A stretch of DNA of 64,000 nucleotides from Sedimentisphaerales bacterium (lineage in GTDB: Bacteria > Planctomycetota > Phycisphaerae > Sedimentisphaerales > SM23-30): assembly GCA_963666285.1 (NCBI GenBank), contig OY762711.1. The stretch is one strand, 5' to 3'. How positions within the stretch are numbered: position 1 is the first letter of the stretch; each line of letters starts with the position of its first letter. Under the pieces are notes generated by a model, which was not told the DNA's origin, did no database searches, and saw nothing but the letters and a program-made list of their open reading frames with translations. The translations under genes were made by a program, and so were the position numbers. This document shows positions 1 to 64,000 of this stretch, piece after piece.

Positions 1-1
1 A

Positions 2-469
2 AATCATATCTTCAGGAGCGAGCTGATCAATAACCTGACCGGCACATAACTTCAACTGAAGCATAACATCGCTTAACGCCCAGCTCTGGTCAAACAAGAA
101 CGCGACATGAAGCCCCATATCACCGTAATAGCTGTGAGCCATCGAAACCAGATCCTGCTGAACAAGATTACCATCTGCATAAACCTGGACATCAGTTAAA
201 TCGACATTTCCCAGGCTCACACCACCATCAAGGGCAAAGCCAAGATAATGAATACCCTGATCCTGGTCAGGAAGATAGCAGAACTGACTGCCCTGGCCCA
301 TCGGAAGCTGAAACCCACATGCCGGATCTGTCGATGGCTGATCGATAGTCATAGCTCCATTACTATTGACCAGAGAACAGGGTAACCCCTGCAGTACAGT
401 ATCCGCATATAAAAAGTTCGCCGTTAATAACACTATCGAAAAAATGCTGATTAATTTTTGATACTTCAT
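2..469 (-). CDS. Secreted VWA-like protein, partial (runs off left edge)
   Basis: Not in the ORF track. ATG at 469 with AGGA upstream; open to the edge: MKYQKLISIFSIVLLTANFLYA (signal peptide)...LHVAFLFDQSWALS...VIDQLAPEDMI resembles the first strand and helix of a VWA domain. Confidence 0.6.
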   Translation of the reverse strand, partial: MKYQKLISIFSIVLLTANFLYADTVLQGLPCSLVNSNGAMTIDQPSTDPACGFQLPMGQGSQFCYLPDQDQGIHYLGFALDGGVSLGNVDLTDVQVYADGNLVQQDLVSMAHSYYGDMGLHVAFLFDQSWALSDVMLQLKLCAGQVIDQLAPEDMI

Positions 470-505
470 TTTTAATTCCTATATTTAATTAGTTGCCATT
501 CCCAT

Positions 506-3500
506 TTATTTTTTTACTGTTTTAGTGCTCATATAATCCTGACCACTTTCATCTTTTCCTGTCAAACTTATTTCTATTATATTATTAGGATTTTCTATTA
601 TTTTAACTTTACTGTCGTCTGTAACAACAATACTATCAGACTTATCATTAACTCTTGTAATATTAGAACTCAATATTTCTTTCCCACTCCCTTTGATATG
701 AATCTTAATCACACCACTAATAAGGTCAACATTAGCCCATTCACAAAATATGGATTTTTTATCCTTATTATATGTAGCTTCAAGAATATAAATACCAAGA
801 TTTGCGTTTACCTCGACAGACTCGTCAAGTTTATCTGTACCTGATAAGTTAGTATTATTACCTGGACTACTAGGTTTACTATCAATATCTAATAAATCAA
901 TAGATACCTTTATTTGACTCCAGCTTGAGTTCCCAAAACGATTTTTAGCTCTTACAAAATAGATGTATTCTTTGATGGGTTTTATTTTATCTAAATGATC
1001 TTTAAATTGTTTGTCATCATATTCTATTTCATTATAATCTGAAACAAGAATATTGTCTTTTTCCGGACTATAATGGCCAATTCTTCCCCACCCGATATCA
1101 TAAGAAACAGGAAAATTATCAAAAGCATCACCATATAAAACTTTAACCGAATCACCATATTCATTTAAACTTGCCGCAGGCTCAGGTTTCCCATCTTGAC
1201 TAGTACTAAGACGATGTGATAAACAAGGAATAAATTTATTTACAATGGATTTCATTAATCCATTAATTTCTTTTTCCACATCATAGGAATGTAAAGGTTC
1301 TGACTCAAATTTTTTATAACCATTTAACAATCCCTCTAACTTAACATACAATTTCACAGCTTTTTCATAATCTCCAATTTGCTCAATTCCATTGTCCTTT
1401 AAATAACTTTCTATTTTTCCATTATAAGACTCCAGGAAACCATTAACATAGTCATTATAATCAAAAGGAGAATTAAGATTTACCACAGAATTGATAGCAT
1501 CATGCAATTTACTACAACCATGAGGATCAATATCACTATCGCACAACTCTTGGATACCTCTTAAGCTATCCTTACACTTAGTATTCCAGTTTTTACAGAA
1601 TTCATTATATTTATTATCAATAACCGTGCGAAGAGAACCAAGAATACTATAAGCCAGACCAAAATCATTTCTAGAAATTTCATCATTAACCAGACTCAAT
1701 TTATCATCAATAATTTTATTTAATTCCCTTTTAAACTCTTCTTTTAACTCATTATTAAATTTCTCGCATAATTCATCGCAACGAGTAGAAAGACCTGCCT
1801 TCTCAGATTCCAATATACTTTTAATTTCTTTTACCAGAGATGTTTTTACTAAATCGTATTTTCCTAGAACATCTTTTTCTCCCATAAAAAGTAATTCTGT
1901 GCTCTGGCTATCTAGATTATCAAATAACGCAATTAAGTTGTTTGGGTCACTGTTAGAATTATTTTGAATAACATCGAGACAGGTATATATCTCCGTTTCA
2001 GTTTTTGCAGCATCAGTAATTCTCTGGTTTACAACCTCGATATTCGGTATAGATATTTCATCTCCAAACTCACATCCAGTTACAACAGTATTTATAGCTT
2101 GAGCATATTTTTTAGCTTTTTCAATAGTCATATCTTTTGCGTTAAAAGTAGTTTCGGAATCCCAAAAAACATTTACTAATTTAGAAGCATTAAAATATTC
2201 TTCTTTTGGATTATCATTTCTGATATCAAAGTCTTTTTGACCACCCCAGACAGCCTCCCACTTATTTAGCTCATTTTCCAAGGTAGTGGAAGGCTCGCTG
2301 CACAAAGAATTAATTATTATAAGAAAATTCTTAACTTCATCCCAGCTAACATTTGCAATTGATTCAGGTAATTTACTGCGACCCTCAACAGGATAAATAA
2401 AACACATTCTAAGTAAATTCTGCTGAATCATATCATATGATTGAATATAAGCATACCGCATTTCAGAAGGACAATTATTTTTTAGTGATTCAAATATTAT
2501 TTCAGAACCATCTTGACTGGAACAATTATAAAAGTTTTTTATTAAGCCACATAGATTAACAATATTATTAGCTCGATAAAATTGACTCAAACTCCGCCGA
2601 AGATCATCATATTTAATTATAGGTACAATATTACCACCTATTTCTCCGACAACATTAGAAGTAGCATCACTACCAGAAAGTTCTTCATTATTTTCACCAG
2701 TTTCGGAATCAAGATCAAGATTGCTGCCTATTTCCTGAATTCCACCCTGTGTTTGAGTACTATCATCACTTTTCTCAGTTGTGGGAGTATCACCATTGGT
2801 AACTTCGGGGGCATTGCCTTTATTCGCAAAAAGGACGAAAATCAGCACAATTGCGACCAGGCAAGTCAGCGATATGCCGCCGAGCAGGAAAAGGGGATTA
2901 AATCGTCCGGAACCGGAAGAACCACTTTCATAAGATTCTTCTGAAAAGGCTGTTGGAACAGCTGAGACATCGGTCTGGGCAATCTTTTTCTTGCTTAGAT
3001 CTCCGATTTTTCCGCCTGGCAGGGTTATAATTTTACCCGGCTTATAACCAGCAGGCATCTGTCCAAAATCACTGCTTTGTTCGACCCTGAAAATAAGACA
3101 GGTAGCATTATCAGAACCATCTCGCCGGACCGCAGTAGTAACAACATTCTCGGCAGCTGCTTGCAATAATGGCTGAGAACTGATAATCGCAGGGTAGTCT
3201 TCCGGTCCCATACACAGTGGAGGATTTTTTTCCAGGCCACCATGAACACCATCACAGCAAAGTAAGAATGTTTGCCCTGAAGCAATATCAATAGAAAACG
3301 GATCAATACGCGGGTCAACGGCACCACCGGTACCGACCATATGAGTAACCTGGTTGCCGCCTACATGCTGGACGGCCACCTCAGGGGCAACGCCCTGCTT
3401 AATGAGATCATTCAACGCCGAATGGTCCTCGGTAAGCTGGGTAGAGGAAACAGGGTCAACCTGGTAAACGCGGCCATCGCCAACATGAACAATAAGCACC

Positions 3501-3865
3501 TTATTATTAGTAACAACGGCCAGATCCGCGGTAGTTCCCATAGCGGAGACATGTTTTGCCCGAGCCATATTATATATCTGGCGGTTTAACTCAGAGACAT
3601 ACTGTTTCATTTCACAAAGCAGAATCTCCTCGGAAGAATCCCCTGTATATTGCGAAAAATGCTCAAGCAGCTGGTTGACCACAAGCTGGCTGGCCTCATC
3701 TCCGGCATGACCGCCACCCATCCCATCAGCCACGACAAAAACAGCCCTGATTGTTGATGGAACAGGTGATATCCAAACGCCCGCAGAATCCTGATTGATA
3801 GACCTCTCTTTACCTACATGCGTGGCAATACCGAAACTAAATCCAACTGTCTGTGATTCCAGCAT
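506..3865 (-). CDS. PP2C/PPM-family Ser/Thr phosphatase with TM helix and large extracytoplasmic domain (FN3-like segment near C-terminus)
   Basis: Motifs NQD, VADGMGG, HVGDGRVY, LLCCDGV, GSDNAT; TM at about aa 325-346; YIYFVRAKNRFGNSSWS is FN3-like. Confidence 0.9.
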   Translation of the reverse strand: MLESQTVGFSFGIATHVGKERSINQDSAGVWISPVPSTIRAVFVVADGMGGGHAGDEASQLVVNQLLEHFSQYTGDSSEEILLCEMKQYVSELNRQIYNMARAKHVSAMGTTADLAVVTNNKVLIVHVGDGRVYQVDPVSSTQLTEDHSALNDLIKQGVAPEVAVQHVGGNQVTHMVGTGGAVDPRIDPFSIDIASGQTFLLCCDGVHGGLEKNPPLCMGPEDYPAIISSQPLLQAAAENVVTTAVRRDGSDNATCLIFRVEQSSDFGQMPAGYKPGKIITLPGGKIGDLSKKKIAQTDVSAVPTAFSEESYESGSSGSGRFNPLFLLGGISLTCLVAIVLIFVLFANKGNAPEVTNGDTPTTEKSDDSTQTQGGIQEIGSNLDLDSETGENNEELSGSDATSNVVGEIGGNIVPIIKYDDLRRSLSQFYRANNIVNLCGLIKNFYNCSSQDGSEIIFESLKNNCPSEMRYAYIQSYDMIQQNLLRMCFIYPVEGRSKLPESIANVSWDEVKNFLIIINSLCSEPSTTLENELNKWEAVWGGQKDFDIRNDNPKEEYFNASKLVNVFWDSETTFNAKDMTIEKAKKYAQAINTVVTGCEFGDEISIPNIEVVNQRITDAAKTETEIYTCLDVIQNNSNSDPNNLIALFDNLDSQSTELLFMGEKDVLGKYDLVKTSLVKEIKSILESEKAGLSTRCDELCEKFNNELKEEFKRELNKIIDDKLSLVNDEISRNDFGLAYSILGSLRTVIDNKYNEFCKNWNTKCKDSLRGIQELCDSDIDPHGCSKLHDAINSVVNLNSPFDYNDYVNGFLESYNGKIESYLKDNGIEQIGDYEKAVKLYVKLEGLLNGYKKFESEPLHSYDVEKEINGLMKSIVNKFIPCLSHRLSTSQDGKPEPAASLNEYGDSVKVLYGDAFDNFPVSYDIGWGRIGHYSPEKDNILVSDYNEIEYDDKQFKDHLDKIKPIKEYIYFVRAKNRFGNSSWSQIKVSIDLLDIDSKPSSPGNNTNLSGTDKLDESVEVNANLGIYILEATYNKDKKSIFCEWANVDLISGVIKIHIKGSGKEILSSNITRVNDKSDSIVVTDDSKVKIIENPNNIIEISLTGKDESGQDYMSTKTVKK

Positions 3866-3900
3866 ATCATCTCCAATATTATCTCAGCCTAATATAAACC

Positions 3901-4680
3901 TTATCCATTAAAATCTGGCAAATGTTCAGGTGATTCTTGAGGTTCAATGATCATAATTTTCAGCCTGGTTTCACCTAAAACAAGATAGTCACCATCTTCC
4001 AGAACAGTCTTTTTGTTAATTCGCCCTTTTTCTTCACCTCGTTCCAAAATGGTACCATTAGCAGAGCCAAGATCAATCACGCTTACTTTCTGGGTGTCCT
4101 GATCTTCCAGAAGCATACAATGTTCACCACTCATATTGTTATCCTCAGGGAATGACAATTCGCAACTGGCATTTCTACCTATCCTGTTTCTTTTTAACGA
4201 GCCGTCCGGACCTTTCATCGCAAGAGAGAAGTTCATCCCATGATTTTTTCCGCCAAACTGGGTTAGATTTACTACCCTGCTTGGAACAGCATTGATTATC
4301 ATGGTACCTTTATTGATAGCAGGCGCGGTAAGCGGTGCCCGATTGGCCATCTCAGCAACCTTTCGATCAGCTTCTTCACGTGCCCTTGCAATCTCAGCCT
4401 GACTCTGTGCCAACTGCTGCTGCATACTAGACATCATTCGCTGACGTTCGATCTCTTCCGGAGTAGGTCCGCCCGGAACAATAATGTAAATGAAAAGTCC
4501 AATTAAACCTAATGCCGGGATAGCAACAAAGGCGGCCCAGCCGACACTTTTACCTGACCGTTTAGCGTCACTTGCAACCCAGATAGCCATGAGGATTTGA
4601 ATAATCACTGCCAACACAGCTAAGCCGATCCAAACATATAATAACGTATTGCTATTAACATTCGAGCTAGTTAAATTCAT
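3901..4680 (-). CDS. Membrane protein with coiled coil and C-terminal FHA domain
   Basis: Two N-terminal TM helices; FHA motifs RIGRN, MSGEH, DLGSANGT, LEDGDYLVLGET. Confidence 0.85.
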   Translation of the reverse strand: MNLTSSNVNSNTLLYVWIGLAVLAVIIQILMAIWVASDAKRSGKSVGWAAFVAIPALGLIGLFIYIIVPGGPTPEEIERQRMMSSMQQQLAQSQAEIARAREEADRKVAEMANRAPLTAPAINKGTMIINAVPSRVVNLTQFGGKNHGMNFSLAMKGPDGSLKRNRIGRNASCELSFPEDNNMSGEHCMLLEDQDTQKVSVIDLGSANGTILERGEEKGRINKKTVLEDGDYLVLGETRLKIMIIEPQESPEHLPDFNG

Positions 4681-4683
4681 ATT

Positions 4684-5530
4684 ATTTCCTTTCTTCGTAT
4701 TATCTACCTAAATCATTCCGATTAAATTCACTGATATTCAGAAGCAATTCTGTGCTTCCAACCCAGATACGATCACCATTTTTAAGAAATTCTTTTCCAG
4801 AAACCTGAATGCGATTATCAATTCCTCTACAAACTAAAGTAGGATTAGTAGAGGCTAAATTAAATAAACATAAATGCCCATCTTCCATACGAATTTCACA
4901 ATGCCGTTTACTAACTGAAGGGTCACCACTTATGACAACCTGGCATTCTGCGCTGCTTCCAACAACATTACGGACCGGATTGCCCTGAAAATCTTCAATA
5001 GCAATTGAATATTCACGGTGTAAATCCCTTCCGGAAACAACCACCAGACGGGCACTCCTTCGTCCAACCCCCTGAGGCTGGATAATAACCGTATGTTTTG
5101 GATTCCTATCAGAGTTATTCATACAATTTCCTTTCTTCCTTTTATCTGCCTAAATCATTTTGATTAAATTCGCTTACATACAGCTGCAATTCTGTACTTC
5201 CAACCCAGATACGATCACTGTTTTTAAGAAATTCTTTTCCAGAAACCTGGATACGATTATCTAAACCTCTACAGACAAGAGTTGGATTAGTAGAGGCAAG
5301 ATTAAACAGACATAAATGGCCATTCTCCATGCGAATCTCACAGTGCCGCTTGCTAATAGATGGATCACCACTCAAGACAACCTGACATTCTGCACTGCTT
5401 CCAATAACATTATGAACCGGATTGCCCTGGAAATCCTCGATGGAAATGGTATATTCACGATGTAAATCTCTGCCAGAAACAACAACAAGTCTGGCACTTC
5501 TAAATCCAACCCCCTGAGGCTGGATCATAA
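4684..5530. repeat. Tandem duplication (about 400 bp x2) of the FHA-coding region plus downstream RBS
   Basis: 4684-5090 and 5127-5530 share long identical tracts (cttccaacccagatacgatcac, tttaagaaattcttttccagaaacctg, tccaaccccctgaggctggat). Confidence 0.9.
4700..5122 (-). CDS. Stand-alone FHA domain protein
   Basis: VVGSS...DPSVSKRHC...NLASTNPT...LKNGDRIWVG; near-copy of the C-terminus of the neighbouring gene. Confidence 0.85.
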   Translation of the reverse strand: MNNSDRNPKHTVIIQPQGVGRRSARLVVVSGRDLHREYSIAIEDFQGNPVRNVVGSSAECQVVISGDPSVSKRHCEIRMEDGHLCLFNLASTNPTLVCRGIDNRIQVSGKEFLKNGDRIWVGSTELLLNISEFNRNDLGR

Positions 5531-6140
5531 CTGTAGCCTTTGACATATCTCCACCGGTTGTTATTGTCCTGGTTGGAGGTAACGGCGTACCGCCAGCCGG
5601 AGGAGTTAAAGGCGGCAACGGCGGTCTTTTACTCGCTCCCCCCAGATAAACCATCAGGAATACCGGAAAAATTAAAGAAAGCGCTACCAGCAAAATCACC
5701 ACAATCACATTTGCGACTAAGATATCTTCTACACTAACAGAGCGAGAATGGTAATTCACCATTGAAACAAAGATCATAAAAATGAAAACGGTTAAAATAT
5801 CGAGAGTCAGCTTCATAATACCATACACAAAGCAGAAAGTTCTACCCCATCGTTTATTCTGAGCCAAACCAATCCCACCGATCATCAATAGCAAAGGGAT
5901 TAGTAAAATTAAAGACAGAACTAACACAGATAGAGCGATCTTGTGTGTAACAGCAGCTAAAACAGAAGCCCAAATATGCGAAATTGATCCAAAAAGAGTA
6001 AAAACAATATCACCAATTTGCAACAAAATCATATTGCCAGACATTTGCCCTGCAATTAAAAGTGCGCAACCGACAAAACCAAATACACCGAAAATAATCG
6101 CTACAACACCTGCGGCTGTAGTATTCTTTTGATTATTCAT
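5142..6140 (-). CDS. Multi-TM membrane protein with Pro-rich linker and C-terminal FHA domain
   Basis: About 4-5 hydrophobic segments, PPLPPLTPP linker, FHA motifs SISKRHC and ASTNPT. Confidence 0.85.
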   Translation of the reverse strand: MNNQKNTTAAGVVAIIFGVFGFVGCALLIAGQMSGNMILLQIGDIVFTLFGSISHIWASVLAAVTHKIALSVLVLSLILLIPLLLMIGGIGLAQNKRWGRTFCFVYGIMKLTLDILTVFIFMIFVSMVNYHSRSVSVEDILVANVIVVILLVALSLIFPVFLMVYLGGASKRPPLPPLTPPAGGTPLPPTRTITTGGDMSKATVMIQPQGVGFRSARLVVVSGRDLHREYTISIEDFQGNPVHNVIGSSAECQVVLSGDPSISKRHCEIRMENGHLCLFNLASTNPTLVCRGLDNRIQVSGKEFLKNSDRIWVGSTELQLYVSEFNQNDLGR

Positions 6141-6158
6141 AACCGGTTCTCCTTTTTA

Positions 6159-8216
6159 TTATTTTTTGTAAAATTCATCAACGGTAAAGGAATATCCCTT
6201 TTGCCTTATTTGATGAAAAACATATGCCGAAGCATTTTTGTTACCAATTAAATAATAACCACAACCAAGATATTCAAGTACATCTTTTACAGAGTCTTTA
6301 TCCACTCCGGAAGGATCTTCGTTCAACCAGTTTTCATATTTCCCCAGGATAGCGATAATTTTCTGGCCACTAGAAGAATTCCTTTCCATCTCCAAAGCTT
6401 TAGCATAAAGAACCCTGTCTTCCAGTGCAAGATCCACCTGAGGTACTTTACCATAGAACATTCTTGCTTTTTCATTTTCTTTACACAAAGCAAACACCTT
6501 GGCCAACCCTTTAACTAAAGAGTCATCAGGAACGGCATTTTCAATTTGCTTTGCCAACTCTAAAGCTTCTTCCTGCTTTTCCAGATTTGCATAGACTAAA
6601 GAAAGCTCAAGATAAGCTTGCGAAGGGACCAGGTCATCACCTTTACTTTCAAATAAATCTATGTAATCTTTCAAGACATCGACAGCGCGATCATCGTTGT
6701 ATTTATTAAAATCAACCACTAAAGCTTTTCTTGTCTCCCAGGAGATATCTCTATATTTACCAATCTGCCTGATTTGGTCATAAGAATTAATATAACGTTT
6801 GAATATTTCCCAGTTTTCAGACATACTATTAAAAGACTTTACCGTATCGAAAAGCAATAAATTCAGAGCAGATCTGTATTCCTGAAAATCGCCAAGTAAT
6901 ATTTCGATTTTTTTTGCATCAACTAATTTGTCGTTTATTTTCTCTTTAAATACTTCAACCTTATTTTTCACATCCAGAATTTCTTCCAGATCCCCTACTT
7001 CTTCAATAAGTAACTTAATATTATCCGGAAACTCGTAATTAGAAATTTCAGACGCCATCTGCCTGAAAGAATTAAGATTATCTTCAAGCTCATCTATTTT
7101 GACTTTAGCGTTATTTAAATCTGCGTCACTGAAATACCCGGAAATCTTGTTACACAAAGGTTCACATTTATCAAACTCGGTTAAGGCATTATCAAACTTT
7201 CCATTTACTTCAGTAAGCACCTGCCTGACAGGCTTAACGTAATTTTCAGTAATAAAACTCTCAATATCTCCCGGCGCAACAACAAAACTATTAACAGCGC
7301 GATCACCAGCTTTTTCCAAAGCCAGCGTAATTTCTCCCCCGCCCGGATTCCTTAGCAAAGAAGAATATTCTATCACAGTGTAAGTTGACAAGGCTTTAGA
7401 AATATTGCGGCCACACCCGGACAGATCTTCCATCTTAGAAAACATCGTCCCTCCGCTGGCATTAACAAGCTGCCTATACAAACCATCTGCAGCATAGTCC
7501 TTAAGCGGATTCACCGATACCAGATTAAAATTGACAGTATATTTTTTGAAATAGTAATTTATTCGATCGTAATCAGAAACAAAGCCTCCATGATCATTTG
7601 CAGCAATCAAAACAATTGTAGTCTTTTTCTGGTCACTACCAGGAATTGCAGCAAACTTTTTCATGGCAAGTAAAATTGCATCCCCAATTGGCTGTACCGA
7701 CAATGCTAATGGTCGATCAAGTTCCTTGCAACTATCAATCTCTTTTGTCGCTTTGTCACTACTAATCCAATCATGCACAACTTTTGCCTTCAATTCCAGG
7801 TCTAAGCCGTTATGTTCAATAGTAGTAGCTACTTTTGGTGTCATGGCAATTGTAAGAACTTTATCAGAGACTTTAAGTTCGCTCAATAATTTTTTAGCAC
7901 CTTCTTTAATCTCATCGGTTTCAACTTTACCATGATTATCAAAAATGAAAATATAATTATTAGAAATCCCAACTTCTTCACGAATCTCAATTGAATCCGA
8001 GGCTATAGTTTTATTATTTTCAGATAATGAAATCTCATCACCTAAGCCTCCATTATCCTTTGCATATATAGTGATTTTCGGAAAAACGTCCTTTGATGTC
8101 TTAACCTCAACAATATCTAATGCCGGCCAAGGCTGCTTTACAATTTCAGCTCCACAACAATATGGCATAGATAAAAGAACGAGAGCTCCCCAAATCAGTT
8201 TATTTTTTATAAACAT
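6159..8216 (-). CDS. Secreted protein with degenerate VWA domain and C-terminal TPR-like helices
   Basis: Signal peptide; YIFIFDN...KKLLSELKVSDKV, IGDAILLA, TIVLIAAND, LVNASGG are VWA-like; AYLELSLVYANLEKQEEALE and YLGCGYYLIGNKNASAYVF are TPR-like. Confidence 0.6.
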   Translation of the reverse strand: MFIKNKLIWGALVLLSMPYCCGAEIVKQPWPALDIVEVKTSKDVFPKITIYAKDNGGLGDEISLSENNKTIASDSIEIREEVGISNNYIFIFDNHGKVETDEIKEGAKKLLSELKVSDKVLTIAMTPKVATTIEHNGLDLELKAKVVHDWISSDKATKEIDSCKELDRPLALSVQPIGDAILLAMKKFAAIPGSDQKKTTIVLIAANDHGGFVSDYDRINYYFKKYTVNFNLVSVNPLKDYAADGLYRQLVNASGGTMFSKMEDLSGCGRNISKALSTYTVIEYSSLLRNPGGGEITLALEKAGDRAVNSFVVAPGDIESFITENYVKPVRQVLTEVNGKFDNALTEFDKCEPLCNKISGYFSDADLNNAKVKIDELEDNLNSFRQMASEISNYEFPDNIKLLIEEVGDLEEILDVKNKVEVFKEKINDKLVDAKKIEILLGDFQEYRSALNLLLFDTVKSFNSMSENWEIFKRYINSYDQIRQIGKYRDISWETRKALVVDFNKYNDDRAVDVLKDYIDLFESKGDDLVPSQAYLELSLVYANLEKQEEALELAKQIENAVPDDSLVKGLAKVFALCKENEKARMFYGKVPQVDLALEDRVLYAKALEMERNSSSGQKIIAILGKYENWLNEDPSGVDKDSVKDVLEYLGCGYYLIGNKNASAYVFHQIRQKGYSFTVDEFYKK

Positions 8217-8258
8217 CCGACTATCCTTTCTTTTTATTTATAGTATCTCTTGACCTTT

Positions 8259-9224
8259 TTAGAAGCTACACCCGATAACTATTGATCCTATTCTGTCGAC
8301 ACCATGCTGTTCTTCAAATTCTCTAGTATAGAATGTTTGAGAATAGCCAATTTTCAAAGATTTATAATGATGCATTAAACCTACCTCAAGTGCGCCGACC
8401 AGAGGTTTCTCAGAAAGACCGGTAAGAAAACGATTATGTTCAACAGCTTTACCATTAGCCCTGACAAAAAGATAACTTGCCTTAGAATCCGAAACTTCAG
8501 AGGAGTGACCTATAGGTTTGTCGAGTCTTCCCGGTCCAAAATCATCATCAAGGTTAAATCCACAACGAAGAATAAACCCTAACTCTGCATGCCTGTGTAA
8601 AGTACCGGCAGTAAATCCGTACTCTGTCATAAAATCAATACCTTCAGGCAATTCAATAAGAGGCAATTGGCTTTTTTCTCTTACATAATAAGAAAAATCA
8701 AATGTCATCTCATCACTCAACTGATTTTCCCAGCCATAAGGTTCATTTTTATCCATAAGATCATGGACAAACTCCTGTGTATCCTCACCAAAAGCAGAAG
8801 GCCCAATAAGTCCGACATTTAATTCAGTCAATTCAATCTTTTTCGAATCTGCCCGCTGCATAAAAATACCTGAATACAACCAGCCGGCAAATTTCATATC
8901 CACATCAAACTGTCTATCCAGTTCATCAACGTAATCCGGAGTGTAAAGATTTTGTCCAACAAAAATACCTAGCCGCGAAGTATAGTCACCGTCAAAACAC
9001 CATCCGCCTAAACTACTTAATAAATCCCATTCAGGCACCATATCTGTTGTATATACTATTTTTGTGCCATTAGTATAATGCCGATCTGTTTTGCCATTTG
9101 GTTTCAAACTCTGACTATCATTGTCGGCGTATAGATCAATGACAGACTGCGAAAATAATGCATTTGCTACTAAAAATAATACTGCAACTACTAAAAACGA
9201 ACGGTTTCGGTTTACTGGACTCAT
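8259..9224 (-). CDS. Lipid A deacylase LpxR-family (DUF2219) outer-membrane beta-barrel
   Basis: DND...TDRHYTNG, GQNLYTP, FAGWLY, GLIGPSAFGEDTQ, GWENQL motifs; C-terminal Phe. Confidence 0.85.
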   Translation of the reverse strand: MSPVNRNRSFLVVAVLFLVANALFSQSVIDLYADNDSQSLKPNGKTDRHYTNGTKIVYTTDMVPEWDLLSSLGGWCFDGDYTSRLGIFVGQNLYTPDYVDELDRQFDVDMKFAGWLYSGIFMQRADSKKIELTELNVGLIGPSAFGEDTQEFVHDLMDKNEPYGWENQLSDEMTFDFSYYVREKSQLPLIELPEGIDFMTEYGFTAGTLHRHAELGFILRCGFNLDDDFGPGRLDKPIGHSSEVSDSKASYLFVRANGKAVEHNRFLTGLSEKPLVGALEVGLMHHYKSLKIGYSQTFYTREFEEQHGVDRIGSIVIGCSF

Positions 9225-10255
9225 GTTATCCCTTTCTTAAATAATATAACCTTAGAAGAACTAAAAATCCCTTTTTCTTCTCAAATCCTAATTTTCAACA
9301 ACTTGAAACTATGAAGAAATATTATATAAAAAGCTTAGTAATTATCTATTTTTTTTTCAAAAAAACAAACATCTTTTCATAATTCACATAGTAAAAGAAC
9401 AGAAATGAAAAGACAGTAATCAATATGCACAAAATTAAATTACTGGAAAACAACCGAAAAAGCACACCACTACAAGTTGTTATATTGAAACATATCTCTA
9501 ATTTAAATATTAAAGCTTAATACTAAAAACAAATTATAACTAAATAACAATTCAGCAGATCAAACAATGTTAAATTATTTTTAAAAATATATGCATATAG
9601 CACCTAATAACTTATTACACACAAACACTAAACAACCATCGACAAGCAACACAAACCCATTACAGAAACAAACTTACACGGCACGCAATAAGGAGCACAA
9701 AGGATAATAATTAATATAGACTTAACACCTACAGTTAAAATTTCTTACTCATATTACTCATATAGCACCAGCATAATATAGTAAAATTAATATGAGCAAC
9801 GATAAATCACATTAAACCAAACTATAAAGACAGCAAAAAACAAGATAAAAAACGGAACTACGCTTCTAAGCTCTAGCCTTGCTTCCTTGACATAACAGCA
9901 TTAAACTAAAACAACCTAGAGCACCTAGGTCAAAATATCAATGCAACCCAAAGACCATGGCCACTTTGCGTTACACGCAATAAACGCTAAATTACTTATC
10001 ATGTTATAATACAATCAGAACGCGTACAATAATTATCAATTATACATACAAAAAACAACATTAATTAAAAACAAGCAATTATTTTCACCACAAATAAATA
10101 TTACATAACTTTAGTTAAAAAAAGCCTTTACGCAACAGAACGCACATCATGTAAAACACTTACAAACAGATATTTTACATTTTTATAAAAAAATGCGCCG
10201 TTTTTCCGGATAGTATTACATTAAATAAATAGACAGATATTTTATTCTGGAGTTA

Positions 10256-10807
10256 ATGTTGCAAAAAAATACAAATACTAAAAATAAAGAACCAGACAGG
10301 AGATATTTCCTGCAGCTGTTTATGAACAGCCAGAAAATAATTCATAACTATATACTCTCCATGGTTCACGATAAGGCAGATGCAGAAGACCTTACCCAGG
10401 AAACAGCACTGTTAATGTGGGATAAATTCGATGAATTTAAGCCAGATAGCAATTTTGTATCCTGGGGAGTAAAAATTGCCCATTATAAAGTAATGAATTA
10501 TTTTAAGACTAAAAAAAATGTGAAACTCTTCAGCGATGAACTGCTGGAACATATTTCTAACTGTTATCAACATAAAATAGGTGAAGTTGAAGAAAGGTTA
10601 GAAGCATTGGAACAATGTCTTAAAAAACTTAACCAGGATGACAGAAAACTCATAAATCACTATTACGAACAGGGTCTAAAAGTGACACAAATCACTGATG
10701 TCATGGGGAGTTCGGTCCATTCTTTATACAGGGCCATGGCGCGTATCCATGATTCACTTTTTTGTTGCATTAACCGAACAATAAGGGAGTGGAATTCCAT
10801 TGGATAA
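10256..10807 (+). CDS. ECF RNA polymerase sigma factor (planctomycete-type)
   Basis: DAEDLTQE, FVSWGVKIA (region 2); ALEQCLKKL...YYEQG...SLYRAMARIHDSLFCCI (region 4). Confidence 0.9.
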   Translation: MLQKNTNTKNKEPDRRYFLQLFMNSQKIIHNYILSMVHDKADAEDLTQETALLMWDKFDEFKPDSNFVSWGVKIAHYKVMNYFKTKKNVKLFSDELLEHISNCYQHKIGEVEERLEALEQCLKKLNQDDRKLINHYYEQGLKVTQITDVMGSSVHSLYRAMARIHDSLFCCINRTIREWNSIG

Positions 10808-12464
10808 GAATATTAAAAAACGCAGAGAATTGATCCAGGCTATTATCGGTAAGCTTGAAAATCAAGATATGACCTCGGAACTGGATTTTGACTCAATTGC
10901 ACACGAGTTGGAAAATGATCCGGAATTACTTAACTTCTATGTTGATTTCATGATCCAGCATTCTGGTTTGACACAAGCCGGAATCAATAGCCACGCACAA
11001 GTACTCAATCCGGACAATTTAGATCATTGTGTAATCAATTCTACGATACTAACCCAACTATCATTTGAAGAACGTAATGCTCCAACAATGGAGTCTAAGA
11101 ATGAAATACCTAAACCAATTGTAAAGCCATTATATTTCAAGAGATATTACCCATTAGTAGGCATGTTTGCCATTTTAATATCGTGCATAGTGTCAACTGT
11201 GTTCTGGATAGATATGCACGATAATAAAGCCGTCGCCGCGCAAGTTGTTGATACCTGCCAGACTAAATGGAAATCAGGCTCCTACAAACTAACAAACAAT
11301 GACTTAATATACGACAATAACAAAAAGTATAAGCTCAAACAGGGTACAATTAAAATATTATTTGAAGATGGCGCTCAGGTGGTCATTAACGGTCCTGCAG
11401 AGTTCTCTGTAACCAATAATGACAGAATGCAAATAGAAAGTGGTAAAATATTTGTACATGTACCAAGTAAATCTATTGGTTTCAGAGTAGATACGCCAAG
11501 CTGTGACATTGTTGACCTTGGAACAGAATTTGGTATCAATGTAAATAGCAGAGAAGCAGAAGTACACCTAATTGAAGGTAAGGCCATGCTTGTCCCGTCA
11601 GTAAAGCTTAAAGACTCTTTCAGTGAAATAATAACTGAAAACCAGGCACGCCATATCACATCAGGCGGCCAAATATCTGAAAGACCTTTTAATGGAACTG
11701 AGTTTGTTAGAGATTTTGATTCAAAAAGTAAGATTCTCTGGAATGGTAAAGATCTCAGCCTGACTGACATCGTAACAGGCGGAAATGGATTTGGCCTTCC
11801 AGAAGAAAATTCCGGCATTGATCCTAAAACATGCCAGATTGTTCATGGAAATTCAGAATGCAGAAATAATTATGACATTAACGGCTATCAGAGTGTGAGT
11901 TTTTCAAAATATATTGATGGCGTATTTGTACCAGATGGAGGAAATGGGGATGTACAGCTGAATTCCTCGGGCCAGACTTACGATCAATTTTGCGACACCG
12001 GAGGCGACTACTTTATGCCTATAGGTGTATACTCATATATTACTCTTTGCTATTCAAACGCAACAGGTTCAAACACAAAAAGCATCCATCTAGAAGGATA
12101 CCCTGAAGGAAAATCAGTAAACTTGTGCATGCATGCCAACTCTGGGATAACATTTGATTTGGATAACATTCGAAAAGATATTGGCTTTGCAAATATTAAA
12201 GGTTTTACAAGTGTAATTGGTATCCCCGTTACATATGAAGACCAGGAAGATGTTTGTGTAGATTTTTATGTATTTATCGATGGAAAAGCTGTAATAGTAA
12301 GAAAAGAAGTATCGAATAGAGATAAACCAGAGAAAATCTCCATACCAATAACCGATGAAATGCGTTTTCTAACATTAGCAACCACAGAAGGTGAACAAAA
12401 CTATGGTGACTGGTCAGTTTTTGTTGACCCAGTATTGAAGTTGGAAAAATCAGATGAAGAGTAG
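10800..12464 (+). CDS. FecR-like anti-sigma factor with C-terminal NPCBM-like carbohydrate-binding domain
   Basis: Overlaps the sigma gene; single TM; FRVDTPSCDIVDLGTEFG (FecR); MHANSGITFDL...RFLTLATT...GDWSVFVDPVL (NPCBM-like). Confidence 0.8.
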   Translation: MDKNIKKRRELIQAIIGKLENQDMTSELDFDSIAHELENDPELLNFYVDFMIQHSGLTQAGINSHAQVLNPDNLDHCVINSTILTQLSFEERNAPTMESKNEIPKPIVKPLYFKRYYPLVGMFAILISCIVSTVFWIDMHDNKAVAAQVVDTCQTKWKSGSYKLTNNDLIYDNNKKYKLKQGTIKILFEDGAQVVINGPAEFSVTNNDRMQIESGKIFVHVPSKSIGFRVDTPSCDIVDLGTEFGINVNSREAEVHLIEGKAMLVPSVKLKDSFSEIITENQARHITSGGQISERPFNGTEFVRDFDSKSKILWNGKDLSLTDIVTGGNGFGLPEENSGIDPKTCQIVHGNSECRNNYDINGYQSVSFSKYIDGVFVPDGGNGDVQLNSSGQTYDQFCDTGGDYFMPIGVYSYITLCYSNATGSNTKSIHLEGYPEGKSVNLCMHANSGITFDLDNIRKDIGFANIKGFTSVIGIPVTYEDQEDVCVDFYVFIDGKAVIVRKEVSNRDKPEKISIPITDEMRFLTLATTEGEQNYGDWSVFVDPVLKLEKSDEE

Positions 12465-12542
12465 AAAATAAAGCTGTATGCACAGCTGACAATTGAAGTG
12501 AACTTAAAATTTAATTAAATTTTGGCAACATTAACTATGTGA

Positions 12543-12582
12543 GCTACTAAGCGAACTAATAACATTAAGTTCGCTTAGTAGC
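12543..12582. terminator. Perfect 15-bp inverted repeat hairpin between fecR and GH92
   Basis: gctactaagcgaact-N10-agttcgcttagtagc. Confidence 0.6.
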
Positions 12583-12642
12583 CACAATTATTCTGTTATA
12601 GAAATTAACAGATAGTTTTTATTATAGGAAAACATTTGTAAA

Positions 12643-14907
12643 ATGATGACACGTAAAGTGAGAAAAGTGAAAAAGACTTTCAAAATGAAAGTTCTTTTAT
12701 CTTTAGCCTGCTTATCGGCCCCACTATACAGTTCTGGTCCAATTGATAGTGTTGACCCTTTAATTGGAACCGGTGGCCATGGCCATACCTTCATAGGAGC
12801 TTCAGTGCCATTTGGTGCTATCCAACCTGGTCCTAATAATATATATAAGGGCTGGGACTGGTCGTCAGGTTACCACTACTCAGACCCGATTATCAAAGGT
12901 TTCTCTCACCTACATTTAAGCGGCACAGGATGCACAGACCTGGGCGACATTTTAGTTATGCCCAACACAGGTGAAATAAAAACAATGCAGGGTTCAGACA
13001 ATAACCCAGCACAAGGTTATATTTCACTTTATGACCGCCGAACTCAAATTGCCAGACCAAACTATTATGCCGTAACACTGTCAGATTATAATATAAAAGC
13101 CGAATTGTCAGCATCTGAGAGAGTAGCAATACACCGCTACACATTCCCACAGAAAAAAGGGCATATAATCATAGACCTGGAAAACGGTAATAGTGATAGG
13201 GCAACTGATACATATATTACACAAATAGACAATAATACTATTGGCGGATACAGACACTCATCTGGCTGGGCAAATGACCAGAGAGTATTTTTCGTCCTGA
13301 CCGCAGAACAATCATTTGACAATCTGACTTTATACCACAGAGATGACAAGCTGGCCGAAAGCAAAGGTAAAGGCCCCTCAATGAAAGCTGTAATCAGCTA
13401 CGATAATCTCACAAAACCAGTCATAATTAAAGTCGGCATATCACCAGTCAGCATGGAAAACGCCAAAAAGAATATCAGCGATGAAATGCCGGGATGGAAT
13501 CTCGAAAGCATTGCAGAACAAGGTGCAGCAAAATGGAATAAAGAGCTGGGGACAATTGTCGCTGAAAGCAAATCTCCGGAAGTGAAGCGAATATTCTACA
13601 CAGCATTGTACCATACTATGATTGCACCTGTATTGTTCAATGACTCAAATGGCCAATATCGCGGAACAGACAAAACCGTTTACGACAACCCGGGCTTTGA
13701 CAATTACAGTATATTCTCTTTATGGGACACATATAGAGCTGAACACCCTCTGCTAACTATTATACAACCCCATAGAGTAAATAATATGGTTCAATCAATG
13801 CTAAAAATATATAAACAGCAGGGATATTTACCAGTATGGCACTTACTTGGCAATGAGACCTGGACAATGGTAGGTTATCATGCTGTTCCGGTAATCGCAG
13901 ATGCATATCTGAAGGGATATAACGGTTTCGATCCTGAAGAAGCATTTGAAGCAGTCAAAACTACAGCAATGAACGATAGAGCCGGTGTGAAATACATCAA
14001 GGAAATAGGATATATACCGGCAGAAAAAGAAGGAGAATCTGTTGCCAAGGCAATGGAATACGCTATTGATGATGCTTGTATAGCGTTAATGGCTAAGAAG
14101 ATGGGTAAGCAAACTGACTACGAGTATTTTACCCAAAGAGCAAACGCATATACCAAATATTTTGATAAAGAAACAACATTTATGCGAGGTATTACCAGCG
14201 ATGGTAAATGGCGTGAACCATTCGACCCTATCGCTTCAAAACACAGGTCAGACGATTACTGCGAAGGTAATGCGTGGCAGTACAACTGGCTGGTACCGCA
14301 AGACCCGGAAGGTTTAATCTCTCTGTTTGACTCCGAAGAAGCTTTCGTAAACAAACTTGACAAACTATTCACCATGAGTTCCAGCCTGGGACAAGGTGCA
14401 TCTTCTGACATCAGTGGACTTATTGGACAATATGCCCATGGAAATGAACCAAGTCATCATATCGCCTACCTGTATGCCTATGCCGGGCAACAGTGGAAAA
14501 CGGCACAATATGTTCGCCGCATAATGAAAGAACTATATAAAGATACAGAAGATGGATTATGCGGAAATGAAGATTGCGGCCAGATGTCTGCCTGGTATGT
14601 TCTATCTGCTATGGGATTTTACCAGGTTCATCCAGCAAGTGGTATTTATGTTATAGGAAGCCCGGCACTGGATAGAGCTGAAATACGCATTCCAGGCAAA
14701 CCTAATACATTTACTATTATCGCAAACAATAATAGTGATTCCAACATATACATTAATTCCATAAAATATAATGGGAAACCGTATGGCAAATCATTTATCA
14801 CACATGATATGATCTTATCTGGCGGTATATTAGAATTGGAAATGAGCTCAACTCCGAATAAAGCCTTTGCTGAGAAAGCTGTAGACAGGCCTTATTCTCC
14901 TAAATAA
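12643..14907 (+). CDS. GH92 alpha-1,2-mannosidase (start may be a downstream Met)
   Basis: VDPLIGTGGHGHT, FSLWDTYRA, YCEGNAWQY, YAHGNEPSHH, GNEDCGQMSAWY. Confidence 0.95.
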   Translation: MMTRKVRKVKKTFKMKVLLSLACLSAPLYSSGPIDSVDPLIGTGGHGHTFIGASVPFGAIQPGPNNIYKGWDWSSGYHYSDPIIKGFSHLHLSGTGCTDLGDILVMPNTGEIKTMQGSDNNPAQGYISLYDRRTQIARPNYYAVTLSDYNIKAELSASERVAIHRYTFPQKKGHIIIDLENGNSDRATDTYITQIDNNTIGGYRHSSGWANDQRVFFVLTAEQSFDNLTLYHRDDKLAESKGKGPSMKAVISYDNLTKPVIIKVGISPVSMENAKKNISDEMPGWNLESIAEQGAAKWNKELGTIVAESKSPEVKRIFYTALYHTMIAPVLFNDSNGQYRGTDKTVYDNPGFDNYSIFSLWDTYRAEHPLLTIIQPHRVNNMVQSMLKIYKQQGYLPVWHLLGNETWTMVGYHAVPVIADAYLKGYNGFDPEEAFEAVKTTAMNDRAGVKYIKEIGYIPAEKEGESVAKAMEYAIDDACIALMAKKMGKQTDYEYFTQRANAYTKYFDKETTFMRGITSDGKWREPFDPIASKHRSDDYCEGNAWQYNWLVPQDPEGLISLFDSEEAFVNKLDKLFTMSSSLGQGASSDISGLIGQYAHGNEPSHHIAYLYAYAGQQWKTAQYVRRIMKELYKDTEDGLCGNEDCGQMSAWYVLSAMGFYQVHPASGIYVIGSPALDRAEIRIPGKPNTFTIIANNNSDSNIYINSIKYNGKPYGKSFITHDMILSGGILELEMSSTPNKAFAEKAVDRPYSPK

Positions 14908-15060
14908 TTAATAATTTGAAAATTCACTAGATTTGTAGTTGGAGGTTGTAATTAAAATATTATGGCCTCTAACTGCATTTTATCTAGATCATAAGCTGGA
15001 TATAAATACTGCTATCCCAAAGGTAATCATTGAGATATATTCAGTAGATATTTTTGCATA

Positions 15061-16182
15061 TTATTTACCAGCTGCTCCTGCAACATGCTCCTTACAGATA
15101 AAAACTACTTTTTCAGCAATTTTATCTAACGGCAAAGATATATCAACACCACCATGTTTAACCGCTTCATTAGGCATGCCATAAACCACACAGCTTTTTT
15201 CATCCTGGGCAATATTATACGAACCTGCTTCTTTCATTTCTGCCATACCCCTGGCACCATCATCTCCCATGCCGGTCATAATTACACCAACGGCATTCTT
15301 ACCGGCATACCGAGATGCCGACCTGAAAAGAACGTCAACTGAAGGTCTATGTCTGGACACTAAAGGACCATCCTTTACTTCAACATAATACCTAGCCCCA
15401 CTCCGTTTTACAAGCGTGTGCTTTCCGCCGGGAGCAATTAGAGCTCTGCCTGGAAGCACTGTATCATTGTCTGAAGCTTCTTTGACATTTATCACACATG
15501 TATCGTTAAGCCTTTGGGCAAAACTAGCGGTAAATTTTTCAGGCATATGCTGGACGATGACAATACCCGGACAGTCAACAGGAAGAGCCTGAAGAAATTC
15601 TCTCAAAGCTTCTGTTCCTCCGGTGGAAGCACCGACAACTGCAATCTTTTCAGTAGTCTTGATCATCGCCGATGAACTGGAGCCTTTTGAGAGCATAACA
15701 TCAGCACTGAGTTTTTCCTGAACGGGCCTGGATGGCAATGGTGCAGACTTGACAGCCTTCCGTTTAGATAAATTAGACATCGCAGCAGCTTTTACCGCAT
15801 CACATATGGTCACTTTTGCTTCTTCAAGATACTTTTTAACACCCAGCTGAGGTTTCGTAATAATATCAATTGCACCGTATTCCAGAGCTTTCATAGTCGT
15901 CTGGCACCCTTTTTCAGTCAAACTCGAACACATTACAACAGGTATTGGGTGCTGAGCCATGATCTTCTGCAAAAAAGTGATTCCATCCATCCTGGGCATT
16001 TCAACATCCAGGGTAATCACATCTGGTATTTCATTACTCATTTTACTTGCAGCAATAAATGGATCACCGGCAACAGCCATAACTTCCATATCAGGATCAG
16101 ACTCAATGATACTGGACAAAGTTTGCCTTACTACCGCAGAATCATCTACTATTAAAACTCTTATTTTCTTCTGGTTAACCAT
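15061..16182 (-). CDS. cheB: Chemotaxis methylesterase response regulator CheB
   Basis: REC domain (VDDS, TLDVEMP) plus [25 protein letters not shown]. Confidence 0.97.
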
Positions 16183-16204
16183 ATTTCATTCTCTTCAGCT
16201 ACAT

Positions 16205-17095
16205 CTATATTGCATTATCATCATTTTTAGGTTTTTGAAAAACCGTTGGTATCATTCTATTAAGCGGCAAATTAACACCATTTAGAGTTTCTGAATGTCC
16301 AACAAAAAGATAACCCCCAGGGCGAAGTTGCCGGTACAGTTTTGTAATTACTTCTACCTTGGTTTGCCAGTCAAAATATATTATAACATTACGGCAAAAA
16401 ACAACATCCATCATTGTTGATATACCATAATTGTCATCCATAAAATTCAACCGTCCAAAGATTACTTTTTGACGCAGTTCTGGCACTACCCTATACTGGC
16501 CTTTTCTTTTGCCTTTCCCAGTCATTAAATATTTATTTTTATATAATCCAGGAATAGGATCTATTATTTCTTTGCTATAAACAGCTCTTTTAGCTTCTGA
16601 CAATACGCTATGCGCTATATCAGTTGCAAGAATCTTATATGAGCCGGTATTACCAGAAAAAAACTGGTCAAGAACCATTGCGAGAGTATACGGTTCCTGG
16701 CCCGAGGAACATCCGGCAGACCAGAAATTTAGTATTTTATCCTTTTTGAACTCTGGAGATTGGGTCATTTCCGGCAAAACCTTTTGCTTAAGGAACTCGA
16801 AATGTGCCGGTTCTCTGAAAAAATCTGTTTTATTGGTGGTAATCACATCGATCATTGATATTATTTCCATTATACTATCAGTTGCACTATGGATATAATC
16901 ATAATATTCCTGATACGATGATAAACCTAATTTTTTCAAACGTTTATAAAGCCTGGAAGACATCATGGAACGCTTGGCATCTTTTAATTCTATACCACAT
17001 TCTTCATAAATTAATTCTCTGAAGAACTGCATCTCCTTATCACTCAATAAAGGAATACCTGCATCGATATTATCTTTTGAGCTTTTATTTCCCAT
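16205..17095 (-). CDS. cheR: Chemotaxis methyltransferase CheR
   Basis: TTNKTDFFRE, WSAGCSSGQEPY, FCRNVIIYFD, GHSE. Confidence 0.97.
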   Translation of the reverse strand: MGNKSSKDNIDAGIPLLSDKEMQFFRELIYEECGIELKDAKRSMMSSRLYKRLKKLGLSSYQEYYDYIHSATDSIMEIISMIDVITTNKTDFFREPAHFEFLKQKVLPEMTQSPEFKKDKILNFWSAGCSSGQEPYTLAMVLDQFFSGNTGSYKILATDIAHSVLSEAKRAVYSKEIIDPIPGLYKNKYLMTGKGKRKGQYRVVPELRQKVIFGRLNFMDDNYGISTMMDVVFCRNVIIYFDWQTKVEVITKLYRQLRPGGYLFVGHSETLNGVNLPLNRMIPTVFQKPKNDDNAI

Positions 17096-17195
17096 TACCT
17101 CTCCAATATCATTATTATATATTAAAACATCTCTTTTTAGAAAGTAGCTGGCAAGTCAATAAACAACTCACCAACTACTGTCATATTTTATATCA

Positions 17196-17711
17196 CTATT
17201 CATCATTATCCGAATCGCTGCTTAATTCCTTTAACGCTGAAAGTTCTTTAGCGGTCAAAACTCTATTAATATCCAGAATGATAACAAATTCTTCATCTCG
17301 CTTACCCATTCCTTTGATGAAATCAGTATTTAAACTAGTTCCGATCTTAGGTGCCGGCTCAATATTTTGCGGGTCAATATCTACTACTTCCTGAACCGAA
17401 TCAGCAAGGGCACCAATTTGCAGCATTTCACCGCCCAAATCGATTTCAGCAATGATGATACAAGTATCTACCGTACGTTCAGCTGCTTCCATGCCAAGAT
17501 TTAACCGTAAATCAATAATTGGCACAACATTACCGCGCAGGTTGATTACCCCCTTCATATAATCAGGTGTGCGGGGAATCTTGGTTATATTAACCAAATC
17601 AAGAACTTCACGTACAGCAGTAATTTCAAGGGCAAAATTTTCTTCACCTAAAGTAAAGGTTAAATACTGATTAGTATCAATTCCAACTTCTATCATGCTT
17701 TCTGTTGTCAT
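17196..17711 (-). CDS. cheW: Chemotaxis coupling protein CheW
   Basis: QYLTFTLGEE, GVINLRGNVVPIIDLR; ATG 17711 has an AAGGAG RBS (track start 17720). Confidence 0.95.
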   Translation of the reverse strand: MTTESMIEVGIDTNQYLTFTLGEENFALEITAVREVLDLVNITKIPRTPDYMKGVINLRGNVVPIIDLRLNLGMEAAERTVDTCIIIAEIDLGGEMLQIGALADSVQEVVDIDPQNIEPAPKIGTSLNTDFIKGMGKRDEEFVIILDINRVLTAKELSALKELSSDSDNDE

Positions 17712-17746
17712 TTTAAACACTCCTTGTATATATAATTATTATGTTA

Positions 17747-19846
17747 TTATTCAAAATCCCTGTCATCTATATCATCAATATCTGCATCCAGATCATAAGT
17801 AACTCCGCTGACAGAAGCAGGCATACCGGCAATTGCAGGTGCAGGGTCCTTATATTTTGCTCCAGACTGCGTTTTCTTACCTGAAGCAACCTGTCTTTTA
17901 CTATTTGGCATACTGGAATTCAATTTGAAAAACTCTGAAGTGCGAAGCAATTCTTCAGCCTGGCTGGCAAATTCCTCACTGGAAGAAGCCATCTCTTCGG
18001 TTGATGAGCTATTTTGCTGAACAACCTGGTCCATTTGATGAATACTTTGAGTTACCTGCTCAATGCCGGTAGCCTGTTCCTGACTGGCAGTGCGAATTTC
18101 TTCAACCAGATCAGCAGTTTTTTTGACTCCAGGCACAATTTCTTCAAGAAGCTTGCCTGCCTCCTCGGCTATCTCAACACTATCGGTTGATAATGTACTT
18201 ATTTCCTGAGCTGCGTTTTGACTGCGTTCAGCGAGTTTTCGGACTTCAGCAGCAACAACGGCAAAACCTTTGCCGTGTTCTCCTGCTCGTGCCGCCTCAA
18301 TTGCAGCATTCAAAGCCAGCATATTTGTCTGCCTGGATATTTCTTCTATTATATTGATTTTATCGGCAATACTTTTCATGGCTTCAACAGTCTTACTTAC
18401 CGCAATACCACCATTTTCAGCATCGTTTGAAGCTTTCTGAGCTATCGAAGAAGTCTGTTGCGCACTATCAGCATTCTGCTTTACTGTACTGCTCATCTCT
18501 TCCATACTACTTGATATTTCTTCAATACTGGCAGCTTGTTCGGAAGCACCCTGGGCCATCTGCTGTGAAGTCGAACTCATCTGTTCGCTACCAGAAGCAA
18601 TCTGCCCGGAAGCACTCTGTACCTCTGAAGCAAATGTTGTCAGATTCTCGATCATCTCATTAAATGCAGCTACAAGCTTATCCTTTTCTGATCTCTTTTC
18701 TGCTGAAACAGTCAGATTTCCGCTGGCAATCTCTTCTGCAACATGAGTTACCTCATTCAAGGCACTAACTAATGAGTTAATTGAATTCAATAACATGCCT
18801 ATCTCATCTTTACTATTGGATTTTACATCAATATCTAAATCACCATGCGCCAAATCTTCCATAATTTTAACAACACGTTTTATTGGGTTTGTTATTAGTG
18901 AAGCAAGTATCAGTGCAAAGGCAATGCCAACCACTATTGCAGTAATACTTCCACCAATCATTATGCTGTTGGCACGGGTAATGGTGCTTTCCATTTTTGC
19001 TTCCTGATCTGCTCGCAATTCTTCACAAGTCTCAACTACAACTTTAGTAGAATCGACAAGCTCTACGTACAGCTCATCCATCTTAATCTGTAAATTGTTC
19101 CATTTCTTACAGGATTCTACATAATTTACTACTGCTTCAAGAGTTATTTCGACTCGATCTTTACTATCCTTCTGTTCAGTTCTAGTTGAGAGCTCTTTTA
19201 GCAAAACTTGCAAATCACCAAAATGTTTGTACATTTCCTCAGCAAATTTTTCATCTTTCAAATCCATATATTTCATGTTTGCAATACGACCTTTACTGAG
19301 GAGAATGATTGCCTTACTAGTAGAATCTCTTTTCCACAGTTCATTAGCGACAAATTCACTGCTTTTATCACTAAAATCAATTTCACTCTTTACCTGTTCC
19401 TCCTGAAGTTCTCCTGTATATTTAATAACATCAGTAGCCTTAGCAACCATATTGTTATACTCTTTTTGCTGCTGTTCAGCACTAGTGACCCAATCCTTAA
19501 ATTTATTATAATACAGATCGGTATTTTCCTTAACTTTTAATACTTTTTGCTTTTCCTTTGGATCTTCCATTTTTTCATGAAGCTGATCACATTGCTCTAT
19601 CATCGTACTAAGTTTTGAATATACTTCATCCCTATCTATATCTAACCTGTCGGATATATATGATTTAGCGGCCAGCCTGGCAGACTGTAATTCTTTAATT
19701 AAATTGTTAGAGTTATCAGCTCTTTCAACAATTGCAGTAGTGTCACTCATACTTTTAAGGCCTATATAGCCCACAACAGCTGTCAGAAAAAGAACAACTG
19801 CAAAACCTGTAATAATTTTTGTCCTGATTTTCATTTTATTTAGCAT
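17747..19846 (-). CDS. Methyl-accepting chemotaxis protein (helical periplasmic sensor, HAMP)
   Basis: Two TMs, [37 protein letters not shown] hairpin. Confidence 0.95.
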
Positions 19847-19882
19847 CTTACGCCTCCCCCAATACGGGTAGTATGATTCCGA

Positions 19883-19919
19883 ACAGGACAGACAACTTAA
19901 CGATGCTGTCTGTCCTGCT
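19883..19919. terminator. Intergenic hairpin between MCP genes
   Basis: caggacagaca-N-tgtctgtcctg. Confidence 0.45.
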
Positions 19920-19963
19920 CACTGAAATAATTATTCACAGCAACCTAACATGGTCGCTTTTAA

Positions 19964-22900
19964 TTAACTAAAATCATCATCATCCACATCATCCATATCA
20001 TCTAACTGGTAATCAATACCATTGTTTTTTGACGTCTTTGAAACAGAATTACTTACGGCACCAACTGGAACTGATACCGGAGCACTAGATTTCACCTGTT
20101 TCTTTGGAACTGATGCAGATCTTTTTGCAACATTATCACTTAGAATAAAGAATTCAGAAGTGCGTAGCAGCTGCTCTGCCTGGCTGGCAAATTCTTCACT
20201 GGTAGATGCCAGCTCTTCAGTTGCGGAGCTATTTTGCTGTACAATCTGATCCTGCTGGTGAATAGCCTGAGTAACCTGCTCTATGCCGGTAGCCTGTTCA
20301 GAACTTGAAGTATTTATTTCTTCAACGAGCTCGGCAGTCTTTTGAATGCCTGGTACGATTTCTTCCAGCAGTTTCCCTGCACGTTCAGCAACTTCAACGC
20401 TTTCTGTCGATAAAGTACTGATTTCCTGGGCAGCATTTTGACTGCGTTCTGCCAGTTTGCGTACCTCAGCTGCTACAACTGCAAATCCTTTACCATGTTC
20501 ACCGGCACGAGCTGCTTCAATAGCAGCATTCAATGCAAGCATATTAGTCTGTCTAGATATCTCTTCGATGATATTAATCTTATCTGCAATACTATTCATA
20601 GCTTCGACAGTACGAGATACGGCATTACCGCCTTCCTGCGCATCGGCAGCGGCTTTTTGAGCAATAGAAGCTGTTTGTTGAGCACTATCAGCATTTTGTT
20701 TCACAGTACTGCTCATTTCTTCCATACTGCTTGATATTTCTTCAATACTTGCAGCCTGTTCTGACGCACCTTGTGCCATTTGCTGTGAAGTAGAGCTCAT
20801 CTGCTCACTGCCAGAAGCTATTTGACCCGAGGCACTTTGCACCTCAGAAGCGAACCTTGAAAGGTTCTCTATCATAGTATTGAAAGCTTCAATCATCCTG
20901 TCTTTATCGGAACGCATTTGAGCACTTACAGTTAGATTACCTCCAGCAATTTCTTCAGCAACACCTGAAACTTCATTTAATGTCCTGACCATATTTGCAA
21001 ATGCTTCAAGCATTCTGTCTTTTTCAGAACGCTTTCGGATATCAACTGTAAGATCACCGACAGCAATAGCTTCAGCATTATCTGCCACCTCATTAAGAGC
21101 ATGCACCAGAACATCTATAGAATTCAATAACATGCCAATTTCATCTTTAGTATCACATTCTACATTCACATCAAGATCACCCTTTGCGAGATCATCCATA
21201 ATCTTAACAACACGTAGAATAGGCCTGGTTATACCTCGGGTAATGAAAAATGACAATACAAGACCAATCAGAATTGCAATCGCCAAACCACCAATCATTA
21301 TCTTAGTTGAGCTTGAAAGATTTTCTGCGGCAGCATTTGCTATTTCTTCCGTATTAGTTATACCGGCATCAGCTGTCGTTTTACATGCTTCAATAACCTT
21401 TTTACCTACAAGTTCACGCTTAGAACCTAAATCGTCAAGAATCTGCCACTGATCGAGAAACGCCACTAAGCCATCGGAATATTTTCTGCCGGCAGCACTT
21501 GTATTTTCAATTTGCTGAATATTAGATTCTTTACGTGTAATCTCTTTCAATTCTGCAAATTTCCCATTAAGATTTGCGAAATTCGCAAGTGCATCACGCA
21601 TTATATCCGGGGACCCCAGAGCCTGGGATTTAAACCCCTTAATCCTGGCATCATTACCAAGATTTACAATTTCATTGACCAAAGTAATCTTTTTATGACG
21701 TTCGTGCAAATCCTTACTCAGCTTTTCCTGCTGTCCCTTCAAGAATAATTCACACTGTGCAACATATTTACCGGCAGAACTATCCATCCCTTTGCGAATT
21801 GCATCAAGCTCTTCAAAGTTTTTTAGATATGCCTGCATAGCAGCAAGGTAATTATCTGCAGCCATTTCAGTATTCTGGATTTCTTTCAGATTAATTTCTT
21901 TACGAGTAATACTGCGCAGCTTAGCTGTAATCTGTTTAATTTCATCAAATTTGCCCATGGCATCTCTCATCATTTGAGGATTTTGTTTTGCCTGTGCCTT
22001 AAAGTTAGCAACTCTAACGGTATTAACTAAATTAATAACGTCATTTACCATGTTAATTTTTTGCATACGTTCAGATAGATCTGCACCTTCTTTTTTCATT
22101 TCTTCGTTCATTGCCTCATTTTGACTGGCAAGGAAATCTCTGCAATTCTGCATATAAACTGCAGCATTCTCATCCATCTTTTTACCGGCTGCACTCATAG
22201 CCCTATCTGTCTCTATATATGACGCCATATTTGCAGAATAGTCAGCAGCAGCCTGCTCAGTTTGATCTATTCGATCAATATCTTCAGCATCTCTGGTAAT
22301 TTTTCTCAATTCTCCAGTATGTGATTTCAAAGCAGCTAAAAGATCAATAGCTTCCTGCATAACACCCATATCATCAGAACCCTGTGCCTTAAAGTTTGTA
22401 ACACGTACCTTTGTACCCAGATTTACAATTTCAGTTACCAATTGCACTTTTTTCTGACGTTCATCCAAATCAACTTTGAAAGCCTGATTTTGCTCATCCA
22501 GGAAATCAAAGCAGTTTTTCATATATGCCGCAGCATTTTCGTCTAGACTTTTGCGTTCATTGCTCATACTTGCAATAGCCTGCTCTGTTTGAGCCATTAA
22601 ATCAGCATATTCATTAACAGCATTTTGAGCATTATCAACCTGCCCCTGCAATGCTTTAAGATTTTTAGCTTCCTTTGCTAGTTCAGCTGCTTCCCCCAGA
22701 TGTGTCTGCATAGCAGCCATTTCTTCTTTGGCCTGAGAATAGAAGCTATCCTTTTCGCTGAGACTGTAGCCGCGCATCTCGTACATAGTTCTGTTGGCCG
22801 AACCTCTAAGATCAACAGCCACTTTAACTTCAGGAATATATTCCTTAGCCAGTATCTGAGATTCTTTTTCAACCACACTCATATTATAGATAGCCAGACT

Positions 22901-22978
22901 GCCTAACAATAAAGCAATGACAATCAAAGCCGTAAAACCCAATGATATTTTGACACCTAACTTAAAATTTTTAAACAT
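19964..22978 (-). CDS. Methyl-accepting chemotaxis protein with internally repeated helical sensor domain
   Basis: Two TMs, tandem HAMPs, MCP signalling hairpin; three repeats of about 125 aa in the periplasmic part. Confidence 0.95.
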
Positions 22979-23139
22979 TTTTAAACCCCTTTAAGATTAT
23001 TAAATATAATTAACAGTAACTATATCCTACAAAATAATAATTACTTCATAACCCGCAACTTGAAACCAATTCAAGGCGGTTCCCAATTAACATTCATATT
23101 ATCCATGCACATTCTCTCCAAAATTAAGTTAACAGTAAA

Positions 23140-24666
23140 CTATAATGCTTCCTTTATATTAGATTCATTGGCATATTGTTTCTGCCGCCGACCAATACAA
23201 TCTTTAACGATTTCTCCAATATTGTATGAGCATTTCGCATCCTGCATACACTTTGTACCTGTATCGCGACTGGTAACCCATGTTACCCCAAGATGATCGC
23301 CTGAATAGTCATACATAACCCTTGCATATTCGGCCTGAGGATGATACATAACACTTATTTGCGATAGTAAAAAATCTTCAGCTGTAAGTTTTTCAATAAT
23401 AGCTTGCAGACTATTAAGGTGGCGAGCTATGATCACAAAATGTACATACCTTCTTTCATATTTATAAATATCATACGTCTTGATTTTCTTAACAATAGAG
23501 CCAACAAGGTCTGTAGCATTTCCACCGTAGACATTATCGAGCGGGCTTACATGAGCCAGATAGCCAAATTTACCGGGATAAGATGCAATAACCGCGGTAC
23601 AAGTTGACACACCCATCGTCTGTAGCATTTCATTATTTCTTGCCCTGACAAATTCATCCATGTCCACCTGTCTAACAACCGCATCATCTGAAACAACAGA
23701 TTGATTCTTATCCTCTGTAACATAGGAGTTCTTCAAATATTCAATTATCCGGCCATTATAAAAACCCTGGTGTTGTTTAAAATGTTCTGTAGTAATTTGT
23801 GCTTCATCCATCTTGACAACAACAAGCCATTTTGCGCCAAGAAACTCAACTACTTCAAATGAAGTCAAAACCTTGAATCCACGATAATCAACAACAACTC
23901 GATTTCCAGAGCCTTCCAGAAACTTTGGCTCGATATTACAATCATCCAGCTTAGTTTTTAAGATAGACTCATCACTTACAAAGTTAGACTCGGTCAACAT
24001 GAATCCCTGTCTGTTTACTACAATGGCCTCATTAGTTTCACCAAGACTTTGCGTCCCGGCAAAAAGAGAGTTGATTTTATTTATAGCAAACCTGAGAACA
24101 ATCCATCCAATTTGCGTTCCATCCTTATATGCCGGTTCAACAAAAAAGCTGGTTGGCTCCTGTGACACGCCATAAAAATGGAAATCGACAAATTTTTCAC
24201 TCTCAGGTTTATCCATCAGACATTGAGCCAAAGGAGTATGCTGAAATTTTTGATCAAACAGATTTGTACCACAATCCGGTTCCTTTCGAATACTAAAAAA
24301 TACATCACCACGCATATCTACAAACAATATATCATAAAATGTCAGCCAGTTTCTAATGTAATGCTCCTCAAAAGCATTTTTAACTTCCTGGATTTTACCT
24401 GCAACCTCAGCGGGAGGAACAGTCTCCTTCGACGCTTCAATGTACTTTCTATTTAAATCGAAGAAATTAATCATAACGGTATCTGTTCTGACATTCTGAG
24501 CCTGCTGATGGATGCGGTCGCAAAAATCACATAACTGTTTTACTTTAATATCACGCACACCGTCCAGGTGAATATATGCCCAATCATACGGCCCCTTATC
24601 CGCCATAGCTACCAGCTTACTCACACATAAAAATAGCACAAAAATCACATTTAGATATAATTTCAT
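23140..24666 (-). CDS. Exported Cache-domain protein fused to a C-terminal CheD-like (Cys-His) deamidase domain
   Basis: Signal peptide; YDILFVDMRGDVFFSIRKEPDCGTNL, LGETNEAIVVN, DYRGFKVLTSF, KWLVVVKMD (dCache); VDMDEF...LQTMGVSTCTAV...GYLAHV (CheD-like). Confidence 0.65.
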   Translation of the reverse strand: MKLYLNVIFVLFLCVSKLVAMADKGPYDWAYIHLDGVRDIKVKQLCDFCDRIHQQAQNVRTDTVMINFFDLNRKYIEASKETVPPAEVAGKIQEVKNAFEEHYIRNWLTFYDILFVDMRGDVFFSIRKEPDCGTNLFDQKFQHTPLAQCLMDKPESEKFVDFHFYGVSQEPTSFFVEPAYKDGTQIGWIVLRFAINKINSLFAGTQSLGETNEAIVVNRQGFMLTESNFVSDESILKTKLDDCNIEPKFLEGSGNRVVVDYRGFKVLTSFEVVEFLGAKWLVVVKMDEAQITTEHFKQHQGFYNGRIIEYLKNSYVTEDKNQSVVSDDAVVRQVDMDEFVRARNNEMLQTMGVSTCTAVIASYPGKFGYLAHVSPLDNVYGGNATDLVGSIVKKIKTYDIYKYERRYVHFVIIARHLNSLQAIIEKLTAEDFLLSQISVMYHPQAEYARVMYDYSGDHLGVTWVTSRDTGTKCMQDAKCSYNIGEIVKDCIGRRQKQYANESNIKEAL

Positions 24667-24723
24667 TTAATTACTCCATAAGACCTTTTCATAAATTTAA
24701 TCGTAATTGCCATGTCGGCACTA

Positions 24724-27087
24724 TTAACAAAAATCTTCATCGCTAATATCCTCAACATCATTCAGATTGTAATCTATACCTGAATTTGCCGGGACACTAA
24801 CTGGTTGATTATTAACTTTATATCTTTCCGCTTTTGATTCAGGTTTTTTAATGGAAGAATAACTTGCTTGAGTAATTCCTTCCAGCTTGAAAAACTCAGC
24901 GGCTTTAAGTAACTGATTTGCCTGTGCCGCAAATTCTTCGCTGGTAGAAGCAAGCTCTTCAGTCGCAGAACTGTTTTGTTGAACGACAGTATCTAACTGA
25001 TGAATCGACTGCGTCACCTGATCTATGCCGTTAGCCTGCTCATTGCACGAAACGTTGATTTCCTGCACCAATTCCGCAGTTTTCTGGATCCCAGGAACAA
25101 TTTCCCTGAGTAAATGGCCGGCACGCTCAGATATCTCAACACTCTCAGTAGAAAGGGTACTAATCTCCTGGGCAGCATTTTGACTGCGTTCTGCAAGTTT
25201 TCGTACTTCCGCTGCAACAACTGCAAAACCCTTGCCATGCTCCCCTGCACGTGCAGCTTCGATAGCAGCATTAAGAGCAAGCATATTAGTCTGACGAGAT
25301 ATTTCTTCGATAATATTGATTTTATCTGCAATGCTCTTCATTGCATCTACGGTCTGTTCAACAGCCTTTCCACCCTCTTGGCCGTCAGAAGCGGCTTTCT
25401 TTGCAATTGAGGAGGTTTCCTGGGCATTATCTGCATTTTGTTTGACAGTACTATTCATTTCTTCCATAGCACTGGATACTTCTTCCAAAGACGCTGCCTG
25501 CTCAGTAGCTCCTTGAGCCATTTGCTGTGATGATGTACTAATCTGTTCGCTACCTGAAGCTATCTGACTGGAAGCAGTCTGGACATCTACCGCAAACATA
25601 CTTAGATTCTTTATCATATCATCTAAAGCTTCCATAAGTACATCTTCATCTGATCGTTTGTCAGCATTTACTGTAAGATTTCCAATGGATATTTCCTTAG
25701 CTAACTCAGAAACATTCAGCATCGCATCAACAAGCTCTTTTAAGGAATTACCAAGTTGATCAAAAACTTCTTTTACTACATGAGTATCTTCATCTGCTTT
25801 ATCAGCTTCATAGTTGATCTTCAAATCACCTATTGCAACTTTACCAAGAGCTTCAGAGAATTTTTTCACCTCATTTTTCTGGAAGGTGTCAATTTTTTTC
25901 ATGCGGTTTTCAGCATTCTTTATTTCTGTTATATCAACTACATATTCCAATGCTCCAATTATATTGCCTTCAGCATCCTTAACAGGTGCCCCGGTGTACA
26001 TAATTGGAATATTCAAACCATCCGGATCACATACAGTTTCACCGGTATTAACTTTACCATCCTGCATTGCCTGATGACAGCGACATTCAGGAGTCTGACA
26101 ATGCGGGGTCTTAAACAGATTATAGCATTTTTCGCCCTGAACCTGTTCCGGAGTTTTACCCATAACTGCAGCACCTGCCGGATTCATATAAGTAACATTA
26201 TAATCTTTGTCAATTGTCATGATAGGAGTCGGCAGGTTATTCATATTATCAACCGACTTCTGGGCTTCTTCCATTGCTTTTTTCACTTCTGTCTGGTCGA
26301 CAACAATCTCAAGCCCCCCAATAACCTTGCCATCATCATCTGTAACCGGAGCTGCTGTATAACTTATTGCCATTGTCTGTCCATTTGGATGTGCAATAGT
26401 TTCAGAACTACAGGTTTTACCTTTTTGCATACATTGACCAATAGCACATTTGTCACTGCGACAATCTCCTGTTTTAAATATATCATAGCATTTTATACCT
26501 AAAGCCTGTTCCCTGCTTAGTCCACCAGCATCACAACCTATTTGATTAAGATAAAGAACATTGAACTCTTTATCTACTATCATCGCCGGTACTGGAAACG
26601 AATCAATATATCCAACAAGAACATCAGAGAGAGTATTTCCACTTTCTATCAGTTGTGCAAATGATCCATTAAATAGACTTGTATCGCCTCTATGACGGAG
26701 TTTCCCGCGTTTGATTGTACTTATAAGAGAATTGAACTCGGATATTGCAGCATTAAAAGTCTGCGAAAGATTACTTAGTTTATGGCCAATTGCACCGAAA
26801 TTATCATTAGATTCAAAAGGAGGAGCTTCGGAAAAGTCGCCTTCATTCATTCTGCCAATAAATTGATCCAATACTGAACATTTTTCATTTAGATCTTTAT
26901 TCAACAGGGTAGCAAAAAAAAGAGAAACTAATAACGACACAACAATTGTCCCAATTGCTGCCGATATTATTATACTATTGCCATTACCAGAAAAATATAT
27001 AATGCCTGCCATAGCGACAACCGGCAAAATTGCAATACATAAAAATGTTAATAACAATTTCTTAGAAAATATAAGCTTACTCCACAT
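24724..27087 (-). CDS. MCP with two cytoplasmic Cys-rich PAS domains and no periplasmic domain
   Basis: Two adjacent TMs, HAMP, two PAS domains ([34 protein letters not shown]), MCP hairpin. Confidence 0.93.
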
Positions 27088-27172
27088 GGTAAGATCCCTT
27101 CCGGCTCAATGCCTATTCATATTTTAATTCTATACATATTATTTATGAAGTACGGAATACTTCTTATTCATT

Positions 27173-29287
27173 TTAAACTAAAGCCAGTTCCTCTTCTTTC
27201 CTGGCAGTTTCCATTACACCGGCAACATCAAGAATTAGGGCAACATTACCATCACCCATAATTGTGGCACCTGATATCTCTGTAACATCTTCGTACATTT
27301 TACCTAACGATTTAATTACAGTTTGGTAATCACCAATGATATGATCAACTACTATCCCCATTCTTAAATCATTCATATTAACAATGACTGCTTCTTCAAT
27401 AGAAGAAGCATTACCTGGGATTCCAAATATTTCTCTGAGTCGCACAAATGGAACCATCTCTCCTCTTACTTTTATTAGATTTCTATCTTTACTCAAAGCA
27501 TTAATAAATTCATTCATCTCCAGGCATTCTTCCACTGCACTTACAGGTACAACATATTTATCCCCTGCTACATCAACAAGTAATCCATCAATAATGGCAA
27601 GTGTAAGCGGTAATGAAAGCTGAATGGTAGTACCTGACCCTAGCTTACTGCTAATATCTACTTTTCCTCTAAGAGCTTCAATTTCTCTCTTTACAACATC
27701 CATGCCAACACCACGACCTGAAAGGTTTGTCACTGCCTGAGCTGTTGAAAATCCCGGCATCAATATCAGGCCAAATATTTCTTTATCAGTCATTTCAGCG
27801 TCTGGCGATACCAATCCTTTCTCTATCGCCTTATTTAAGATTCTATTTTTGTCCAGACCTTTTCCATCATCATGAATTGTAATTACAACGTTTGCTCCTT
27901 TATGAGCAGCAGATAATTTAATAGTACCTTTTTGCGACTTACCTGCTGCTGATCTTTCTGCGGGAATTTCTATGCCGTGATCCATACTATTTCTAATCAA
28001 ATGTACAAGAGGATCGGATAAACGCTCTATAACAGTTTTATCCATTTCTGTTTCAGCACCTTCAGTTATTAAGTCAACATCTTTATGCAACTCTGTGCAA
28101 AGATCTCTTACCAACCTGCGAAAACGATTGAACTGGCTCCCAATAGGCATCATTCGAATATTCAGCACGCTATCACGAAGCTCACCCGTCAGACGCTCAA
28201 CCTCTTCAACCGGCTTCGTTAATTCAGCTAGTGCATTATCAGCAGATATTTCAGACAATTGTGCCTGAGTAATGACAAGTTCACCAACAAGATTTATAAG
28301 TCTGTCTAATTTATCCGAGCTAACACGTACACTTTCCTGTTTTACTGACTCTTTCTTTATTTTAACCTGGCTTTGTTTCTGTAAAGCCTCGGTAATTTTT
28401 CGCTCGGTAACTTTTTGCTCATCAACCAGTATTTCACCCAATTTTTTATCTGATTGTTTTTGTAAATCCAATGCTTTTCCTAATTGCTCATTATTTATAG
28501 CATTTTCATCAACCAGTATTTCACCTAATTTGGGAATCTCCATCTCTGGATCAATATCATCATCTTCAATTTCTTTATTATTGACCTGATCAATCACGAT
28601 GTGGCTTTCACCTTCAACAAAAATAAATACATCTTTAACAGCATCTTTACCTTTTGGAGTTGTAAGGTCAACATCCCAGGAAACGTAACATAATTCAGGA
28701 TCAATTTCATCAAGTAAAGGAATATTGCTTGTATTAACAGATATTTCAGCTACTCCTAATTCACTCAAATCTTCCAGTAATACTGCCGGGTCCATTCCAG
28801 TTGAAAATATTCCAGTTTCCGGCTCAAAGAATATATGGAAGTCTTCAGGCTTTCCCATTGCCTGTGGCTGACTTTCATTTGCCAATTTTTTTGGCTTTTC
28901 TTGAGTATCAGATCCATTACTCATAATCATTTCCAATGCAGCAATAATACTTGCATTAGTCTCAAGATCATAAGCTCCACCATCTAACATTGTTTTTATC
29001 TGATCTCTACTGGCTAAAATTAAATCGATTAAATCTTTATTAATTGCAACATTACCAGAACGTACTTCATCCAGACATGTTTCGACATGATGGGTGAAGT
29101 TAGCAATATCATCAAAACCAAACATTGATCCAGAACCTTTAATCGTATGCATTGCTCTGAACAATCGATTAATTGCATCATCATCATTTGGATCATTTTC
29201 AATATCAAGGATACACTCTTCTATCTCAACCAAAAGCTCTTCAGCTTCCTGGCGAAATACTTCACTAAATTGATTTTGCTCACTCAT
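27173..29287 (-). CDS. cheA: Chemotaxis histidine kinase CheA
   Basis: Hpt LFRAMHTIKG, dimerisation LDRLINLVGEL, HATPase HLIRNSMDHG, SGRGVGMDVV, CheW-like P5. Confidence 0.97.
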   Translation of the reverse strand: MSEQNQFSEVFRQEAEELLVEIEECILDIENDPNDDDAINRLFRAMHTIKGSGSMFGFDDIANFTHHVETCLDEVRSGNVAINKDLIDLILASRDQIKTMLDGGAYDLETNASIIAALEMIMSNGSDTQEKPKKLANESQPQAMGKPEDFHIFFEPETGIFSTGMDPAVLLEDLSELGVAEISVNTSNIPLLDEIDPELCYVSWDVDLTTPKGKDAVKDVFIFVEGESHIVIDQVNNKEIEDDDIDPEMEIPKLGEILVDENAINNEQLGKALDLQKQSDKKLGEILVDEQKVTERKITEALQKQSQVKIKKESVKQESVRVSSDKLDRLINLVGELVITQAQLSEISADNALAELTKPVEEVERLTGELRDSVLNIRMMPIGSQFNRFRRLVRDLCTELHKDVDLITEGAETEMDKTVIERLSDPLVHLIRNSMDHGIEIPAERSAAGKSQKGTIKLSAAHKGANVVITIHDDGKGLDKNRILNKAIEKGLVSPDAEMTDKEIFGLILMPGFSTAQAVTNLSGRGVGMDVVKREIEALRGKVDISSKLGSGTTIQLSLPLTLAIIDGLLVDVAGDKYVVPVSAVEECLEMNEFINALSKDRNLIKVRGEMVPFVRLREIFGIPGNASSIEEAVIVNMNDLRMGIVVDHIIGDYQTVIKSLGKMYEDVTEISGATIMGDGNVALILDVAGVMETARKEEELALV

Positions 29288-29332
29288 TGTGCTTTAGCTC
29301 CATTTTAGGATTTTATACCTAATGTTTTACTA

Positions 29333-29692
29333 TTATTTCAGAACTTTCTTCACCACTGCTAATAACTGATCCGGATTGAAAGGCTTTACAATCCATCCTG
29401 TTGCTCCGGCAGCCTTTCCCTCGGCTTTTTTCCCATCTTGAGATTCAGTAGTCAACATTACAATAGGAATGAACTTAAATTCAGACTTGCTCCTTACCTG
29501 TCGGATCAATTCCAAGCCATCCATATTAGGCATATTTAAGTCTGTAATCAGCATATTGATACCATTTATCTTGCTAAGAGCATCTTTGCCATCAATTGCT
29601 TCCACAACATCATAACCTGCCTGCTTCAATGTCATACTGACCATTTGTCGCATACTTGCTGAATCATCTGCTGTCATAATTAGCTTACTCAT
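29333..29692 (-). CDS. cheY: Chemotaxis response regulator CheY
   Basis: ADDS, TDLNMP, MLTTES, WIVKPF; ATG 29692 has a GAGG RBS (track start 29740). Confidence 0.93.
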   Translation of the reverse strand: MSKLIMTADDSASMRQMVSMTLKQAGYDVVEAIDGKDALSKINGINMLITDLNMPNMDGLELIRQVRSKSEFKFIPIVMLTTESQDGKKAEGKAAGATGWIVKPFNPDQLLAVVKKVLK

Positions 29693-29705
29693 TTTTTTAT
29701 CCTCA

Positions 29706-30008
29706 TTAATTGACATCAAGACTTTTCCAGTCACACCCAATTATTTTAAGCGATTGGATAAACTGCTCTTGTGGATTAGTTAGCATCATTTTAACATTTT
29801 TCATCTTTGCGCTTTTACTGGCACTTACCAGTACTTGAAATGAAGCTGTATCACATCTTTCTACCTTGGCGAGATCTATGACAACCTCATCAACATCATC
29901 AAATGCTGTTATCAATTCTTCCTTGAATTGATTTATCTGGTATATTGATAACTCACCTTCAATTTGCAAAGTAGATTTTTTATTTTCCTTAGTTAAATTC
30001 AGTTCCAT
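29706..30008 (-). CDS. STAS domain protein
   Basis: IEGELSIY, VVIDLAKVERCDTASFQVL; typical position beside cheY-cheA. Confidence 0.85.
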   Translation of the reverse strand: MELNLTKENKKSTLQIEGELSIYQINQFKEELITAFDDVDEVVIDLAKVERCDTASFQVLVSASKSAKMKNVKMMLTNPQEQFIQSLKIIGCDWKSLDVN

Positions 30009-30029
30009 ATTGACACCTCGCTGCCTAAA

Positions 30030-31874
30030 TCAAAATAGTTCTATATTATCTCCAAAATCATCACTCTCAGAAGTTTGTGAAACACAGGATTCCATATTTT
30101 CCTCATCGTCAAATAAGTCTATTGAACCAAATTCATCTGAAGATGAATTTGAATTATTACCGCCTAATGTTTTACTATGAATCTGCCGCTCACTATCCAT
30201 AGTATAACTATCTCTAATTTTCTGCATTTCCTCTTCAAGCTGTGAATCAGTATATTTACAAAATTTCTCAAGCTCAAGTTCACATGAATAAAGCTCATCT
30301 TTTTGCTTTTCGAGTACATCCAATATTATTTCCATGAAGCTGGAATATTTTATTACCCGATCTACTTCCATATCTATTCTGGATATCTCTTGCTTAGTTT
30401 TTTCAGAAGCCTGTTCATACTTTTTATAAGCAACATCTATCGTGTCTATATTATTTGTTAGCTCCCCAATATACTTTTCCAAATCACTTTCTGAATTTTT
30501 CACAGTCATTTGATCAGACAGTTCAGTTATTTTACTCAATACCTCAGTTACTTCCTGCCCCAGCTCTTGTGAAGTTCCTGCACGCCCATACACTTCTTCA
30601 GTTAATACTGCAAGTGTCTTACCATCCTGTCCCAGCCTTTCAGTTAGAACAATTGCATTTAATGCCTTAAGACTAAGTTCACGACTAATTTTCCTGATAT
30701 CCCTGATATATGTCGTAAGTTTCATTGTTGTTTCATGTACCATATCTATGGTCTGGCTTGTCTGACTACTCAAACTTGTGGCATGTCCGACAAAACTATT
30801 GAACTTGTAAAGTTCGTCTATGAGATTCTTAAAAGCATTATCCCTATTGGCCAAATCAGCTTCATTATCCCCCGGCCCTCTATTTAGAAGTACCAGCTCA
30901 TCTCCTATATTTGAAAACGCTGTTCTAATATTGTTATAAGCCCGGTCAATATCAGAATGGACATTATCAATTTGTGCTACCTGTAATGATGTTACAAGAT
31001 GTGCATATGCCAGGTCCTTCTTTCCTCTTTCAGACAACGAAATTCGTTCTGAAATTTCATCGACAGCCTCTGTAACATGCTCTAAACGTTGTCGAACAAT
31101 ATCATGAAACTGCATTGATATCACAATATCAGAAACGTGCTTTGAAATTACTTTGAAATGATCCAATACCTTTTGAAGCCATTCATTTGAAATCTCAACC
31201 AAACACCGGGCTCTTTCAGTTGCACTTCTAATTTCTGTATCAGCCTTTTTATGAAGCTCCAAAATATTTTCAAGTCCACCTCGAATTTCAGATTCAGCAC
31301 TGGATTGCCTGACCCTGGCTAATTCCAAATCAGTTGTCATATTACATGAAATATCATTTATATGATCAGAGAGATTCTGAATCTCCTCAGCTAAAGTGGC
31401 AAATATTGCTTTTGATTTTTCAGTTCTGACACTTTCCATTGAAATATTTGTTCTCACTATTTTTAAATAATGTGAACTATCACGAAATTTATCACACTGA
31501 GTAAGTAACTCTTCTATTTCATTTTTTAAAGAACTAATAGCATCAACTGAAATACCAATATTTTTATTAACAAACATAAATGCATTCAAAGTGTCATCTG
31601 CATTTTTCCCTAACACATTAAACGCACTTTGGTCATCAGACATATCAATAATGCCTGCAGTATCCGTTATAGTCGCCCTAAGCTTTTCAATTTCTCCATA
31701 CAAACATTGAGAGTCATTACACATTGACATAAACTGTGCATCAGCATTTTTCAGGAGATTTTTTATAGCACCAGAAACTTCATTTAATTTCTTACATAGA
31801 TCAGATACATTTGATTTATGACTAAAAAACCCTAATTTGCGAAGTTTGTTTTTGAATCTAATAAATTTAAGCAT
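30030..31874 (-). CDS. Cytoplasmic divergent MCP-like chemotaxis protein
   Basis: Two degenerate hairpin tips (NISMESVR; LKALNAIVLTERLG), ISMQFHDIVRQRLEHV, C-terminal GDNIELF. Confidence 0.8.
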   Translation of the reverse strand: MLKFIRFKNKLRKLGFFSHKSNVSDLCKKLNEVSGAIKNLLKNADAQFMSMCNDSQCLYGEIEKLRATITDTAGIIDMSDDQSAFNVLGKNADDTLNAFMFVNKNIGISVDAISSLKNEIEELLTQCDKFRDSSHYLKIVRTNISMESVRTEKSKAIFATLAEEIQNLSDHINDISCNMTTDLELARVRQSSAESEIRGGLENILELHKKADTEIRSATERARCLVEISNEWLQKVLDHFKVISKHVSDIVISMQFHDIVRQRLEHVTEAVDEISERISLSERGKKDLAYAHLVTSLQVAQIDNVHSDIDRAYNNIRTAFSNIGDELVLLNRGPGDNEADLANRDNAFKNLIDELYKFNSFVGHATSLSSQTSQTIDMVHETTMKLTTYIRDIRKISRELSLKALNAIVLTERLGQDGKTLAVLTEEVYGRAGTSQELGQEVTEVLSKITELSDQMTVKNSESDLEKYIGELTNNIDTIDVAYKKYEQASEKTKQEISRIDMEVDRVIKYSSFMEIILDVLEKQKDELYSCELELEKFCKYTDSQLEEEMQKIRDSYTMDSERQIHSKTLGGNNSNSSSDEFGSIDLFDDEENMESCVSQTSESDDFGDNIELF

Positions 31875-32077
31875 ACACTACCAGTTTTCCCAAACAGTTA
31901 AGGCCATGTTAAATATGCTGCTATTTGCAGCTTATTAGAAATAATATTACTTTGGCGTTATTATTTTTTTTAACTCGACACAGATTCATAATAATTGAAA
32001 CCCAAAGTCCTTTACTGATTCAATAACTGATTACCTGACATAATGTTAGATAACGCCCACATTACTATTCAACGGAA

Positions 32078-32093
32078 TATACAACTTATGCCA
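32078..32093 (-). promoter_or_regulatory. Possible sigma54-like promoter of the che operon
   Basis: TGGCATAAGTTGTATA about 200 bp upstream of the first gene; -12 element non-canonical. Confidence 0.35.
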
Positions 32094-32984
32094 CATTTTC
32101 CGCCTATAAAAAACTCGTCATATTATTCTCAGGGTTTCATTAATAAATTATCCAAATGTGGAGCTAATATATATAACTGACTGAATAATAAGGACCTAAG
32201 ATATATTTTAACACCCAAATATTTTTTCAGAACTCCCGGTATAATGATTTTGCAAAATAATATAGGACTAAATGTATGTTTTCTTCCTATATTTGAGCCT
32301 CAAAACACAGTTCACTGCTATTATTATTAATTATAAGACCTTATCTAAGCTGACAACTATGCCAGTAATCCTAAAACTTATTCAAATTAAATTATCAATA
32401 TACTGCATTTAACTTTAATATGTGGTTTTAGTAGTATTCGACCAATAAACCTCAAAATAGAAAAACTCTATACTGTAACTTTATGACCAATAAGGGTCAC
32501 TAACCTGGCACTATTAGAAACCCTGGCTAACTTTTACAGCTGTTTGTTGGTATGCTAATATTGTTAAGGCCATTCCAAGTCCGCTACTTTATTAAAGCGA
32601 GTGGAGCAACAGGAAGTTATAAAGATATTGACATATTTACATCATAATTAATTCGCCAGTGAACTAACGAATGGTTGTACCAAACTCAAAACCATCTCCG
32701 ATAATATCATTATTTATAGTGCTAACCAGAATAGATAAACTGATTTTGCCATAAGCATTTTTTATGACGATAATAAAAAATGGAAATGAGACTATAGAAA
32801 AAGTCTTGTCTGAAGGCTATTGCATACTTTAAGAACCTCCATTTTTAGCTGCCATTGCAGAGGTTACTGAAAATAGTGCTAATCTTAAGGTGGCCTCTTG
32901 AAGATAGTAGTATTACAATGTCATTTCCACAGAAAGATATTCATATTAATAATGATAATTCCGACGGATGACAAAAACACTACC

Positions 32985-33020
32985 AAAAAAAATGTCTGAA
33001 GTTAATTCAGACATTTTTTT
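32985..33020. terminator. Intrinsic terminator downstream of the nifA-like gene
   Basis: aaaaaaaatgtctgaa-gttaa-ttcagacattttttt. Confidence 0.75.
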
Positions 33021-33106
33021 ACTTACAGGAATACCACAGATAAATTTCCAGCTCTATATTTCACATAGAAATCATCGAAAAAAACACTACAAACTGGATT
33101 TATATT

Positions 33107-34681
33107 CTATTTTTTCTTCTTCTTGAAATACATAGTATAATCAATACCCAGCTTTTCGATCTTGTATCTCACCATCCTGGAGGTAATACCCAGTTCACGT
33201 GAGGCAGCAGCGACATTGCCATTAGATCTTTTAAGTGCATCAATAATTAAATCTCTCTCAATCATTGACATTTTTGATTTTAGCGTTCCAGTTTCCTGGA
33301 GGGTAGGAAGTTCAGGAGTTTGCAGCGTTGGCGGAAGATTATACCCATGTATGACACCGTCATTACTTAAAAGCACAGCATGTTCTATACAGTTTTCAAG
33401 CTCACGGATATTTCCCGGCCAGTGATATGCCATCAGCATATTAATAGCCTGAGTACCAATTCGCCTAATATTTTTATTCATCTTAGCTGAATATTTTTCA
33501 ACAAAATGATTTGCCAGCAATAAAACATCATCTTTGCGTTCGCGCAACGGAGGTAAATGAATTGGAAAGACATTTATACGATAATATAAGTCCTGGCGAA
33601 ATTCGCCTTGCTGCACTGCCTTTACTAAATCTTTATTCGTTGCCGTTATAACACGAATATTAGATTTTATCACCTCATTACTTCCAACGGGCTGAAATTC
33701 ACGTTCCTGCAAAAAACGCAGCAGCTTAACCTGAATAGCCAGGCTGAAGTCACCAATTTCATCAAGAAACAAGGTACCGCCATCAGCTTCTTTTATTAAA
33801 CCAATTCTTGAATTAACTGCTCCGGTAAACGCCCCTTTCTCATGACCAAAAAGTTCGCTTTCTAACAGATTTTCACTCATTGCGGCACAATTAACCCTGA
33901 TAAAAGGTTTATGACACCTCGGTGAGCTGTAGTGTATAGCAGAAGCAACCAACTCTTTACCTGTTCCAGATTCACCTGTTATCAAAACAGTAGTATCAGA
34001 AGAGGATACCTGGTGTATCATAGTATAAGTTGCCCGCATACTTTTTGAGTTACCAATTATATTTTCCGGACGATACCTTTCTTCCAAGGCATTATGTAGT
34101 CGAGTCTTTTCCGCCTCAAATGCTTCACGCTCGAGCTTAACCATTCTACGGTTCTTAATATCATGAGCCAACATACAGGCAACAATACTCAAGACACGCT
34201 TCTTATCATTTAGATTCACCGCTTCATCATAAGCCAGATCAACAGAGAGAGTCCCTGTCACTTCCTGCCCTAATGTGATAGGAACACATATAAAGCTCAA
34301 CTCATTTCCATCACTTTCCTGCCTGCTGTGTACCCTGCCACAAAAACGAGGCTCTTTGGAAACCTGAGGTACGACTGCGGCTTCACCGGTTTCTAATACC
34401 CTGCCAGTTATACCCTCTCCCATAGAATAACGCATTTCATTCTGATTAGAACTTCGCATGTTACTGGCAGCTTCTACTACAAGCTCGGAACCATCCGGTG
34501 ACAAAATCATCACCGTGCCGCGCTTCATCTGAGCTTCTAACTCAAGAACCTCAAGTATCTCTAGCAGCATTTCACGCTGGCCCGATCTACTGGCAAGTAT
34601 TTTTGCTATTGCATACAATGCTTCCAGATCTTTTTTTCTGCCTATATTATTCATAACTTCTAAAGACATAATAGTAACCAC
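33107..34681 (-). CDS. nifA: NifA-like sigma54-dependent activator (GAF-AAA+-HTH)
   Basis: GAF ([15 protein letters not shown]), [33 protein letters not shown], Fis-type HTH; near the nif genes. Confidence 0.75.
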
Positions 34682-34691
34682 GCAACTGATA

Positions 34692-34709
34692 AGTTACATT
34701 ATTGTAACT
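34692..34709. promoter_or_regulatory. Perfect palindrome just upstream of the nifA-like start
   Basis: AGTTACA-TTAT-TGTAACT; a half-site aagttacat recurs at about 34817. Confidence 0.4.
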
Positions 34710-35013
34710 GTAGCCATTAAAAAGGAAATAATATTACACCACCTCGCTTTATAGGCCGATTTTCTTTACATATTGGCAATAAACAACTTATTGCACACAC
34801 CTGAATTACCATCCTCAAGTTACATATTATTTATGACAAAAATATTGCAAACTTGTACATTTTCACAATGATACAAACAAATTCCATACCAAATATCCGG
34901 CATCAGATTCCAAAGAATTATTTGCAGACAAGATATATGCAAAATTTTCGGTTATACCCCAACAAAATAAATGGACACACCAATACAACATGTGAAAAAA
35001 TTTAAAATAGTAA

Positions 35014-35040
35014 TGGGTTACCAGCAATACTGATAACCCA
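35014..35040 (-). terminator. Hairpin downstream of the orphan MCP
   Basis: tgggttaccag-caata-ctgataaccca. Confidence 0.5.
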
Positions 35041-35084
35041 AAACGTATTTGTTATTATGATAAGAGAGAAGTTGGCTATATAAT

Positions 35085-37232
35085 TTAATTAAATTCATCA
35101 AAATCATCATTTTCAAATGGAATTGCCTCTTCTGCATTAGCAGCACTTGTTGTCGCTACATGCTTTACAGGCTCTTTCTCAATAGGAGCCGAAGGAGATG
35201 AGCCAGCTATTTCATGAAACGCCTTATCTGAACGGCTCAACTTTGGAACCGATATATCGTTATGGGGAAGCTTGGTTTTAACAGTCTTACGATTGCTTGA
35301 ATCTCCTCCAACCATTTTAGCCAGATTATGAACAATTTCATTTACTGTTTCAGCCTGAGCATTCAATTCTTCTGCAGCAGATGCTGATTCCTCTGCGGCT
35401 GTTGCATTTGATTGAGTAACACCATCCATTTGAGCAATAGCATCCCTGATCTGATTTATTGCTGCTGCCTGCTCATCATTTGAAGTTGTTATATTGCTTA
35501 CATATGTTGTTGTTTTGTCTACAGATTCAGCGATTTCATTCAAAACACTACCAACTCTAGATACAATTTCAACACCATTATTAGCATTTTTCACTGATTC
35601 TTCAATCATTTCTGTCGTACTGCGAGCAGCTTCGGCCGAACGCATCGCCAAGTTTCTCACTTCTTCTGCAACAACCGCAAAGCCTTTACCTGCTTCGCCC
35701 GCCCTTGCAGCTTCTACAGCAGCATTTAACGCAAGTAGATTTGTCTGAAACGCAATTTCATCAATTGTTTTAACAATTTTGCTTGTTTCTTCAGATGATT
35801 TCTGTATGTCATGAATTGCTGCACTCATTTGTTCCATAGCCTCAGTACCACTAATCGTTGAAGCGTTTACTTCCTGGGCATATTGATGTGCCTGTCTTGC
35901 ATTTTCAACATTTTCATTTGTCTGATCAGAAATCTGGGACATTGAGCTGGTAATCTGCTCAATTCCAGCAGCCTGTTCACAACTGCCATTTGCCAAGGCC
36001 TGTGAAGTACTTGACACCTCTGTCGAAGCTGATGCTACCTGCTCTGAACTCACAGTCATTGAGTCTATTGCTTTTTGCAGTACAACAATAATCGCCTTGC
36101 AGACTAATATTGATATAATAACAGAAAAAATAGAAATAACTATTCCTGCGATCGATGAATACTTAACATCAGATTTCATACTATCGCACATTTCTTTTGA
36201 TTTGACACTTGCTTTTTCACTTATATCATTAATATAAACTACCTGATCTCCAATACGTTTTTCAAACATCTCTGTCATTGCATTAATCGTATCACGAAAT
36301 ATGTCAAAAGCAACTAATGAATTTTTGCTAGATTCATTCCTGGCAATCTTATTATCTATGCTCCTGGAAGATAAATCCACAACGGCAATTGAATTTTTCT
36401 GCCACTGTTCATAATAACCCTTAAATTCCTTATACACCAGGTTCATATCATCGTCAAATACACCGGAAGCCTTTTCTGCCCTATCTGATACTTGCTGTAT
36501 ATTAGACATGTTATCCTTCACTATTGACAACATTTCTTCAGGAGAATTACTTTGCATTGCCTGCATTTGGGCAAGATACGCCTGATATGCATCGCGATCT
36601 GCATTTAAAAGTAATGAATAACTATTATATATATCATTCAATTTTGACTTGGTAATGTTGTTATCATCAGTAACTGTTTTCAGCTTCTCTTCCAGTAAAA
36701 GTTCAATTCGATCTATTGCATCCCTCATGAGATCAAACTGCGCAACACTATTAGACATAAGCTCTTTTCGCTGCTTGAAGTTTTCAGCCAGTTCAATTGA
36801 CATTTTTACTACTTCTCGACTGCTTTCTTTCCATACTCTAAACTGCTCTTTAAATGTTTCGTACTGAGCATTCATCTGTTTGTCGAACTGAGATGAGGAT
36901 TTGTTTACCCGATCATTAACCTGATTAATATTTTCCATATTATCAGCGTCAAGCCGAACTAACTTCTCATGATCATTGATATCCATAGCCTCAACTTGAG
37001 CCAGATACGCCTGATATGCATCACGATCTGCATTTAGAAGCAATGCAATAGCATCATTTAAAGCTGTAATTTCCGGTATATCTTTTTTTACAATAGGTAT
37101 AAATACATCATTAACGGTCTCCTCTACCTCAGCAGTCACTTGTGCCATTTGATATGAGTTAAAACCCAAAAATAGTAAAAGACCGGCAACTGGAATAAGT
37201 ACTGTTAATAATATTTTTGTCCTGATAGTCAT
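35085..37232 (-). CDS. Methyl-accepting chemotaxis protein, HAMP-less, duplicated four-helix sensor
   Basis: IDEIAFQTNLLALNAAVEAARAGEAGKG; LLLNADRDAYQAYLAQ occurs twice; C-terminal DFDEFN. Confidence 0.93.
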   Translation of the reverse strand: MTIRTKILLTVLIPVAGLLLFLGFNSYQMAQVTAEVEETVNDVFIPIVKKDIPEITALNDAIALLLNADRDAYQAYLAQVEAMDINDHEKLVRLDADNMENINQVNDRVNKSSSQFDKQMNAQYETFKEQFRVWKESSREVVKMSIELAENFKQRKELMSNSVAQFDLMRDAIDRIELLLEEKLKTVTDDNNITKSKLNDIYNSYSLLLNADRDAYQAYLAQMQAMQSNSPEEMLSIVKDNMSNIQQVSDRAEKASGVFDDDMNLVYKEFKGYYEQWQKNSIAVVDLSSRSIDNKIARNESSKNSLVAFDIFRDTINAMTEMFEKRIGDQVVYINDISEKASVKSKEMCDSMKSDVKYSSIAGIVISIFSVIISILVCKAIIVVLQKAIDSMTVSSEQVASASTEVSSTSQALANGSCEQAAGIEQITSSMSQISDQTNENVENARQAHQYAQEVNASTISGTEAMEQMSAAIHDIQKSSEETSKIVKTIDEIAFQTNLLALNAAVEAARAGEAGKGFAVVAEEVRNLAMRSAEAARSTTEMIEESVKNANNGVEIVSRVGSVLNEIAESVDKTTTYVSNITTSNDEQAAAINQIRDAIAQMDGVTQSNATAAEESASAAEELNAQAETVNEIVHNLAKMVGGDSSNRKTVKTKLPHNDISVPKLSRSDKAFHEIAGSSPSAPIEKEPVKHVATTSAANAEEAIPFENDDFDEFN

Positions 37233-37356
37233 TGTTATTCTCCATACTGATACCTGATTTTACTGAAACCATAAATATATTGGCTTCCTTCTGAATTAAA
37301 TTTCGTCCTTTATCAGACAAGTTATTACAGAATAATAAGACTATTAAAAATTCCAC

Positions 37357-37372
37357 CATAACATTTATGCCA
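37357..37372 (-). promoter_or_regulatory. Possible sigma54-like promoter of the orphan MCP
   Basis: TGGCATAAATGTTATG 125 bp upstream; same pattern as 32078-32093. Confidence 0.35.
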
Positions 37373-37651
37373 TACATAATTTATAAACTCATAAATAATA
37401 GCTAATTACAAAAACACACTGAATATCTGCAACCTCAAAACATAAAATAAAATGTAGCAGTTATATTGGTCTCCTCGCAAAATCAATGGAAATTATAGGA
37501 CCTATACACAGTAAAACACAGTCAAAATCAATACACTTATCGGACCGTATAAAGTAAGGACAATAGTAGCTTCACATTTTCACCCATAAACAGCTACACC
37601 TGAAATCAATACAGTGATACACTGTATATGTTCACATTGGAACTAGACAAT

Positions 37652-37680
37652 AAAAAAAGAGGCCCCAAAAACGAGCCTCT
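37652..37680 (-). terminator. Intrinsic terminator
   Basis: Minus strand agaggctc-gtttttg-gggcctc-ttttttt. Confidence 0.7.
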
Positions 37681-37738
37681 ATTGTTACATTATTTAACTG
37701 GAATATTCAGGAAATATATAACCGATCGTATTATTGCC

Positions 37739-38482
37739 CTATCGTCTATACTTCAAAAGCCACTCATACAGCTCCGAATTATTATATGTTTGCGTCCAGG
37801 AATCATGTCCTACCCCAGGATATACTGTAAACTTAATATCACCACCTTCTTTTTTGATAGCATCAACCATTTCCTGCGATTTGCTAATAGGAACTGTCGT
37901 ATCACTATCACCATGAAAGACCCAGATGGGCAACTTAGAAAGCACTTTTGCATCAGCAGGATTGCCGCCACCACAAATCGGAGCAATCGCGGCAAACTTT
38001 TCCGGATGTGCTGCGGCAAGTGCCCAGGTCCCAAAACCTCCCATGCTAAGCCCGGTAAGGTATACGCGATCTCGATCAACTGGATACGTTTCCATTATCT
38101 CATCCAGTAATCCATTTAAAGCTGCAACCTGAACAGGATTATTCCACCAGAAATCACCGGGACACTGAGGTGAAACAATAATAAAAGGGAAATCCCTGCT
38201 TTCTGCTAATTTTGGTAAACCATGAGCTTTCACTTTACTTAGATCATTACCTCGTTCACCTACACCATGTAAAAACATAACAAGCGGCCACTTTTTCTGG
38301 CTATCTGGAAAATCTTTAGGAATATACAGTAAATATCCGAGTTTAGCTTTCACTGCGACATCCTGCTCAAACATTTTTTCAGTTTGACCAGAAACCAAAT
38401 CGTTAGATCCACTATTTAACCTTGAACAACCTGTCAAAAATAGTATAAATACAAAAATACATAACAATACAATACTCTTCAT
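37739..38482 (-). CDS. Alpha/beta-hydrolase (esterase/peptidase) lipoprotein
   Basis: Lipobox LTGC; PLVMFLHG, GLSMGG, VFHGDSD, GHDSW; ATG 38482 has an AAGGA RBS. Confidence 0.85.
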   Translation of the reverse strand: MKSIVLLCIFVFILFLTGCSRLNSGSNDLVSGQTEKMFEQDVAVKAKLGYLLYIPKDFPDSQKKWPLVMFLHGVGERGNDLSKVKAHGLPKLAESRDFPFIIVSPQCPGDFWWNNPVQVAALNGLLDEIMETYPVDRDRVYLTGLSMGGFGTWALAAAHPEKFAAIAPICGGGNPADAKVLSKLPIWVFHGDSDTTVPISKSQEMVDAIKKEGGDIKFTVYPGVGHDSWTQTYNNSELYEWLLKYRR

Positions 38483-38839
38483 AGCAATAATTCCTTTAAA
38501 ATAGAACAAATATTACTTAAAACAACATCATTATTATCTGCATTTTTGTAAATAAATCCATAGTAAATTAGCAATATATACCTTAACCACAAACTGTCTC
38601 TTATTGCATTTCCCGTGCTTTTCTATCAGAATTAGCAATTCTACTATGATTCCGGAATCTAATATCTTTTTTTGCCAAAGACAAAAAACACTCAAATTAG
38701 GTTAAGGAGAATAATCATCTACCATTAAACTAACTGCTCAAAACAAACAGGTACTACCACTGCATAAAAATAAAACGCAAAATAAATCGAACGCCTAATT
38801 TTTATTACCCTACAGGCCAAACACCAGATACTATGACTC

Positions 38840-38886
38840 TGTTGCTGGTACTTTGCTCCCACTAACAGGAGCAAAGAACCGCAACA
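38840..38886. terminator. Long hairpin downstream of nifV
   Basis: tgttgc..ctttgctcc-N-ggagcaaag..gcaaca. Confidence 0.5.
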
Positions 38887-38958
38887 AAAAACCAGCAGTA
38901 CTATAATAGAATAAGTCCTTAATTAGTAAAATAATCCTTCAATATCATTACACCTCAG

Positions 38959-40098
38959 CTAGTTTGTCTCGGCATATAAACTTAATAAATCAGTTATTGA
39001 TATCGCACTTTTTTTGCTACTGGCAAGCATTTTAACCTTTTCCAGCAAACGACTTGCCTGTTCGCTGCCAACGTTGATCCCCATCAATGCCAGTGTATAT
39101 ATCACATTACTTTTGCCTGAATTTTTTCCCAGAACATACTGTTCTCTTGCTCGACCAATAAGTTCTGGTTCAAAAGGTTCATATGATTTACTATCTTTTA
39201 TCATGGAATTCACATGTATGCCGGATTCATGAGTAAATACCTGAGAACCAACAATCGGCTGCGATGGCGGAATATCATGCCCGCAGGCCTGTGACACAAT
39301 CTGTGAGATGCCATACAATTTCTCAGCATCAATTCCACAATCTACCCCCAAAGAAATCTTACATGCCATCACCAGCTGTTCCAAAGCAGCATTACCAGCT
39401 CGTTCACCGAGTCCATTTACCGTAACATCTACATATCCGGCACCTGCCTGAATTGCAGCAAGAGAATTTGCGGTAGCCATACCAAGATCGTTATGCCCAT
39501 GAAATCCGATGTCTATACCAGATGCAATATGCCTGATACGACTTATATTCAAATATGTTTCTAATGGATTCCAGATCCCAACAGTATCAGCAAGTCTTAC
39601 ACGATCAATTCTATTAGCCTTTGCCAACAAGATAAATTCATCCAGAAAATCACTTTCTGCCCTTGATGCATCCTGGGCACCTATCGACACAAAATCAAAC
39701 ATGCCAGATGCTTTATTTGCAATAACGTTTAGTCGGTTCAATACCCATTTATGATTTTTGCCCAAAGCCTTAATTTGAACATCTGATACAGGTAATGAAA
39801 AATGGACAGACTTTAATCCGCATAAAGCCGCTTCATCCAGATCCCCCTCTATTGCACGACACCATCCGGTTATTCTGGCAGGTAAGCCAAGTTCAACAAT
39901 TGCCTTAACATTTTCCGCTTCAGTTGCCCCAGCTGACGGGATCCCTGCTTCAAGCTCTTTGACTCCGGCATCCGCCAAAACTGACGCTATCTCCAGTTTC
40001 TCCTCCTGAGAGAAAACAACTCCGGGACACTGCTCTCCATCTCGCAAAGTAGTATCAATCAATGTGACAGGATGGTAAATTGTCTTTGGTAATAGCAT
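38959..40098 (-). CDS. nifV: Homocitrate synthase NifV
   Basis: [42 protein letters not shown]; in the nifB unit. Confidence 0.9.
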
Positions 40099-40110
40099 TT
40101 AACCGTACCT

Positions 40111-40662
40111 CTACGGGAATCTCTTGAAAGCTTTCATATTCATCTCCTGCCAGTCATGCTTGAGATAAAACTGTAAAGCCGGATTATTGTCTCTATCTGC
40201 CAATAACTGTAACCGGGCAATCCCGTTCTCCCTGGCCCAATTATCAACAGCTTCCATTATTTTACTGCCAACTCCAAAACCTCTACAACTTTCTCGCACT
40301 ACCACATCTTCCACCCAAGCCGATTTTGCTCCTTCAGCAGTCGATATTATCACCTGGGACAGGCACATTCCTAATATCTCACCGTCTACTTCAGCAACAA
40401 ATATTTGTCCATTTGAAGAAGACATTATACCCATAAGGCCAAAAGTTTGTTTCTCTATTTCAAATTTAAAATCTTCTTCTATCGAATACAATTGTTCCAG
40501 CAAAACCAGCAACACCGGGAGGTCTGTCGGTGTTGCCGGCCTTACATTAACATTGTTATAATTTAATTCATTAGTCAATTCAGCCAACCCTCTTAACAAG
40601 ATGATTACCCATTGCTGCACCATAAGAAACAGAAATAGGTTTAAATATTTAAATTTCAACAC
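40111..40662 (-). CDS. GNAT family acetyltransferase (true start probably near 40578)
   Basis: VEDVVVRESCRGFGVGS acetyl-CoA motif, QLLADRDNNPALQFY. Confidence 0.85.
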   Translation of the reverse strand: MLKFKYLNLFLFLMVQQWVIILLRGLAELTNELNYNNVNVRPATPTDLPVLLVLLEQLYSIEEDFKFEIEKQTFGLMGIMSSSNGQIFVAEVDGEILGMCLSQVIISTAEGAKSAWVEDVVVRESCRGFGVGSKIMEAVDNWARENGIARLQLLADRDNNPALQFYLKHDWQEMNMKAFKRFP

Positions 40663-40695
40663 ACTAATCTGTCTTGTTAAATTAAACTTAATCGG

Positions 40696-40995
40696 CTAAA
40701 TCAAATACTCTTCTACGCAATTACCTTCTTCTATTGCATCCAGAATTTCTTCTATCTTGTCTTCATCCATTTCAGAATACCACCATCCTTGAGGGTACAC
40801 TACCACTACCGGCCCCTTCTCACACACTTTCAAACATCCGGTACTACTAACCATTCCATCAATTCCACGCTCAAGTATCCCTTCTTCCAGTGCCTGCAAT
40901 AGCGATGGTGCGTCTTTTTTATTGCACACTCCCTGCGGCTCACCTGTTAATCTGAAACTATTACAAACAAAAAAATGATACTCCGGCTTATTCAT
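40696..40995 (-). CDS. Thioredoxin-like [2Fe-2S] ferredoxin (nif-associated)
   Basis: FVC...GVC...TGCLKVCEKGPVVVVYP; ATG 40995 has a GAAAGG RBS. Confidence 0.9.
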   Translation of the reverse strand: MNKPEYHFFVCNSFRLTGEPQGVCNKKDAPSLLQALEEGILERGIDGMVSSTGCLKVCEKGPVVVVYPQGWWYSEMDEDKIEEILDAIEEGNCVEEYLI

Positions 40996-41086
40996 TATTT
41001 TACCTTTCAAACTTATAACATAAATTATTTACTATAAAACACTAGCTATTTAACCAGTTTTTCTTTCAAGCAAGCACTATCGACTA

Positions 41087-42361
41087 TTACCCACAACCCA
41101 TTCCATCGCCACTGCAGCCACTAGAACACTTAAATTTAGCGGCACAGTTTCTTAGTTTTCCGCCACTGTACAAAGTCTGCAGATTTTCTTCGATCAGTCC
41201 CTCTACCATATGAGGCATAATACCACAATCTATCAAAGCCTTTTGCGGGCTCTTACCAAATCCACTTGCCAAAACCGCTCGACAATCACTTAAGATTTCA
41301 CCCAGTTTCTTCCATCGCAGATCTCCTCCGCCAGGTGCAGGCGTCTCGCGAACACCTATTAATTCAAAACTGCCCTGGTCATTTGGACCATAAACCCTCA
41401 CGGATGCAGCTTCTCCCAAGTGCTGATTCACAAGCAATCCCTCCATAGTAGCAACAGCGACATAGGGCCTGACTTCAGCTTCTTCGGGATCAAGCGAAAC
41501 TGTCGATCTGGTCATAGCTGCCATCAGCTCATCAGAAATATCTTCTTCTATTAAACCTGCTGCATCAGCACGACATCTTTTACAATGCAGCATTTGAGGT
41601 ATTATCTCACCCACCATTGATTGAATTTCATTCATCTGTTCTTTACTCGGATGCGGCAGCGTTCCAAACACCGTCCCGGGTACAGGATATAGCGGCATAC
41701 AATTCTGAATATCAGCTCCAAGCTCTTTAACCGTTCTGGCAATTTCTTCAATATGGTCATCATTTACTCCAGGGATTACTATTGTATTTACCTTTACTAT
41801 TATTCCTTTGTCATGCAATGCCTTAACAGCATACAATTGATTTTCCAAAATCTTTTCAGCACCCAACTTGCCCCGATATGGCCTTTTACTCTCTCTTACC
41901 CAAGCGTATACTTCTTTACCGATTTCAGGATCAACAGCATTGATCGTAATTGTCACATGCGTAACATTATACTCTGCTAATTGTTCTATATAAGGAATGA
42001 TACCCAGGCCATTAGTCGCTATACAAAACAACATATCAGGGTATTTCTCACGCACAAGACGTAAAGTTTCCATTGTCTCTTCGGGATTAGCAAAAGGGTC
42101 GCCCGGACCGGCTATTCCAACCACACCAATGCGCGGATCAATCTCCAGAGCGTCATTCAAATAATTCAACGCCTGTTTAGGACTCAAAACATTACTTGTA
42201 ACACCTGGCCTGCTCTCATTCACGCAATCATACTTACGACTGCAAAAATTACACATTACATTACATTTCGGTGCTACCGGTAAATGTATCCGTCCGGTAT
42301 CCTTACATACGCTCTTGTTGAAACACGGGTGGTTGTTAATATCAAGTGCCATTTCATTCAC
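41087..42361 (-). CDS. nifB: FeMo-cofactor biosynthesis radical SAM protein NifB (with NifX-like domain)
   Basis: HPCF, CNVMCNFC, NESRPG, AGPGD, CKRCRADA, VNQHLGEA. Confidence 0.97.
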   Translation of the reverse strand: MNEMALDINNHPCFNKSVCKDTGRIHLPVAPKCNVMCNFCSRKYDCVNESRPGVTSNVLSPKQALNYLNDALEIDPRIGVVGIAGPGDPFANPEETMETLRLVREKYPDMLFCIATNGLGIIPYIEQLAEYNVTHVTITINAVDPEIGKEVYAWVRESKRPYRGKLGAEKILENQLYAVKALHDKGIIVKVNTIVIPGVNDDHIEEIARTVKELGADIQNCMPLYPVPGTVFGTLPHPSKEQMNEIQSMVGEIIPQMLHCKRCRADAAGLIEEDISDELMAAMTRSTVSLDPEEAEVRPYVAVATMEGLLVNQHLGEAASVRVYGPNDQGSFELIGVRETPAPGGGDLRWKKLGEILSDCRAVLASGFGKSPQKALIDCGIMPHMVEGLIEENLQTLYSGGKLRNCAAKFKCSSGCSGDGMGCG

Positions 42362-42430
42362 TTCCTTTGTAACTCTAATCTATCTATCTTTCTATCTCTC
42401 ATACATGCCCTATCAGGCACAAATACAATT

Positions 42431-42446
42431 AACAATCTGCGTGCCA
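42431..42446 (-). promoter_or_regulatory. Sigma54 -24/-12 promoter of the nifB unit
   Basis: TGGCACGCAGATTGTT (GG-N10-GT). Confidence 0.7.
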
Positions 42447-42575
42447 AAATAATGAAAATAGCTAATAATATATGCACATTCCAATAATTCGCCAATATAT
42501 CGAAGAAAACCAATATAACATTCCTTAATTATCAATATATTTCACAACTTCTAAACCAGGCAATACTAATATATT

Positions 42576-42593
42576 TAGGAAATAATCTTCACA
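42576..42593. promoter_or_regulatory. Candidate upstream activator site (nifB)
   Basis: TAGGAAATAATCTTCACA, close match to 60237-60254 upstream of nifH. Confidence 0.5.
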
Positions 42594-43006
42594 TAAATGT
42601 TGTCTGACAAAAATACTTCCAGAATAACCTTTACATAACTTATTTAGCTGAAACACCTTAGCTTTTAGATGAAATTAATTTCACTCGAACTCATACATTA
42701 ATACTCACATTGTACATTTCGGTCACAAAACCACTATCACTTCCCACGAACCAAAACATATTATCCAATAAAATAATTTACCTGGCTTTCATATTTAGTA
42801 AACAGGAAGCGTTTCTGGCTTATAAGGAGGAATGATTATTCAGGGCAAATTTCATATAATACAATTAGAAAGAAACAAACCTGGCTGTCTCGAAGGATAA
42901 AATACGAATAGTGAAATTGATTTGAATTTGTTCGAAAAATATGGATGATATATTATCCTAAGCCAACAATAAATAATATAAGTATTGGTTATAAAAGGAA
43001 TAATAT

Positions 43007-44536
43007 ATGAAGCACATATCTAGACGATCTATTCTCAAAACTGCGGCTGGTGCGGCAGCAGCTCTTTCGGCTTCTCCCCAAATAGCTACCAGCCTGGCAA
43101 AAATAACAGATGAAACTCCTGGCTGTTTTTTCGAAAAAGAATTTGGCATTTCTGATCAATTATGCCGGAAAGTACTTTCGGCCGCGTTGGCCAAAGGCGG
43201 AGATTATGCGGATATATTCTTTGAACATACAGTAAACAATTACCTGGTACTTGAAGATGGTAAGGTAAACAGATCCTCATGTGAGATATCTCTTGGCGTT
43301 GGAATAAGAACCATCTGTGGCGACCAGGTTGGCTACGGTTTCACACAGGAACTGAGCGAAAAGTCAATGTTGTCAGCAGCAACTACAGCCGCGTCAATCG
43401 CAGATTCCAGCCCAAATAAACCAGCTGGGAAATTTATCTCCATGGAAATAAGTGATTTTTATCCATTAAAAACACTCATGACAAATGTACCGCTTGAAGA
43501 TAAACTAAAAATTGTCCAGGAACTAAATACACAAATATTTCAAAGGTCTCCCCTCATTACAAAAGCCCAAATATCACTCAGCGAAAATCATAAACAGATT
43601 TTAATTATCAACAGCCTTGGGACAAAAACTTCTGACCAGCAGCCGCTTTCGCATTTATCTGCTTCAATTGTTGCTGAAAAAGATGGTAAACAGGAACAAG
43701 AACGCTATTACCTGGGCGGTAGATGCGGTTTTGAATATTACAACCAGGAAACTATCAATACTATTGCCGATGAAGCCGTAAAAAGAGTATTAACCCTGTT
43801 TGATGCTACCATTCCTCCTGCAGGTGAAATCCCGGTTGTTGTTGGTCCAGACTCCGGCGTACTTTTGCACGAAGCTATTGGCCACGGCATGGAAGCTGAC
43901 TTTAACCGTAAAGGAACTTCAACCTACGCAACCATGCTGAACCAGAAGGTCGCCCAGTCAGATGTTACCATCGTTGACGATGGGACAAACCTTAATCTCG
44001 CAGGATCAATAAATGTTGATGATGAAGGCACACCCGGACAATGTACGGTATTGGTAGAAAAAGGTATACTACGAGGATATCTGCATGACAGGATTTCAGC
44101 AAAGCATTATGGTGTATCACCAACCGGAAATGGTAGAAGAGAAAGCTTCGAGCATTATGTTGTACCGAGGATGAGAAATACTTATATGATGAGCGGCAGC
44201 GACAACGAAGAAGATATAATAAGAAGTGTAAAAAATGGAATTTATGTCAAATCTGTTAGCAATGGCCAGGTTAAAATAGGTGAAGGAGATTTTGCATTTT
44301 ATGTCTCCCAGGGTAATTTGATTGAAGATGGCAAACTTACAGCTCCAATTAAAGATGTAAACATCATGGGCAACGGTCCAAAAATGCTTAGAAATATTAC
44401 CAGGGTTGCAGATAACCTGGCTTTCTCACGCAGTGCTATCGGCAGATGCGGTAAAGACGGGCAAAGTGTTCCGGTTGGTTTTGGAATGCCTACCGTACTG
44501 GTAAAATCACTTACTGTCGGCGGCAGAAAATCATAG
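43007..44536 (+). CDS. tldD: TldD metalloprotease with twin-arginine signal peptide
   Basis: SRRSILK Tat motif; LLHEAIGHGME, PRMRNT, CGKDGQ. Confidence 0.92.
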   Translation: MKHISRRSILKTAAGAAAALSASPQIATSLAKITDETPGCFFEKEFGISDQLCRKVLSAALAKGGDYADIFFEHTVNNYLVLEDGKVNRSSCEISLGVGIRTICGDQVGYGFTQELSEKSMLSAATTAASIADSSPNKPAGKFISMEISDFYPLKTLMTNVPLEDKLKIVQELNTQIFQRSPLITKAQISLSENHKQILIINSLGTKTSDQQPLSHLSASIVAEKDGKQEQERYYLGGRCGFEYYNQETINTIADEAVKRVLTLFDATIPPAGEIPVVVGPDSGVLLHEAIGHGMEADFNRKGTSTYATMLNQKVAQSDVTIVDDGTNLNLAGSINVDDEGTPGQCTVLVEKGILRGYLHDRISAKHYGVSPTGNGRRESFEHYVVPRMRNTYMMSGSDNEEDIIRSVKNGIYVKSVSNGQVKIGEGDFAFYVSQGNLIEDGKLTAPIKDVNIMGNGPKMLRNITRVADNLAFSRSAIGRCGKDGQSVPVGFGMPTVLVKSLTVGGRKS

Positions 44537-44551
44537 AAGGGAGAATTACTC

Positions 44552-45874
44552 ATGAGCTGCAATAAATCAGAACTAGCACAAACAGCAATGAAAATCGCAC
44601 TCAAAGCCGGTGCGAACGAATGCCGGATAACTATCAGCAATACTCGTCTGGTAGAAATTAAATATCGCGAGATGAAACCTGAAAACATAAAAGAAGCGTC
44701 TAAAAATGAAATGACAATACTTCTATATGTTAACGGTAGATTTTCCTCTCAACGTACTTGCGATCTTCGAAATAATGCTTTGGAAACATTTATCACCAAC
44801 GCAGTTAAACAAACTGCTCTATTAGCTGAAGATCCTTTTCGGTCACTACCTGACCAGAAATTGTATAAGATCCCGAAAGAAATCGATTTAGAAAATATTG
44901 ATCCGAACTACAACAATCTTTCTACTGAGGCAAGACACAACATAGCCTATAAAATCGAAAATGAATGCCGAAAGATTGCTGGAGACAATCTCATCTCAGC
45001 AAATGCAGAAATTTCAGATTCATTTCAGGACACTTTAGTTTTAGCCAGCAACGGTTTCGAAGGACAAACGCAGTCAACGTCTTACTCTGTTGGGGCCAGC
45101 ATTGCCCTGCAGGATGAAGGTACACGTCGCCCTAATGGCTATTACTATGCCAACACAACCAGATACAAGGATTTGCCGCCAGTTGAATTCGTTGCAAAAG
45201 AAGCCGTAGAAAGAACTAAAAGACTTATTGGCGGTAAAAAAATCAAGACCCAGACTCTGCCGATAATCATAGAAAATCGACAGGTCCCTAGAATTTTATA
45301 TGGCTTATTAGCTGCAATGTATGGAAGAAATATCCAGCAGAAACAGTCATTCCTGGCAAACAAAAAGGGTCGGGTTATTGCCTCACCAAAACTGACTATA
45401 ATCGACGATCCATTCATCAAACGAGGACAAGGCAGTAGATTATTTGATTCTGAAGGAATTGCCTCCGGTAAAAGGGCAATAATTGAAAACGGAAGACTAA
45501 ATAACTTTTATATTGACTGGTATTATAGCAGAAAGCTTAACTGTACACCAACAACAGGGACCCCTTCCAACCTGGTAATAACTCCGGGAAATCGGTCGCT
45601 AACAGACATAATGAAAGACCTTGGCAAAGGCATACTGGTCACGGGATTTATCGGGGGAAATTCAAATTCAACCACAGGTGACATGTCTCTGGGCATTATC
45701 GGTGAAATGTTTGAAAATGGTGAAATAGTCCAACCTGTATCTGAAATGAATATAGCAGATAATCATCTGACATTCTGGAACAAACTCATCGAAACAGCAA
45801 ATGACAATTGGGAATACTCATCACGCCGAACTCCAAGCCTTGTATTTGATAACATTGTTGTAGCCGGCGTTTAG
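44552..45874 (+). CDS. tldE: TldE/PmbA family protein
   Basis: SFLANKKG, DDPF, FDSEG, NSTTGDMSLG, PVSEMNIA; no HExxH; follows tldD. Confidence 0.88.
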   Translation: MSCNKSELAQTAMKIALKAGANECRITISNTRLVEIKYREMKPENIKEASKNEMTILLYVNGRFSSQRTCDLRNNALETFITNAVKQTALLAEDPFRSLPDQKLYKIPKEIDLENIDPNYNNLSTEARHNIAYKIENECRKIAGDNLISANAEISDSFQDTLVLASNGFEGQTQSTSYSVGASIALQDEGTRRPNGYYYANTTRYKDLPPVEFVAKEAVERTKRLIGGKKIKTQTLPIIIENRQVPRILYGLLAAMYGRNIQQKQSFLANKKGRVIASPKLTIIDDPFIKRGQGSRLFDSEGIASGKRAIIENGRLNNFYIDWYYSRKLNCTPTTGTPSNLVITPGNRSLTDIMKDLGKGILVTGFIGGNSNSTTGDMSLGIIGEMFENGEIVQPVSEMNIADNHLTFWNKLIETANDNWEYSSRRTPSLVFDNIVVAGV

Positions 45875-45938
45875 CATATTGGCAGCTACTCTGTTACAAT
45901 TGTTAGAGATTTTATTATTTTATAGGTAAGCTTGCATA

Positions 45939-47312
45939 TTACATATAAGTATAGCCTACCTCTGAATTTGCCTGCTTAGCTTCTATCAAAGTATTGGTCA
46001 CCCGGTCAAACAGCGACTGGGTTCCTTCATACAATAAATGTTCGATCCTGGCTCCTCCAATACGATCATGAATTGGAAAACCTACCCTTACCAGCGGTAT
46101 ATTCAGTTTCCTGGATAGAGTATAGCCTTTACTGTTACCGATAATAAAATCAGGTTTTAATTCTTCGGCATATTCGTGAATATCAAGGAAGTCTGTCTTT
46201 TCGATAACCTTGACTTTACTCATAGCTTCACCGATAGATTCACTTAAAACTGACTCAAGGTTCGTCTTGGTAGCACCAGTTGCACATATAACCGGTACAA
46301 TACCTATTTCCAGCAGAAACTCAGCCATAGACAACACAAGTTCAGGCTGACCATAAACAATCGCTCGCTTACCGGAAACATATTTATGCGCATCTATATA
46401 ACTGTCAAGCAGCCTGCCTCGCTGATCATGATATTTCTGTGGCATTTTATTGCCGCTAACCTCTTCCAGGGTGCTAAAGAATTTATCACAATTTTTAATT
46501 CCAATCGGCATTGACATGCGATGTGCAGCAACGTCAAACCTGTCATGAAGCATTTTTGCAGCACTGAAATCATCACCAAATGTCTGACAGAATTCAATTG
46601 ATGCCGCCGCTGAACCAGTTTCAACTATTTCCTGGATTTTAGTTCCTCCTGGAGGAATTTTCGAGTATTTCTGCCAGGTCTGACCATCAAGTGTTTCAGA
46701 ATAGTCTGGCAAAATAGTTGGCTTTAAGCCAAAATCTTCCGCTGCGACACGAAGATTTCTTATATCAGCAGGTGACACCATACCAGGTATTATATTTATT
46801 CTGTTATATCCTATATCACCTGGGCGAGCCATCTGGTCAACCATCGCAACAATTGTCCCATAAAATCCCTCTGCCTCTGTTCCGGCATAGCTTGGAGTTG
46901 AAACATTAACAATCTGCGGTAACTCACAATCTGAATATGTCTTGCGAAACTCCTTCAAAAAACCATTCATATCATCACCGATAGTCTCTGCAAGACAAGT
47001 TGTAGCGACTCCGACAAATTTAGGCTGATATTGAACAATCACATTTTCCAGGGCAGTTCTAAAGTTTTCTCCACCACCAAATATTACCGCCTGTTCACTA
47101 AAATTCGATGATGCTATATCAATTGGCTCTTTATAATGACTTATCATATATCTGCGTATATACGTTGAACAACCCTGCGAACCATGTAGAAGAGTTATTG
47201 ACTTTTCTACTCCTGCAAACGCCATACAAGCTCCTAACGGCCTGCAGAGCTTACACGCATTTCTGGTCGCTGTAAATTGTTTCTTTTCTTTTGATTTCAT
47301 CTTCTGTACCAC
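45939..47312 (-). CDS. nifN: Nitrogenase FeMo-co scaffold NifN
   Basis: NACKLCRPLGA, HGSQGCSTY, TTCLAETIGDD, GFPIHDR; follows nifE. Confidence 0.92.
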   Translation of the reverse strand: MVQKMKSKEKKQFTATRNACKLCRPLGACMAFAGVEKSITLLHGSQGCSTYIRRYMISHYKEPIDIASSNFSEQAVIFGGGENFRTALENVIVQYQPKFVGVATTCLAETIGDDMNGFLKEFRKTYSDCELPQIVNVSTPSYAGTEAEGFYGTIVAMVDQMARPGDIGYNRINIIPGMVSPADIRNLRVAAEDFGLKPTILPDYSETLDGQTWQKYSKIPPGGTKIQEIVETGSAAASIEFCQTFGDDFSAAKMLHDRFDVAAHRMSMPIGIKNCDKFFSTLEEVSGNKMPQKYHDQRGRLLDSYIDAHKYVSGKRAIVYGQPELVLSMAEFLLEIGIVPVICATGATKTNLESVLSESIGEAMSKVKVIEKTDFLDIHEYAEELKPDFIIGNSKGYTLSRKLNIPLVRVGFPIHDRIGGARIEHLLYEGTQSLFDRVTNTLIEAKQANSEVGYTYM

Positions 47313-47364
47313 CCTGTTTTCCTATCAGTTATTTATCTACTTACTGATACTGCTTAATCCTACT

Positions 47365-48756
47365 CTATTGTCCAAAAGTTTTTGGAATTTGCCAGACCGG
47401 GCTCATCACACTACGATGAACCTCCCTGGCAAAATTTATCATCCCCTCATACCCGGCTAATGCTTCCTTCCTCTCATGATTATGGTCGCAAAAGCCAATA
47501 CCTAATTTATATGCGATGGGACGCTCTTTTACACCACCGATAAGCAGGTCAACGTTCTTTTCCTGAACGTATTTCGCCAGCTCTAATGGATTGGTGTCGT
47601 CAAGCAAGATCACATCGTCATCACAAAGTTCTGATAGCATGCGGTAATCCTCCTGGCTGCCGGTTTGTGAACCAGCCAGCACAGTCTTCACTCCCAACGT
47701 GCGTAAGGAACGTACGAGCGAGAATGCCTTAAACGCTCCGCCAGTGTAAATGGCTGCCCGCTTGCCATTCAGATCCTTCTTAAAACCTTTTAGCTCATCC
47801 ATAATCCTGGTAATCTCTGTACCGACAAGTTCCTGTGTACGAGCTAAAATCGTATCATCTAAATCCTTAAAATGTTCAGCTACATCATACAAAGCTCTAG
47901 ACATATCTTCGATACCAAAATAAGATACGTGAATAAACGGTATTCCATATTTCTCTTTCATCATTTTTGCCAGGAATACCATCGAGCCTGAACACTGCAC
48001 CACATTCAACGAAGCCGTATGTGCCTTGCGAATATCATCTACTCGCCCATCACCTGTCATTGTCGCAACGACATCTACTCCAATCTTCTTATAATAATCT
48101 TTTATCATCCAGGTTTCGCCGGCCAGGTTGAAATCTCCAAGTATATTTATACTGGCAGGAGATATATCAGCATCTCTTGTACCGATCAGTTTAAATAGAG
48201 CTTCACAGGCCGCCTTATAACCATTCTTTTTAGTCCCCTTAAAACCTTCAGAATGAACTGGTATTACTTCTATACCTTTTTCTCTACTAACTTTTTTACA
48301 AACAGCTTCTACATCATCACCTATCACACCAATGATACAGGTAGAATAAATAAATGCCGCTTTTGGTTTATATTCATCAATCAATTCACAAAGTACTTCA
48401 TACAGCTTAACTGCACCACCATATATAACATCGTTTTCCTGTAAATCCGTTGAAAAACTTAACCGATGAATCTGCGGACCTGACGAAAGAGCGCCCCGAA
48501 TATCCCAGGTGTATGCCGCACAGCCAATTGGACCGTGAACCAGATGCAAAGCATCGGCTACCGGGTACAAAACCACCCTGGATCCACAAAACACACAAGC
48601 TCGCTGGCTGACAGAACCTGCCAGCGACTGGGTTTCACATTTTATCTCAAAAGGCTTACCGGCATTTTCACTGGTCTTTTCATATATATGGCCTTCTCTG
48701 GTTTTTAATACTTCTATACTCACTGCTCTATTCTCTTTTGTACTGCTGGTTTTCAC
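47365..48756 (-). CDS. nifE: Nitrogenase FeMo-co scaffold NifE (alternative GTG start 48723)
   Basis: QRACVFCG, HGPIGC, STCI, VQCSGS, DHNHER. Confidence 0.95.
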   Translation of the reverse strand: MKTSSTKENRAVSIEVLKTREGHIYEKTSENAGKPFEIKCETQSLAGSVSQRACVFCGSRVVLYPVADALHLVHGPIGCAAYTWDIRGALSSGPQIHRLSFSTDLQENDVIYGGAVKLYEVLCELIDEYKPKAAFIYSTCIIGVIGDDVEAVCKKVSREKGIEVIPVHSEGFKGTKKNGYKAACEALFKLIGTRDADISPASINILGDFNLAGETWMIKDYYKKIGVDVVATMTGDGRVDDIRKAHTASLNVVQCSGSMVFLAKMMKEKYGIPFIHVSYFGIEDMSRALYDVAEHFKDLDDTILARTQELVGTEITRIMDELKGFKKDLNGKRAAIYTGGAFKAFSLVRSLRTLGVKTVLAGSQTGSQEDYRMLSELCDDDVILLDDTNPLELAKYVQEKNVDLLIGGVKERPIAYKLGIGFCDHNHERKEALAGYEGMINFAREVHRSVMSPVWQIPKTFGQ

Positions 48757-49008
48757 AGCTCTGCCGCAGGTTGCAGCTAAAACGACTAGCTGCTACCTGA
48801 CGGCTTATGCCGTAATGATTGCTGTAAGTGCTGCAAACCACGCTAACACTTATTTTAACCTACTTTTCACCTATTTATTGGAGATTATCTACATTTCTCA
48901 TATATTTGAGGTTATTACTCTCATATCTATTAGTTACAGACATCTGCCCTAATCCTGCTAATTTCAGTTTGACTACTTTTCTATTTTTACTGCACACGAT
49001 ATAACTAT

Positions 49009-49024
49009 TACAATCTGCATGCCA
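49009..49024 (-). promoter_or_regulatory. Sigma54 -24/-12 promoter of nifEN
   Basis: TGGCATGCAGATTGTA (GG-N10-GT). Confidence 0.7.
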
Positions 49025-49646
49025 AAATATCATTCAGACTCAATGACAGCATCATAATAATACTGACGCAAATAAGAGGTAACCCTGTAAACACAAATAA
49101 TAAAGCAACTTACATCAAAAATACAGCTCAAGACAACTCAACAGTTACCAATTAATAATTGTCATTTTTAAAATATTTTAACATGTCAAATGCTTATTAT
49201 TTACAAAATCTTAAATGACATTTATTTCACAATTACAGCATAACATAGAATTACATAGCTCTAGAACAAAATGTAAGTCATTATAGAAAAGCAACTTAAA
49301 CGATATTGGAAATTAATTTCCATTTTCAGACTGCAAAGATTGCAGCATTGTTTCATTTTTGTTACACACCCAAAATAAATCTCCGCATATTTCAATTTTT
49401 CGCTGCAAGTAATACATACGATTAATATTAACAAAAAATATTTACTTATTTAGCAGAGGAGGTATAATTACAAAAGTGAGTCAAACAAATGGTTAGCAGT
49501 TTTATATAATTTTTTCTTAATAATTAAGACATTTTTTCACGATAACTAACAAGTATACAAAAATTAACATTGACCTGTGGCACAAAAAACACCGCAATGT
49601 TATGGGACTATTTTGGGTAGAATACTACTTTTAGGGAAACTTCAAT

Positions 49647-50339
49647 ATGCCTTCTGACCAATATGGAAGCCAGTACGAGTGTATTGAAACACTCATATCT
49701 CTTTTCATTGACGGTGATCGAGATGAAGCCGGCAAACTTCTTCGGTCATGGGGCCAACAGCATAGCTACCATGATGCAATTAGCGATATACTGGAACCGG
49801 CAATATCAAAATTCGGTCACGACTGGGGCAGGACCGAAAGAGTCAGTCTTGGGCAGGGGTATGTACTGGGAAAAGTAGCCGAAGATATTTTCGAGCTTGC
49901 AGCAAGCGAATATTCTAAACAGATTGCACCTGCCGCTAAAGGACCTGTCATTATGGGCAATATCGAAGATGACAATCACGCATTAGGACGCAAACTGGTT
50001 ATAACCTTTCTTAAAATTAATGGCTGGAATGTAATCGATCTTGGTAATGACATTACTGCAGAAGAATTTATCGATACGGCAGTTAAACATAATGCTTCAA
50101 TCATCGGTGTTTCTGCAATGATACTTAGAACAGCAATGAATATAAAAGGCGTTCGCCAATTACTAATTAAGCGAGGACTATCTGACAAAATCAAGCTGGC
50201 AGTTGGCGGGGCCGTATTCTGCCAACGCCCGGAACTGGTTGATGAAGTAGGCGGAGATGGAACTGCAAATAATGCTATATTAGCACCTGGCCTGTTTGAC
50301 AACCTAATGCAAAAGACTCGTATTAAAGGAAGTGTTTGA
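49647..50339 (+). CDS. Corrinoid (B12)-binding protein, MtaC/MttC-like
   Basis: Cap domain plus DNHALG (DxHxxG), VIDLG, GVSAM, AVGGA. Confidence 0.9.
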   Translation: MPSDQYGSQYECIETLISLFIDGDRDEAGKLLRSWGQQHSYHDAISDILEPAISKFGHDWGRTERVSLGQGYVLGKVAEDIFELAASEYSKQIAPAAKGPVIMGNIEDDNHALGRKLVITFLKINGWNVIDLGNDITAEEFIDTAVKHNASIIGVSAMILRTAMNIKGVRQLLIKRGLSDKIKLAVGGAVFCQRPELVDEVGGDGTANNAILAPGLFDNLMQKTRIKGSV

Positions 50340-50340
50340 A

Positions 50341-51372
50341 ATGAACAGCTCAGAAAGAGTGATGGCAGCAATCCAGGGAAAACCAACATACAGGCGAGCA
50401 GTAGCCCTTACCCTGTCTCTTTATGGCGCCAAGCTAATCAACTGCCCGCTGAAAGAATATTACAATAACTATAAACTATACGCAGAAGGTCAACTTGCGA
50501 TACGAGAGACATTCCAACCAGATATACTACTTGCCCCCTTTGCGTTACCACTTCTAGGAGCTGCATTTGGCAGCAGGATAAAATATTTTGCCAATCACCC
50601 TCCCAACATCGCCAAGCCGGTTCTTTCCAACCCAAATGATATTTCTTCCTTAGGCATGCCTGATATAGATACTGACCCAATCCTGAAATACATCAGAGAA
50701 AGCCTTAGAGAAATGGTATCAAATGCCGATGGTGAATACCCCGTTTCAGCTGTAGCTTTAAGTCCGGTTGATTTTCCAATTATGATATTAGGAATAGAAG
50801 CTTGGTTAGATACCGTTTTATTTAATCATGATCTTACAAAAAGAATTCTGGAAATTTCAACAAAATTCTTCCTTGACTGGACTAGCGCATTATTTAATGA
50901 TGGCGCTACATGTATTATATTACCGGCACCGTTTGCCAACCTGAGAATTGTCACCAGGAAATTTTTAACCAAAACAGCAATCCCAAACCTCAAGGAATCT
51001 TTTGCCCAATGCCTAGGCCCACTCATCCTCCATCACTGCGGCACATCATATCATGATACTTTGCCATATATAACAGACATGCCAAATACCATTGGATACT
51101 GCATAGGAAAAGAAGACAATCTAGCAGAATCAAGAAATGCCATAGGTAGCAACACACTATTACTTGGCAATATAGATGGCCCAAGCCTTTATAAGCGTGA
51201 TCCTGAGCATATATATAAACAGACATGCGAAATAATTGAAGACAGAAAAGAAGACCCTCACTTTATCCTGGCTACATCTGCTGCAGATATTGAACTTGAA
51301 ACACCAGAAGAAAATATTCAGGCAATCATTCAGGCAGCAAAGGAAACACATTTAGAAAAGGCTGGCATGTAA
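50341..51372 (+). CDS. Uroporphyrinogen decarboxylase/MtaA-family methyltransferase-like protein
   Basis: MNSSERV, AAFGS, ILHHCG, LLGNID, ETPEENI; ATG two bases after the upstream stop. Confidence 0.85.
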   Translation: MNSSERVMAAIQGKPTYRRAVALTLSLYGAKLINCPLKEYYNNYKLYAEGQLAIRETFQPDILLAPFALPLLGAAFGSRIKYFANHPPNIAKPVLSNPNDISSLGMPDIDTDPILKYIRESLREMVSNADGEYPVSAVALSPVDFPIMILGIEAWLDTVLFNHDLTKRILEISTKFFLDWTSALFNDGATCIILPAPFANLRIVTRKFLTKTAIPNLKESFAQCLGPLILHHCGTSYHDTLPYITDMPNTIGYCIGKEDNLAESRNAIGSNTLLLGNIDGPSLYKRDPEHIYKQTCEIIEDRKEDPHFILATSAADIELETPEENIQAIIQAAKETHLEKAGM

Positions 51373-51373
51373 C

Positions 51374-51973
51374 ATGCTAATCAAAGAACTCAATAATAAT
51401 ACAGTATGCCTGGCATGTTCAATATTTAAGGCTGAACTGAAAAATATATTTTCCAGCAACAATATTGATATGCCCATCAAATATTTCGACTCAATGCTGC
51501 ACATGGACCCGGAAAAACTCCAAAAAAAATTAGACAAAATAATAGAAACTGAACAAAAAACAGGAAATAAAATCTTACTAATTTGCGGCGAATGCCATAA
51601 CCATATGGACGGTTATGACGATAATACAAAAATCAGCAGAACAACCGGTAAAAACTGCATTGAATTATTCCTGGGCACAAAACTATACAAAGAACTTGAA
51701 GATAATGGCGCGTTCTTTTTCTTGTACGAATGGGCAAAAAGATGGCGGGAAACATTTGAAAACCACCTTGGCCTGAAAGGTAAAAATGCAAAAGAATTTA
51801 TGAAAGAACTACACAAATACCTTTTATATATTGATACCGGCACCCATCCGGTACCCGTAGAAACCATGAATGAAGCTTCTAAATATCTTGGTTTACCATG
51901 GAAAACGTTAAAAATAAACACAAATCAGATATCAAATTCGATACTAGCGGCATTGAATGCACTAAAACTATGA
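51374..51973 (+). CDS. DUF1638-like protein
   Basis: LACSIFKAEL, SMLHMDPEKL, ICGEC, NCIELFLG, FFLYEW, YIDTG pattern. Confidence 0.75.
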   Translation: MLIKELNNNTVCLACSIFKAELKNIFSSNNIDMPIKYFDSMLHMDPEKLQKKLDKIIETEQKTGNKILLICGECHNHMDGYDDNTKISRTTGKNCIELFLGTKLYKELEDNGAFFFLYEWAKRWRETFENHLGLKGKNAKEFMKELHKYLLYIDTGTHPVPVETMNEASKYLGLPWKTLKINTNQISNSILAALNALKL

Positions 51974-53553
51974 TAAATGAAATCGAACAATACAATACCC
52001 AACTAGCAAACACCAATATGGTCTTGGATATTGTGGAACAGATTCTGGCTGTCGCAAGCGACCTGAATGCTACCGGTGAACATTTAACACAGTCGCTTCG
52101 CGGGCTAACCGGAGCCTATGCCATTTTACTCACTATAATGTCAACTAAGAAACCAGACTCTTATAAAATACTGGCATTTAACCCTGAAAGAAGAAAATAC
52201 CTGGCAGAAACAGACATTGTTAAAGAACTCATCAAGCAATCTAAAAAACTCAGCAAAATCAAGTATTTCACCCTTTCAAACAATTCTCTCCGTAAAGGAC
52301 ACGACGTAGAAAAAAATAATACCATGATCGAAAATGCTGTAGTGGCACCTTTAATAAACAAGAACCATCATATTGGAAATCTTATCCTGCTCGGACTACC
52401 AAACAACGAGGCAGGCTCGACAAGATCACTAAAAGCAATTACTCTTCTTTCCAACATACTGGCTATAGTAATGAGAACAGCACTACTCTATAACAAGCAG
52501 GACAAACTTATAATCCAACTTGAAAAAGAAGTTAAGGAACGTATTCACGCCGAAGATGAACTCAAAAACGCAACAAGCCAGCTTATCCAAACCGAAAAAC
52601 TGGTATCAATCGGGCAACTGGCTGCCGGAGTAGCCCATGAAGTTAACAGTCCTCTCGGGGCGATCAAATCATCAAATGAATCCATCAATATCAACTTCTT
52701 GGATTTTTTTAAATTGATCCAAAAACAAAGCCACACCATGGTAAGGTTCAAAACTCTTACCGACAGGATCATTAAAACTATCAATACCGGCACACATGCA
52801 TATTCTTCAAGAGAAATCAGGCAGCAAAAATCGGAAATGCTGCACAATCTGGAAAAACATAATATTAAAAACGCTTACGAAATCGCCAACCTGCTGACCA
52901 ACGCCGGCATATACAATGATTACGCGGAATATATCCCCCTATTCGACAAGAACGACAACTCGGAAGACATTGTATTTCTTCAAAAGTTTTCTACCATACT
53001 GCAAAGCAGCAATATTATCGACATGGCAGTAAAACAATCAACAAAAGTAGTTAACGCCTTAAAAAACTTTGCACGCACCGGCGAAAACTCAGAACTAACT
53101 AAAATAAACATTAAAGATACAATTGAAACAGCTCTTACTTTGTACCGCAATGTATTAAAACATGGGATCGAACTGAAACTCAACTTTGAGGACGTGCCGA
53201 CCATTTACGGATATCCCGATAAACTTTGCCAGGTATGGACAAACCTGATACAAAATGCAGCATATGCAATGGGTAATAACGGGAAACTGGAAATCACATT
53301 ACGGCAAGTCAAAAACCTGATTCAGATTATCTTTACTGACTCAGGTACAGGAATACCGGCAGATATTATAGATAGAATTTTCGAACCGCTATTCACCACT
53401 AAGCAGCTTGGCGAAGGAACCGGACTGGGATTAGATATAGTTAAGCAGATCATCCAAGACCATAACGGATGCATTAGTGTAGAAAGTGAACCTGGCAAAG
53501 GAGCTACTTTTATAATAGAGCTGCCTCTCAACAACCAGTTAAAAACAGTTTAA
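51970..53553 (+). CDS. Cytoplasmic GAF-like + HisKA + HATPase sensor histidine kinase
   Basis: ATGA overlap with the DUF1638 stop; EKLVSIGQLAAGVAHEVNSP, QVWTNLIQNA, DSGTG, FTTK, GTGLGL; no TM. Confidence 0.9.
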   Translation: MINEIEQYNTQLANTNMVLDIVEQILAVASDLNATGEHLTQSLRGLTGAYAILLTIMSTKKPDSYKILAFNPERRKYLAETDIVKELIKQSKKLSKIKYFTLSNNSLRKGHDVEKNNTMIENAVVAPLINKNHHIGNLILLGLPNNEAGSTRSLKAITLLSNILAIVMRTALLYNKQDKLIIQLEKEVKERIHAEDELKNATSQLIQTEKLVSIGQLAAGVAHEVNSPLGAIKSSNESININFLDFFKLIQKQSHTMVRFKTLTDRIIKTINTGTHAYSSREIRQQKSEMLHNLEKHNIKNAYEIANLLTNAGIYNDYAEYIPLFDKNDNSEDIVFLQKFSTILQSSNIIDMAVKQSTKVVNALKNFARTGENSELTKINIKDTIETALTLYRNVLKHGIELKLNFEDVPTIYGYPDKLCQVWTNLIQNAAYAMGNNGKLEITLRQVKNLIQIIFTDSGTGIPADIIDRIFEPLFTTKQLGEGTGLGLDIVKQIIQDHNGCISVESEPGKGATFIIELPLNNQLKTV

Positions 53554-53576
53554 ATTACATAACTGTAAAACTTACT

Positions 53577-54659
53577 TTGAATATTATGAATATAAAAAAT
53601 AAATTATTGCACCCGTCTCTCTATCTATTGTTTTACATTTGTATTTCTGCAATCACCGGATGTTCGATCGGGATAAACACCCCTGACGACCCTAATGCTT
53701 TCTATAAGAGTCAAAAGCTTTATGATTTCTCAAGCCAAAATCCCAGAATCAGTTTCACAAAAATATCAGAAACAGGTTTGACATTTACGATAAACAATGA
53801 CATTGAAATATTGTCGAAAGAAAACATTTCCACCTTGAGCTATAATAATCTCTACTATGACACACTTAATATGATTGCTGTAAACAATCAGGAATATAAT
53901 GATAATAAATATAAATTTCTAATTGATACAGGTTTTAACTACCTGGCAATGACAAATTCAATAACAGTCGAAGAAAACGGTCTCTCTATTTTACCTGCCG
54001 GACCAATAATGGGAAACGACATTTATGGAGGATATTGTTTTTTACCAGACTTTAATTTCGGGTTTACCAGTATTGACTGGATGCCATGCATTTTTATTCA
54101 ACAACACTGGGAATTTAACCTGTTGGGAATTCCAATATGGCAGCAGAAAGGATTCTTACTTGGCAACCAGTTTTTAAGCAAGTACAGCTACCTCTATTTT
54201 GATAATCCTGCCAGAAAACTGACATTTTCTGCAAACCAGGTTTTCACTCCATCATCAGAATTAAATTGGGTCAAATACCCTCTTTACCTGGCAAAAGACC
54301 GGCATCTATTTATTACAATTCCAATTGCATCAAAGAATTTGGATGTAATGTTTGACACATGCGGCAGCCACGGTATTGTTCTGGAGCATGATAAATGGCA
54401 GCAGATAAAGTCAAATATTGAAATAATAAATGAGAAAGACAGTACATTCATTTCTGGTTTTTACGGGAAATTATCCTGTAATAAAATCAAAGTCAAAGAA
54501 TTACAAATAGCAGATAAAGCTATCTCAAGGCCGGAAATTATCGTCCAGGGCAACAATGACCAGGAAACCCTGCAAAGCTACATTAGTATGAAGTATTTTC
54601 GCAACGACCATATAGTTCTAGACTACAAAAACCAACTCATATGGGTTGGGCATAAATAA
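53577..54659 (+). CDS. Two-domain retropepsin-like aspartyl protease lipoprotein
   Basis: Lipobox ITGC; FLIDTG and VMFDTCG; GFLLGNQFL. Confidence 0.7.
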   Translation: MNIMNIKNKLLHPSLYLLFYICISAITGCSIGINTPDDPNAFYKSQKLYDFSSQNPRISFTKISETGLTFTINNDIEILSKENISTLSYNNLYYDTLNMIAVNNQEYNDNKYKFLIDTGFNYLAMTNSITVEENGLSILPAGPIMGNDIYGGYCFLPDFNFGFTSIDWMPCIFIQQHWEFNLLGIPIWQQKGFLLGNQFLSKYSYLYFDNPARKLTFSANQVFTPSSELNWVKYPLYLAKDRHLFITIPIASKNLDVMFDTCGSHGIVLEHDKWQQIKSNIEIINEKDSTFISGFYGKLSCNKIKVKELQIADKAISRPEIIVQGNNDQETLQSYISMKYFRNDHIVLDYKNQLIWVGHK

Positions 54660-54708
54660 AAAAACCTTTAGCCGGGAGCAGCCGGATGGCCGCTCCCAGG
54701 ATAAAGGA
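54658..54708 (-). terminator. Terminator between convergent nifK and protease genes
   Basis: cctttagccgggagc...gctcccaggataaagg hairpin with an A7 flank. Confidence 0.65.
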
Positions 54709-54761
54709 CGGGGGGTATTCAAAATTATATCAGTACTTTGTCCCAGTACTTAGGAATTGGA

Positions 54762-56144
54762 TTATAACACCAATTCGAATTCAGTTTCATCTGAATCACG
54801 ATCTTTACGATCAAGAATCAGATTTAACATCTTCTCCAATAATCTCATCGCACCATCATAGCCCACAGTTGGGAAGTGAGAGTGACCAACACGGTCAAAA
54901 ATCGGGAAGCCATGACGCAGTAAAGGAATATCTTCATCACGAGAGATATACTTACCATATGTATTACCTATTAACAGGTCAACCGGCTCATTTTTTATCC
55001 ACTGGTGCATCAGGTACATATCAGCACAGGCACCCTGCTTGTATTTGGCTTCTGGAACCTGACCTTGCAGAGAAGCTTCCATACGCTTCAGGAACTGCTT
55101 GCCAGGAGTTCCGGTTACCATATAAACAGGTTTCATATCAAGGTCAACTAAAAACTCTGCCAGTGATACCAGCTGATCAGGATCGCCCCAGAGAGCAACC
55201 TTCTTACCATAGAAATACTGATGCGAATCAGTAATCATATCAACCAGTTTGGCACGCTGCGTAGTAATTTCTTCAGGCACTTCAACCTTGGCAACTTTAC
55301 GCAGGGTATCGATAAACCTGTCAGTAGCCTTCAAACCAATTGGCAACTCAAGTGACCAGAAAGGTACTTTTGCCTTTGTTTCCAAATCCTTAGCCGCAGG
55401 CATTGAAGCAGTTGGACCAAGAGCAATAGTAGCCTGACTGCGACCCATATATTTCAGATCGCTCACCTTGGTTCCGCCTTTGGGATACATTTCCATCTTG
55501 CCGGTCTGGCCACCATTTAGAACACCATCAGTATCAGGGAACATCAGGGTTTCCACTCCCATAGCCTTGCAGATCTTTTTGATCTCGGCCATATCACTTG
55601 GCTCAACCCAGCCCGGAAGAATATTTACCGTGCGAAGCTTATTTTCACTTGGCTCGGCAAAAGCCCGCACGATACCTTTACACATATTGGCAAAGCCGGT
55701 TACATGCGAACCCACATAACTTGGTGTCTGACAGTAGATAACCTCTTTACCTTCAGGAATAAAACCTTTTTCACGAGCCTTGTCAATAATCTGAGGCATA
55801 TCGTCACCAATTGTCTCAGAAAGACATGTGGTATGAATCGCAATCACCTCTGGATCATATATGGTAAATATATTATTGATAGCCTGCAACAGATTAGCCT
55901 GACCGCCAAAAACTGAAGCACCTTCAGTAAATGAGCTCGTACCGGCCATAACAGGCTCTTTATAGTGACGTGTCAGGGCACTTCTATGATATGCACAGCA
56001 ACCCTGTGAACCGTGACTGTGAGGAAGACAACCGTGTATTCCCAAAGCCGCATACATAGCACCAATCGGCTGACATGTCTTGGCCGGGTTAATAGTAACC
56101 GCTGTCCTTTCTTTCACCTCACTTGTAGTATGTCTAAGTAACAT
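54762..56144 (-). CDS. nifK: Nitrogenase MoFe protein beta chain
   Basis: NPAKTCQPIGA, SHGSQGCC, TTCLSETIGDD, GFPIFDR. Confidence 0.97.
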   Translation of the reverse strand: MLLRHTTSEVKERTAVTINPAKTCQPIGAMYAALGIHGCLPHSHGSQGCCAYHRSALTRHYKEPVMAGTSSFTEGASVFGGQANLLQAINNIFTIYDPEVIAIHTTCLSETIGDDMPQIIDKAREKGFIPEGKEVIYCQTPSYVGSHVTGFANMCKGIVRAFAEPSENKLRTVNILPGWVEPSDMAEIKKICKAMGVETLMFPDTDGVLNGGQTGKMEMYPKGGTKVSDLKYMGRSQATIALGPTASMPAAKDLETKAKVPFWSLELPIGLKATDRFIDTLRKVAKVEVPEEITTQRAKLVDMITDSHQYFYGKKVALWGDPDQLVSLAEFLVDLDMKPVYMVTGTPGKQFLKRMEASLQGQVPEAKYKQGACADMYLMHQWIKNEPVDLLIGNTYGKYISRDEDIPLLRHGFPIFDRVGHSHFPTVGYDGAMRLLEKMLNLILDRKDRDSDETEFELVL

Positions 56145-56242
56145 TTTATTCTCCTGTATTTATTCAAGCCGCATCGGCATGAAAGTACCTGGTACAACAT
56201 AAAACCCGGTACCAATATTATCTATTATCTATCTTCTATATC

Positions 56243-57868
56243 TTAGCCTATCAGTTTCGCATCCAGCATGGGTTCTGATTTTACCTGCCACGGTGCGGTA
56301 GTATATTCCCAGATCTTGGCATTGACCATTCTGTCAACTGTTCTGTAGAAATTGATTGCACCTTTGAAGCTCGCAAATGGTCCGCCGTAGTCATAACTAT
56401 GAAGCTGTAAGCAAGGTGTTCCGGTCTTCTGGATAACATACTTTTCCTTGATACCGGCACAGAAAATATCAGGCTTATACATCTCGATCAGTTTTTCTGA
56501 CTCGTAGTGACTGATATCGTCAATGATAAGAGTATCATTTTCCATCTCAGGCATCATACCTTCATAATCGTTAAACTCGAATCCTTTCTTCTGAAAAGCT
56601 TCCATTTCCTTTTCACTTTTTCTTGGATTGTATAGCTCTGGATCCGGCCCAACTTCCAGCTCTTCGATGTTACGACTGTCTGCATCAACCTTGATGTCAG
56701 GCAGAACCTTTCTGCCTTCGTAGTCATCACGATGAGCAAACTCATAACCGGCTGCAAGTGTCTTCATACCGATCTCGGCAAATAGTTCCTGGTAGTGATG
56801 AGCACGGCTTCCGCCAACAAACAGCACAGCGGTTTTACCTTCACAACGTGCCTTAACCTCTTCCTGAACCTTTTTAACCTCAGCCATTTCTGCTTCTATT
56901 ACTTCTTTGGTCTTGGCAATCAAATCCTTATCTTCAAAGAATTCTGCTATCTTGAGCAAACTTTTAGCCGTTGCTCCTGCACCAATAAAGTTCACCTTAA
57001 ACCATGGAATACCGTATTTTTTCTCCATCATATCAGCTACATAGTTGATCGAACGATGGCACATTACCGTATTCAAATCTGCAGTATGAGCATTTTCAAA
57101 TCCTGCGATAGAAGAATTACCACTGAATGTAGAATGCATTCTCAGTCCGCACTTTTCAAACAGGTCATCGATCAGGAATGCATCACCACCGATATTGTAT
57201 TCACCCAGCAGATTAACCTTAAACGGATGCTCATTTACGGTATCATCACGTCCGATTACATGCTTAAACAACTGGTTGTTTGCAATGTGGTGACCGGCTG
57301 ACTGGCTCACACCTTTATAACCTTCACAACTAAAACCGAAGATATTAATACCAAGCTCTTCACGCATCTCTTTGGCAACGGCATGGACATCGTCACCAAT
57401 CAAACCAACCGGACAGGTTGAGAAAATACCAATCGCCTTTGGTTTGACCAGTTCGTATATCTCTTTTATCGCAGTTTTCAGTTTTTTCTCACCACCAAAG
57501 ATAACTTCCTCATCCTGCATATCTGTTGAGAAACAATAGTTCATAAAGTTCTCGCCGTCTTTGCCCGGATCTGTCTGATTACGCCTGGTAAGCCAGGAGT
57601 AAAAACCGCAACCAATCGGACCATGTGTCAGGTTCACGATATCTCTGGTCGGACCCAGTACCACACCTTTACATCCGGCATAAGTACAGCCACGCTGTGT
57701 TATGATACCGGGAGTTGTTCGAACGTTAGCGTTTATCGCCGGTACCTGATCTTTTTCCTGAACCTTGTTTACCACGATCTGGCTGGCACGCTTGCGGGCA
57801 ACCTTCGCCGGGTAAATTTTGGTCATTTCATCTTTTGCCTCTATAGGATCTATTCTGTTCTCAGGCAT
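56243..57868 (-). CDS. nifD: Nitrogenase MoFe protein alpha chain (Clostridium-type with internal insertion)
   Basis: RGCTYAGC, HGPIGC, STCP, GVSQSAGHH, MCHRS, GGSRAHH, QLHSYDY. Confidence 0.97.
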   Translation of the reverse strand: MPENRIDPIEAKDEMTKIYPAKVARKRASQIVVNKVQEKDQVPAINANVRTTPGIITQRGCTYAGCKGVVLGPTRDIVNLTHGPIGCGFYSWLTRRNQTDPGKDGENFMNYCFSTDMQDEEVIFGGEKKLKTAIKEIYELVKPKAIGIFSTCPVGLIGDDVHAVAKEMREELGINIFGFSCEGYKGVSQSAGHHIANNQLFKHVIGRDDTVNEHPFKVNLLGEYNIGGDAFLIDDLFEKCGLRMHSTFSGNSSIAGFENAHTADLNTVMCHRSINYVADMMEKKYGIPWFKVNFIGAGATAKSLLKIAEFFEDKDLIAKTKEVIEAEMAEVKKVQEEVKARCEGKTAVLFVGGSRAHHYQELFAEIGMKTLAAGYEFAHRDDYEGRKVLPDIKVDADSRNIEELEVGPDPELYNPRKSEKEMEAFQKKGFEFNDYEGMMPEMENDTLIIDDISHYESEKLIEMYKPDIFCAGIKEKYVIQKTGTPCLQLHSYDYGGPFASFKGAINFYRTVDRMVNAKIWEYTTAPWQVKSEPMLDAKLIG

Positions 57869-57979
57869 ATTACACCTCTTATATACATTGTTTTAATTCT
57901 CTTGCTACTTTGTATACTGCTGAAATATGCCGTACTCTTTTAACATATTTTTTAACAGCAGCAGACACTACACTACCAA

Positions 57980-58372
57980 TTATTCACTATCGGCATAATC
58001 ACCAAGAGCTTCTTCACCTGTTTCACCTGTCCTGACACGGATTGTTTCTGATATTGGCAGAACAAAGATTTTTCCATCACCAGGTGAACCGGTTTGGTTT
58101 ACAGAGATCAATGTTTCTACTATTTCATCTACTTTCTCATCTCTTGTCACTATCTGGACCATTCGCTTAGGTATCAATTTTGGCCCTGGACTTAACTGAT
58201 TTATAGCTTCTTCGTAACCTTCCTCAGCACCTTTAAGCAACAGGTAATCTACTTTGCCTTTGCCGCGGCCTATTACCTTTCGAGCCGTCATAGATGCAAC
58301 ACCAAGCTCGCTTAAAGCCTTTTTTGTTGCATTCATTTTATTCATTCGAATTACTGCTAATATTTCTTTCAT
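57980..58372 (-). CDS. nifI2: PII-family nitrogenase regulator NifI2
   Basis: MKEILAVIRMNK, GRGKG, GDGKIFV; between nifH and nifD; AAGGAG RBS before ATG 58372. Confidence 0.9.
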   Translation of the reverse strand: MKEILAVIRMNKMNATKKALSELGVASMTARKVIGRGKGKVDYLLLKGAEEGYEEAINQLSPGPKLIPKRMVQIVTRDEKVDEIVETLISVNQTGSPGDGKIFVLPISETIRVRTGETGEEALGDYADSE

Positions 58373-58455
58373 CGCAGATTCTCCTTGTGTTACTGCGTTG
58401 TTTTTTAGTTTAGCTGTGAACAACTAACTAGCTGCCACTTTTTGTCTGTTTTTTT

Positions 58456-58782
58456 TTACAGACCCTTAACACCGGAACTTACTGTATAAGCTGCATCTAC
58501 AGGAGAGATAAATATTTTACCATCTCCAAATGCACCTTTTGATCCGGAACGAGCGGCTTTCATAATAGTATCAACAACAAGGTCTTTATCTGAATCTTCG
58601 ACTACAGTAAAGATCATTTCTTTTGGCAGTTCATCGTATGTAATTTCACCGATTTTCATACCACGCTGCTTACCTCTTCCGAACACATCCATTTTTGTTA
58701 CAGATGGAAATCCGGCATACATCAAAGCTGCTAGTACTTCATCAGTTTTTTCCGGGCGAATAATAGCTCTTACCATTAACAT
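58456..58782 (-). CDS. nifI1: PII-family nitrogenase regulator NifI1
   Basis: RAIIRPEK, GRGKQRG, YDELPK, GAFGDGKIF. Confidence 0.92.
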   Translation of the reverse strand: MLMVRAIIRPEKTDEVLAALMYAGFPSVTKMDVFGRGKQRGMKIGEITYDELPKEMIFTVVEDSDKDLVVDTIMKAARSGSKGAFGDGKIFISPVDAAYTVSSGVKGL

Positions 58783-58977
58783 TATATTGATTTCCTTTCC
58801 TAAGGATATTTGCATCCATTTTGGTATACTTATTTAATTTATATTATACTATTTCAAGTAATATTTGGTTTAAGGTCTTCTGCCGGCAATAAGCAGCAAC
58901 ATGAAAAACAATCAAAATCAAATTCATCACCATATATTTATGTCGCCGCTCATTGACTTGTAATATTTGGCTTACAT

Positions 58978-59826
<849 letters not shown>

Positions 59827-59945
59827 TCACTAAAGGTTGTTAACTTCGTTGCTTCTACTTTCTGACTAATACAACTTTCTAAACTCTCTAAGCTATCGGC
59901 CCCCGTTTAGGCGGAAGTTTCAGCTTTAATTACGGAAGAGATAAA

Positions 59946-59961
59946 TACAAGCGGCGTGCCA
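59946..59961 (-). promoter_or_regulatory. Sigma54 -24/-12 promoter of the nifH operon
   Basis: TGGCACGCCGCTTGTA (GG-N10-GT). Confidence 0.75.
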
Positions 59962-60236
59962 GAAAAATTTATGTGCCGGAAAATATTTTTCATACAAAAC
60001 CCCACATATGCATTCGACCGCTAAAAAAATGTTAAGCAGGGTAATTTACAGTCGGGAATATTAAAGCCGGCAAGAGCTAAAACGCGATTATTATTAAAAT
60101 AATAAGGTAAATAAGAAAATAGATTTTTCTATATAAAATTCAAGCCAACCACCAAATTTAAATGCTATAATTATTCGGATAGCCAGGAAAACTCTCTTCC
60201 GGGCATATACAAACTCTAAAGTGCGCGCATGCTGTT

Positions 60237-60343
60237 TAGGAAATTTATTTCACATAATTCCTAATCCACTACATAAGCATTGCCAACCTACAATCTATAA
60301 AACCATAATTACTAGTTAAACAGTGTGTGAAAAAATTTTCACA
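60237..60343. promoter_or_regulatory. Candidate upstream activator sites (nifH)
   Basis: TAGGAAATTTATTTCACA (60237-60254) and palindrome TGTGAAAAAATTTTCACA (60326-60343). Confidence 0.5.
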
Positions 60344-60416
60344 TCACCCAATGGTATTTCCCGGGATTATTACCAAAAGTTTCACATATTCAAATACGCC
60401 AGTATGGAATTTTCTT

Positions 60417-60582
60417 ACTTTTGCTGATAGCGGATTGGGATTTTGAGGATGTATGGAGAATTGGCGAAGGTCAGACTTACCCGTATTTGAGGAAGTATAT
60501 TGCAGCGGATATAAATGAAGATAAGGCTGTAGATTTACTGGACTTACAGAAGGTAGCGGCGAACTGGCTGAATAGCTACTAA
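60417..60582 (+). pseudogene. Frameshifted C-terminal remnant of a GLUG/dockerin-like surface protein
   Basis: TFADSG(+1 T at about 60435)WDFEDVWRIGEGQTYPYLRKYIAADINEDKAVDLLDLQKVAANWLNSY*; no 5' part. Confidence 0.7.
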
Positions 60583-60621
60583 CGATTTTAGCAAGTATCC
60601 ATAAAAATCTTCTATTGATAT

Positions 60622-60657
60622 ACCCTGGTTTAGAGATGATCTATGCCGGGGTTTTTT
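60622..60657 (+). terminator. Intrinsic terminator after the remnant
   Basis: ccctggt...gccgggg followed by a T-tract. Confidence 0.5.
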
Positions 60658-60701
60658 ATTGTTCCGGCTAGTCAGCCTGCCATTAAAGAGCTTTATAATA
60701 A

Positions 60702-61274
60702 TCAGTTATCATCAGATTTATCAGTTTCATAAGATTCATCTGAAAGCCTGAGATTGATACTCTTGAGTATGGCCTGTTCTAAGTCGTTGTCGCGTCCGGC
60801 GTTATCCCAGTCCATAGAACCCTTGGTGTTTTTTCTCCTGAGCAGACGAGAGTTGGCAACGAAGACATCGTCGGTTTTGGTACTATCTGATTTGCTATCG
60901 GGAGTGATATAGAGCTTATCGATGTCGGCGATACATTCGAGTTCGACCGGGTTTCTGTGCCAGTTAAAGCTTAGTTTGACGGTTCGCCTGGTGGTCTGTA
61001 GGCTGCTTTTGGCGACTGCCGAGGTGGTAACGACGTCATCTTTCCATAGCTCAAACCACTGCTTACTGACCAGCGGCATGGTTTCGATGATGCCTGCTGT
61101 GCGATTCTGGAAATCGATGGTAAAGCCGCGGGCGATAAGCTCTGCTTTTGCTTCCTGCCAGAGCAGGTCAGGCCGGGCAGTTGAGGTCATGGGGTTATTT
61201 ACAGAGTTCGGTTTTTGGCAGCCTACTGTAAATATAGTAATTAACAGGATTAATAATTTATATGTATTTTTCAT
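60702..61274 (-). CDS. Hypothetical lipoprotein (NlpB/BamC-like N-terminal fold possible)
   Basis: MKNTYKLLILLITIFTVGC lipobox; LWQEAKAEL...GFTID..NRTAGIIET; GRDNDLEQAIL. Confidence 0.65.
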   Translation of the reverse strand: MKNTYKLLILLITIFTVGCQKPNSVNNPMTSTARPDLLWQEAKAELIARGFTIDFQNRTAGIIETMPLVSKQWFELWKDDVVTTSAVAKSSLQTTRRTVKLSFNWHRNPVELECIADIDKLYITPDSKSDSTKTDDVFVANSRLLRRKNTKGSMDWDNAGRDNDLEQAILKSINLRLSDESYETDKSDDN

Positions 61275-61725
61275 AATAAAGTCAAAAACAGGGTTCTTCA
61301 CGGCGGCCAACGGACGCAATCTTCGCCAGCGCGGCGGCTAACGGATGGTATGCGAACGACAACGGCGGGCCACGGCGGGCAAGCGGCGAGCCGCTATTTT
61401 TACGTTTTTTTGCTACTTTTGGCCCTGGTGGGCCCTTTTATCGAGGCGAATAATTGCCAGGATCAGTCGCGTTTACATTTACTATTTTAACTGAAAGAGT
61501 TGGAAGAGAGAAGCATTTTAAATTATGAAGGATGAAGGATGAAAAAAGATAATCAGGACTTAACAACAGGTGTGCCGAAGTTTCCCGATGAACCAATGGC
61601 CTACAGTTGAGATATGATAGTATGAAAGCTTCCCACGTAGTAATACAATTCTCACTAACAAAAAAAGTATAAAAGAATTTCTCAATAGTGAGATAACTAT
61701 TTATAGATTGTATTATATGAGTGCG

Positions 61726-62150
61726 GTTTCGCACTTTTGACTGTTCAACATTACACGCAAAGGCCAGAACAGGGCCTTGTGAATGAAAACTCTCTATTTA
61801 AATGTATTTCCGAGCTAATTCTCGAAAGTACATTTAATTCAAAACGTTGCAGGAAGGCCCTTTTAGGCGATTTTTGCAACTTAAAACTGCGAAAGTAAAC
61901 TATGAAAAACCAAATTCTATTTTGACTTTTTATTATCCTCTTGCATATAGTAGATAGATGTTTCTTTATTAATATTTAATTGAATATAGTACGTTTCGTA
62001 CTTTTGGCTGTTCAACATTATCCACCAAGTCAGACACAGAGCCAATTAAGTTAAAAATTAAGGTTTTTGACTATATTCTCACGTTTAAAATCATAAGTGC
62101 AACGTGAGAGCTTTTTAGGTAAATATTCAGCTTTAGGTGTGCGAATTAAA
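61726..62150. repeat. Degenerate direct duplication of a roughly 165-bp element with imperfect terminal inverted repeats (MITE-like)
   Basis: gtttcgcacttttgactgttcaacatta (61726) vs gtttcgtacttttggctgttcaacatta (61993); ends ...ttttaggcga...tgcgaaagtaaac vs ...ttttaggtaa...tgcgaattaaac. Confidence 0.5.
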
Positions 62151-62456
62151 CAATAAAAGTTATCAAATCTACTCAGGATATGATAGATAAAACTTTTCAA
62201 TTATTTATTGATATTTTGCATAGCTACAGCGTGGCATAATGGAATCTGTAACACCACTACAGATACAACACCAAATAAGGAAATAGAAAACAACTCTCAA
62301 CTCAATAACACACGCAAAACCTGTCAATTAGTGATTGTATCTAATAAGAACAATGAGTAACAAGATATAAGTAGTATTATAAGGTATCGGCTGATGCCAA
62401 GATTTCTTTTAATTGCCAACTAGTGACAAATAAAGTTTAAGAAAGAAGCATTAAGG

Positions 62457-63638
62457 ATGAAAAATTATTTGATTAGAACATACAGTCTCATATGTATATT
62501 TGCTCTTGTTGTTATTATTACTGGTTGCGGCATACCACTAAAAGTACCAGAGAAAACCTTATTCTGCTGGAACAGTGACAACTTGATATCTCCTAACGAA
62601 AGAATAGTTGAATTTGAAGGTTCTGTTGTAACATTATCAGAAAAGTTTATACAGTGGATTCTTCAAAATGAAGGGCAAGTAATCGCACACAATAAAGACT
62701 TTCACAAAAAGATTACATTTTCTCCTAATTGCGAACAAAATTTCCAACTTGCCAAAAAAATATATGACACTGAAAAAGATTCCTGCCTTAAGCTAAGACC
62801 AAGTTTACAGATAACAGATGAGGAATTTGCCAGGCTTAAGGAACTAATGAGCAAACAAATCTTATTAGAAGAGTCAAATGAACCATCACATAAAATAATA
62901 GCTAACATGAATAAGCGAAAACACACACGCTCTTACAAAGTACAAACTGGAACAAAAAAGGAAATGGTTGGTTATAAAGATCCTTATTATAATCACGGTG
63001 GTGGAATCCAAGGATTGGGAGTAATGAGTTTTACTTATCTGTTGGGCTGTTCTGATGTAACAAGACCATTAGTTGATTCATTGTCACAAGAAGTCGAAAA
63101 ACCTGTATATGAAACCCGAACAGAAATAACTCCTTTTAGCAGTGAAATAGAAATATACATTTACCAGAACGACGGAAAGACTTATGTTTATGCTACTGCA
63201 AAGCCACAATGTAAAGATACGGCAGCTGATTATGGCAAAACAATAGATTTCAGGTATTTACAAAATTCTCTAGCTGATTATGAATGCGCCTTAGTAAGGG
63301 CTATACTAATATGCGGAAAGGTAGATGTCAATAAAGTATATTCAGATGGTACCACTGCATTATGGAAGGCATCCCAAATTGGCAATAGTCAAATTGTCGA
63401 GTATTTACTTAATAAAAAGGCTAATGTGAATTTTGCTCTTCCTGCCGGAGAAACTCCTTTGTGGATAGCATCAAAAAACGGGCATTTCGATGTTGTAAAA
63501 TTACTACTGGAAGCCGGAGCTGATGTAAATGCAAAAGCATGTACAACTAAAAAATGTTATACTCCTTTAGAAGCAGCAAGAAAGATGAAAAACGATCAAG
63601 TTATCAGCCTCTTAACAGAATATGGAGCTACCGAATAA
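62457..63638 (+). CDS. Lipoprotein with C-terminal ankyrin repeats
   Basis: Lipobox ITGC; GTTALWKAS, GETPLWIASKNGHFDVVKLLLEAGADVN, YTPLEAA. Confidence 0.85.
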   Translation: MKNYLIRTYSLICIFALVVIITGCGIPLKVPEKTLFCWNSDNLISPNERIVEFEGSVVTLSEKFIQWILQNEGQVIAHNKDFHKKITFSPNCEQNFQLAKKIYDTEKDSCLKLRPSLQITDEEFARLKELMSKQILLEESNEPSHKIIANMNKRKHTRSYKVQTGTKKEMVGYKDPYYNHGGGIQGLGVMSFTYLLGCSDVTRPLVDSLSQEVEKPVYETRTEITPFSSEIEIYIYQNDGKTYVYATAKPQCKDTAADYGKTIDFRYLQNSLADYECALVRAILICGKVDVNKVYSDGTTALWKASQIGNSQIVEYLLNKKANVNFALPAGETPLWIASKNGHFDVVKLLLEAGADVNAKACTTKKCYTPLEAARKMKNDQVISLLTEYGATE

Positions 63639-63661
63639 TTCATCTCTGGCAGAACAACAAT

Positions 63662-64000
63662 ATGGAAAAGAAAAATACCAAGAACACAGATTCAGATTTC
63701 GGTCAAGATCCCATAGATAAGGTTGTGGTAAATCAAGAAAATGGGTTTGGGATATTTTCCAATTATGTACCAACCTCAAGTATTACAGGGCTTTGTACAG
63801 CTATCTTTTTCTTTTCAATTATGACTGCAATAGGAAGTGTCCTATTATATTACTCACTCTCGGAAAATATTCACTGGGGAATTTTAATAACCGGATCTAT
63901 CCTTTTGCTGATAAGTTCAACACTGCTAATAGTAACTTCGCAATGCTTCAGAGATGCTAGGAGAAAAGATATATACAATTTACCTTTCTCTGGAATATGG
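63662..64000 (+). CDS. Membrane protein, partial (runs off right edge)
   Basis: Open frame MEKKNTKNTD...ITGLCTAIFFFSIMTAIGSVLLYY...WGILITGSILLLISSTLLIV to the edge. Confidence 0.6.
   Translation, partial: MEKKNTKNTDSDFGQDPIDKVVVNQENGFGIFSNYVPTSSITGLCTAIFFFSIMTAIGSVLLYYSLSENIHWGILITGSILLLISSTLLIVTSQCFRDARRKDIYNLPFSGIW

Follow-up and report, generated by a model that had tools for sequence, protein, structure and literature searches.

A gene within a chemotaxis cluster of a Sedimentisphaerales bacterium (contig OY762711.1, of which a stretch of 64,000 nucleotides, here called the window, was analysed) encodes a protein in which an export signal, a double-Cache (dCache) sensor domain and a cysteine-hydrolase domain of the CheD fold follow one another. 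The architecture, both folds, a conserved catalytic triad, the export signal and a linkage of the gene to one kind of chemoreceptor emerge from the computations reported below. On the features that define each of them, the protein falls outside CheD, membrane-bound Cache sensors and binding-protein partners alike, and its function is a prediction. An earlier note on this DNA had already failed to recognise the arrangement as a described one; this agrees with a literature search, conducted mostly outside subscription journals, in which neither a fusion of Cache and CheD nor deamidation of receptors in the periplasm turned up.

The genes of the cluster all lie on the same strand, in the following order:

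30030..31874, minus strand: MCP-like coiled-coil protein, head of the cluster (Pfam)
29706..30008, minus strand: STAS protein (Pfam)
29333..29740, minus strand: cheY-like receiver (Pfam)
27173..29287, minus strand: cheA (Pfam)
24724..27087, minus strand: chemoreceptor with two PAS domains, upstream of the gene under study (Pfam)
23140..24666, minus strand: gene for the predicted exported dCache + CheD-fold protein (P0001), 508 aa (ORF call, ATG start)
19964..22978, minus strand: type A chemoreceptor, 1004 aa, candidate partner (Pfam MCPsignal, HAMP, weak HBM/4HB)
17747..19846, minus strand: second chemoreceptor, with a related type B helical periplasmic domain (Pfam; type B profile, 161 bits)
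17196..17720, minus strand: cheW (Pfam)
16205..17095, minus strand: cheR (Pfam)
15061..16182, minus strand: cheB, directly after cheR (Pfam)

The MCP-like coiled-coil protein also heads the cluster in three related loci (L004, L021 and L039). The earlier note had read this as a che operon lacking cheD and had hinted that the new protein fills the vacancy. The first statement is correct for the window, where cheR and cheB are adjacent and no cheD lies between them or elsewhere, but it does not extend to the genome: a search with PF03975 finds two ordinary cheD genes, both elsewhere and none at 23140-24666. The hint itself must be abandoned, since ordinary cheD not only exists in this genome but shares a cluster with the dCache + CheD-fold gene in three other loci (L021, L057 and L096). 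The genome also contains seven flagellin matches, three cheA-like genes, two cheR-like genes and ∼23 receptor ORFs. Promoter and terminator scans gave results at chance level, and no sigma-54 or NifA-type site was found upstream of the cluster or of the gene.

Details of the gene and its product are as follows:

24674..24677, minus strand: Shine-Dalgarno-like GGAG, 7 nt 5′ of the ATG (sequence)
24601..24666, minus strand: predicted Sec-type signal peptide, aa 1-22, with cleavage predicted after Ala22 (hydropathy)
23788..24594, minus strand: dCache domain, aa 25-293 (Pfam, Foldseek, structure alignment)
23236..23685, minus strand: CheD-fold (CNF1/YfiH-like cysteine hydrolase) domain, aa 328-477 (profile, Foldseek, structure alignment)
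23617..23619, minus strand: Thr350, aligned to CheD Thr21 (profile alignment)
23599..23601, minus strand: Cys356, predicted nucleophile, aligned to CheD Cys27 (profile alignment)
23551..23553, minus strand: His372, aligned to CheD His44 (profile alignment)

The protein begins with MK, followed by a hydrophobic core at residues 3-15 and the sequence A-M-A at 20-22. Its highest 19-residue hydropathy window (2.24) starts at residue 3; the runner-up (1.59, at residue 266) is a beta-strand in the AlphaFold2 model, and a second transmembrane segment is therefore absent. The same holds across the family. A hydrophobic N-terminal segment is predicted by hydropathy in 215 of 238 full-length relatives, several of the remaining 23 appearing to be mis-started or cut, and a lipobox-like Cys is found (by a loose pattern) in 39 of the 238. 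No second or internal membrane helix is present in 237 of these 238 rows, the exception (P0218) being a chemoreceptor. Among the 101 close relatives, out of 120, that have enough N-terminus to judge, 100 have a small residue at −1 of the predicted cleavage site, 95 satisfy the −3/−1 rule and none has a Tat motif. Some members have a cleavable signal, others a lipoprotein signal or an anchor-like helix; judged from sequence, each of these places the protein on the same side of the membrane, and the computed features together leave little room for doubt that it is exported. The signal peptide, the missing second membrane helix and the extracytoplasmic topology deduced earlier from the single protein are thus borne out by its relatives.

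The AlphaFold2 model of the 508-residue protein (built with 115 aligned relatives) has a pLDDT of 92.3 and a pTM of 0.87. Residues 25-293 adopt in it a full double-Cache fold, comprising two PAS-like modules and a long helix at the N-terminus, and align with 2p7j at Z 19.8 (rmsd 2.6 over 234 residues), in keeping with the dCache motifs noted earlier. Pfam dCache_1 (PF02743) matches residues 110-284 with E 3.3e-8, at 33.8 bits against a curated cut-off of 45; a precomputed match to the same family is present in most relatives. The closest sequence kin of the domain are the periplasmic dCache domains of chemoreceptors, and pocket-region residues common to these receptor domains are conserved across the relatives. 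The helix that follows the second Cache module (aa 288-313), which in receptors would continue into the second membrane helix, is joined here to the enzyme domain by a short linker. The high pTM suggests that the two domains hold a defined mutual arrangement, one that would be compatible with ligand gating. Searched at full length, the profile of the protein has no real match among PDB sequences.

The C-terminal domain, modelled alone, reaches a pLDDT of 93.8. A CheD-like motif with Cys and His had been noted in this part of the protein, and is located at aa 334-375. The fold comparison proposed at that time agrees with it: the top Foldseek match is Thermotoga maritima CheD (E 3.6e-8), with which the domain aligns at Z 15.2 (rmsd 2.3 over 134 residues; 48,161 chains aligned). 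YlmD and NTAN1 follow (both 10.6), then YfiH (9.8), then CNF1 and BLF1 (both 8.5); all eight matches above Z 7 belong to the CNF1/YfiH-like superfamily, and the first unrelated structure stands at Z 5.8. The sequence profile of the domain gives CheD (2f9z_C, E 0.024) as its sole match below E 1 in the PDB. Of the 341 rows covering the site, 340 have both Cys356 and His372; the single exception is a chemoreceptor matched via its Cache domain. Among 250 representatives (non-redundant relatives below 80% identity) the Cys and the His are invariant (250 each), Thr occurs in 246 (Ser in three, Ala in one), Asp377 in 249 and Tyr380 in 245, and nine further copies keep all of these residues. From the alignment and the shared hairpin topology, Cys356 and His372 would be juxtaposed. 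Given fold and triad, the domain is probably an active cysteine hydrolase.

No Pfam or NCBIfam model matches the C-terminal domain, apart from weak matches to XopAK (E 0.03) and Alba. Its nearest clusters in the ESM Atlas are unnamed; NTAN-type (0.84) and CheD (0.81) clusters also appear among the neighbours, which we regard as leads only. Fusions of the domain within larger proteins (890-2540 aa) were sought in 128 candidates and none was seen, which is weak evidence, and the 55 shorter matches to it lie mostly on short contigs.

Resemblance in fold does not make the protein an ordinary CheD. Pfam CheD (PF03975) has no match in the 508-residue protein and is absent among the 25 families listed for 78 members of the family; the profile-profile probability against seven ordinary CheDs is 0.2%, from a shallow template. 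The C-terminal half of CheD is without a sequence counterpart, hence substrate recognition may differ, and the motifs GGA, G-x-x-N and D-x-GG-x-x-x-R, found in the seven ordinary CheDs aligned, are missing from the family consensus. On these sequence grounds the dCache + CheD-fold protein is not a member of the CheD family.

A single search returned 177 near-full-length relatives, 120 of them among the matches listed. A profile search reaches further: of the best 150 matches listed, nearly all are ∼500 aa long. The genome loci, taken as the best 80 of 111, are distributed over Planctomycetota, Thermodesulfobacteriota, Bacteroidota, Spirochaetota, Fidelibacterota and further groups, lineages that we take to be largely anaerobic, and there is a cultured carrier, Desulfatibacillum alkenivorans DSM 16219 (locus L040). 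A quick tree of 78 rows, from which the incomplete loci L049, L061 and L070 were left out, resolves a core clade of 53 rows and a distant group of 25. In all such counts the relatives share kinship and are not independent samples.

The candidate partner is the receptor encoded next to the gene. Its periplasmic part is listed here:

21302..22891, minus strand: helical-repeat domain on the periplasmic side of the type A receptor (sequence, repeat analysis)

The domain comprises 530 residues between transmembrane segments at 11-29 and 560-578, and consists of helical repeats of ∼125 aa. Each repeat carries the motif C-x-x-F-L-x-x-Q, with Gln163, Gln286 and Gln416; one Gln per repeat is invariant (21/21, 13/13 and 21/21), and Cys409 is kept in 21/21 receptors. 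ESM Atlas neighbours of the repeat domain belong to 4HB_MCP_1, HBM and TorS clusters, a lead only. Of the ∼23 receptors in the genome only the two just downstream of the gene possess a helical-repeat domain, one of type A and one of type B, the latter being the only strong match to the type B profile. Across the receptors the shared periplasmic domain spans 400-660 residues and comes in these two related types, both with weak 4HB/HBM matches.

Among the best 80 of 111 loci, an MCP signalling domain is encoded by 23 of the 61 directly downstream genes scanned, and the helical-repeat sensor is present in 22 of these 23 and in four cut or split genes besides. A helical-repeat receptor lies within 10 kb of the gene in 36 of the 80 loci, a count that is partly circular, 26 loci having served to build the receptor profiles; for 22 more it is found elsewhere in the genome, giving 58 of 80 genomes in all. 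Twenty of these 22 came from one search of 43 cases, the other two from separate searches. The other 22 genomes, many of them incomplete, have no strong type A or B receptor. Sampling by class leads in the same direction. In the class to which the window belongs (301 genomes) the gene occurs in nine genomes, the type A receptor in 35 and both in seven, all nine gene carriers falling among the 151 genomes with any chemoreceptor; in a second class (174 genomes) the corresponding numbers are 12, 20 and 10. The receptor is thus present in 7/9 and 10/12 gene carriers against a background of ∼12% (35/301; 20/174), with the qualification that some sampled genomes supplied rows of the receptor profile and that kin are not independent.

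In five copies of the gene outside the profile set the order is reversed, and each copy immediately follows a type A receptor. They come from four genomes, share no more than 56% identity with any row of the profiles, and include one near-identical pair; one of the four genomes holds two receptor-gene cassettes. No such receptor lies beside four other new copies (L168-L171), and for two of them it is found on another short contig. The cytoplasmic tails of the receptors form two classes that differ by 14 residues in length (6 and 12 of 18 full-length pairs), presumably 34H and 36H; across the 18 pairs the gene and the sensor domain stay together while the tail class is exchanged. The linkage is therefore seen in both gene orders, in several phyla and in duplicated cassettes, and we think it likely that the protein is functionally coupled to the helical-repeat receptor family.

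The coupling is not strict. Only 15 of 80 metagenome loci with the receptor hold the gene; several loci of 13 kb are without it, and many loci are short. In the class samples, 28/35 and 10/20 receptor-positive genomes are without the gene. A receptor is nearby in 32 of 53 core-clade loci versus four in the distant 25-row clade, where the neighbours are mixed genes. Chemoreceptors are nonetheless present in all 25 tested genomes that have no type A match. At three loci the gene lies beside receptors with a homologous dCache domain; pairing with such receptors was considered as a general rule and rejected for the present case, the genome here being devoid of any such receptor.

Two further lines of evidence were considered and set aside. 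Conservation of Gln in the sensor domain (6/33) is not above background (117/530 columns overall), and the conserved repeat Gln is therefore no evidence for a substrate. Co-variation of the gene is stronger with the sensor (rho 0.74) than with the tail (0.28), but the gap vanishes within the tail classes (0.85 versus 0.81; 0.54 versus 0.44), and nearest neighbours agree in 6/18 pairs for sensor and tail alike; beyond the tail swap, the mirror-tree correlation is thus rejected as a sign of co-evolution. Physical linkage by itself could produce the stronger co-variation.

What could an exported enzyme of this fold do beside a chemoreceptor? According to PMC7022378, CheD deamidates Gln in receptor alpha-helices by means of the triad Thr21/Cys27/His44, and CNF1, BLF1 and NTAN1, which share the fold, are protein deamidases. 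The bimodular four-helix sensors TorS and CtpL are, according to PMC8050422, driven by periplasmic partner proteins. Upadhyay et al. (PMC4822843) hold that an extracellular Cache domain can signal only via its C-terminal membrane helix. The mechanism that we propose starts from these points. Exported by Sec, the two-domain sensor-enzyme would act outside the inner membrane, on the outer face of chemoreceptors, its partner in this lineage being the adjoining receptor with stacked four-helix repeats. The CheD-fold domain would dock on the periplasmic helices of the receptor, as CheD does on the cytoplasmic ones, and hydrolyse the side-chain amide of a Gln or Asn, shifting the signalling state or the ligand affinity of the receptor. 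Because the enzyme domain occupies the usual position of the second membrane helix, binding of a small molecule to the dCache domain may set docking or activity. Docking and deamidation are favoured because CheD acts on Gln in receptor helices and TorS and CtpL take input from a periplasmic partner.

We put the whole scheme, in which an exported partner docks on the receptor repeats and deamidates them, forward as tentative but serious; within it we infer the activity, the contact, the substrate and the gating. That a ligand-controlled deamidase covalently edits the periplasmic sensor of its own chemoreceptor, the repeats offering several editable sites, is conceivable, with doubt attached; so, to the same uncertain degree, is the idea that such editing forms a layer of adaptation or memory outside the membrane, mirroring CheD, CheB and CheR inside. 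The earlier note had pointed out that an exported deamidase would stand on the wrong side of the membrane for the usual receptor Gln targets; the helical periplasmic domain of the receptor is a candidate answer to that puzzle.

The alternative that fares best, although we consider it somewhat improbable, is an exported small-molecule amidohydrolase, which would convert an amide to the compound that is sensed, or destroy an attractant locally and so keep the receptor sensitive, the dCache domain binding substrate or product. A parallel is known from Helicobacter, where urease assists the sensing of urea. YfiH and YlmD share the fold, have small molecules as substrates, and lie in the second tier of structural matches (Z 9.8 and a tied 10.6), and the invariant Asp377 and near-invariant Tyr380 following the catalytic His could close a small pocket. 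Such an enzyme would also account for the distant clade, which has no fixed receptor neighbour, while chemoreceptors occur in all 25 tested genomes without a type A match (against 151 of 301 in the class sample). However, the protein-modifying CheD is clearly the closest fold (Z 15.2 versus 10.6), and the neighbourhoods show no recurrent gene for transport or catabolism.

An unlikely second alternative is a co-receptor without turnover: the protein would act like a periplasmic binding protein or co-component, with the CheD fold as a docking module whose Cys reacts with the stimulus to give an adduct, either covalent or redox-sensitive. The conservation of the gene pair is compatible with this, as is the Cys that the receptor repeats also keep (Cys409, 21/21), and precedents exist in TorT-TorS and PstS-CtpL (PMC8050422) and in the co-component system VtrA/VtrC (PMC9214523). 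Against it stands the full Thr-Cys-His set across 250 diverse sequences, for which a mere docking module has no need.

Less likely again is control from the inside out, in which the periplasmic domain of the receptor holds and releases the enzyme and the substrate is a third component of the envelope: a surface protein, the N-terminal Asn or Gln of exported proteins, or peptidoglycan amides. The model for this is LapD with LapG, a periplasmic cysteine protease. Receptor linkage and the independence of the distant clade would be explained together, and NTAN1 and YfiH/PgeF show that such substrates exist for the fold; but no envelope-protein gene recurs in 80 neighbourhoods (the best 80 of 111), and outward signalling by chemoreceptors is, to our knowledge, not known. 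That there is no functional tie, an independent exported hydrolase merely hitchhiking in signalling islands, seems very improbable: the gene is unlinked in 21 of 25 distant-clade loci and the receptor often stands alone, but the linkage recurs in both gene orders, in several phyla and in duplicated cassettes. Weakest of all, to the point of being barely credible, is a CheD substitute facing the cytoplasm, its N-terminal helix a reverse anchor or unused, that deamidates the usual cytoplasmic Gln sites: the operon is without cheD and the receptor tails contain Gln in methylation-type helices, but the cleavage-site rule (95/101), the lipobox-type signals (39/238), ordinary cheD in L021, L057 and L096 as well as twice in the genome, and the free exchange of tails all speak against it.

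All covalent tuning of chemoreceptors known to us (methylation, demethylation and deamidation) takes place in the cytoplasm, and a receptor modified by the proposed mechanism would break that rule. Whatever its substrate, a widespread exported fusion of Cache and enzyme breaks the rule that extracellular Cache domains work only through a membrane helix. With this family the CheD/CNF1/YfiH superfamily gains a branch that is exported and directed at the cell itself; the likely partner is a family of receptor domains, so far without a name, built from multiple helical repeats. The pairing hints at a new way of tuning receptors from outside the membrane.

The protein can be compared with several known systems. 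With CheD (PF03975; T. maritima, PDB 2f9z) it shares the fold, the Thr-x5-Cys arrangement with a His on the returning strand and the location in a chemosensory cluster; unlike CheD it is predicted to be exported (computed signals in 215/238 relatives, where CheD is cytoplasmic and without an export signal), is fused to a dCache domain, escapes the Pfam CheD model, is without the C-terminal motifs and coexists with ordinary cheD. CheD itself acts on Gln in the cytoplasmic helices of receptors and also binds CheC. We know of no member of the CNF1/YfiH-like superfamily that is fused to Cache or acts periplasmically on the signalling system of its own cell, and the literature search returned none. 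The likeness to that superfamily (NTAN1, YfiH/PgeF/YlmD, CNF1 and BLF1) lies in the beta-sandwich fold and in a triad of Cys, His and Ser or Thr, the triad given for the superfamily in PMC7022378; a carbonyl may also serve as the third member.

Like dCache_1 (PF02743) sensors, the protein has the full double-Cache fold and has its kin among the periplasmic parts of receptors; in contrast to theirs, the domain is not set between two membrane helices that lead to an output domain in the cytoplasm, the enzyme domain replacing the C-terminal helix. As an exported sensory protein encoded beside a receptor whose periplasmic domain is helical (in the core clade; weakly so in the distant clade) it resembles TorT-TorS and PstS-CtpL (PMC8050422), VtrA/VtrC (PMC9214523) and MBP-Tar. 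It departs from such binding-protein or co-component partners in having a dCache rather than a binding-protein or lipocalin fold, a catalytic domain, a receptor that often occurs alone, and binding that is at present a prediction.

A further parallel is LapG, a periplasmic cysteine protease under the control of LapD, a receptor. The dCache + CheD-fold protein would likewise be a putative periplasmic Cys-His enzyme tied to the outer domain of a membrane receptor; in contrast to LapG it has another fold (no transglutaminase-like match stood out in the structure searches) and brings a sensor domain of its own, and the receptor beside it is a chemoreceptor rather than a c-di-GMP receptor.

The periplasmic domain of the candidate partner receptor (type A; 21302-22891 in the window), together with the loci of alignment A3, defines an unnamed family. 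Its members are built of helical repeats, 2-4 to a stack, and every repeat keeps a Cys and a Gln at a spacing of seven residues. Repeat number varies, giving domains of about 290, 400, 530 or 660 aa. At one locus, L011, three successive ORF pieces (11725-14356) stand in place of a single gene for the partner receptor, the product of frameshifts or assembly errors. The related type B sensor may also serve non-chemoreceptor outputs, because at L003 (10021-12519, a gene cut at the contig end) it is followed by HAMP and PAS, and not by an MCP domain.

A second group of chemoreceptors carries dCache domains in tandem, two or three per protein, that are homologous to the Cache domain of P0001, the exported dCache and CheD-fold protein, and often shares clusters with the Cache-CheD gene. 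In two Fidelibacterota loci (L073 and L082), where the cluster includes a receptor with a related dCache sensor, a Gcw_chp outer-membrane-type gene lies one or two genes from the Cache-CheD gene.

L163 2930-5677, tandem-dCache chemoreceptor
L166 10298-13060, tandem-dCache chemoreceptor
L167 9976-12738, tandem-dCache chemoreceptor
L168 12392-16039, tandem-dCache chemoreceptor
L014, L057, L098 and L104, further loci with tandem-dCache chemoreceptors
L073 5044-5634, Gcw_chp outer-membrane-type gene
L082 12166-12771, Gcw_chp outer-membrane-type gene

Of the 27 residues whose conservation is specific to the core clade, 13 lie in the second Cache module of P0001 (alignment positions 221-285). It is possible that this module forms a partner surface; the hint is weak, since the clade was delimited by similarity to the query.

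The second ordinary CheD of this genome (L002, 1348-2271) appears, from its sequence, to be fused to a receiver-like domain, and its gene is followed by cheB. Ahead of the other ordinary cheD, in L001, is a close look-alike (4-978) of the GAF and sigma-54 activator encoded immediately upstream of the chemosensory cluster. Sigma-54 activators were found repeatedly, close to many of the related loci.

Nitrogen-fixation genes occupy 38959-59805 of the window, a run broken up by plus-strand TldD/PmbA and corrinoid/URO-D genes. Among the matches of a motif scan are three sigma-54-like -24/-12 sites, each 70-270 bp from the nif gene downstream and each ending in TTGT, not TTGC. The total number of matches was at chance level and thus only the placement of these sites before nif genes is suggestive.

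33107-34681, GAF and sigma-54 activator gene
38959-40098, homocitrate synthase-like gene
41087-42361, nifB-like gene
42432-42446, minus strand, sigma-54-like site
45939-48756 and 54762-57868, four nitrogenase component 1-type genes within these two intervals
49010-49024, minus strand, sigma-54-like site
58978-59805, nifH-like gene
59947-59961, minus strand, sigma-54-like site

Elsewhere in the window (506-6140) a PP2C phosphatase-domain protein of 1119 aa is clustered with three FHA-domain proteins.

All four receptors of the window (17747-19846, 19964-22978, 24724-27087 and 35085-37232) end in a short acidic C-terminal tail with a late Phe, and these tails resemble CheR-tethering peptides.

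Follow-up and report, generated by a model that had tools for sequence, protein, structure and literature searches.

What function is served by four genes for a corrinoid protein, an MtaA/UroD-like protein, a DUF1638 protein and a histidine kinase that lie within a nif cluster? In the window (the whole stretch of 64,000 nucleotides that was analysed) these four + strand open reading frames (ORFs), hereafter the cassette, are placed in the gap flanked by nifK and nifE, both on the − strand. The features of the region are as follows:

49647..50339, + strand: corrinoid (B12)-binding protein, 230 aa, MtaC/MtbC-like cap and Rossmann domain (Pfam PF02310, E 8e-18)
50341..51372, + strand: MtaA/UroD-fold protein, 343 aa (URO-D PF01208, E 1e-45)
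51374..51973, + strand: DUF1638 protein, 199 aa (PF07796, E 8e-30)
51970..53553, + strand: soluble histidine kinase, 527 aa (HisKA/HATPase_c match)
53577..54659, + strand: outside the cassette, lipoprotein-like gene (weak Pfam aspartyl-protease match, below cut-off)
54762-56144, − strand: nifK
47365-48756, − strand: nifE
49010..49024, − strand: sigma-54-type promoter motif upstream of nifE, directed away from the cassette
59947-59961: sigma-54-type motif before nifH
42432-42446: sigma-54-type motif before nifB

The initial annotation described four tightly coupled genes on the strand opposite to nifK and nifE, and direct reading of the sequence bears this out: the intergenic spacings are 1 bp, 1 bp and then an ATGA overlap. 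It was also right that no MtaB/MttB, RamA or response regulator gene is adjacent, since none of these, nor any receiver gene, adjoins the cassette among the ORFs of the window searched with Pfam. The picture of a four-gene gap needs amending in one respect: a fifth + strand gene (53577-54659) occupies it as well, and a search of its own genome and of 164 loci gave no homologue of its product. The GC3 of the cassette (0.34–0.41) is like that of the neighbouring genes and thus gives no sign of very recent transfer. Counts of sigma-70 promoters and terminators equalled those of shuffled sequence.

The corrinoid protein displays the features of the MtaC/MtbC type (DxHxxG, SxM/L and GG motifs, a cap and a Rossmann domain), the cap domain PF02607 being detected in part of the members. 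DxHxxG is intact in the window copy (D109, H111 and G114); among homologues D109 is found in 126/126 and H111 in 125/126, and G114, S156, G187 and G188 are invariant. The TIGR02370 score is below the curated cut-off (91 versus 215 bits) and the closest solved chains are 1y80, 7xcn and 3ezx. We infer that the protein binds a cobamide through His111.

The top PDB match of the second protein is an MtaA chain (4ay7, E 4e-22, full length), and its scores fall below the cut-offs of the TIGR01463-type MtaA/CmuA model (97 versus 235 bits) and of the MtaA/MtbA models (72 versus 400 and 68 versus 600 bits). The zinc ligands of MtaA are a His-x-Cys motif and a distal Cys. ILHHCG aligns to VLHICG of 4ay7 and ILATSAAD to LAPGCG, which confirms the earlier reading that the third zinc-ligand Cys is missing. 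The companion claim that the protein keeps HxC holds for the window copy and fails for the family: the His is present in 116/117 homologues, but position 233 is a Cys in 4/117 only, the window copy among them. The distal Cys (columns 313-315) is missing in the window copy and found in at most 3/117 homologues per column. By these alignments, the MtaA-like proteins are a distinct family without both zinc cysteines. Their nearly invariant residues are S26, Y28, Y41, Y47, Q51, W155, H231, R265 and D316; conservation of H231 and D316 makes another catalytic metal site possible, and an aromatic pocket is predicted by conservation alone. Uroporphyrinogen decarboxylase (HemE, haem synthesis), whose catalytic residues are a Tyr, a His and the FSD aspartate, was considered and rejected: matches to UroD chains are weak (E 1e-8 at best), neither the YMV Tyr nor the GHG His falls on an identical residue, and the aspartate region reads P66-F67 in the MtaA-like family.

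The third protein scores well above the PF07796 gathering threshold (104 versus 27 bits) and every one of its Atlas feature matches is DUF1638. This family had been said to have no assigned function, a statement superseded by a published genetic link to B12 reactivation (Price et al., 10.1101/192971). Four residues are invariant, C15 (119/119), H43, C74 and C95 (120/120 each), and conservation alone predicts that they form a Cys3His metal site; they are shared by the second DUF1638 of the genome, which is 25% identical to the cassette copy. No clear fold match was obtained for the structure model (pLDDT 95) with Foldseek (best E 0.003) or VIA (best Z 8.1); the best VIA matches are generic alpha/beta folds, which does not imply a new fold. 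The gene is missing in four loci (L019, L027, L113 and L062, two of them near-identical) that keep the corrinoid, UroD-like and GAF components. Such dispensability fits an accessory role, and DUF1638 would likely act as a reset factor.

In the kinase, a GAF domain (approximately residues 15-200) is followed by a coiled coil, an H-box (His223) and HATPase_c (415-521) with N, G1, F and G2 boxes. The N-terminus has no Pfam match, the GAF fold being recognized in the predicted structure (pLDDT 90.5, Foldseek E 2e-7), and no membrane helix is evident (hydropathy over 19 residues 1.7 at best). The kinase core is 45–49% identical to seven paralogues of the same genome. What follows the GAF domain is variable: the outputs encoded by 103 complete ORFs comprise 94 kinases, which fall into at least two classes, 2 GGDEF, 1 SpoIIE, 1 sigma-54 activator, 3 PAS-only and 2 GAF-only or split. 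Among 58 dereplicated loci, GAF identity correlates with that of the corrinoid, UroD-like and DUF1638 proteins (rho = 0.59, 0.60 and 0.56, respectively) but not with that of the HATPase of the same chain (rho = 0.02); since shared operon inheritance also predicts such co-variation, these values indicate a unit, not physical contact. The GAF domain is cassette-specific and the kinase cores are swapped. All six full-length matches of a GAF profile (4 of them new) have a UroD-like gene and a DUF1638 sequence upstream, the latter broken in one case, compared with 0/11 partial matches. Fusions were found between UroD-like and DUF1638 (P0096 and ten representatives), corrinoid and UroD-like (P0156), DUF1638, GAF and output (L041, L100 and L122) and, in a distant subfamily, UroD-like, GAF-like and kinase (P0237).

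Conservation of the order corrinoid, UroD-like, DUF1638 and kinase, proposed earlier as a check, was found in the gene neighbourhoods. In genome loci the corrinoid gene is present in 75/77, DUF1638 in 71/77 and GAF in 72/74, with all four parts in 66/72; the corresponding figures for metagenome loci are 66/66, 60/61, 50/50 and 44/45 (the all-four counts take loci with enough flank, and the loci are partly redundant). In a further set of 30 loci, 3 of which were already in the earlier counts, the values are 30/30, 30/30 and 28/30. The exceptions include L026 and L078, which retain a UroD-like gene without the cassette, and L200 and L201, without GAF. The loci were identified with a 25-sequence central subset of a 117-sequence alignment, the full alignment being too diverse for scanning, and they are therefore biased to the family core. 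A locus scan with a single-protein query gave no match, and the homologue searches were insensitive (2 matches with the DUF1638 query, 14 with the GAF profile). Carriers occur in some archaea and in more than 10 bacterial phyla. The cassette is present in 44/401 genomes sampled from one deltaproteobacterial class; 400 genomes of the window's own phylum yielded only 4 distant relatives, and the GAF profile matched 0/150 other genomes of its class. The distribution is thus patchy in the window's phylum and class.

Partner enzymes were also looked for. Homologues of RamA and of pterin-binding and homocysteine methyltransferase proteins are present in 0/159 loci; 61 of these have at least 5 kb upstream and at least 6 kb downstream, and the queries were single proteins of the window genome, with which distant methyltransferases could be missed. 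MtaB and MttB, searched genome-wide only, are absent from the window genome (97% complete), and among 50 carrier genomes MttB occurs in 15 and CdhD in 18. RamA was found in 33/50, the 17 without a match including many incomplete genomes. Elsewhere in the window genome there are a RamA-type gene, the second DUF1638 and a second corrinoid protein.

Taken with the swapped outputs, recurrence of the same genes across many phyla suggests a likely undescribed B12-based sensor. We hold it very probable that the cassette is a signalling input. On balance it is probable that the quartet is a conserved and portable unit, in which the first three gene products act as sensory input to the GAF domain that the soluble kinase carries. 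The signal read would likely be the chemical state (methylation or redox) of the protein-bound corrinoid. In the mechanism that we propose, the MtaA-fold partner, without thiol-activating cysteines, would take up a small compound that carries a methyl or alkyl group and pass the methyl group to Co(I); alternatively, it might do no more than dock on cobalt in one of its states. As a dedicated acceptor enzyme is lacking, the forms methyl-Co(III), Co(II) and Co(I) would become switch states. The corrinoid/MtaA-like pair would touch the GAF domain devoted to it and, via the coiled coil, adjust whichever output is attached. Oxidised Co(II) would be reset by DUF1638 together with a RamA-type activator acting in trans. 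The initial annotation had likewise proposed that components of a methyltransferase were repurposed to feed a soluble GAF kinase; synteny, output swapping, co-variation and fusions support that part of it, and its nif link was not upheld (see below).

Within a signalling input, we favour methyl-loading, at about even odds, over pure redox or cobamide-supply sensing. A redox or oxygen sensor, which we consider unlikely, would take the oxygen-labile Co(I)/Co(II) couple as the signal, with DUF1638 and RamA maintaining the baseline and the MtaA-fold protein as scaffold. The named carriers are mostly anaerobic or facultative, which would agree with this. So would the family-wide loss of both zinc cysteines and the link of DUF1638 to reactivation of oxidised B12 (10.1101/192971), but the nearly invariant polar and aromatic residues of the MtaA-like protein seem more than a passive scaffold requires. 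If cobamide supply were sensed, apo versus holo corrinoid protein, or the cobamide type, would set the output. The window genome, with no CobS match yet 13 B12-binding-domain matches, and the 20/50 carriers without a CobS match are compatible with this; CobS in the other 30/50, the absence of any Rfam match, cobalamin riboswitch included, in positions 42000-62000 of the window and in 8 loci, and the near-constant retention of an MtaA-fold partner that it leaves unexplained make it very unlikely. It is quite unlikely that the genes form a small methyltransferase system of the mec or cmu kind, for catabolism or detoxification, that carries its own regulator kinase. This reading is recommended by the mec cassette, in which a DUF/RamA pair and MtaA-family transferases likewise accompany a kinase and a corrinoid protein, and by a distant relative (L003) that adjoins a CLC channel. 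GSU2386/GSU2387 of G. sulfurreducens probably belong to this cassette. In favour of the same reading, a proteomics paper places this corrinoid/methyltransferase pair among possible acetyl-CoA-pathway parts, the pair being undetected in its proteomes. Against a catabolic role stand the absence of acceptor-transferase and RamA matches to single-protein queries from all 159 loci, outputs that extend beyond transcription regulators to GGDEF and SpoIIE, the cassette-specific GAF domain on swapped kinase cores and the lost zinc cysteines.

Two further alternatives were dropped. The CarH cap motif consists of a Trp plus a Glu-His pair. That the cassette is a CarH- or photocobilin-type B12 photoreceptor passing a light signal to the kinase is suggested by a cap Trp at the CarH Trp position (W60 in 112/130) and by the pairing of B12-binding domains with kinases, GGDEF and SpoIIE in predicted light sensors (PMC8717448). 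However, the cap reads SLAQGY, with Gln-Gly-Tyr in place of the conserved Glu-His pair, methyltransferase corrinoid chains match better (E 1e-28 to 1e-22) than 8j2w-8j2y (1e-12), and with the CarH model the score is 22.7 bits, the cut-off being 400; we regard this reading as highly improbable. A regulator dedicated to nitrogen fixation is barely credible. The cassette sits within the nif cluster and runs divergently from nifE, one TGT-N10-ACA occurs at 49576 and a clear nifD is present in 19/50 carriers, but matches to nifH, D, K, E, N and B were found in 0/159 loci. In a relative (G530), whose nif proteins are 68–96% identical to those of the window, the nifK-nifE gap of the orthologous cluster holds a glycoside hydrolase gene and the cassette is at least 0.7 Mb away. 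The NifL model hits the kinase core only (85 versus 242 bits). Matches to a loose sigma-54 pattern are about as many as chance would give (54 versus 48.7); nifH, nifE and nifB account for 3/9 chromosome-wide matches to a stricter pattern, devised after these nif sites had been seen. The motif before nifH and nifE recurs in G530, and whereas these three genes have motifs of their own, none precedes the cassette. The signalling to nif regulators suggested earlier therefore finds no backing, and the position of the cassette is probably an incidental insertion at a transcription-unit boundary.

Returning to the proposed corrinoid-state sensor, its closest known counterparts were compared. MtaC/MtaA (MtbC/MtbA) of methanogens belong to a three-protein scheme (PMC6855144); like them, the cassette has a DxHxxG corrinoid protein and an MtaA-fold partner, and they are its best NCBIfam and PDB sequence matches. 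Unlike them, it scores far below family cut-offs, lacks the zinc cysteines family-wide, has no RamA in its loci (0/159) and, in the window, no adjoining MtaB/MttB, and is coupled to a signalling domain. The mec cassette of anaerobic dichloromethane degraders is catabolic, with ten genes that include an acceptor transferase of the MtrH type, an activator of the RamA type, a PocR sensor and a regulator; its activator pair has been likened to the proteins of Price et al. (10.1101/2021.08.30.458270). Both systems cluster a histidine kinase, a corrinoid protein and an MtaA-family protein, but, comparing by description only, ours has four genes, none of those mec partners, a dedicated GAF domain and swappable outputs. 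Phaeobacter inhibens uses a methionine synthase in split form, whose reactivation proteins are RamA-like and DUF1638 (10.1101/192971; PMC12478193). Stand-alone corrinoid and DUF1638 proteins are common to both, and the window genome has scattered genes of that kind; the cassette DUF1638, by contrast, is a separate paralogue coupled to a kinase, and neither a homocysteine- nor a pterin-binding module lies nearby. CarH and photoglobin/photocobilin (PMC8717448) also employ a B12-binding domain as input for kinase, GGDEF or SpoIIE, but the cassette has no Glu-His cap pair and no globin domain, and has an MtaA-fold partner and DUF1638 instead. MsmS, RdmS and MA4377, which are kinases of Methanosarcina acetivorans and control expression of catabolic Mts proteins (10.1101/2021.03.04.434021), are likewise encoded near corrinoid-methyltransferase genes; there the corrinoid proteins are targets, whereas here the corrinoid protein is the predicted input.

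The part families are known; what is new is the arrangement and the predicted job. To our knowledge, the B12-based protein sensors known so far are light-responsive only. No description of the four-gene cassette was found in the literature searched, as far as its accessible text goes and with few subscription journals covered. Tentatively, and with rather less confidence than for the signalling role, the cassette may be a chemical sensor of a new class: a corrinoid methyltransferase pair would have become a receptor, with a ligand's methyl or alkyl group written on cobalt, the state of the metal read by a GAF domain that fits any output (kinase, c-di-GMP cyclase, phosphatase or sigma-54 activator) and DUF1638 performing the reset. 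If so, corrinoid chemistry would be a new input class for prokaryotic signalling, leading to phosphorylation or c-di-GMP, and the detection of methylated compounds, halocarbons or oxygen exposure by anaerobes could be explained in this way; DUF1638 would gain a second, testable setting. As to a link with chemotaxis, MCP matches were obtained for 5 ORFs among the 164 loci. Finally, the cassette is complete in a genome (G998) that encodes a protein identical to Geobacter sulfurreducens AAR35759.1, so that a model that is harmless and genetically tractable probably exists.

The four genes lie on one strand between nifK and nifE and are joined by intervals of 1 bp and 1 bp and an ATGA junction, as the initial annotation had described. 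Their products belong, in order, to the B12-binding, URO-D, DUF1638 and HisKA/HATPase_c families, and a further gene in the same gap starts 23 bp past the kinase gene:

49647-50339, +, corrinoid protein
50341-51372, +, MtaA/UroD-like protein
51374-51973, +, DUF1638 protein
51970-53553, +, GAF-kinase
53577-54659, +, lipoprotein-like protein (360 aa; weak aspartyl-protease match)

ORF calling gave longer alternative starts for the second and fourth genes; Met1 of the MtaA-like protein, at 50341, is near-invariant across 117 homologues, and the protein collection contains the kinase in its 527-aa form. A Pfam search with the kinase N-terminus gave no match; its predicted model (pLDDT 90.5) matches GAF domains (E 2e-7), in agreement with the domain first proposed for it. 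Searches of the same genome and of related loci revealed no homologue of the lipoprotein-like gene.

Homologues of the MtaA-like protein form a family of their own (128 matches; 35–75% identity among the matches listed). Using 25 of the 117 sequences as queries, 79 genome loci and 80 metagenome loci were retrieved, near-duplicates included, and synteny was counted only where the flank was sufficient. A corrinoid gene precedes the MtaA-like gene in 75/77 genome and 66/66 metagenome loci, DUF1638 follows it in 71/77 and 60/61, and the GAF domain is present in 72/74 and 50/50. All four parts occur together in 66/72 and 44/45 loci, respectively, so that the unit proved to be conserved; in 95 loci the corrinoid stop and the next start overlap by 4 bp. 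A later set (the best 30 of 47 matches, mostly independent, 3 having been met already) gave 30/30 for corrinoid, 30/30 for DUF1638 and 28/30 for GAF. The pattern is broken in four loci: a UroD-like gene stands without the cassette in L026 and L078, and the GAF domain is missing from L200 and L201. In the first of these (L026:6018-9023), a corrinoid gene and two tandem UroD-like genes are followed by beta-oxidation genes, without DUF1638 or GAF output. Elsewhere (L003:3-3288), a distant corrinoid and UroD-like pair precedes a CLC chloride/fluoride channel gene, an arrangement recalling halomethane clusters.

The cassette is thus real and widespread, and its distribution is patchy: matches occur in 44 of 401 genomes of one class (the source of the later set), and a GAF profile search of 150 other genomes of the window's own class gave none. 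Judging by record titles, the carriers belong to Desulfobacterota, Chloroflexota, Planctomycetota, Bacteroidota, Pseudomonadota, Nitrospirota, Verrucomicrobiota, Spirochaetota, Myxococcota, Synergistota and various candidate phyla; archaeal carriers are titled Methanospirillum and Methanoperedenaceae. The cassette is complete in a genome (G998) encoding a protein identical to AAR35759.1 of Geobacter sulfurreducens, whose pair GSU2386/GSU2387 we take to be members.

Among 103 complete output ORFs there are 94 kinases, which are of HisKA and HisKA_2 types and in many cases hybrid, along with 2 GGDEF proteins, 1 SpoIIE, 1 sigma-54 activator, 3 PAS-only and 2 GAF-only or split forms. Against a profile built from cassette GAFs, the median score of members is 201 bits; the highest-scoring ORF of the loci outside the cassette reaches 29 bits, and every other ORF of the window's genome 13 bits or less. 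When 401 genomes were scanned (8 candidates scored per genome), an MtaA-like gene and DUF1638 sequence lay upstream of each of the 6 full-length matches, 4 of them new, DUF1638 being broken in one, as against 0/11 partial matches. In 58 dereplicated loci, pairwise identities among GAF, corrinoid, MtaA-like and DUF1638 parts correlate at 0.49–0.60, whereas the HATPase on the GAF domain's own chain correlates with GAF and the three partners at just 0.02–0.11. The window's kinase core shares 45–49% identity with paralogues in its own genome and about 35% with kinases of other cassette loci (except L035, 49%). Because the parts co-vary, the HATPase does not and the kinase core resembles local paralogues, the four-part head has stayed fixed while the outputs behind it were exchanged; these sequence comparisons assign the GAF domain to the input, not the output. 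Such co-variation is evidence for a unit rather than for contact. Cassette parts are also fused in several combinations; in P0237, a homologue of a distant subfamily, MtaA-like, GAF-like (weakly assigned) and kinase regions share one chain. In that sister subfamily (L002, L004, P0237; ~26% identity) the distal motif is often HGE, and DUF1638 or a UroD-like domain is joined directly to a kinase headed by a divergent GAF-like region. Two archaeal copies (L036:540-4126 and L067:2158-5944) end in GAF-PAS proteins without a catalytic output domain. The window's kinase is non-hybrid; elsewhere 66/93 outputs are hybrids, and for 13 of the remaining 27 a receiver gene lies no more than 1.5 kb away.

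DxHxxG is intact in the corrinoid protein, which is nearest to methyltransferase corrinoid proteins. In the MtaA-like family His231 (116/117) and Asp316 (117/117) are conserved; the HxC said to be kept holds for the window's copy and fails for the family, cysteines aligned with HICG and PGCG of the MtaA chain 4ay7 occurring in 4/117 and at most 3/117. In DUF1638, C15, H43, C74 and C95 are invariant and recur in the genome's second DUF1638, so this site is a family trait. Four loci lacking DUF1638 retain the other three parts, which fits an accessory reset role. In Price et al. (10.1101/192971), DUF1638 mutants are rescued by methionine and DUF1638 is co-distributed with a RamA-like protein.

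A conserved head of four parts, exchangeable outputs and the absence of catabolic partners from the vicinity make a sensory mechanism plausible. The signal would be the state of the cobalt in the corrinoid protein; the MtaA-fold partner may take a methyl group from a small ligand onto the corrinoid, or just bind the ligand, and the pair would act on the GAF domain. DUF1638, with RamA supplied in trans, might reset Co(II); the lack of a RamA match in 17 of 50 carriers examined, many incomplete, counts against the whole reading, as do the four loci that break the pattern. Redox or oxygen sensing is the strongest competitor, if an improbable one. As to a catabolic pair with its own regulator, single-protein queries found RamA, pterin-binding and homocysteine methyltransferase homologues in 0/159 loci, and the window's genome (97% complete) has no MtaB or MttB match. 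In that genome, genes for RamA, a corrinoid protein, DUF1638, a pterin-binding protein and a homocysteine transferase are scattered and look like a split methionine synthase. As far as tested, the cassette is not a catabolic operon, and we consider that explanation quite unlikely.

Sensing of cobamide supply is slightly less likely still. The same 50 carriers (of 79 genomes) yielded RamA in 33, CobS in 30, clear nifD in 19, CdhD in 18 and MttB in 15, a distribution that is not accounted for by any one metabolism. The CarH cap bears a Glu-His pair; the cap motif here is W-x-SLAQGY, from which that pair is absent, and light sensing seems very improbable. Least credible of all is control of nif, to which a link had been suggested: nif structural genes occur in 0/159 cassette loci, and in a relative with an orthologous nif cluster (G530) the cassette lies at least 0.7 Mb from nifD.

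There, the nifK-nifE gap is filled by an opposite-strand glycoside hydrolase 2 gene. Similar sigma-54-type motifs ending in TTGT (strict pattern defined after the sites were seen) lie on the minus strand before nifB (42432-42446), nifE (49010-49024) and nifH (59947-59961), and none precedes the cassette. The other gene in the relative's gap and the nif genes' own motifs thus mark this gap as a place, between transcription units, where insertions are tolerated, and the cassette's position is probably incidental.

The closest known systems are MtaC/MtaA pairs, the mec cassette (10.1101/2021.08.30.458270; compared by its published description), the Phaeobacter split methionine synthase (10.1101/192971, PMC12478193), B12 photoreceptor systems (PMC8717448) and Methanosarcina kinases near mts genes (10.1101/2021.03.04.434021); the cassette differs from each in its defining features. 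The literature search, made on listings and text passages, found no published description, and there GSU2386/GSU2387 are named solely as possible components of the acetyl-CoA pathway. The cassette, probably sensory, is apparently undescribed.

Other features of the region were also recorded. Genes for a TAT-signal TldD and PmbA (43007-45874, +) split nifN from nifB on the opposite strand and have no counterpart in the nif cluster of the relative (L190). The region downstream of the window's nif genes contains a NifA-like gene (33107-34681; 518 bits, cut-off 529) and, directly after the cluster, a chemotaxis block (15061-37232, −) with cheA, cheW, cheR, cheB, a receiver and five MCP-domain genes. 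Another block (506-8216, −) encodes a 1119-aa PP2C-type phosphatase, three FHA-domain proteins and a 685-aa protein without a Pfam match. The assembly (G000) comprises a 6.15 Mb chromosome and three small, near-equal contigs (65,573, 65,644 and 66,550 bases; C2-C4), possibly versions of one element.
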